A DNA stretch of 28,475 bases, taken from an uncultured Thermococci archaeon (GTDB lineage Archaea; CAYQAE01; CAYVLA01). Below, piece by piece: positions 1-28,475 of the stretch (position 1 is the stretch's first letter; the number at the start of each line of letters is the position of its first letter). The stretch spans positions 1 through 28,475 of the forward strand of contig CAZJVP010000085.1 in NCBI GenBank assembly GCA_964549615.1, written 5' to 3'. The notes under the pieces were generated by a model. The model made no database searches and was not told the DNA's origin. It was given only the letters and a program-made list of their open reading frames with translations. The position numbers and the translations under genes were made by a program.

Positions 1-19
1 TTTCGCGAAGGTAGACACA

Positions 20-595
20 ATGCCGTTGATCCGCAAGACCCACAAGACGGCCGTGGTCATCATCCCACCCGAGGCAGTATGGCCGCCGATACAGCTGATT
101 CGGTCGGCGCACGATAGGCAGATCCGTAGATGGATGCCCCATATCACGCTCCTGTTTCCATTTCGGCCGAGATCCCAGTTTGATGAACTGGCCGAGGAGT
201 TCTCAAGGGCCTGCAGTTCTCAAGCCCCGTTCAGCATCACCCTTGCCCGGTTTCGTTCTTTCGAACACTCTCAAGAAAGCCACACGATCTGGCTTGCCCC
301 CGAACCTGCAGATCCCCTCGTCCGGCTACAGGCTGCGCTCTGGCGGATCGTGCCGGATTGCGATGATGTCATGGTGCATGAAGGGGGCTTCATCCCCCAC
401 CTCAGCGTGGGCCAGGCGCACGGCAGGGGTGAGACGGCCAAGCTCCTGGAGGAACTTCAAAGCGCTTGGAGGCCCGTGAGCTTCACGGTACGCGAGATAT
501 GCCTGATATGGCGAGGCGATCCGCCGGATGACCGTTTCCGCGTTGGATGCACCATCCCACTGGGGGGCAAGATCCTTGGAGGAGAGCGTGCTTAG
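20..595 (+). CDS. 2H phosphoesterase (2'-5' RNA ligase superfamily) protein
   Basis: Two HxT/S motifs (WMPHITLLFPF; FIPHLSVGQ) about 85 aa apart in a 191 aa ORF, the 2H signature. Confidence 0.85.
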   Translation: MPLIRKTHKTAVVIIPPEAVWPPIQLIRSAHDRQIRRWMPHITLLFPFRPRSQFDELAEEFSRACSSQAPFSITLARFRSFEHSQESHTIWLAPEPADPLVRLQAALWRIVPDCDDVMVHEGGFIPHLSVGQAHGRGETAKLLEELQSAWRPVSFTVREICLIWRGDPPDDRFRVGCTIPLGGKILGGERA

Positions 596-658
596 ACTGC
601 CATGCAAGGACGGCCGGAATCCTGGGGTGGCTGGTTCCTCGGCTTGCGGGTAGGCTTC

Positions 659-1348
659 TCAGTCAATCTTCTTCCCCAAGATCGCCACCTGCTCTATGAG
701 CGTCGCGGCCTTCTCCACGCGGATCTCCCTCTCCAGTGCGTAGCGGAGGCGGATCTTCGTCGCCTTAGTCTCCTCCTCAATGCTGCCTGCTATCGGTTTC
801 AGATCGGTGCCTCTGGCGGCAAGGTCGGCTTGAGCGACCAGAAGCGCCTTCAGCACCCTCTCGGCCAGCGCATCAGCCTCCGTCCTGGAGTGCCCCCAGA
901 CGTCGATGATATAGGTCGCCTTGATCTTTAAGCCCTTCAGCGTGGTGACGGCGTTGCGCGGCAGGTACTCGACGAGGATGTTGTTCTTCTCCCTTGTGGG
1001 AGGGACGCGGAAGGACACGGAACCGGCGCGGTAGTCGGTGCTAAAGTCCCTTCCCTCAACGAGAAGCGTCCCGGGGGGATACTGAACCTTAACGCTCCTC
1101 GGGAGGGGCTTCTCCTTGAGCTTGAAGGAGGTCTGGGTCCCAGTTCCGCTGAACTTTTCCGCCGCTCCGGGTTGACGTTCCTCGACTTCCTCTGCCAGGC
1201 CGGAGCTCTCGAACTCAAAGCCGGCATTGGAGATGGCTAGGCCGGGCAGCTTTGAGGGCGTCGCTCCCAAGGTCATCGCGCCCTTGGGCAGCTCGACGAG
1301 CGCTGCTTCGAGGACCCTTATGATTTCCTCCTCGAATTCCCTGAGCAA
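659..1348 (-). CDS. Putative tail terminator / sheath cap protein (Pvc16/Afp16- or gp15/gpU-like) with an inserted beta-rich module
   Basis: N-terminal helix followed by a PxLAIS strand; C-terminal 'YIIDVWGHSRTEADALAERVLKAL' strand-helix typical of tail terminator folds; last gene of the tail operon; TTG start. Confidence 0.6.
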   Translation of the reverse strand: MLREFEEEIIRVLEAALVELPKGAMTLGATPSKLPGLAISNAGFEFESSGLAEEVEERQPGAAEKFSGTGTQTSFKLKEKPLPRSVKVQYPPGTLLVEGRDFSTDYRAGSVSFRVPPTREKNNILVEYLPRNAVTTLKGLKIKATYIIDVWGHSRTEADALAERVLKALLVAQADLAARGTDLKPIAGSIEEETKATKIRLRYALEREIRVEKAATLIEQVAILGKKID

Positions 1349-1361
1349 TCCGGTCCCCCGT

Positions 1362-2015
1362 CTATGCCTTCGACGGCGTTATCCTGGATTTCATGTGTAT
1401 GACGTTTCCGATCCTTGGCGTGCACTCGGGATCCGTGTTCCTGAAGGTTATGGTCAGCACTTCCTTCTGTGGGTTGGGGTTCACGATCCTGTATCTGTAC
1501 CACACGTACTCATTAGGTGCCAAGAGGTATTCCACGTAGGGGTTGCTTGCCCCCTTGGGCCTCAGCTTGGAACGATCGTGGACGAACAGTTCGCCCACCG
1601 CGTGCTGGGTTCCGTCCGCGTAATCGAGCACGACTTGCAAGGCCTTCTTATCCCCATTCTCCGCCCCGGCCCAGTAATCGATGGAATCAACGTACGAGAC
1701 TATTCCGAATCTGCAGATCTCGCCGGTCTTCCCCTTCTCGAGGAGCCATTGCTTTGTCAGCAGCCCGACGGTTGGCGCCTCGTAGCTTGCGCTCTCTCCT
1801 GGCATGACTTGGTTGAGTTCATATGAGGTGCCCACTGGGCTGGCGATGTTGAGCAAGGTCGTGGTCTCCTGCAAGCTGTCGACGTAGTCCCTGAGGGCCT
1901 TCAGGTTGCGCTCCAGTTCCTGCAGGTCTGATTTCAGAGTTTCCTGCATCTTGTTCCAGTCTTCCGACCTAATCACGTCGCCCGGTTTCTTTACGATCGG
2001 TTCAAATTCCACCAT
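1362..2015 (-). CDS. Putative short tail fibre / receptor-binding protein
   Basis: N-terminal 'KKPGDVIRSEDWN' motif resembling baseplate-anchoring N-termini of CIS fibres, a coiled coil (aa ~23-50), and a beta-rich C-terminal domain ending 'WYRYRIVNPNPQKEVLTITF'. Lies directly after the wedge genes. Confidence 0.55.
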   Translation of the reverse strand: MVEFEPIVKKPGDVIRSEDWNKMQETLKSDLQELERNLKALRDYVDSLQETTTLLNIASPVGTSYELNQVMPGESASYEAPTVGLLTKQWLLEKGKTGEICRFGIVSYVDSIDYWAGAENGDKKALQVVLDYADGTQHAVGELFVHDRSKLRPKGASNPYVEYLLAPNEYVWYRYRIVNPNPQKEVLTITFRNTDPECTPRIGNVIHMKSRITPSKA

Positions 2016-2022
2016 CTACACA

Positions 2023-2940
2023 CTACCCCACGGTTCTGACCGCCGCGCTCACGCCGGCGGCTTTCATAGAGTTCACGATTCCCTCCAAGTAAGCCTTGGA
2101 CAATCCGGAGTCCCTGAGCAGGTCCGACCTAACCTGGACCTCGAAGGCTGCCGGCTTCAGCCTCGTCCACTCGAAACGTATCCTCACAGGAGGCACCCCG
2201 ACGGCGAAGGTGTGCTCGTCGAACTTGGAGCTATCGAATACGCCCACCATGGCTCCGAGCGACTCCGTGTACTCCCAGGTTGAGCCCTTACGTAGAATGG
2301 GAGGCACCTTCACCTTGTCTGGGGAGATCCGCCTCGAGACGTCCTTACCGTCCAGGGTCGCCTTGCCATCCTCTAGGACGAGCTTCCTCCCGCTCCCTAG
2401 CTTGCCGCTCAGGCTCACGTACCCTTTGGTGTCTAGGTTCGAAAGCTTCGGGTCGCTCACCTCCCCGCCCTCCTCCACGCTGAGCGTTATGGTCGGACGG
2501 ACGTCGGATATGCTTCTGCTTCTGAGCGTCCAGGTCTCTCCCGCCCTGACTACGAACTCTGCCGAACATGGGGCGGGGGGGTTCTCGACTATCCTCACGT
2601 CCTGGTCGTCCTTCGCTCCCAACACGGCCCTGACCGCAGCCAGTATGGAGGAAAGGGTGCCTCCGCCCTTGTACTCCTCCAACGCCCTCTTCAAGCGTGC
2701 CTTGAGCTGCGGATCTTCCTCGCCTGCAAGTCGCCTGACTCCCACGAGGGCCGCTAGCCTATCTAGGTCCTGCCCGGTCGCGGCATCCACCCAGTGCGCC
2801 TTCATGACATCCGTGAGCCTGTCCTCAGCTTCGTCAAGCTGCGCGCTAACAGCCTTCAGGATTGCCGAGATGAGGGTGTTCTCTTCCCAGTGCCGATAGA
2901 ACCGCGGAAGCCTGCTGCCGATGCGATCCGCCCGGCTCAA
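2023..2940 (-). CDS. Baseplate wedge protein, P2 gpI / Mu gp48 / T4 gp7-like
   Basis: 'LPRFY...VDAATGQDLDRLAALVGVRR...EED...RLK...KGGGTLSSILAAVRAVLG' and C-terminal 'VNSMKAAGV' pattern of gpI-like wedge proteins; follows baseplate J; TTG start. Confidence 0.8.
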   Translation of the reverse strand: MSRADRIGSRLPRFYRHWEENTLISAILKAVSAQLDEAEDRLTDVMKAHWVDAATGQDLDRLAALVGVRRLAGEEDPQLKARLKRALEEYKGGGTLSSILAAVRAVLGAKDDQDVRIVENPPAPCSAEFVVRAGETWTLRSRSISDVRPTITLSVEEGGEVSDPKLSNLDTKGYVSLSGKLGSGRKLVLEDGKATLDGKDVSRRISPDKVKVPPILRKGSTWEYTESLGAMVGVFDSSKFDEHTFAVGVPPVRIRFEWTRLKPAAFEVQVRSDLLRDSGLSKAYLEGIVNSMKAAGVSAAVRTVG

Positions 2941-2944
2941 TCCA

Positions 2945-4513
2945 TCACTCCCTCAACTCGAAGCTGACGGTTATGTTCCTAGGTTCCGCCCTCTCCTCGC
3001 TGCCTATCCTGATGTTCTCCCTCTGGCTCTCAACGACCTCCTTCTCGCGGTGCGCCTTGATCACTACGTTGGTAACGTCGAGGACCTCCTGGGCCTTGAG
3101 GGCGGCATCGATGACCCTAGAGAAAAGCACGCTCTGGCCTATCCCTAGCGATGATATGTACGTCCTGATCAGCCTCTCGGCCTCCGCGGTTATCGGCAGC
3201 GCCTCCGCCGTCTTGGGAATTGTCAGGATGCATGAGACGTCCACGTAGACGGTCCGCGGCCTTGAGAACTGAACCTTCACGCCTGCCGCGCGGGTCTCCT
3301 CTATCACCCGCAGGATCTCTTCCGGGTCTCCTCCATCCACGACGACCTCGACGACGCCCTCGACCGAGTCGGGCATATCCCGGATCATGAGGGATCTGAC
3401 GCCCTCCACCGCGCGGATGGCGGACTCCAAGGATGAGACGGTCGCCCTACCTGCGAACTCCAAGGCATGTTTGGCCCTTTCCCTCAGCTCCTCGTCGGAC
3501 TCGGCTTCCACGCCGTTCGTTATGTCCGCCTTGTTTATGACGTACTCGACGCCGGGAACCGGCTGTGGCATCACCGTGATCGTCCCCGCCAGAACGTTTC
3601 CCCACCGCCCGGGCCGGTCGCAAATCACGGGGACGTCGGCTTCCCACCTTCCCTCCTGTGCGGGGCGGAGGAACGCCTCCTCGGTCGTGGTGAAGGAGCG
3701 CGTTTCCTCTGGGACTGCCGAGAAGGTCGCAACGCTCGTTCCCCTCGGCACGCGTACCTCCTGGTAGCTAACGTAGTTGACCCGGAAGACCGTCCTCAGG
3801 TCGGGCCTCTTGCCGCTCGGCAGCCACCTGAGGGTGCTGCCCGCGAGGTCGTAGTCGATGCCCCTCTCGAACACGTTCGGAGATCCGTCGAGCGTTCCCT
3901 CCACCTTGGTGATGTCCTTGACGGGCGGCTTCTTGAGCGCGTACTCGGCAGATCCATCGTAGAGGTGGACCTCCCCCGCGATGCTTGCCTTCTCCGGCTC
4001 GACGTTGCGGCCAAAGGTGACGTACCCGCTGGACGGCTGCGGCGGCTTTCTCCTCACGCCTAGCAGCGCCACGACCATGTCGAGGGCCTCGCCGGTTGCC
4101 GTGTCCACGAATCCGGAGAGGTATGCTTGGTCCATCTGTGCGTACAGGTATTCTATCTCCCTGCTGATCGCCTCTACAAGCGTTCTGAGCACGCTGCCGG
4201 GGTTTACGTCGGTTAGCCCGCCCGGCCTCGTGAAGCTGTATCTGACTTCGAATTTGGTGCCTTCATCCGGGTGGTCTGCCCCAAGCCATTCGACCGAGTT
4301 GCCAGACGGTCTGTAGTCGACGCCCTGGACAAATGCCTTCCGCACCCCCCTGTGGAGTCCCTTCACCTCGGCGATCGCCTCAACGGGCCTGTTCGAGAGG
4401 GCGTAAGACGTCCTGCCGCTCACGTAGGTGTGCTCCTCCGTCACCTCGCCCCCGGTGATCTGGAGCAGGATGTCCCTTGCGATCTGCCTGTACTCCTTTC
4501 TCCTAGGCAACAA
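2945..4513 (-). CDS. Baseplate J / gp47 / gp6-like wedge protein
   Basis: 'TDVNPGSVLRTLVEA', 'FVDTATGEALD...LGVRR', 'PGRWGNV', 'NGVEAESDEELRER', 'RAAGV' motifs of the Baseplate_J family; tandem TTG start codons at 4513/4510. Confidence 0.93.
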   Translation of the reverse strand: MLPRRKEYRQIARDILLQITGGEVTEEHTYVSGRTSYALSNRPVEAIAEVKGLHRGVRKAFVQGVDYRPSGNSVEWLGADHPDEGTKFEVRYSFTRPGGLTDVNPGSVLRTLVEAISREIEYLYAQMDQAYLSGFVDTATGEALDMVVALLGVRRKPPQPSSGYVTFGRNVEPEKASIAGEVHLYDGSAEYALKKPPVKDITKVEGTLDGSPNVFERGIDYDLAGSTLRWLPSGKRPDLRTVFRVNYVSYQEVRVPRGTSVATFSAVPEETRSFTTTEEAFLRPAQEGRWEADVPVICDRPGRWGNVLAGTITVMPQPVPGVEYVINKADITNGVEAESDEELRERAKHALEFAGRATVSSLESAIRAVEGVRSLMIRDMPDSVEGVVEVVVDGGDPEEILRVIEETRAAGVKVQFSRPRTVYVDVSCILTIPKTAEALPITAEAERLIRTYISSLGIGQSVLFSRVIDAALKAQEVLDVTNVVIKAHREKEVVESQRENIRIGSEERAEPRNITVSFELRE

Positions 4514-4930
4514 CTACTCCACCTCCAGACGGAGAGGATAGACGACCGTCAACGGCCTCTGACTGCCGATCGGCACCACGCTGATATCGATGTCCACGCG
4601 GCTTGGGTCTTGAGGGTTGGCTGTTACCCTGATTCCCCTGATCTCCGCGATTCTGGGTTCTTCGGACAGACATCGCTCCACGAGGTTCCTGATCATCACC
4701 CTCGTCCTTTCATTGTTGGGTTCCCCGATCACCTGGTAGAGACCTGAGCCGTAGTCCGCATGGCCCGTGTCGGTTAGTTCGCCCTGATCGGTCGCAAGCC
4801 TGTGGATTATTGCCTGCGCCAGGTTTTCTTCGCTAGCGATCGTGTCAAGATCCCCTTCAGCCGTGGCCAGGTCGGCGCCGGCACGCTCGAACTTCAGCCT
4901 CAGGTCCCTTCCCAATCCTTCTTCGCTCAT
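4514..4930 (-). CDS. Baseplate gp25 / GpW-like sheath initiator
   Basis: 'ENLAQAIIHRLATDQGEL...HADYGSGL...IGEP...L..EPRI' is the gp25/GpW pattern; 138 aa; sits between spike and J. Confidence 0.92.
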   Translation of the reverse strand: MSEEGLGRDLRLKFERAGADLATAEGDLDTIASEENLAQAIIHRLATDQGELTDTGHADYGSGLYQVIGEPNNERTRVMIRNLVERCLSEEPRIAEIRGIRVTANPQDPSRVDIDISVVPIGSQRPLTVVYPLRLEVE

Positions 4931-4941
4931 GGGCTTCCTCC

Positions 4942-5736
4942 CTAGTTGATGCTAACCACGCTCCCCCGTATGATCAAGGGTCCGTCGCAGGTGTAGCTGG
5001 CTGCCTGCTTTGCCTTTGCCGTCAGGGCCATCTGGGATTCGATGTTGAGCATCATCTGGGCCTTGATCTCCGCGTTCTGGTCCGATTCGATCTTCACGTC
5101 GGAAGAGTGGATCTTCATCTCGGTTCCCGATTCGAGTTCCAAGGCCTTTCTGCTGTTTATCTCGATGCTTGACGCCGCAAGCGTTATCTTCCCCTTCGAT
5201 CTCAGCGAGGCATCCCCTCCCGCCTTAACGGTCACCTTCCCTTTGGCCTCCACCACGACATCTCCATCCTTCTGGATCCTCACCGTTGTTTCTCCAGCAT
5301 TGAGGCTGACATCTTCGTCCGTGATGGTCAGGTACATGCCGTCAGGAAACTCGAGATAGATCCTGCGCACATCGGGGTTCTTAGCATGGGGTGCGACGTA
5401 TACGATCTCCTCTCCACGGTTCACGGGCGGTCTGTCCTCGTCGTTGTACAATCTGCCAACCACGATGGGCTGGTTGATGTCGCCGGCCACGAAGACCAGG
5501 AGCACCAGATCCCCCACCCGTGGAATGCCGGCGAGGCCGATCACCTGGGTGGCGATCTGAACCTTCCTCAGCTCGACATCGAGCCTCTTGAGGCGCACAT
5601 CGCACTGGTAGTTATCCTTGTCGTCCCTGTCCGAGTGAGGATAGATGTTCGTCACCACGCCGAGCTCGGGCATGCGAAGCTTCCTCAACTCCTCATGGGC
5701 GATCCCCTTGACCGCCTCGACGATGTCCATGTTCAT
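4942..5736 (-). CDS. Baseplate central spike (GpV / gp5 OB-fold plus beta-helix)
   Basis: 'LGVVT...IPRVGDLVLLVFVAGDINQPIVVGRLYN' gp5/GpV OB-fold motif, followed by ~8-residue beta-helix repeats ending 'IRGSVVSIN'. Confidence 0.92.
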   Translation of the reverse strand: MNMDIVEAVKGIAHEELRKLRMPELGVVTNIYPHSDRDDKDNYQCDVRLKRLDVELRKVQIATQVIGLAGIPRVGDLVLLVFVAGDINQPIVVGRLYNDEDRPPVNRGEEIVYVAPHAKNPDVRRIYLEFPDGMYLTITDEDVSLNAGETTVRIQKDGDVVVEAKGKVTVKAGGDASLRSKGKITLAASSIEINSRKALELESGTEMKIHSSDVKIESDQNAEIKAQMMLNIESQMALTAKAKQAASYTCDGPLIIRGSVVSIN

Positions 5737-6704
5737 CCTCCTGCCTTCCTTCGCCCGCGAATCGTCGTGGTGAACCCGGTGGTCTTGCTCAGGTGGTGTT
5801 CCACGCAGATGATCTGCGATTCACCATTCATTGAACGGGCTGGTGCGTTGTTGATTTGGATAGCGTCTCCCACCCGGATCTCGGGCCTTCCCACAGCCTC
5901 GATCGCGGTCGCCGAGGCATAGCGCATCCTTTCGAATATGGCCCTCGCGACCTGTTCGGCCGTCCGGCGATCCTTGACGGCTGCCACGCTCACGCTCACG
6001 ACCTGTGCTGCCCCGGCCTCTCCCCTGACGTCCTGCTTGGTTAGCCACGAATCGGTCTCAGACCCTTTGAAGCTCGCAGGGCTCTCACCGCTCACCCTCG
6101 CGCCGGCGTAGGCCACCTCCATGTCCGACGCCGAGAGCGCGATTATGTCCTTCCCGTACTCCAAGGTGTGGGTTTGATCGGCCGCCCATGCCTTGAAGAT
6201 GAGTTGGCCGTTCTCGTCAGCGTAGGTGTCGAAGTTGCACAGGGTAGCGAGTCTGAGGATGTGCTGGTATGCACTCGCTCCATCATCGATCACGTAGGCG
6301 GGCAGATGGATTCCGTCGGATGCTTGCTTGACCTTTACGCCTCCCTCTTCGGCCAGGTTTCTGACTATCTTGCCAGCGGTCTGGTTGGAATAGGCTCTGT
6401 TCAACCTGAGGCGCAAGAGGGCCGCGCTTGGATCAAGCGCAGTGATCCTGAGGTGGTCGATCCGATGGTCGATGGCGTCGATGAAACCCGTGAAGACGAG
6501 CTTGGGACTGCCATCGTAGCCCAAGCTGACCTTCACCTCATCCCCGGTTGCGAAATCGTGCATTTCGTTGGATGCAAGTCGGATCTCCGAGCTATCCACG
6601 GGCAATCCCATGCCCTTGGTCGTCACTATCTCCAAAACGCTGTCCTCATCGCCGGAGCTGAAGGTCTTTGAACCGATCTGGACTGAATAGCTTGGGCGAA
6701 GCAT
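5733..6704 (-). CDS. Baseplate hub protein (gp27 / P2 GpD / Mu gp44-like, VgrG N-terminal equivalent)
   Basis: 'GDEVKVSLGY...VFTGFID', 'ITALD', 'QTAGKIVRNLA', 'DENGQLIF', 'GRPEIRVGDAI...VEHHLSKTTGFTTTI' pattern; 4-nt overlap with the spike gene. Confidence 0.9.
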   Translation of the reverse strand: MLRPSYSVQIGSKTFSSGDEDSVLEIVTTKGMGLPVDSSEIRLASNEMHDFATGDEVKVSLGYDGSPKLVFTGFIDAIDHRIDHLRITALDPSAALLRLRLNRAYSNQTAGKIVRNLAEEGGVKVKQASDGIHLPAYVIDDGASAYQHILRLATLCNFDTYADENGQLIFKAWAADQTHTLEYGKDIIALSASDMEVAYAGARVSGESPASFKGSETDSWLTKQDVRGEAGAAQVVSVSVAAVKDRRTAEQVARAIFERMRYASATAIEAVGRPEIRVGDAIQINNAPARSMNGESQIICVEHHLSKTTGFTTTIRGRRKAGG

Positions 6705-6708
6705 TTGG

Positions 6709-7212
6709 CTAGCCTCCAGCGGTCTTTAGATCTGAGTAGATACGGTGAATCTTGCGCTGAACCTCGCTCTTGGCGAGCCCGTCCTGGCGGGGCGGCTCGG
6801 TCTCCCCAGGTCCCTTCGGGGGCCTATGCTCCCTCAGGACGAGCGAGTACCGGCTGCCAGAGGGGGCTACGTTGTCGAAGGTCGTCGAGAAACTCTCTAT
6901 GACGACCTCGGTGATGTCGGTAAGGGGCTCGATATCCGAGGAGAAAGCGACGGGCTTTCCCAGCTCGAACTTGGATCTGAGGGCGTTCAGGGTATCTCTG
7001 GTGCCGGGCCCCACCAGCTCGCCCTGAAAGCTAATCTGAAGCGGGTCCCTGCCGAGATCTTGGAAGACGTTGCTCCTTGATCCTGGGATCTTGAGTTCAA
7101 CTATCCGTCTTCTGCCCGAAACCGAGAGGCTTACGATCGTGCGCAACTCCTTGATGACTCCGTCCTGGTCAACCCTCTTGGTCAACTCGACATCGTCAAG
7201 CTTCATCCACAT
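6709..7212 (-). CDS. Putative tube initiator (Mu gpN / DNA_circ_N, P2 gpU, gp48/54-like), no LysM domain
   Basis: 'RRIVELKIPG...VFQDLGRDPLQISFQGEL...VVIESFS...YSLVLRE' tube-like fold pattern; positioned between the TMP-position gene and the hub. Confidence 0.7.
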   Translation of the reverse strand: MWMKLDDVELTKRVDQDGVIKELRTIVSLSVSGRRRIVELKIPGSRSNVFQDLGRDPLQISFQGELVGPGTRDTLNALRSKFELGKPVAFSSDIEPLTDITEVVIESFSTTFDNVAPSGSRYSLVLREHRPPKGPGETEPPRQDGLAKSEVQRKIHRIYSDLKTAGG

Positions 7213-8886
7213 CTAGAAAGCCTCCTGAAGACGGGTGGTGCCATAATGGCGCCGGATCTGGTCGGAAAGGATCCTCGATATCTTTCTTTCGAGGTCCCTG
7301 AGGTCCTCTTCCTGAGCTTCGCCGGACAGCAGCGTAACGTTCAGCGTCCTCGGGCTTTCCGGCGTCACCGTGCGTAGGCTCGGCCGGATCACGGGCGTCC
7401 CTAGCTTCCAGCTGCGCGTTCCAAGCGAAGGCTCCGGAGCGCCCACCACTGCGGTCTGACGTAACGCGGTCGCGCCCAAGGGACCGTAAGTCGGTCTGTA
7501 GCCGAGCGAGCCAATCACCCACGAGGGCTGTGATAGAAGGGCGCTGGCCCCAACCGAGCGCAGAGCCTGTCGGACGCTTTCGATCGCCTGCGCCCCGATC
7601 ATCGCCATGGAGGATGCAGCATATGCCTGTTCGAGTGAGGGTGCCGTCACCAAGCTGTAGGTTGCAAGCGTCGCCATGGGCAAAATCTCGGCCAATGGTG
7701 TGTAGGTTGCAAGCGTCGCCATGGGCAAAATCTCGGCCAATCGTGCCCGCGCCAAAATTTCCCGGATGGGAAACAGGGACACCTCCAGCGCGCTGGCAAG
7801 GGTGCAGGGTTCGCTGCCCACGGTCCGCGACAGGTAACGGAGGATTTCGGCCGTGCCACCCTCGATGTGGGCTATTGCCGAGAGCGCCGAGACCTGTATG
7901 CCCTCATGGCGCATCGGGCTTCCACGGGGGCCGGGCGCCGCGTCCAAGTGCGCCAGTTCTTTCCCATCCGGCGCCGACTGAAGGGCGCTTGTAAGCGGAG
8001 GCTGTGCAGGCTCTGGCGTGGGGGCGCCCATCCGGGTTGCACCTAGGTCCGCAGGAGAGCCGGGCCGCAAGGCTCCTTTCCCTCCACGGGGGATTCCTAC
8101 GGATGCGGACTCGGCTGGGGTCAGTTCGTGCGGGGGGATAGGTCTTGGCCCCAGCCTGCGCAGGGGTGCCACGTCACTCGTTCTCCCTCGTACGTGGCCC
8201 CTCCGCGTTTGCGGAGCTGCATGGCGGCCTTCGAATGGACTTGCCGCCTCTGACACATATCGCGCTGCCCGGGCGACGGGCAGAGCAAGGGGCGCAGCAG
8301 CGGCCACGGCTGGCAGGAAGAGGGGCCGGGCGATTCGGATCGCGGGCCCCGATGGCTTCGAGCCGGTCGGAACGGCCCGCTTCCTCGGGGCGTCCGCCTG
8401 TGTTGGGCCTAGGCCGCGACCTTCTCCAAGCGTGGGACCAGGCGGCTCGGTAGCGATCTCCCTGGGGACGGCAACGGGCAGAGGGGGAATGAGAAATTTT
8501 GGAGCCCTGGCATGTGTCCTTCGAGCCACGTCAGCCGCCAGCTTCCTCGTGGCAGAAATGCGTACCAGGAAAGACGGACCGTATCTGGGAAGTTCGTCCT
8601 CAGCCTCGGGCTCCTGTGTTCGGCCCGCCCTTCCTAACCAAGCGGGTAGCAGAGGGATGGGCGAGAACATCGGCAGGGAGATCCGAGCGAAGAATCCTCG
8701 GATTCGCAATATGCTGCTTATCGCCCCGGCCAGGGAGCTGAATGCCTTGGAAATGAGAGCTGAGAGGGACCAAAGGAACCTGACCGGTTCCGCGATTCTC
8801 CGCCAAAGCCCGCGAGCGTAGTCCTGGCTGCGTGCCGCCACGCCAAGGACCCTTGCCGGGAGGCTGTCCGCCATGCTCTCACCCAA
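7213..8886 (-). CDS. Pro/Ala/Arg-rich low-complexity protein at the tape-measure position (putative TMP or lumenal cargo)
   Basis: 557 aa; lies between the chaperone pair and the tube initiator; C-terminal 'LNVTL...DLRDLERKISRILSDQIRRHYG' strand-helix resembles TMP C-termini; stop codon abuts the next ATG. Alternative ATG start at 8874. Confidence 0.55.
   Translation of the reverse strand: MGESMADSLPARVLGVAARSQDYARGLWRRIAEPVRFLWSLSALISKAFSSLAGAISSILRIRGFFARISLPMFSPIPLLPAWLGRAGRTQEPEAEDELPRYGPSFLVRISATRKLAADVARRTHARAPKFLIPPLPVAVPREIATEPPGPTLGEGRGLGPTQADAPRKRAVPTGSKPSGPAIRIARPLFLPAVAAAAPLALPVARAARYVSEAASPFEGRHAAPQTRRGHVRGRTSDVAPLRRLGPRPIPPHELTPAESASVGIPRGGKGALRPGSPADLGATRMGAPTPEPAQPPLTSALQSAPDGKELAHLDAAPGPRGSPMRHEGIQVSALSAIAHIEGGTAEILRYLSRTVGSEPCTLASALEVSLFPIREILARARLAEILPMATLATYTPLAEILPMATLATYSLVTAPSLEQAYAASSMAMIGAQAIESVRQALRSVGASALLSQPSWVIGSLGYRPTYGPLGATALRQTAVVGAPEPSLGTRSWKLGTPVIRPSLRTVTPESPRTLNVTLLSGEAQEEDLRDLERKISRILSDQIRRHYGTTRLQEAF
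7656..7741. repeat. Two exact 41-bp direct repeats with a 45-bp period (in-frame duplication)
   Basis: tgtaggttgcaagcgtcgccatgggcaaaatctcggccaat at 7656-7696 and 7701-7741; encodes LAEILPMATLATY twice on the minus strand. Confidence 0.97.
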
Positions 8887-9091
8887 CCTTCTCCTCTTCG
8901 TCTTCTGTCACGACGATTCTCGTCACGCCCTCCGCGGTGGGTGCCATTGCCCTCGCTTGCTCAGCCCGATATGACAACGCACCGGTGAGAAAGAGGATCT
9001 GATCCCTCGTCAGGTCGGCCGGATGGTTCGCGAGCTTATATCCGCAGTCCAAGCACAGAGCAGCTAGCTCTATTCCCTCGGGACTCCTCAC
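8879..9091 (-). CDS. Tail assembly chaperone second part (gpT-like), probably the -1 frameshift extension of the upstream chaperone
   Basis: 70 aa ORF ('GYKLANHPADLTRDQILFL') in the -1 frame of the upstream gene, open back to the A9 run (adds LEIEKF before the GTG). The GTGA overlap would also allow independent coupled initiation. Confidence 0.7.
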   Translation of the reverse strand: MRSPEGIELAALCLDCGYKLANHPADLTRDQILFLTGALSYRAEQARAMAPTAEGVTRIVVTEDEEEKVG

Positions 9092-9465
9092 GAACTTCTC
9101 GATTTCAAGTTTTTTTTTCGCGCTGTGGCGTCGGTGACGCCGCTGAGTTCGAGGACTTGCATGCCGATGAACTCCGGCACCCCGAACTTCATGCTCGCCA
9201 CTTCCTCGAGCGATAGCTTCGGATCCTCAAGGCCCATCGCTGCAGCCATCCTTAAGGCCTCTAGGTTCTTCTTTATGTCGACCTGGCTCAGGTCTGGAGT
9301 TCCATCCTCCTTCAGCGGAACGTTGCCTATGACCGCAAATATCGAAGATAGCTCACCGTCGGTGAGGGGGCGTATCACGACCTCTGCCCCGCCGTATTCC
9401 TTCAACGTGAGGGTAGCCCTGATCTTCGAACCCTCGAGGATGGCCTGCTTGGTCAACCTAGCCAT
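9088..9465 (-). CDS. Tail assembly chaperone (gpG-like), 125 aa
   Basis: ATG at 9465 (MARLTKQAIL...) 2 nt after the tube stop, with a GGGAG SD. 'EVVIRPLTDGEL' and 'KLSLEEV...' chaperone-like pattern; ends in a KKN slippery site; lies between tube and TMP position. Confidence 0.75.
   Translation of the reverse strand: MARLTKQAILEGSKIRATLTLKEYGGAEVVIRPLTDGELSSIFAVIGNVPLKEDGTPDLSQVDIKKNLEALRMAAAMGLEDPKLSLEEVASMKFGVPEFIGMQVLELSGVTDATARKKNLKSRSS
9109..9118 (-). other. Slippery sequence CG-AAAAAAAAA-C (A_AAA_AAC heptamer / A9 run), candidate -1 recoding site
   Basis: Minus strand reads GCG CGA AAA AAA AAC TTG...TGA in frame 0. The -1 frame continues CTT GAA ATC GAG AAG TTC GTG AGG into ORF 8879-9091. 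Confidence 0.75.
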
Positions 9466-9467
9466 GC

Positions 9468-9869
9468 TCACTGCTCCCTGAGCCGCGTGCCGGTGAACGT
9501 ATAGTCGCTGATGCCGACGCCATTTGCGTCCATGGAGAACACCTTGCCCTCCAGGTAACACTCATCAAACGAAAGCGTCTTGATCGACTTTCCTCCTTTC
9601 TTGAGTTCCACCACGAGTTGGAACGGCTTTACCTCCGCGACCCCGGTTATGAGCATGGTGTCGAACTTCGGATAGGTCGACCTGACCCTCAGCGTCCCTT
9701 CAACGTACATGGGCCCGTAGTCCACGCCCACACGCTCGTCGATGCCGATGTTATGGACGTTTTGCCGATTCCTGACGATCTTGTACTCTATCGCCTGGAG
9801 ACCGGGTATGATGTCTCCATCCACCTTCACGTTGCTCACGTTCGCCGATATGATAACGGGATCCGCCAT
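9468..9869 (-). CDS. Tail tube protein (gp19/Hcp-like)
   Basis: 133 aa beta-rich protein immediately after the sheath; 'YVEGTLRV', 'TLSFDECYL', 'YTFTGTR' tube pattern; GGAGGTGA SD 6 nt before the ATG at 9869. Confidence 0.82.
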   Translation of the reverse strand: MADPVIISANVSNVKVDGDIIPGLQAIEYKIVRNRQNVHNIGIDERVGVDYGPMYVEGTLRVRSTYPKFDTMLITGVAEVKPFQLVVELKKGGKSIKTLSFDECYLEGKVFSMDANGVGISDYTFTGTRLREQ

Positions 9870-9884
9870 CTCCAATCACCTCCC

Positions 9885-11249
9885 CTAGGCTTGGACGGTT
9901 ATGGTCGCGTACACGTAGTCCATCGCCCGGACCGGCCTGACGGCGATGTCGACCCTCACTATTCCCTGCGCGAAGTCCAGCTCGGACGAGTAGACGTCAA
10001 CCAGGAACGGCGGCTCCTTGCCGTCGACGCTTGGCACGATGGACTGCTCGCGCTCCATCGTGAGGAAGAACTCGATCAGCTTCTCCCTCAGGGCGGTCCG
10101 CCCGCCCGGCGTATTGAGTGTGCCGATGAAGTTCTCGCACACGTTCTTCGCCCCCCTGACGGCGTGGTCCGCGATCCTAGTTACGCTTATCTGCTCCTTG
10201 CTCGTCGAGATCCCCTTCTCCACGATTATGCCCCTGCCTTTTCTCGCCTCGAGGGCAAGGATGCCGGCCTTCAACAGTTCCATCAGCTGGGCGGGGGTGT
10301 ATCGAGTCTCAAGGTCGGCGATGCCGGTTATCGCCTTGAAGGTTGGCGATTCGTAGTAGTTTAGTTTGCTGACCAAGCCCGCGACCGCGCCTGAGACGCC
10401 GTAGGGCGCAACAAGCACGAACCTGTCGGACGCCAGGGTGGATGTCCTCTTGACGATCTCCTCGACGGGCTCTCCAGGCCCCACCGTCCCGATCCCGATC
10501 CTGTTTTTGGCGTCCTTGCTCATGTTCTGGCAGTGGGCGTCCACGAGGGCGTGAACCTTGGGATCCCAAGAATCGCACGCGGAAACCATGTCCACGTCCT
10601 CCTCGATCTCAAGCATCTCCAAGGCAGACTCGTAGTCCTTCATCTTCGGCTGCGCCGTGGTGCCGCCGGCCAACGATACCTCGCCCAGGGAGGGCATCAG
10701 GGTCTTGGGGGGCTTCGACGGCTTGGTGAGGTCCTTTGCAGAGACGAGGGTGGAGTTCGCATTCAGGACCTTGACCGCATACAGGTCGCTTCCCGGGTCC
10801 ATGACGAGGTTGTCCCAAACCTCAAAGACCACCCCGTTGGTCACCTGGAACATGAAGGTATCCTTGCTGGAGCCTTTCAGGACGCTCAGCCTGATCTTGT
10901 TTCCGACCTCGCCGGGGGCCTTGGATTGCAACCCAAGCAGGTTCTCGTTGTTATCGTTCTTCAGGGTTGCCGAGGCCGCCTGACCGCCCTCAGCCTCGAT
11001 TCTCGTCGCGTACACCTCAAAGACGCCGTTCAGGAAGCAAAGTCTCGCGTCCTTCACCAACGAGTAGGTCGGATCAGCTCCGAACTTCTCGGTCAGCTCT
11101 CGGTAGCTCGTTACAGGGATCGGCTTGAGCACCGGTCCCTTCTCGGCCGTCCCTATCAGCCCCACCACGCCTGAGGGATGGAGCTGTTGCGGCACGATCT
11201 CTTTGATTACTTGGATCTCCACGCCAGGCAGAATCCTCGCCAAGGCCAA
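9885..11249 (-). CDS. Contractile tail sheath protein (gp18 / Afp2-4-like)
   Basis: 'LPGVEIQ', 'GLIGTAEKGP..KP..VTSY.E....FG', 'FLNG...VYATRI', 'PGEVGNKI', 'LAGG', and C-terminal 'VRVDIAVRPVRAMDYVYATI'. TTG start at 11249 or 11243. Confidence 0.95.
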   Translation of the reverse strand: MALARILPGVEIQVIKEIVPQQLHPSGVVGLIGTAEKGPVLKPIPVTSYRELTEKFGADPTYSLVKDARLCFLNGVFEVYATRIEAEGGQAASATLKNDNNENLLGLQSKAPGEVGNKIRLSVLKGSSKDTFMFQVTNGVVFEVWDNLVMDPGSDLYAVKVLNANSTLVSAKDLTKPSKPPKTLMPSLGEVSLAGGTTAQPKMKDYESALEMLEIEEDVDMVSACDSWDPKVHALVDAHCQNMSKDAKNRIGIGTVGPGEPVEEIVKRTSTLASDRFVLVAPYGVSGAVAGLVSKLNYYESPTFKAITGIADLETRYTPAQLMELLKAGILALEARKGRGIIVEKGISTSKEQISVTRIADHAVRGAKNVCENFIGTLNTPGGRTALREKLIEFFLTMEREQSIVPSVDGKEPPFLVDVYSSELDFAQGIVRVDIAVRPVRAMDYVYATITVQA

Positions 11250-11278
11250 CTCCCTCGAGCGAAGGCGTCCCTATCTTC

Positions 11279-11294
11279 CATTTAAAGTTTGCCC
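11279..11294 (-). promoter_or_regulatory. Putative archaeal BRE/TATA promoter of the tail operon
   Basis: Minus strand GGGCAAAC-TTTAAATG, an AT-rich island in GC-rich DNA about 37 nt upstream of the sheath start. Confidence 0.6.
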
Positions 11295-11496
11295 GGACGA
11301 TTAGCAATCCAGGATAAACTGTTCGCGGCATTCGCCAAAGTGAGTCTCGTTCTTGCAAAATTTCGCAGCCGGACGCAATCGCGATACCATGCGCTGAGGC
11401 CTGACCGCGCAGCGGGTCTCGACTCGGCTTAAGCGACCGGCTGGCTCGGGGACCGGGATAGTCTGCTCGCGCGTGATACAGTGAGTCATAGTAACT

Positions 11497-11512
11497 CAAT
11501 AAGATTTATTAG
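11497..11512 (+). promoter_or_regulatory. Putative BRE/TATA promoter of the ABC substrate-binding protein gene
   Basis: CAATAAGA-TTTATTAG about 50 nt upstream of ATG 11559, which has a GGAGG SD; preceded by a TGAGT-N7-ACTCA inverted repeat (11482-11498). Confidence 0.5.
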
Positions 11513-11558
11513 AGAGCTAGCGCTGGGATGGGCCCACCATTGGCAGGAGGGTGCGAGA

Positions 11559-12761
11559 ATGGGTGAAGAAGCTTCGAAGCCGTCTGCTAGGACCGTAGGT
11601 ATTCCGGTTCTAGTCCTAGCGGTCGTGATCGTCGCTGTGATTGCAGCTTTGGCGGTCTATGTCGCGGTCAAACCCGGAGAGGAGAAGGCCGAGAAGGGAC
11701 CAATCAAGATAGGGGCCATAATGTGTTTGTCCGGGGAGCTCGGCCCCGTTGGGCCTGGCCTTGTGGAGGGAATAGAGCTTGCCGTCTGGGAGGTTAACCA
11801 GAAAGGCGGGATCCAGGGCAGGCAGATTGAGCTGATAGTGGAGGACGAGGAGACCACGCCGACGAAAGCCGTCGAGGTTGGCAGCAAGCTGATCGACATC
11901 GATGGGGTGAAGGTCATCATCGGCCCCATGATCTCGCCAAGCGTGCTATCCTTGGCGAACAAGTCCAGCGCCTCCAAGGTTGTGCTGATAAGCCCATCCG
12001 CCACAGCCCCGAGCGTCACCGACGCGGGCGAGTGGGTATTCAGGGTTTGTCCGACGGACTTGGTGCAAGCCAAGGCCTTGGCTGACCTCGCGAAATTCAA
12101 GGGATACACCAGGGTCGCAACCCTAGTCGTCAACAACGACTATGGCGTTGGCCTGGAGGAGGGCTTCAGCAAGAACTTCGAAGGCGAGGTTGTGGCAAAG
12201 GTCAGGTTTGAGTCCGGGAAGGCAGACTACAGGACGGAGTTGGACACGATAAAGGCCAAGCAGCCGGACGCGGTCATGCTGGTCGCGTACCCGGAGAGCG
12301 GAACCGTTATCCTCAAACAAGCCGCCGAACTCAAGATGGGCTTCCAGTGGCTCGCTGCTGAGGGCATAGCTGATGCGGTGATGCTTCAGAGGCCTGAGAT
12401 AATCCCCGAGTTGGAGAAGACGCTTTTCACCAAGCCCAGGAGCGTCAAGGAGACGGTTGCCTACAGGCATTTCTTGGAGCTGTTCAAGCAGAAGTACCCG
12501 GGGAAGGAACCGGGCATCTATGCAGACTACGCCTACGATGCAACAAGGATGGCGATCATGGCCATAGCATACGGAGGGAACGATGGCGAAGGCATCAAGA
12601 ATGCCCTGTACCTTGTGGGCGACCACTACAAGGGAGCAAGCGGGGACAAGACCTTTGATGTCAACGGCGATGTCAGTGCCGACTTCGACATCCTGGCGGT
12701 GAGGAACAACCAGATGGTGTCGGTTGGAAGCTGGATCCAGGGCGTCGTGACCCTGACGTAG
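11559..12761 (+). CDS. livK: Branched-chain amino-acid ABC transporter substrate-binding protein (LivJ/K family), N-terminal TM anchor
   Basis: 'IKIGAIMCLSG', 'NQKGGIQGRQIELIVED', 'ISPSATAP', 'FRVCPTD', 'NNDYGVG', 'YAYDA'. True start is likely ATG 11559 after GGAGG. Confidence 0.9.
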   Translation: MGEEASKPSARTVGIPVLVLAVVIVAVIAALAVYVAVKPGEEKAEKGPIKIGAIMCLSGELGPVGPGLVEGIELAVWEVNQKGGIQGRQIELIVEDEETTPTKAVEVGSKLIDIDGVKVIIGPMISPSVLSLANKSSASKVVLISPSATAPSVTDAGEWVFRVCPTDLVQAKALADLAKFKGYTRVATLVVNNDYGVGLEEGFSKNFEGEVVAKVRFESGKADYRTELDTIKAKQPDAVMLVAYPESGTVILKQAAELKMGFQWLAAEGIADAVMLQRPEIIPELEKTLFTKPRSVKETVAYRHFLELFKQKYPGKEPGIYADYAYDATRMAIMAIAYGGNDGEGIKNALYLVGDHYKGASGDKTFDVNGDVSADFDILAVRNNQMVSVGSWIQGVVTLT

Positions 12762-12873
12762 GAGTCCCACGTCACCAATCTGCGCGTAGGTAGCGGACCG
12801 TAGCCAGTGCATTTCGGGCAGATCCGCGGGTAGATTCGGATCAGCGAAAGCCTAGGTGTTAGAACCAGCCTGA

Positions 12874-13752
12874 GTGCGCCCAGCTACCGCGAAGGGAGGT
12901 GCTAGGATCGCTAAGGTAGCGTTGCCAGGAGACGAGCGAGGACCGGAGGTCGGCATATCGCTGCTTGCGGACGACTGTGCGAGCTACAACTCGGTTGGGA
13001 TCTTAGCCGAACACGGACTTTCGGCCCTCGTCGAATTCGGAGGGCAGCGCGTGCTCTTCGACACCGGCCAGTCATGGGTCTACGCAAGGAATGCCAAGGC
13101 CATGAAGGTCGACTTGAACTCCGTCTCAATGCTTGTGATCAGCCATGGGCACTACGACCATACGGGAGGTCTGCCGCGCTTCCTTAGAATTGGCAAGGAG
13201 AATCGCGTCTTGGTGGCCCACCCGGATGCGTTCGAGACGAAGGTCACCAAGAACGGGAGGAAGGTCGGCTGCCCGATTCCGCTCGAGGTCGTGGCGAGGA
13301 GCTTTCGCGTACGCCTCATGGAGAGAACCCGACGGATTGCGAAGGGCGTTTACTTCCTGACGGGCTTGGATAGGAGGCATGAGGATCCGGGCACGGTCGT
13401 CTTTCATCTTAGGAACGGAAGGCGTGAGCCGGATCCTGTCCTCGATGACTCGTCCCTTGTCCTCAAGACGGAGAAGGGCTTGGTCATCGTCTGCGGATGC
13501 GCCCATGCGGGGATGCTAAACATAGTGAACGAGGCAACGGAGCTACTTGCTGACGACATCTACGCTCTTGCCGGAGGATTCCACCTCCTGCACGCCTCGG
13601 ACGGAAGGATCAGGGCCCTCCTAGAAAGGCTGAGGGAGCTCAAGGTTCAAAAGATCTACCCGTGCCACTGCACGGGGCTACGTGCGACGTTTCGAATGCA
13701 GACTGGCCTCGGGGCGGAGAAGGTTGGCTGCGGGGATCGGATTCGAATCTAG
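12874..13752 (+). CDS. MBL-fold metallo-hydrolase (MJ0301-like dihydropteroate-synthase-type subfamily)
   Basis: 'AEHGLS', 'LFDTG', 'SHGHYDHTGG', 'GCAHAG', 'GGFHL', 'PCHCTG' motifs. Start uncertain, possibly further downstream. Confidence 0.85.
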   Translation: MRPATAKGGARIAKVALPGDERGPEVGISLLADDCASYNSVGILAEHGLSALVEFGGQRVLFDTGQSWVYARNAKAMKVDLNSVSMLVISHGHYDHTGGLPRFLRIGKENRVLVAHPDAFETKVTKNGRKVGCPIPLEVVARSFRVRLMERTRRIAKGVYFLTGLDRRHEDPGTVVFHLRNGRREPDPVLDDSSLVLKTEKGLVIVCGCAHAGMLNIVNEATELLADDIYALAGGFHLLHASDGRIRALLERLRELKVQKIYPCHCTGLRATFRMQTGLGAEKVGCGDRIRI

Positions 13753-14456
13753 GCATTGAGCTCCCGGCCCAGATACAGCCTGCCTATGCGTTCGTGATCC
13801 AGTATCTCCTTGCCCGTCCCCTCGTAGGCCTTGGTGCCCATCACCATGACGTATGCCCTGTCGCATATGGCAAGCGACTTCTTGGCATTCTGTTCCACGA
13901 GCAAGATGGATGTCCCGTTGTCCCTGATCTCTTGGATCTTGGCCATTATGTGCGAAACAAGGGCGGGGGAAAGGCCCGCCGTGGGTTCGTCCAGGAGGAG
14001 CAGCTTGGGATCCGTCATCAGCCCGCGAGCGACTGCGACGGCCTGGCGCTCGCCTCCGCTGAGGTTGATGGCCTTGGTGTCCTTCTTATCCTTGAGAAGC
14101 GGGAATATCTCAAAGACCCTCTGTATGCGGTCATCGCACTCCTTTAGGGTATAGGCGCCCATCTCCAGGTTCTCCATAACTGTCAGGCTCGGAAAAACGT
14201 TGTCCAGCTGAGGAACGTAGTTTATCCCCTGCCTGACGATCCTGTGTGGGCTGAGGCCCGAGATCTTCTTGCCCTCGAGCAGCACCTCGCCCTTCGTCGG
14301 CTGTATAAGGCCGAAGATGGTCTTCATCAAGGTGCTCTTGCCTGACCCGTTGGGGCCGATGATTACGACTATCTCGTCCCTCTCGACGGCGAGGTCCATC
14401 CCTCGCACGATGGTCATCTTGCCGTATCCCGATGACAGGTCCGTGACCTGAAGCAC
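13749..14456 (-). CDS. livF: Branched-chain amino-acid ABC transporter ATP-binding protein
   Basis: Walker A GPNGSGKS, 'YVPQ..NVFPSLTVMENLEMGA', LSGGE signature, LLDEP, VEQNA. Confidence 0.93.
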   Translation of the reverse strand: MLQVTDLSSGYGKMTIVRGMDLAVERDEIVVIIGPNGSGKSTLMKTIFGLIQPTKGEVLLEGKKISGLSPHRIVRQGINYVPQLDNVFPSLTVMENLEMGAYTLKECDDRIQRVFEIFPLLKDKKDTKAINLSGGERQAVAVARGLMTDPKLLLLDEPTAGLSPALVSHIMAKIQEIRDNGTSILLVEQNAKKSLAICDRAYVMVMGTKAYEGTGKEILDHERIGRLYLGRELNA

Positions 14457-14459
14457 GAG

Positions 14460-15215
14460 CTAGCCTCCGAGGTAGGCCTCGATCACCTTGGGGTTGTTCT
14501 GGATCTCAGCCGGGGTCCCCTTGGCAACGACCTCGCCCTTGCTCAACACGTAGATCGTCTCGCAGAAGTCCATGACTATGTCCATATTATGCTCAACGAC
14601 TAGAAAACTCATTCCTCCGTTCCTGAGCTCCACGATCTTCTGGAATATCTTCCTTGCCAAGGTCGGGTTCACGCCGGCTACTGGTTCGTCCAAGAGGATC
14701 ATGAGGGGCTCGACCATGAGCGACCGGCCAAGTTCCAGAAGCTTTTGTTGGCCGCCCGAGAGATTCCCAGCATACTCGTTCCTCAGGTGGTCGATCTCTA
14801 GAAACCGCAGGAGCTCGAGGGCCCTCCTCACGAGTTCTTTCTCCTCGGCAAGCACTCTCGGCCAGCGGGTAAACACCTTGAACAGGGCCTCCCCAGACTG
14901 GCCCCGTGGGGCAACCAGCATGTTCTCGAGGACCGTCATCCTTCGGAAGACTCGCACGATCTGGAAGGTCCGGACGAGTCGTCTGGCGGCGATCTCGTGT
15001 GGCCTGAGATCGGAGATATCCTCGTCTCTGAAGATCACCCTGCCCCCATCCGAGCCGTACTCGCCAGTCACCACGTTTATGAGTGTGGTCTTGCCCGAGC
15101 CGTTCGGCCCAATGAGGCCGACGATGGTTGACGGCTCCGCCTCAAGCGATACCCTATCAAGGGCCCGAAGACCGCCGAAGCTCTTGCTAACGCCCTCAAC
15201 CTTCAGGATGCTCAA
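14460..15215 (-). CDS. livG: Branched-chain amino-acid ABC transporter ATP-binding protein
   Basis: TTG start at 15215 overlapping the livM stop (TTGA); 'KSFGGL', GPNGSGKT, 'RTFQ', LSGGQ, 'LDEPVAG', 'VEHNM', 'VIEAYLG'. Confidence 0.92.
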   Translation of the reverse strand: MSILKVEGVSKSFGGLRALDRVSLEAEPSTIVGLIGPNGSGKTTLINVVTGEYGSDGGRVIFRDEDISDLRPHEIAARRLVRTFQIVRVFRRMTVLENMLVAPRGQSGEALFKVFTRWPRVLAEEKELVRRALELLRFLEIDHLRNEYAGNLSGGQQKLLELGRSLMVEPLMILLDEPVAGVNPTLARKIFQKIVELRNGGMSFLVVEHNMDIVMDFCETIYVLSKGEVVAKGTPAEIQNNPKVIEAYLGG

Positions 15216-16117
15216 CCGGCCGTCACCTTCGCCTTCCGCTCCCCCAAGACACCCTCGGGCCGATACATCAGGAAGATGATCATGAGCAGACCGATCACGG
15301 CCCAACGTAGGTTGGCCTGAGCCCCGGGCGAGATGTTCACCAAGTCCTTGAGAACCCGTGTGGATCGGTCGAAAATCTGGATCAGGAAGGCACCCAATAT
15401 GGCCCCGTAGTTGTTGGCGGTCCCGCCCACGATCAACATCGTCCAGACGGAAAAAGTCAGCAAGGGCATGAACATGTCGGGGCTCACGAAGGACGTGTAG
15501 TGCGCAAAGATGCTTCCTGCCGCGCCTGCCATGCACGATCCCAAGACTAGGGCCCGGGTCTTGAAGGAGAAGACGTCCTTGCCCAGCGCCTCGGTTGCGG
15601 TCTCGTCCTCCCTTATTGCTCTCAGGACCCTGCCGAAGGGCGAGTTGACGATCCGCTGTGAGATCAGGAAACACGCTCCGAGGACGGCCCACACGAGGCC
15701 CGCATAGACCAGTGGATAGCTCGTAGGCCCAAAAAACCTGGAAAGTGGCCTGGGGATGTTCCTGATGCCCATGGGGCCGAGGCCGTAGGAACTCTCGTTT
15801 AGAAGCACCAACCTCACTACCTCGGCTACCGCTATGGTGGTTATGGCGAGGTAGTCCTCCCTGAGCTTGAGAGTGGGAATTGCGATGAGGAAGCCTAGCA
15901 AGCCCGCGACCAAGATGGCTCCCGCAAGGCCCGCCAAGAAAGGCGCGCCCGAAACCGTGAGGAGAGCGGAGACATACGCCCCCACGGCGAAGAAGGCCAC
16001 CTTCCCGAAATTCATGAGCCTGGTGTAGCCCGCCTCCAAGTTCAGGCTCAGGGAAAGCAGGCCGAAGATGCCGACGTAGGTGAGCGTGTCGGCCATGTAT
16101 CCGATCAAGGAAACCAT
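15212..16117 (-). CDS. livM: Branched-chain amino-acid ABC transporter permease
   Basis: 'SLNL..GYT.LMNFG..AFF.VGAY', 'LKLREDYLAI.T', 'SPFGR.LRAIREDE', 'RPEG'. Confidence 0.92.
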   Translation of the reverse strand: MVSLIGYMADTLTYVGIFGLLSLSLNLEAGYTRLMNFGKVAFFAVGAYVSALLTVSGAPFLAGLAGAILVAGLLGFLIAIPTLKLREDYLAITTIAVAEVVRLVLLNESSYGLGPMGIRNIPRPLSRFFGPTSYPLVYAGLVWAVLGACFLISQRIVNSPFGRVLRAIREDETATEALGKDVFSFKTRALVLGSCMAGAAGSIFAHYTSFVSPDMFMPLLTFSVWTMLIVGGTANNYGAILGAFLIQIFDRSTRVLKDLVNISPGAQANLRWAVIGLLMIIFLMYRPEGVLGERKAKVTAG

Positions 16118-16121
16118 CTGT

Positions 16122-17018
16122 CTAATCCCTCTCTGAACCCATGATTCCCCTTGGCCTCACCAGGAGGACGATGATCAGGACGATGAACGCAATGGCTGGG
16201 CGGTAGCCCGTTGAAAGGGAGAGGGCCCGCAGGATGACCACCCCGACGTTTTCCGCGAAGCCGAGTATGTACGCGGCAAGGATCGTGCCGTAGAAGTTGC
16301 CGATTCCGCCCAGGATTACCACTGCAAACGACGAAAGCAGCGTCTCCCAACCGATCTGGGGGACCAACCTCGTGTCGGCGCCTCTCAAGACCCCGCCGAT
16401 CCCAGCCAACCCAGCCCCGATGAACCATACCCAGATCAGGACGCGGTCAACGTCGATCCCGCAGGCGGATGCAAGCGTCGGGCTGTCTGAAGTCGCTCGC
16501 ATGGCTTTTCCAAGCTTCGTCCTGGTCAGAAAGATGTGTACCAGGGAGACGAGCACGAATGAAGACAGCAGCATGACGACGTGGATGCTAGTCAGCGTGG
16601 CTTCGGCGCCACCGAGCTTCAGCGAGTAGACCTTCGTCCGCAGATTGTACCAGAGGAACTTGGAGCCCCAAATCTGCTGGATGCTGTGCCGGATGACTAG
16701 GCCCAAGCCTATGGACGCGACCATCAGCGAGATCCGGTCGGCGCCCCTTCTGCGCAGGGGCCTGAAGACGAGGAGCTCCGAGCCGACGCCGAGGACGCCT
16801 GCGAACCCGAAGCCGCCCGCCAGGCAAACCAGTAGGCTTTGCCCCGCGATATGGTTTAGCGCTAGGCCGATGTAAGCCCCTGAGGTAACCATCTCTGCAT
16901 GGGAGAAGTTGGCGAACTTGAGGATCCTGTAGACCAAGGTCAAGCCTATTGAAACCAGTGCGTAGACGCTTCCGGTGAGGGCCGAGTTGATGGCGATCTG
17001 GAGGATGTTGAGCGCCAA
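16122..17018 (-). CDS. livH: Branched-chain amino-acid ABC transporter permease
   Basis: 'GSVYALVSIGLTLVY....ANFSH', 'TKLGKAMRA', 'FAVVILGGIG', 'RPRGI'. Start chosen at TTG 17018 because the longer ORF start overlaps a TATA box. Confidence 0.92.
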   Translation of the reverse strand: MALNILQIAINSALTGSVYALVSIGLTLVYRILKFANFSHAEMVTSGAYIGLALNHIAGQSLLVCLAGGFGFAGVLGVGSELLVFRPLRRRGADRISLMVASIGLGLVIRHSIQQIWGSKFLWYNLRTKVYSLKLGGAEATLTSIHVVMLLSSFVLVSLVHIFLTRTKLGKAMRATSDSPTLASACGIDVDRVLIWVWFIGAGLAGIGGVLRGADTRLVPQIGWETLLSSFAVVILGGIGNFYGTILAAYILGFAENVGVVILRALSLSTGYRPAIAFIVLIIVLLVRPRGIMGSERD

Positions 17019-17042
17019 GATCGCAGGTTCTTGACGCGCAGG

Positions 17043-17058
17043 TATATAAATCAATCAG
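17043..17058 (-). promoter_or_regulatory. Putative TATA box of the livHMGF operon (near-leaderless transcript)
   Basis: Minus strand CTGATTGA-TTTATATA about 32 nt upstream of TTG 17018; no SD in between. Confidence 0.65.
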
Positions 17059-17161
17059 ACTCGCGCACCACTGGCCAAAGCTGTCCCTCGCACGCCATGT
17101 CTGAGCCGTGCCTGAGCCTGTCGCGACCGATGCGCGTGTCCTTAGTGGGCTTGGGCGCTAC

Positions 17162-17168
17162 TTTTAAG
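17162..17168 (+). promoter_or_regulatory. Putative TATA box of the MFS gene
   Basis: TTTTAAG 39 nt upstream of ATG 17201. Confidence 0.5.
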
Positions 17169-17200
17169 CCCCTCTTCAGGCCGGTCGCAGTCGACGACCT

Positions 17201-18394
17201 ATGACGGGCTTGAGCGACCCGAGGAAACGCCGGCTATACATGGTGCTCTTGGCAAACTTCGCGGTGTTCGGGATGACCGTGACGGTCTTCGGCGCAACGG
17301 TGCCTAGGGTCATCCACGACTTTGGCTGGGGCTACATTGCAACCGGCCTGGTAGTTTCCGCCTCGCCGATCGGGTATTTCGTCTCCGCGTTTGCATCGGG
17401 ACTCCTCGTCGAAAGGTTTGGAGCGAAAGCGGTCATCCTCGGGGGTTTGATGGCCCAGGCCGCCGGGCTCGCCTTCTTTGGGTCGGTTCCAAGAGTCATC
17501 CCTAACCTCTCTATGGCATTGGGCGTTGGCGTCGGTCAAGGCGTAACGGAGGTCGTAACCAACCTCTGCGTCGCCCGGATGGACAGGTCGGGCCGCAGCA
17601 GGCTCATGAGCCTTATGCATGGCGGTTTCACGCTAGGTGCGGTGATGAGTCCGGTGCTTGTAGGGTGGGCGATAGCGGCGGGGCGCACGTGGCAGGGCGT
17701 CTACCAGGCGATGGCGGTCCTCAGCCTCATCATGATGGGAGGCATCTTCCTCTTCAGTTTCGACCCGGTCGAGCCGGAGCAGAGCCAGAGTGGCCGCCCT
17801 CCGTTTGGATGGCTGGTTCGTCAGCCGTTGCTTGGGCTATTCTTTACTGCGATGTTGCTCTTCACTGGAGCTGAGCTTGGATTGTCCTCTTGGGTTTCCC
17901 AGTACTGCGTGAAGGTTCTGGATCTATCGGCAGCCACGGGCGCATGGATGGTTTCGGTCTTCTGGCTGGGAGTTCTGTGTGGCCGTATCGGCGTCTCTGC
18001 GCTCTATGGCGGGCCTCGCCAGATCGATCTGGTGCTTGTGTTTGGGTGCTCCTCGACGGCCGTCCTAGCTGCTTTCCTCCTAGGGAGCGCTCGGGAGGCA
18101 CCCATTCTCCTTTTCGCAACCGGGGTCGGGTACTCTGCCATCTACCCCGCGCTCGTGGCGTCGGCGGGGCACAATTACAAACACGTCCAAGCCGAGGCCA
18201 TAGGAACCGTCGTCACGGGGGGCGGAATGGGCTCATTCCTTTTCCCGATCATGATCGGGGGAATCGCGGGACGATGGGGCATAGCGGCCGGCATTTGGTT
18301 CTGTTGCGCGGCGACCGGTGCCGGGGTCTTGGTCGCGTGGGCGCTACGGATGGCGGCGGGCAAGACCGACGTTGGCGTTCCGCAAGCACGGTAG
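17201..18394 (+). CDS. MFS transporter (FucP/TsgA-like sugar permease)
   Basis: About 12 hydrophobic segments, motif A 'GLLVERFGAK', 'MSLMHGGFTLGA', 'GAELGLSSW', 'GR', 'SAIYP'. Confidence 0.88.
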   Translation: MTGLSDPRKRRLYMVLLANFAVFGMTVTVFGATVPRVIHDFGWGYIATGLVVSASPIGYFVSAFASGLLVERFGAKAVILGGLMAQAAGLAFFGSVPRVIPNLSMALGVGVGQGVTEVVTNLCVARMDRSGRSRLMSLMHGGFTLGAVMSPVLVGWAIAAGRTWQGVYQAMAVLSLIMMGGIFLFSFDPVEPEQSQSGRPPFGWLVRQPLLGLFFTAMLLFTGAELGLSSWVSQYCVKVLDLSAATGAWMVSVFWLGVLCGRIGVSALYGGPRQIDLVLVFGCSSTAVLAAFLLGSAREAPILLFATGVGYSAIYPALVASAGHNYKHVQAEAIGTVVTGGGMGSFLFPIMIGGIAGRWGIAAGIWFCCAATGAGVLVAWALRMAAGKTDVGVPQAR

Positions 18395-18397
18395 AAC

Positions 18398-18405
18398 TTT
18401 AATAC
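18398..18405 (+). promoter_or_regulatory. Putative TATA box
   Basis: TTTAATAC 39 nt upstream of ATG 18437, preceded by purine-rich GTAGAAC. Confidence 0.45.
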
Positions 18406-18436
18406 CAACGGAGCGCCCGTGGAGCGAAGATAAGAT

Positions 18437-19969
18437 ATGCGTACGCCCTACCATGGAACGAGAGAGCCCTTGGATTTGAGGTCGAATGTTATTTTCTTCC
18501 ACGATTGGCGCTACATCCATCACGGGGACACCCGCTGGGAGACGGATGAGGGCAAGACGCTCGGCCTTTGGAGTGCGACGCCCATCCCGCCGCTGCGGTG
18601 GGCCGGCAGGGATATCCCGAAAGGGATATGCCTGAAGACGATCCCTGCACAGAAATCGGAACCCATCATAATCCCAGACTCGCCGTGGGAGGGCGCGATC
18701 TTTGCGCCAACGGTCATGAAGGTCGGTAGCGTCTATAGGATGTGGTATGAGGCCGTCCCGCCGGAGGATCTGGCAAGTACGAGGGCCGGCGAGCGGAATC
18801 TTCTGTGCTACGCCGAGTCCGAGGACGGGGTGCATTGGAAAAAGCCCTCGATCGGGCTGGTATCCCGCCCCGGCTGGGACCGAAACAACATAGTATACGG
18901 CGGCCCTCTTGCTCCGGAGTGGGGATACCACGGCGGCAGCGTGTTCCTTGACCCCAGCTGCGCCGCGGAGGAGAGATACAAGATCATTCACCTCGGGTTT
19001 CTCTCCAGGGAGGCCTTTGAGGACTTCAAGAGAGAGGCTCCTGATCAGGTCGATCCCATGAGCGAGCGCAGCAATAGGCCCTCCGCCGTTTTCGGCGCAG
19101 TGTCCCCTGACGGCATACACTGGTCCCCGCTTCCGAAGCCGCTTGTTCTTCAGACGAGCGACACCCAGAACATAGCCTACTACGACGAGTTTTTGGGCAA
19201 GTACGTGGCATACTTCCGTACATGGGTGATCGGACGCCGCTCCATAGGACGGGCTGAATCCACTGATTTCCGTCGCTTCCCTTTACCCGAGACGGTGATC
19301 TGGCCCGGGCATTCCGTTGGCCCATCGGACCTCTGGTACGCCAACGGCAGGACCGCATACCCCGGTGCACCCGATTACCATTTGATGTTCGCGAAGAGGT
19401 GGCGGGTATCGGAGGACAGGTTCTACGTGCACCTCTGGACGAGCCCGGACGGGATCCTCTGGGGGAAGAACGAGGACAGCCAGGTCCTGGGACCTGGGGA
19501 ACCCGGTGGCTGGGATGCGGGCGGCACCAGCGTGGGCTGCGGGATGGTCGAACTGCCGGGCGGCCGGGTCGCCGTGCCTTTCGTGGGTTTTCGTGTGCCT
19601 CACAAGTATACGAGGACGGTGCCTCTCGGGCAGATAGCCTGGGCGTCGTGGCAGAAGGGCAGGCTGGTTGCGCTCGTGGCTCGAGAGGAGGGCGAGTTCA
19701 GGACCATGTACCTGGACTTCGCCGGGGATGAGTTGCACCTGAACGTTCGGACCGCCCAGGTAGGGGAGGTCAGAGTTGAGGTTGTTCAAACCGGGGGAAA
19801 GCCGCTGGACGGCCGGGCGATGCAGGATTGCGACCCGTTGGTCGGAGACTCGCTGGACCAGGTCGTGACTTGGCGGGGCGACCCGAAGGTGCGGCGCGAA
19901 CCGGGGCAGCCGGTGGCATTCCGCATAAGGATGCGGTGGGCCGAGCTCTACGGCATGGCTTTCCGCTGA
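18437..19969 (+). CDS. Beta-propeller glycoside-hydrolase-like protein (GH32/43/130-like fold, function unknown)
   Basis: Repeated Asp-box-like 'YAESEDGVHW', 'SPDGIHW', 'ESTDFRRF', 'TSPDGILW'; 'SDTQN...YD...KYVAYFR'; C-terminal beta domain 'LHLNV...GEVRVEV...DCDPLVGD...VTW'. No signal peptide. Confidence 0.65.
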   Translation: MRTPYHGTREPLDLRSNVIFFHDWRYIHHGDTRWETDEGKTLGLWSATPIPPLRWAGRDIPKGICLKTIPAQKSEPIIIPDSPWEGAIFAPTVMKVGSVYRMWYEAVPPEDLASTRAGERNLLCYAESEDGVHWKKPSIGLVSRPGWDRNNIVYGGPLAPEWGYHGGSVFLDPSCAAEERYKIIHLGFLSREAFEDFKREAPDQVDPMSERSNRPSAVFGAVSPDGIHWSPLPKPLVLQTSDTQNIAYYDEFLGKYVAYFRTWVIGRRSIGRAESTDFRRFPLPETVIWPGHSVGPSDLWYANGRTAYPGAPDYHLMFAKRWRVSEDRFYVHLWTSPDGILWGKNEDSQVLGPGEPGGWDAGGTSVGCGMVELPGGRVAVPFVGFRVPHKYTRTVPLGQIAWASWQKGRLVALVAREEGEFRTMYLDFAGDELHLNVRTAQVGEVRVEVVQTGGKPLDGRAMQDCDPLVGDSLDQVVTWRGDPKVRREPGQPVAFRIRMRWAELYGMAFR

Positions 19970-19993
19970 GCGGCCGCTAGGGGAGCGACTTTT

Positions 19994-20788
19994 GTGGGAG
20001 GCGCGCGCAAGAGTGGAAAGCATGGCAAGAGCCCATTCCCATTGGTTGAGCCGGCAATCTCGGTCCATAAGCTTGTGAAGAAGTTCGAAGACGTAACGGC
20101 CGTTGACGGGGTTGACATCGACATCGCGCCGGGGGAACTATTCGGATTGCTCGGGCCTAACGGTGCCGGCAAGACCACGATGCTGAACATCCTAGCCGGG
20201 CTCTTGGAACCCACGAGCGGTTCGGCCACGGTGGGCGGCTTCGACGTCCGCAGGAATGTTGCAAATGTCAGGGAGCTGATAGGGGTCTGCCCCCAGGACA
20301 CTGCGGTCTACGACTACCTTACGGGAAGGGAGAACGTTGAGCTCTTCGGCGACCTGCACTGCATCGACAAAGCCAAGCTGAGGGCAAACGCGAAGGTGCT
20401 TCTGGAGAAGGTGGGCCTGTCGGACGATGCGGACCGGCGAGTTGGAACGTACAGCGGCGGGATGAGGCGCCGCGTCAACCTCGCAATGGCTCTCGTCCAC
20501 GATCCCGACATACTGTTCTTGGATGAGCCAACCGTGGCGATGGACCCGCAGTCCCGGCATGCCGTGTGGGATTTCATAAGGGAGCTCAGGGACCGGGGAA
20601 AGACCTTGATACTGACGACCCACCACATGGAGGAGGCCGAGGTGCTGTGCGATAGGGTGGGGGTGATCGATCACGGAAGGCTTATTGCACTGGGCTCCCC
20701 GGATGAGCTCAAGGCAAAGTTTGGGGCCAGAGACTTGGAGGAGGTCTTCATCAAGATTACCGGCAGGAGCATCAGGGAGGGCGCATAG
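19994..20788 (+). CDS. ABC-2 type exporter ATP-binding protein (DrrA-like)
   Basis: GPNGAGKT, YSGGM signature, LDEPT, TTHHMEEAE. Start may be TTG 20042. Confidence 0.92.
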   Translation: MGGARKSGKHGKSPFPLVEPAISVHKLVKKFEDVTAVDGVDIDIAPGELFGLLGPNGAGKTTMLNILAGLLEPTSGSATVGGFDVRRNVANVRELIGVCPQDTAVYDYLTGRENVELFGDLHCIDKAKLRANAKVLLEKVGLSDDADRRVGTYSGGMRRRVNLAMALVHDPDILFLDEPTVAMDPQSRHAVWDFIRELRDRGKTLILTTHHMEEAEVLCDRVGVIDHGRLIALGSPDELKAKFGARDLEEVFIKITGRSIREGA

Positions 20789-20789
20789 G

Positions 20790-21953
20790 ATGAAGCGGCA
20801 GAGGGTCCTTGCGCTCTCCGGTAAGACCCTGAAGACGATCGTGAGGCAGCCCGCCTCCCTCTTCATGGCCATCCTATTCCCCCTGGTTCTCACCTTCGTT
20901 TTCGGGGCCTCTTTCGGCGGGATGGGGGGAGGACCGGAGGCAACTTTCAAGGTGGGCATCGTGAATCTGGACCAAGGTGGAGCCGGTGCGCGTTGGCCAA
21001 GAGCCTTCATGGGCAATCTCTCTAGTGCCAAAGTTCTCGATCTTTCAACCTACCCCGACAACTCAACGGGCCAAGAGGACCTCTCGAAGGGCGACATCCA
21101 AGGCCTCATCGTGATTCCGCCCAACTTCGGTGAGGCTTGCGATTCGTTCTGGAAAGACCCGGACACACCGGGTTCCTGGGTGAACGCAACCGTCGAACTC
21201 TACCTCGATAGCGGGTCGATGCTTGCCAGCCAGGCGATTCCGCCCATCATTCAGGATCTGCTGATCTCCGTTGTTTATGGAAGGCAACGGTCCGTCCCTA
21301 GACCAGTGCGACTTGGCCTGCCATCCCTGGTTGAGGCCAGAAGGCTAACGACCTACGACTATTTCGTCCCAGGCTTGTTTGCCTTCGCCACGATATTTCT
21401 GATAATGATCGTCGCCCAGTCATTCACCCTCGACCGGCAGAGGGGCCTGCTGAGGCGCATACGCACTACGCCAGCCACCCCATCTGACGTGATCGGGGCG
21501 GAAGCGTTGAGCTACATGGTGGTGGCGGCGATGCAGGTTGGGGTGGTGTTCGCCGTGGCCTTCGCGATGGGGTTCCGCCCGGCGGCGGGTTTCCCCAGCA
21601 TCGCCATGGCGTTCATCATAGTGCTGGTCTTCGCGCTCTGTGCCGTCGGGTTCGGGCTCATGAGCGCAAGCCTTGCAAAGGATCCCGGGGCTGCCACGGG
21701 CATCGCTTTCGTCTTCATACTTCCTCTCATGTTCCTGGGTACCTTCGTGGGCTTCGCCATGTCAGCCGCCATGAGGGCCGTCCAGTGGCTAGTGCCGAGT
21801 TGGTACGTCACGGACGCCCTGACGCACCTCTTCCTGAGAGGCGTCAAGCCAACGAGCCTCTCGGTCCTAACAGACCTGGTCATCGTCTGCGCTTGGAGCG
21901 CAGGAGCCCTTGGTATCGGGGCTGTGCTTTTCGGCAAGTACGGCAAGGACTAG
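20790..21953 (+). CDS. ABC-2 type exporter permease
   Basis: ATG 20790 just after the ATPase stop; N-terminal TM, extracellular domain ('VGIVNLD', 'GLIVIP'), 'DYFVPG', 'GLLRRIRTTP', then further TMs. Confidence 0.9.
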   Translation: MKRQRVLALSGKTLKTIVRQPASLFMAILFPLVLTFVFGASFGGMGGGPEATFKVGIVNLDQGGAGARWPRAFMGNLSSAKVLDLSTYPDNSTGQEDLSKGDIQGLIVIPPNFGEACDSFWKDPDTPGSWVNATVELYLDSGSMLASQAIPPIIQDLLISVVYGRQRSVPRPVRLGLPSLVEARRLTTYDYFVPGLFAFATIFLIMIVAQSFTLDRQRGLLRRIRTTPATPSDVIGAEALSYMVVAAMQVGVVFAVAFAMGFRPAAGFPSIAMAFIIVLVFALCAVGFGLMSASLAKDPGAATGIAFVFILPLMFLGTFVGFAMSAAMRAVQWLVPSWYVTDALTHLFLRGVKPTSLSVLTDLVIVCAWSAGALGIGAVLFGKYGKD

Positions 21954-21997
21954 CCGCGGCCGAAACATGAAAAAAGGCGACGTACCTGCCTACTTCC

Positions 21998-23227
21998 GTG
22001 AGAAGACGATCGCTACCCGGCCTAGTCGCGATGGTGGTCGTCCTCGCTGTAGGCCCTCCCTGTCTCTGCATGTCCGACAGGAGGGACCCCACCACCGGGA
22101 AGATCAGGGTGCTGAACATGGGTGCCGACGCCGTGCCGGGCACTGCGTCACCCCTTGTCGTGCTTTTCACCGACCCACTCATCCAGCACCACACTGTGCC
22201 CCTCTACAGCACGATCTTTGAGGCCGCCAAGACCGAACGCTTCATGCGAATCTACATGCCCAGGACGGAGCAGCGAATGAAGTCGGATTTCGATCTGATC
22301 ATGATATCGGACGCAACTGTAGACAACTTCCCCGTCAGGTACTTTCCGTGGATGATCTCGGCGGTAAGGGACGAGGGACTGGGTTTCCTGACGACTGGCG
22401 GGTCCGCCATGTACGGCGGCAGGGACCAGTACGCATCCTGGGATACCTGTTCGATAGTCGAGATCTATGCTGTCAGCTTCGCCCCTAGGGAGATATACTT
22501 CATTGAGACGGGCAGAAACGCGCCGGTCAAGCTTGCGCCGGTTGAAAAGGATAACGAGTACGTGTCCTCGATCCCCTGGGACACCGCTCCGCCGATAAAC
22601 TACATGATCCACATAGTCCAAACCAAGCAAGGCGCCCACACCTTGCTCAAGCTGGACATCCCCGCGGCGCACCCGGCTCTCTCAAGCTGGGACTACGGCA
22701 ATGGGAGGGCGACCAACCTCATCTTTGACTGGTATCCTTGGAGGCTTGAGCCCTTCCAGAAGTGGACATACTACATCGATTTTGCGGGGAACTTGATCTA
22801 CTACTCCGCAGGAGTCGCCGTGCCCCAGGACTTGGAGATGGTGCACAGGCTCAGACAGCTGCTCGCGGACTATATGGAGAGGCGTACGCTTCTCATCTCG
22901 CTTCTGGGTTTCGTGGAGAAGTTCGGTGCGAGGGTCGGCAGCGTGGAGAGGGGACTAGCTCGGCTTGACTCGGAGTACGCACGTTCACAACAACTCTACC
23001 GCAGCCAGGACTGGGAAGGAGCCCAAGACCTACTTCAAGAAGTAATGTCTCAAATGTCGAAGCTGGACGACGATGCCCTGAAGCTCAAGGACAGGGCCCT
23101 GATGTGGATATACGTCAGTGAGTGGCTCGCAGTGACCGCCACGCTCTCGGTCTGCGGGTTCGTCCTCTGGACCCTGATGGTGCAGCGCAGGCTCTACGGC
23201 GAGGTCGGGGTAACCCGACTGCGGTAG
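21998..23227 (+). CDS. Secreted, C-terminally membrane-anchored protein with a class-I glutamine-amidotransferase-like (GATase1-like/DUF1355-type) domain
   Basis: Signal-like N-terminus; 'FDLIMISDA', 'VRDEGLGFLTTGG', 'HPALSSWDYGNGR' GATase1-like pattern; helical stalk; TM 'WLAVTATLSVCGFVLWTLMV'; basic tail 'RRLYGEVGVTRLR'. Confidence 0.6.
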   Translation: MRRRSLPGLVAMVVVLAVGPPCLCMSDRRDPTTGKIRVLNMGADAVPGTASPLVVLFTDPLIQHHTVPLYSTIFEAAKTERFMRIYMPRTEQRMKSDFDLIMISDATVDNFPVRYFPWMISAVRDEGLGFLTTGGSAMYGGRDQYASWDTCSIVEIYAVSFAPREIYFIETGRNAPVKLAPVEKDNEYVSSIPWDTAPPINYMIHIVQTKQGAHTLLKLDIPAAHPALSSWDYGNGRATNLIFDWYPWRLEPFQKWTYYIDFAGNLIYYSAGVAVPQDLEMVHRLRQLLADYMERRTLLISLLGFVEKFGARVGSVERGLARLDSEYARSQQLYRSQDWEGAQDLLQEVMSQMSKLDDDALKLKDRALMWIYVSEWLAVTATLSVCGFVLWTLMVQRRLYGEVGVTRLR

Positions 23228-23243
23228 GGCACGGGTGCGCAGG

Positions 23244-24446
23244 CTACTTCCAGAAGGAAGCCGGCATCGTCTGCGGCTTGCCCTCTATCTCAATGGCGAC
23301 TACAGTGTCTATCGGGTCCGGAGATTTGGATGGCAGGCCCCGGACGAAGAGCCTATCCTCATGCTGCTCAAAGCGCAGTTTGCGACCGGTCGCCAGCATT
23401 CGAACGTTGAGCACGCGATTCCCGATCCCGGCAACGACCATCTGGCTCCCGGGCCAGTATGTGACGTGTACGTAGACGGTGCTGTCCTTCGCCGTGACGT
23501 GGCCCAGATGTGCCTGGCCGAATGGCGAGGAGCCAGCGCCGTAGATCGACTCGCTGTTGAGCTTCATCCACCTGCCGATTGCCCTCAGCCTTGCTGCCTG
23601 TATGGGAGGAATCGTGCCGTCAGCCCTGGGCCCTACATTGAGGAGGAAGTTGCCGTTGCCCGCCACGCATCTGACGAGGTTACGGACCAACTGCATGGGC
23701 GTCTTGATGTTTGGGTCGCCCGGGTGGTAGCCCCACCAAAGATCGTCCATGGTCATGCAGGCCTCCCACGGCCGGTTGAAGCTCTGGATGTGTTGCTCGG
23801 GCGTTTCGAGGTCGCCGGGGATGCCGGAGCGGTTGTTGATGATTATGTCGGGCTGTTTGGACCTGACCATCTCGTTGAGCCCCTGGGCATCCCAGGCTTC
23901 AGCCGAGTGAGGCCAGGCCCCATCGTACCAGAGTATGTCGAGCTTTCCGTACTGGGTCACCAGCTCGCGGACTTGGGAATGCACGTAGTTGCGGAACTCA
24001 TTCCAGGCGTCCGGGTCCTTCTCTGGTCCTTCCCAGTACGCGGGCCAGCGCCAGTCCAAGAGAGAGTAGTATAGGCCGATCCGCATCCCGGCCTTTCTGC
24101 ATGCATCCACATACTCTCCCACAAGGTCGCGCTTGGCTGCCGTCTTGACGGATGTGAAGTCCGAGACCTTGCTGTCGAAGAGGGAGAAGCCGTCATGGTG
24201 TCGGCTCGTCAGAACCATGTACTTCATCCCTGCTTCTTGGGCCAGTGCAACCCACTTCTCCGGCTTGTACCGGACCGGCTTGAACTTCTGGGCCAAACGT
24301 GCGTACTCGGCTTTCGGGATGCGTTCTTGGTACATGACCCACTCGCCGCGTGCGGGGATTGCGTACAGGCCCCAGTGGATGAACATGCCGAAACGGGCCT
24401 CCACCCACCACCTCATCCTTTCCGGCACCTCTTGAGGAGCGGCCAT
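23244..24446 (-). CDS. Alpha-L-fucosidase (GH29)
   Basis: 'WW.EARFGMFIHWG.Y', 'AGMKYMVLTSRHHDGF', 'LYYSLLDW', 'LWYDG' (nucleophile Asp), 'IINNR', 'TPEQ', 'LLNVGP..DG'; AGGAGG SD. Confidence 0.95.
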   Translation of the reverse strand: MAAPQEVPERMRWWVEARFGMFIHWGLYAIPARGEWVMYQERIPKAEYARLAQKFKPVRYKPEKWVALAQEAGMKYMVLTSRHHDGFSLFDSKVSDFTSVKTAAKRDLVGEYVDACRKAGMRIGLYYSLLDWRWPAYWEGPEKDPDAWNEFRNYVHSQVRELVTQYGKLDILWYDGAWPHSAEAWDAQGLNEMVRSKQPDIIINNRSGIPGDLETPEQHIQSFNRPWEACMTMDDLWWGYHPGDPNIKTPMQLVRNLVRCVAGNGNFLLNVGPRADGTIPPIQAARLRAIGRWMKLNSESIYGAGSSPFGQAHLGHVTAKDSTVYVHVTYWPGSQMVVAGIGNRVLNVRMLATGRKLRFEQHEDRLFVRGLPSKSPDPIDTVVAIEIEGKPQTMPASFWK

Positions 24447-24501
24447 TCGATTCCTCCTAACTCATGGCTCAAAGCCAGCGATCGAGCGATGAATGCTTCG
24501 A

Positions 24502-24509
24502 CTTAAATT
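24502..24509 (-). promoter_or_regulatory. Possible TATA box of the fucosidase gene
   Basis: Minus strand AATTTAAG about 60 nt upstream of ATG 24446. Confidence 0.35.
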
Positions 24510-24652
24510 GATCTCTGTCGGTTTGGGCCGTGGAGGTCGTCGGGACTCAGACGACGCTGCGTTCGAACATCGGTCTTTGCTGCTTCAACGTGGGCAACCC
24601 TTCCTAGGATCCCGGTCGGGCCTGCCTGGGACGCCCTCGATCCGCGCGTACG

Positions 24653-25510
24653 TCACCCGTCAAGCCTGAACATGGGTTCACGTGTGATAGCTATCTGCCG
24701 AAGTTTGGCAAGCTCCGCATCCGTTATGGGAGAGAATCTGGAGGCAATGTCCATGGCCATCCGAAAAAGCGCCTCCTCTCCGGGCGGTATGGCAGCGGTC
24801 ACGGGCTGCGATAGGGTGAAACGCAGGGCAAGATCGGCTGTTCTCGGATCGGACGTGGGTTTGTACCAGCACTTGGGGAAAGCCTGCCTATCGGCCCCCG
24901 GGGGCCACCTGCTCTCCGCCATGGCTTTGAGCGCAAGACAAGCGGCGCCCTTCTCCAGGGCCCTTCGGATGACCTGGGGCCCGAAGCTCTCGACTTCGAA
25001 CAGCACGAAGTTGATCGGGAAGAGGACTGAGTCGAAGTCGAACCTTCTTAGACAGTCTAGGGCGGCGCTGACCGAGTGTGCCGAAAAGCCGATATGCTTT
25101 ATGAGGCCCTCCCTGCGCGCGTCCAGGAAGGCTTCCATCGCGCCCTCCGGTCCAAAGATCGTCTCAACCTCTTTGGTTGAGTTGATGCCATGGAACTGGT
25201 AAAGGTCGAAGCTGTCCGCGTGTAGCCTTTTCAGAGATGCGCGAAGTTCCCGCGCGGCGTCCTTCTTCTTCCTCTGGGTGGTCTTGCAGGCCAAGAAGAT
25301 CTCGTCGCGGTGCTCTTGGATGGCGGGGCCTAGGAGCTCCTCTGCATTGCCGTAGGTGGGCGCCACGTCAAAGTAGTTGACACCCCGATCCAACGCTTCA
25401 CTGACGATCTCGGCCGCATGGGTCGGCGTGGTGCCTGCGATGGTCATCCCGCCCAGCCCTATGATGGACAGCCTCTCACCAGTACGGCCGTAGTCTCGTC
25501 TCGGAATCAT
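24653..25510 (-). CDS. Aldo/keto reductase
   Basis: Start ATG 25510 (MIPRRDYGRTG..LSIIGLGG); 'GVNYFDVAPTYG', 'FLACKT', 'SLKRL...FDLYQFH', 'IGFSAH'. Confidence 0.92.
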   Translation of the reverse strand: MIPRRDYGRTGERLSIIGLGGMTIAGTTPTHAAEIVSEALDRGVNYFDVAPTYGNAEELLGPAIQEHRDEIFLACKTTQRKKKDAARELRASLKRLHADSFDLYQFHGINSTKEVETIFGPEGAMEAFLDARREGLIKHIGFSAHSVSAALDCLRRFDFDSVLFPINFVLFEVESFGPQVIRRALEKGAACLALKAMAESRWPPGADRQAFPKCWYKPTSDPRTADLALRFTLSQPVTAAIPPGEEALFRMAMDIASRFSPITDAELAKLRQIAITREPMFRLDG

Positions 25511-25811
25511 GAACCTGCCCCTTGATCGTGAGTCCAAACCACAGGTTGAAGCTCGCAGGCGAGGGTCCGAAAAGTCTTTCTGCATAAACGATTTCCGCCT
25601 CGCTTCAAGGCCATTGCAGGAGCCCCAAGAACCGCCTGCACTTTAAAGGGTTGGGCTCTCGGAGCCAAGCGATTCGCGTCTCAACGCCGGCCGAATCGGA
25701 GGCAAGCATCGGCGACGACCATCGCCGCAGGCTCGCGCGATGGGAGGAAAGAGCTATCAGAACGATCAGGAAAGACCGCGATCCTCGGAGCTATGAGGCG
25801 GGCGAGGACAC

Positions 25812-26879
25812 ATGGCAGGTCTGGATGGGACCTATCCAAACAGAGATATCAGGGACAATCACCTCAAGGCTCTCGAGTTCCGGTATCCGGAGTGGATCCC
25901 TTGCTCCGTCGGTTTCTCTCCGGCCACCTGGAAGCACTATCGTAGCAAGCTTGAGGACCTGGTCGCGGCCCACCCCCTCATCTTCGGTGCCTACGAGAGG
26001 GGCAGGACGGATTTCGACAGCTTCGGAGGCCCCTACGCCGAGGGCTACTACACCGACAACTGGGGATGCGTTTGGAGGAACGTCCAGCCCGGCTTGGAGG
26101 GACAGGTCGTGGGGCACCCTCTGGAGGACTGGACGAATCTGGACACCTATAGGTTCCCAGATCCCCTAGTCAAGTCGGAGCGTGGGGAATGGGACTGGAA
26201 AGCGATCAAGCAGAGGGCCGACGACAGAAGGGCAAAGGGCCTGCTGGTGGTCGGAAGCGGGGAGCGCCTTTTCGACCGGCTCTACATGCTCCGGGGATTC
26301 AAGAACCTGATGAGGGACATCGTCACGGGTTCGCCCCAGCTTGTGAGGCTCATCAAGATGCTTGAGGAGCACGAGCTTCGGCTCATCGGGAAGTGGCTGG
26401 AGATCGGCGTGGACATGATAGGCTTCCACACGGACATAGGGATGCAGACGGGCCTAATGATAAGTCCGGCCCAGTTCAGGCGCTATATCAAGCCAATGTT
26501 CAAGACCTTGTTCACGACGTGCAGGAAGGCGGGCGTGCACGTGCACCTGAGCTCGGACGGCTGCCTGCTGGACATCGTGGATGACCTCGTCGAGTGCGGC
26601 GTCTCAGTGCACGATCCTCAGTTTCGGGCAAACACCCTCGACGGGATCGAGAAGGCCTACAAGGGCAAGATGTGCATAGACCTTGATCTGGACCGGCAGA
26701 TGTTTGCGTTCTGCACGCCCTCGGACATATGGAAGCAGATACGCGAGTCCGTCGAGAGGTTGAGCATGCCGGAAGGGGGCCTGATGATGAAGGCTGAGAT
26801 AAGCGGAACGAACGTGCCCTTGGCCAACATGGAAGCCATATGCCGGGCCATGGAGCGCCATTGCCTCGGCAGAAGGTAG
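25812..26879 (+). CDS. Uroporphyrinogen decarboxylase / MtaA-MtbA methylcobalamin methyltransferase superfamily protein
   Basis: 'TDNWGCVW', 'HPLEDW', 'LRGFKNLMRD', 'DIGMQTGLMISP..FRRYIKP', 'HLSSDG', 'DLVECGV', 'TPSDI...GG', 'NVPLAN'; GAGGA SD. Confidence 0.85.
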   Translation: MAGLDGTYPNRDIRDNHLKALEFRYPEWIPCSVGFSPATWKHYRSKLEDLVAAHPLIFGAYERGRTDFDSFGGPYAEGYYTDNWGCVWRNVQPGLEGQVVGHPLEDWTNLDTYRFPDPLVKSERGEWDWKAIKQRADDRRAKGLLVVGSGERLFDRLYMLRGFKNLMRDIVTGSPQLVRLIKMLEEHELRLIGKWLEIGVDMIGFHTDIGMQTGLMISPAQFRRYIKPMFKTLFTTCRKAGVHVHLSSDGCLLDIVDDLVECGVSVHDPQFRANTLDGIEKAYKGKMCIDLDLDRQMFAFCTPSDIWKQIRESVERLSMPEGGLMMKAEISGTNVPLANMEAICRAMERHCLGRR

Positions 26880-26997
26880 CCGGCGAGACCCAGGTAGCGG
26901 CCGCATCGGAGCCACAACTGGAACCGTAGGGAACGAGGACCAGGGAATTCTACGCTAGTCGAAAGATGGAAAAGCACCCCTTGACATCGAAGGGACC

Positions 26998-28305
26998 GTG
27001 ATCGATGCCAAGATCACGCTCATCGGGGCAGGCTCGGCCTCCTTCGGGCTCGGCACGCTGTGCGATATCTTCCGCGACGGCAGGTTCGCTGGGTCGAGGC
27101 TATCGTTGTGTGATAGGGATCCGGATGCGGCTAGGAAGATGGCAGCCATTGCACGAAGGATGCACGAAGCCTCGGGGCTCAATGTGGACGTGACGCACAC
27201 CGATGATCAGCGGGAGGCGCTGCGGGATGCCGACTACGTCATCGTGTCCATCGAGGTGGAGCGGTACAGACGATGGAGGATGGACTGGGAGATACCTCTC
27301 AAACACGGCGTCCGGCAGGTTCTAGGCGAGAATGGTGGACCGGGCGGCCTGTTCCATGCCATGAGAAATATGCCCCCGATTCTATCGATCTGCGCGGACG
27401 TGCGTGACCTCTGCCCCAAGGCGCTTGTTCTGAACTTCACCAATCCCGTCAGCAAGGTAACCCTAGCGGCAAGCCAGCATGGCCGGGTGAGTGTCATCGG
27501 CCTCTGCCACGGACTCGGAGGGCTGCTTGGGGTCACGGAGAGGATGCTGAAGGCGAAGCTGTGGGCGGTCGCAGGTGGATTGAACCACTTCACCTGGATC
27601 CAGAGGCTGCTCTACTCGCCTTCGTCGGCAGACGCCTATCCGGCCTTTAGGTCGAGGTTGGCGGAGTTGGACCCATCCGTTCAACCGCTTTCCAGGGAGA
27701 TGCTCCGAGTCTTCGGGTTGTATCCGTCGTGTGACGACAGCCATATCGCAGAGTACCTGCCCACCCCGTGGGTCGAGAAATCCCATCCCTGGGAGCGAGA
27801 GAGGGACTCGTTCTGGAGACCCAACTTCGAGGCCGCAGATCGGAACAAGGAATCTGCTGCAAGGAGGATCGCGGAGCTTGCCACGGGCAGAAAGCCGGTC
27901 GCCGAGGTGCTTCAGCAGGGATCCGGGGAGAGAGCCGTCCCAATCGTGGCAGCGATCGAGGAGGGCATTCTTCAGAAGGAACTGGCCATCAACGTGCCGA
28001 ATGAGGGACTGATCTCTAACCTCCCCCGCGCGGGCGTCGTCGAGGTCCCTGCGGTCGTAAAGGGCGGGCGGATCCGCCCATGCAGGTTCGGGCGGCTTCC
28101 GGCCGCGATAGCCTGTCTTTGTGCGCGTGAGATCTACATCCAAGAGCTCACCGTTGAGGCTGGTGTCAGCGGCGACGAGCAGAAGGCGATCCAGGCGATC
28201 GCGGTCTCGCCCATGGTTGGTGACTACGATCTGGCTGAGGCGATCTTCGCCGATATGCTGTCGGCCCACCGGGATCTTTTGCCTCAATTCGCACACGCTT
28301 CTTGA
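26998..28305 (+). CDS. Family 4 glycoside hydrolase (NAD+/Mn2+-dependent; alpha-galactosidase/glucosidase-like)
   Basis: 'KITLIGAGS', 'AL.DADYV', 'GENGGPGG', 'NFTNP', 'GLCHG', 'GLNHF.W', 'NVPN.G.I.NLP...VVEVP'; GTG start. Confidence 0.93.
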   Translation: MIDAKITLIGAGSASFGLGTLCDIFRDGRFAGSRLSLCDRDPDAARKMAAIARRMHEASGLNVDVTHTDDQREALRDADYVIVSIEVERYRRWRMDWEIPLKHGVRQVLGENGGPGGLFHAMRNMPPILSICADVRDLCPKALVLNFTNPVSKVTLAASQHGRVSVIGLCHGLGGLLGVTERMLKAKLWAVAGGLNHFTWIQRLLYSPSSADAYPAFRSRLAELDPSVQPLSREMLRVFGLYPSCDDSHIAEYLPTPWVEKSHPWERERDSFWRPNFEAADRNKESAARRIAELATGRKPVAEVLQQGSGERAVPIVAAIEEGILQKELAINVPNEGLISNLPRAGVVEVPAVVKGGRIRPCRFGRLPAAIACLCAREIYIQELTVEAGVSGDEQKAIQAIAVSPMVGDYDLAEAIFADMLSAHRDLLPQFAHAS

Positions 28306-28419
28306 CTCGCACCGGCTTGCGGTCCGCGGGTCGTGGGTGGACCGATCCAGCCAGCCGCACGGCTACCGGGTCGGAGGCCGGGTATGAGCTTTTTATCGCA
28401 AGCACGCATCTCAAGGACG

Positions 28420-28475
28420 ATGAAGTTCGGGGCTTCGCTGGCACTGATCCTGCTGCTCTGCATGCCCGCGTGGGG
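28420..28475 (+). CDS. Partial ORF running off the window end; signal-peptide-like N-terminus
   Basis: ATG 28420 gives MKFGASLALILLLCMPAW; TTTTTAT TATA-like element at 28390-28396, 30 nt upstream. Confidence 0.55.
   Translation, partial: MKFGASLALILLLCMPAW

Follow-up and report, generated by a model that had tools for sequence, protein, structure and literature searches.

A conserved poly-A run joining two putative tail-assembly chaperone ORFs in headless tail clusters of Archaea: a candidate site of programmed slippage

In phage lambda, the tail-assembly chaperones gpG and gpGT are encoded by two overlapping ORFs that follow the tube gene and precede the tape-measure gene; the second ORF has no start of its own, the short and long products share an N-terminal domain and a slippery sequence is found at the overlap (PMC5009743). 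Among haloarchaeal tailed viruses, a −1 frameshift in the G/T genes is predicted for HVTV-1 and HCTV-1/2/5, on A_AAA_AAC in the case of HCTV-2, and a +1 frameshift is predicted for the myovirus HSTV-2 (PMC5009743, PMC8211752). A 2021 review lists one experimentally established archaeal −1 frameshift, that of the Sulfolobus fucosidase, in addition to the halovirus predictions (PMC8211752). Programmed transcriptional slippage is described for dnaX of Thermus thermophilus and for the A9/T9 sites of IS elements (PMC1088944, PMC3711429). Archaeal recoding rests on very few cases, and the site considered here is present in about a hundred loci of several archaeal phyla. We propose, with a probability of about 0.55 for the statement as a whole, that it joins a G/GT-type chaperone pair of a headless tail and that the frame change within the run is most likely made by RNA polymerase.

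The window, i.e. the whole stretch of 28,475 nt analysed, carries the following features, all of them on the minus strand.

9885..11249, minus strand: gene for a 454-aa tail sheath protein, at the start of the cluster (Pfam Phage_sheath_1, E 1.2e-19; phrog_279 tail sheath, E 2e-52)
9468..9875, minus strand: tube-like gene, 135 aa, called by its position directly after the sheath
9088..9465, minus strand: ORF1, putative G-like chaperone (short form) of 125 aa, the last 7 of which, past the run, are not conserved
9110..9118, minus strand: A9 run (T9 on the plus strand), proposed shift site, followed by a C at 9109
8879..9118, minus strand: −1-frame part (ORF2, T-like), 76–79 codons read after the shift, ending with TGA 8881–8879
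9046..9086, minus strand: local stem-loop, about 23 nt after the heptamer, specific to the window
7213..8886, minus strand: tape-measure-like gene, 557 aa from TTG 8886 or 553 aa from ATG 8874, called by position and length variation
659..7212, minus strand: rest of the tail cluster, called by Pfam and PHROG matches and an order kept in related loci

The sheath gene is the sole sheath match in the genome, and a tblastn search of 50,697 phage records retrieved only six distant bacterial-phage matches to it (25–28% identity). The tube-like gene, which has no Pfam match and a single chance-level PHROG match, adjoins the sheath and ORF1 in 20 of 21 genome loci, the contig of the remaining one (L020) starting at ORF1. 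The region 659..7212 codes for a 167-aa DUF6046/DNA_circ_N-like protein, a gpD-like hub, a gpV-like spike, gpW/gp25 and baseplate J, as well as a gpI/Mu gp48-like protein and two products without an assigned family. The order sheath–tube–ORF1–ORF2–TMP–hub–spike–gp25–J is conserved between the window and the related genome loci. None of the four head families searched (PF05065, PF04860, PF17289 and PF03354) was found in the genome (99.46% complete), from which the same search recovered the sheath as a control. Similarly, 48 ORFs located upstream of the sheath in 18 loci gave no head-family match, and no AAA+ ATPase was found among the 13 cluster proteins scanned. Judged from its gene content, the cluster is a capsid-less, myovirus-like set of contractile tail genes.

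The gene following ORF2, for which the chaperone pair had been taken as support of a tape-measure identity, fits this assignment by its position and its variable length, but not by its sequence matches. Its start lies within a few nucleotides of the ORF2 stop, and its product varies from 498 to 1124 aa among loci, with only the C-terminal ~50 aa conserved. Pfam matched neither the window protein nor any of 16 homologues, and a comparison with PHROG yielded one short chance-level match (E about 1e-3), in one homologue. The window copy also carries an in-frame tandem duplication of 45 bp (7656–7745).

ORF1 extends from ATG 9465 to TGA 9090–9088 and ends GCG CGA AAA AAA AAC TTG AAA TCG AGA AGT TCG TGA. 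Reading of this sequence by hand places both A_AAA_AAA and A_AAA_AAC in phase with ORF1. The open stretch of the −1 frame extends from 9226 to 8879, overlaps ORF1 by 136 nt and, from the run onward, reads KKKLEIEKFVRSPEG...; a shift within the run would produce a predicted fusion of 195 aa, in which the −1 frame contributes a conserved reading frame of about 70–79 aa. The elements reported in the first-pass annotation (a 125-aa ORF, the A9 run, an in-phase heptamer and a −1-frame ORF leading to a 195-aa fusion) are all confirmed in the sequence. Runs of nine A or T occur twice in the 3.21-Mb genome, against 2.7 expected from independent base draws, and none is longer; the other one, on contig C101, looks intergenic and unrelated. 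A single A9 run in this genome is not rare in itself, but its position at the junction is far beyond chance. The length of the run at this locus was judged from assembled contigs: the contig of the likely source sequencing run (depth 33) has A9 without a gap, and a contig of a second study (covering 8941–9141, depth 4.2) is identical and extends just 23 nt past the run, two of the four sequencing runs being uninformative (diverged relatives or short pieces).

The window was pooled with 102 homologous loci, from which four masked or truncated ones were dropped, leaving 99 evaluable loci. All of them have an A run where ORF1 and ORF2 join (A9 in 79, A10 in 12, A7 in 5, A11 in 2 and A6 in 1), and it is at least nine bases long in 93. 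The alignment of homologous loci, suggested earlier as a check of the slippery site, thus found no locus lacking it, and the site ranges over Hadarchaeota, Bathyarchaeia, Nitrososphaerota and methanogens. The direction of the shift gave a different picture. The two parts are never in frame (0/99); 77 loci, among them all those with A7 or A6, have the downstream part in the −1 frame and the other 22 have it in the +1 frame, so that a −1 relation, although it is the commoner one, is not what is conserved. At least six changes of frame relation have to be placed on the tree, four of which are forced by well-supported branches, and the +1 form is passed on within clades of 2–8 rows, one of which includes a complete Methanocella chromosome. 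With 22 of the 99 loci showing the +1 relation at the same run, the heptamer logic is not what selection acts on.

The proteins encoded on either side of the run behave differently. The ORF1 family is conserved up to ...LELSGV, which is followed by a variable linker and then by the KKK of the run; the zero-frame tails past the run (1–14 aa) are mutually unrelated, whereas the downstream protein is conserved from its first residues after the run (mean column identity 54% in the alignment). The target frame first opens within the run in 55 of the 99 loci, and the smallest window permitted for the shift is 10 nt. The run occurs in all three codon phases among loci, and consequently the protein reads RKKN, KKK or QKKS at this point. 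AAA makes up 14.8% of the Lys codons in the genome, where none of 37 KKK triplets in long ORFs is written entirely with AAA, and 38% (385/1014) of the Lys codons in the same genes outside the run. As AAA is a minority Lys codon and the run is kept in all codon phases, selection on the run operates at the nucleotide level. Two natural in-frame fusions are known in the family, P0121 (190 aa), which still has the Lys run at its junction (...AKKKRLALE...), and P0133 (265 aa), which does not. An internal Shine-Dalgarno-like GGAGG is found upstream of the run in some loci and is absent from the window.

The ORF1 and ORF2 products are probably tail-assembly chaperones. This assignment is based on the location of the pair between the tube-like and tape-measure-like genes, on matches to two PHROG families and on a Pfam lead. 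The profile phrog_344, ‘tail assembly chaperone’, matches ORF1 of the window with an E value of 1.1e-4 and 18 of 24 family members with a best E value of 9.7e-6, weak matches that cover residues 1–44 only; phrog_14268 matches 5 of the 24, and no other PHROG family was matched. Among named Atlas clusters, the nearest to ORF1 belong to PF06222 Phage_TAC_1, which is to be regarded as a lead only. Pfam returned nothing for ORF1, ORF2 and the 24 family members (nothing below E 0.09 in the latter), a sequence profile search of the PDB gave no match at E up to 10 and tblastn of ORF1 against the 50,697 phage records gave none; the listed homologues are all annotated as short hypothetical proteins. As in the lambda pair, the ORFs occupy the position between tube and tape measure, the second ORF overlaps the first without a conserved start and a slippery sequence lies in the overlap. 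All comparative tests that we ran support the initial proposal of overlapping chaperone ORFs joined by programmed slippage according to the lambda G/GT logic.

The comparison of loci makes it very likely that a programmed frame change takes place at the run and gives rise to a short and a long protein. Standard decoding would produce the 125-aa short form, its stop lying 19 nt after A9; in a fraction of expression the frame would shift within the run, the conserved 76–79-codon −1 part would be read and the 195-aa long form, sharing its N-terminal domain with the short one, would be made. We propose that RNA polymerase slips on the nine-base homopolymer, so that some mRNAs would carry one extra A, bringing the two parts into frame in the window; loss of one A from the mRNA, or gain of two, would have the same effect in relatives of the +1 type. 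The archaeal polymerase, by adding or dropping an A on the conserved A9, could thereby determine how much short and how much long chaperone is made, and the ratio of the two isoforms may be fixed, as suggested in the first-pass annotation. If the pair works like gpG/gpGT of lambda and gpE/gpE+E' of P2, the domain common to both forms might coat the tape-measure-like protein and the C-terminal domain found only in the long form, with its acidic end, might recruit tube subunits; both forms would be absent from the finished tail. If slippage works both ways, as we propose, this could explain how the downstream frame flipped between −1 and +1 several times without loss of the long form.

We lean towards the polymerase, rather than the ribosome, as the source of most of the shifting because of the −1/+1 switching at the same run, the lack of a conserved RNA structure and the minority status of AAA among Lys codons. 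The 93 runs of at least nine bases also point to the polymerase, whereas seven would suffice for a heptamer. A homopolymer of about 8–9 or more A/T kept at the nucleotide level against codon preference, the mark of transcriptional slippage, is what was found here, and selection against A/T runs in many genomes shows at length nine (PMC1088944). On the other hand, the A7 and A6 variants are short for slippage by the polymerase and fit ribosomal shifting better. In the literature searched, we found no characterized example of programmed transcriptional slippage in Archaea, and the odds that this chaperone family provides the first such site seem to us about even.

Ribosomal frameshifting, the option placed first in the first-pass annotation, i.e. 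a −1 slip on A_AAA_AAA or A_AAA_AAC that would yield the same short and long chaperones, is a possible but less likely alternative. In the +1-type relatives, it would have to take the form of a −2 or +1 slip or of sliding on poly-A. In its favour, the window has in-phase heptamers, and A_AAA_AAA is in phase in every −1-type locus whose run reaches seven bases; the short A7 and A6 variants all belong to the −1 type. For the G/T genes of haloarchaeal tailed viruses, −1 shifting is predicted as well, on A_AAA_AAC in one case (PMC5009743). By our own reading of the sequences, tandem −2 slippage or sliding of the ribosome on poly-A would be sterically possible in every +1-type locus; together with the in-phase heptamers of the −1 type, this keeps the ribosome among the candidates. 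However, 22 of the 99 loci need another direction at the same run, and at least 4–6 switches are required on the tree. In addition, two A's past the heptamer are kept in every phase, and no −1-type locus has A_AAA_AAG, an efficient shift motif of bacteria, in phase. Among the hallmarks of canonical −1 frameshifting, the in-phase heptamer was thus found, but neither a conserved structure nor a constant direction.

Two RNA elements downstream of the run were considered as possible stimulators of such a shift. The weak hairpin located 7 nt downstream of the heptamer did not withstand analysis: in the window its stability is negligible (−0.8 kcal/mol, z +1.06), and no structure around the run is conserved. 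The longer stem proposed at the same time does exist in the window, where the stem-loop 9086–9046 has a folding energy of −19.6 kcal/mol (z −2.32, with 4 of 200 shuffles folding as well) and speaks for the ribosome, but it is not kept in relatives: over 49 junctions, 53.2% of cells pair, compared with 52.4% in shuffles. The usual spacer between a heptamer and its structure is also shorter than the about 23 nt observed here. As a whole, the 110 nt downstream of the run fold no better than chance (z −0.23), and RNAalifold detected no consensus structure around the run (−0.17 kcal/mol, two pairs). The stem-loop 9046–9086 is probably not part of the shift signal.

It is very unlikely that no recoding occurs and that ORF2 encodes a separate 70-aa protein started at GTG 9091 by termination–reinitiation. 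This GTG, the sole −1-frame start codon ahead of the conserved SPEG motif in the window, does overlap the ORF1 stop (GTGA), and the closest relatives (L001 and L023–L026) have the same layout. However, it is the Val codon of a conserved F-V, written GTC, GTT or GTA elsewhere, and residues between the run and this Val, including the nearly invariant Phe, are conserved although they lie upstream of GTG. No ATG, GTG or TTG is present between the opening of the frame and the SPEG motif in 55 of 84 distinct junctions. Furthermore, the ORF1 stop is located 2–31 nt from the run among loci, and consequently the stop/start overlap is not conserved.

An artefact or a switch at the DNA level, in which a single fused ORF has a miscalled homopolymer or replication slippage in a phase-variable tract toggles the long form on and off, can hardly be retained: homopolymers are error-prone and mutable and the in-frame relative P0121 still has a Lys run, but none of the 99 assembled loci is in frame, A9 is read in the contigs of both studies and the loci group into clades by their +1 or −1 state. 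Identical flanks are shared within 13 groups of loci (30 loci in all), and in each of the 13 the run has a single length; some of these loci may represent one data set filed twice, and contigs can hide minority variants, so that phase variation at a low level would escape them.

The arrangement of −1 and +1 frames at one homopolymer represents a natural experiment on the mechanism of the shift. Cultured genera carry the site, and the +1 form is present in the complete Methanocella chromosome; with its conservation in about a hundred loci, this makes programmed poly-A slippage by the archaeal polymerase or ribosome directly testable. The site is also relevant for annotation, as gene callers split or truncate these chaperone genes, and the headless tail cluster bearing it is itself poorly described in these lineages. 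We found no paper describing an archaeal tailocin or slippage of a chaperone gene on poly-A; the supplementary frameshift clusters of one study might hold related archaeal entries (PMC3711429).

The counterparts of gpG/gpGT in contractile tails are gpE/gpE+E' of P2 and gp41/gp42 of Mu. In contrast to the lambda, P2 and Mu systems, the conserved signal here is a homopolymer of nine bases rather than a heptamer in fixed phase, and relatives differ in whether the second frame is −1 or +1. The hosts are archaeal, virus head genes are absent and the similarity to known chaperones is at the level of weak profile matches. The haloarchaeal tailed viruses share with our loci the archaeal translation and transcription machinery and the occurrence of −1 as well as +1 recoding of chaperone genes, and HCTV-2 has the heptamer of the window, A_AAA_AAC. 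These are, however, complete viruses of halophiles with varied heptamers, whereas in the headless clusters described here a single chaperone family carries the poly-A run without exception.

The sites of dnaX and the IS elements resemble the present one in having nine sense-strand A's conserved at the nucleotide level, an arrangement that works for either frame direction. Their mixed-length mRNAs, which give two proteins per gene, have been demonstrated experimentally in Bacteria; the archaeal case is deduced from comparison only, and its product would be a chaperone of structural assembly. R-type tailocins and extracellular contractile injection systems (CIS) resemble the locus in being contractile tail clusters that lack a capsid and reside in cellular genomes; genes for the sheath, tube, hub, spike, gp25 and baseplate J are common to both. 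The paper on haloarchaeal CIS reports no tape-measure homologue and mentions neither a chaperone nor a frameshift (PMC11566945). Unlike these systems, the cluster described here has a P2/Mu-like gene order, and its 13 scanned proteins include no AAA+ ATPase.

In the window, ORF1 (the 125-aa short, G-like candidate form of the chaperone) ends GCG CGA AAA AAA AAC TTG AAA TCG AGA AGT TCG TGA, with a run of nine A's at its junction with the overlapping, T-like ORF2. Since 9465 is 0 and 9091 is 1 modulo 3 (calculated by hand), the downstream ORF lies in the -1 frame, which is free of stops from 9226 to TGA 8881-8879, overlaps ORF1 by 136 nt and, translated from the run, begins KKKLEIEKFVRSPEG... 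At the run, the heptamers A_AAA_AAA and A_AAA_AAC each fit the ORF1 phase, and a frame shift within the run gives a fusion product of 195 aa. Re-reading of the sequence bore out the coordinates that the first-pass annotation had assigned to ORF1, the run and the downstream ORF. The pair belongs to a tail cluster, laid out below.

Tail cluster and flanks, in cluster order
From 11481: ORFs that look like cellular flank, with an ABC-transporter operon by eye from the translations
11249 to 659, minus strand: tail cluster, containing the ORF1/ORF2 pair
Minus strand, first in cluster: sheath gene (Pfam Phage_sheath_1, E 1.2e-19; phrog_279, E 2e-52)
Minus strand, after the sheath: tube-like gene, 135 aa
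Minus strand, after the tube-like gene: ORF1/ORF2 pair
ATG 9465 to TGA 9090-9088, minus strand: ORF1, 125 aa (ORF reading)
9118-9110, minus strand: A run, nine A's, then C at 9109 (from the sequence)
7213-8886, minus strand, after ORF1/ORF2: tape-measure-like gene, 557 aa, rich in proline, alanine and arginine
Minus strand, after the 557-aa gene: DUF6046/DNA_circ_N-like gene
Minus strand, in this order: gpD-like hub, gpV-like spike, gpW/gp25, baseplate J, gpI/Mu gp48-like gene
Minus strand, after the gpI/Mu gp48-like gene: two further genes closing the cluster
20-595: 2'-5' RNA ligase-family gene in the cellular flank (family scan)

Comparison of 103 sources, the window and 102 related loci, indicates that the A run is a conserved recoding site. 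Ninety-nine were evaluable, L021 being N-masked at the site and L059, L094 and L097 ending before the ORF1 stop. An A run is present at the junction in 99/99 (A9 in 79, A10 in 12, A7 in 5, A11 in 2 and A6 in 1), and the downstream part is in frame with ORF1 in none. The frame of ORF2 opens within the run itself in 55 of the 99, because a T precedes the run and creates TAA, and the stretch permitting a shift is as short as 10 nt. The downstream protein is well conserved right from the end of the run (54% mean column identity in 30 sequences); zero-frame tails past the run comprise 1-14 mutually unrelated residues. Immediately 3' of the run, 93 of 99 loci have G, five have T and the window alone has C (9109); read in the ORF2 frame, this G accounts for the Lys or Arg codon at a conserved basic junction (KKK/KKR).

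It is the nucleotides that are held constant. The run occurs in all three phases of ORF1, and the encoded residues therefore vary (RKKN, KKK, QKKS). In 1029 long ORFs of the window's genome, AAA accounts for 14.8% of Lys codons (2905/19595) and 0/37 KKK triplets are written AAA-AAA-AAA; outside the run, 385 of the 1014 Lys codons that ORF1 and ORF2 contain across 89 distinct loci are AAA. No A/T run in the genome exceeds nine bases, and just two reach that length; the second, a T9 (contig C101:93786-93794), comes after a stop codon and appears to be intergenic. Other long homopolymers are G11 (C102:5169-5179) and C10 (C88:25279-25288), both in regions open in several frames. Run length is uniform in 13/13 groups sharing identical 30-nt flanks (30 loci), some of which could be a single data set deposited twice. 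The nine A's of the original reading recur without gaps in two contigs: one, at depth 33, from the probable source run, and one, at low depth, from a second study and extending just 23 nt beyond the A run. Two public metagenome proteins are natural in-frame fusions: P0121 (190 aa) joins the parts through AKKKR, and P0133 (265 aa) joins them without a Lys run and carries an N-terminal extension. They serve as natural controls showing that the fusion is viable as a protein. Of 328 ORF1 relatives, the best 120 all fall between 118 and 141 aa, and 19 of 22 matches to the ORF2 part span 45-81 aa.

Which machine slips is suggested by four results. Firstly, the relation of the two parts is -1, as first proposed, in 77 loci and +1 in 22. 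In a tree of 93 rows, which omits six evaluable loci whose parts are short, the relation changed at least six times, four changes being forced by well-supported branches; shuffled labels gave 19 changes on average, and 0/500 shuffles were as low as observed. Within clades of 2 to 8 rows, the +1 state has been passed on by descent, and a single G directly after the run sets apart the close relatives L006 (+1) and L044 (-1). Secondly, no conserved RNA structure was found in the region spanning 30 nt upstream to 110 nt downstream of the run (consensus -0.17 kcal/mol, two pairs), and the window's 110 nt downstream fold with a z of only -0.23. Of the two stimulatory hairpins proposed in the first-pass annotation, the first falls away at -0.8 kcal/mol; the second, about 23 nt from the run, is real in the window (-19.6 kcal/mol, z -2.32), but among relatives it is paired in 53.2% of cells against 52.4% when shuffled. 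Thirdly, 93 of 99 runs have at least nine A's, whereas a heptamer needs seven. According to the accessible text of PMC1088944, many genomes show selection against coding-sequence A/T runs once these reach nine; there and in that of PMC3711429, the Thermus dnaX slippage site is nine long. Finally, A_AAA_AAG is in phase in no -1-type locus.

These four results speak against the idea that selection keeps a canonical, structured -1 ribosomal signal. RNA polymerase adding and dropping an A on the run would account for all of them; in the window, one extra A (an A10 mRNA) would join the two frames. We put the probability of slippage by the polymerase at roughly 0.55-0.6. Slippage by the ribosome is possible, if less probable: every -1-type run of at least seven contains an in-phase A_AAA_AAA, the six A7/A6 loci are all of -1 type, and at the +1 loci the ribosome could, sterically, slip by -2 in tandem or slide along poly-A. 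The mixed frames, unconserved structure, run lengths and missing A_AAA_AAG nevertheless weigh against it. Both machines may contribute. Independent initiation of ORF2 cannot explain the family, as no ATG, GTG or TTG lies in its frame between the opening and SPEG, a conserved motif early in the ORF2 part, at 55 of 84 distinct junctions (at 21 a start codon occurs solely after the run, at conserved Met/Val positions, and at eight upstream), and GTG 9091 in the window is the Val codon of a conserved F-V.

The best reading of ORF1/ORF2 is a G/GT-type tail-assembly chaperone, because of profile matches, position, the two-frame architecture and a lead from a language-model Atlas, where PF06222 Phage_TAC_1 clusters adjoin the family's archaeal clusters. 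Window ORF1 matches phrog_344 ('tail assembly chaperone') weakly, over residues 1-44 alone (E 1.1e-4); 18/24 family members match this profile (best 9.7e-6), five match phrog_14268, also a chaperone family, and none matches another PHROG family. Pfam and PDB sequence searches with the ORF1 family gave no match. By analogy, the two domains could have binding roles as in lambda. The next gene, earlier called the tape-measure protein, behaves like one in three respects: where it lies, how much its length varies (from 498 to 1124 aa between loci, with only the final ~50 residues common to all) and an in-frame 45-bp tandem duplication (7656-7745, two copies, 97% alike); profiles do not add to this, as 17 proteins (window and 16 homologues) gave no Pfam match and one chance-level PHROG match. 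It is one 1124-aa ORF in the Nitrososphaerota locus L009 (6589-9960) and two, of 661 and 460 aa, in the closely related L008 (6589-10034); the split could reflect a frameshift or an assembly error, or it could mark another recoding site. The final cluster gene (229 aa, 659-1348, minus strand) weakly matches phrog_123 'tail terminator' (E 8e-4); it sits at the far end, past the baseplate genes, an unusual place for a terminator.

Searches with ORF1 in species-representative archaeal genomes gave 21 loci, which belong to Hadarchaeota, Bathyarchaeia, Nitrososphaerota, Methanoperedens, Methanocella, Methanoregula and other Methanomicrobiales; one Methanocella locus is on a complete chromosome. One IMG/VR contig and 80 metagenome contigs also matched. 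Of 40 other archaeal genomes sampled, only two yielded ORF1, both among the three that belong to the same family. Gene order is kept: the sheath and tube genes are followed by ORF1 and ORF2, then by a long gene whose length varies, and lastly by the hub and baseplate genes. The ~4 kb upstream of the sheath in 18 genome loci hold 48 ORFs of at least 120 aa, assorted lineage-specific cellular genes, of which 0/48 match a head, portal or terminase family, so that 'cellular, headless tail machine' is a fair description. The window is an entire contig of a 3.21-Mb genome (99.46% complete) in which the cluster is single-copy; a profile search found one sheath match, and the four head families searched (Phage_capsid, Phage_portal, Terminase_6C, TerL_ATPase) gave none. 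Sheath-end neighbours resemble, in translation, a substrate-binding protein and an ABC-transporter operon in the window (11250-17054), and in L001 (1-4220), from a genome of the same genus titled Candidatus Hadarchaeota, they comprise two ABC-2 transporter genes and a 520-aa gene. This difference even within a genus suggests that the cluster moves or occupies a variable region.

G/GT recoding is textbook knowledge for tailed phages. For haloarchaeal viruses, the accessible text of PMC5009743 and PMC8211752 gives predicted cases in either direction, -1 (including one on A_AAA_AAC) and +1. The haloarchaeal contractile system (CIS) of PMC11566945 differs in having no tape-measure homologue, and the accessible part of that paper mentions neither chaperone nor frameshift. 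Literature searches turned up no description of this type of cluster or of the site, and no characterised archaeal precedent for transcriptional slippage; the accessible text of the review PMC8211752 names none. Compared with the G/GT systems of tailed phages and haloarchaeal viruses, the case here is a single chaperone family encoded in the headless tail clusters of archaea that are not halophiles, with an invariant homopolymer instead of a phased heptamer and with repeated flips between -1 and +1; the homopolymer and the flips make a transcriptional mechanism likely.
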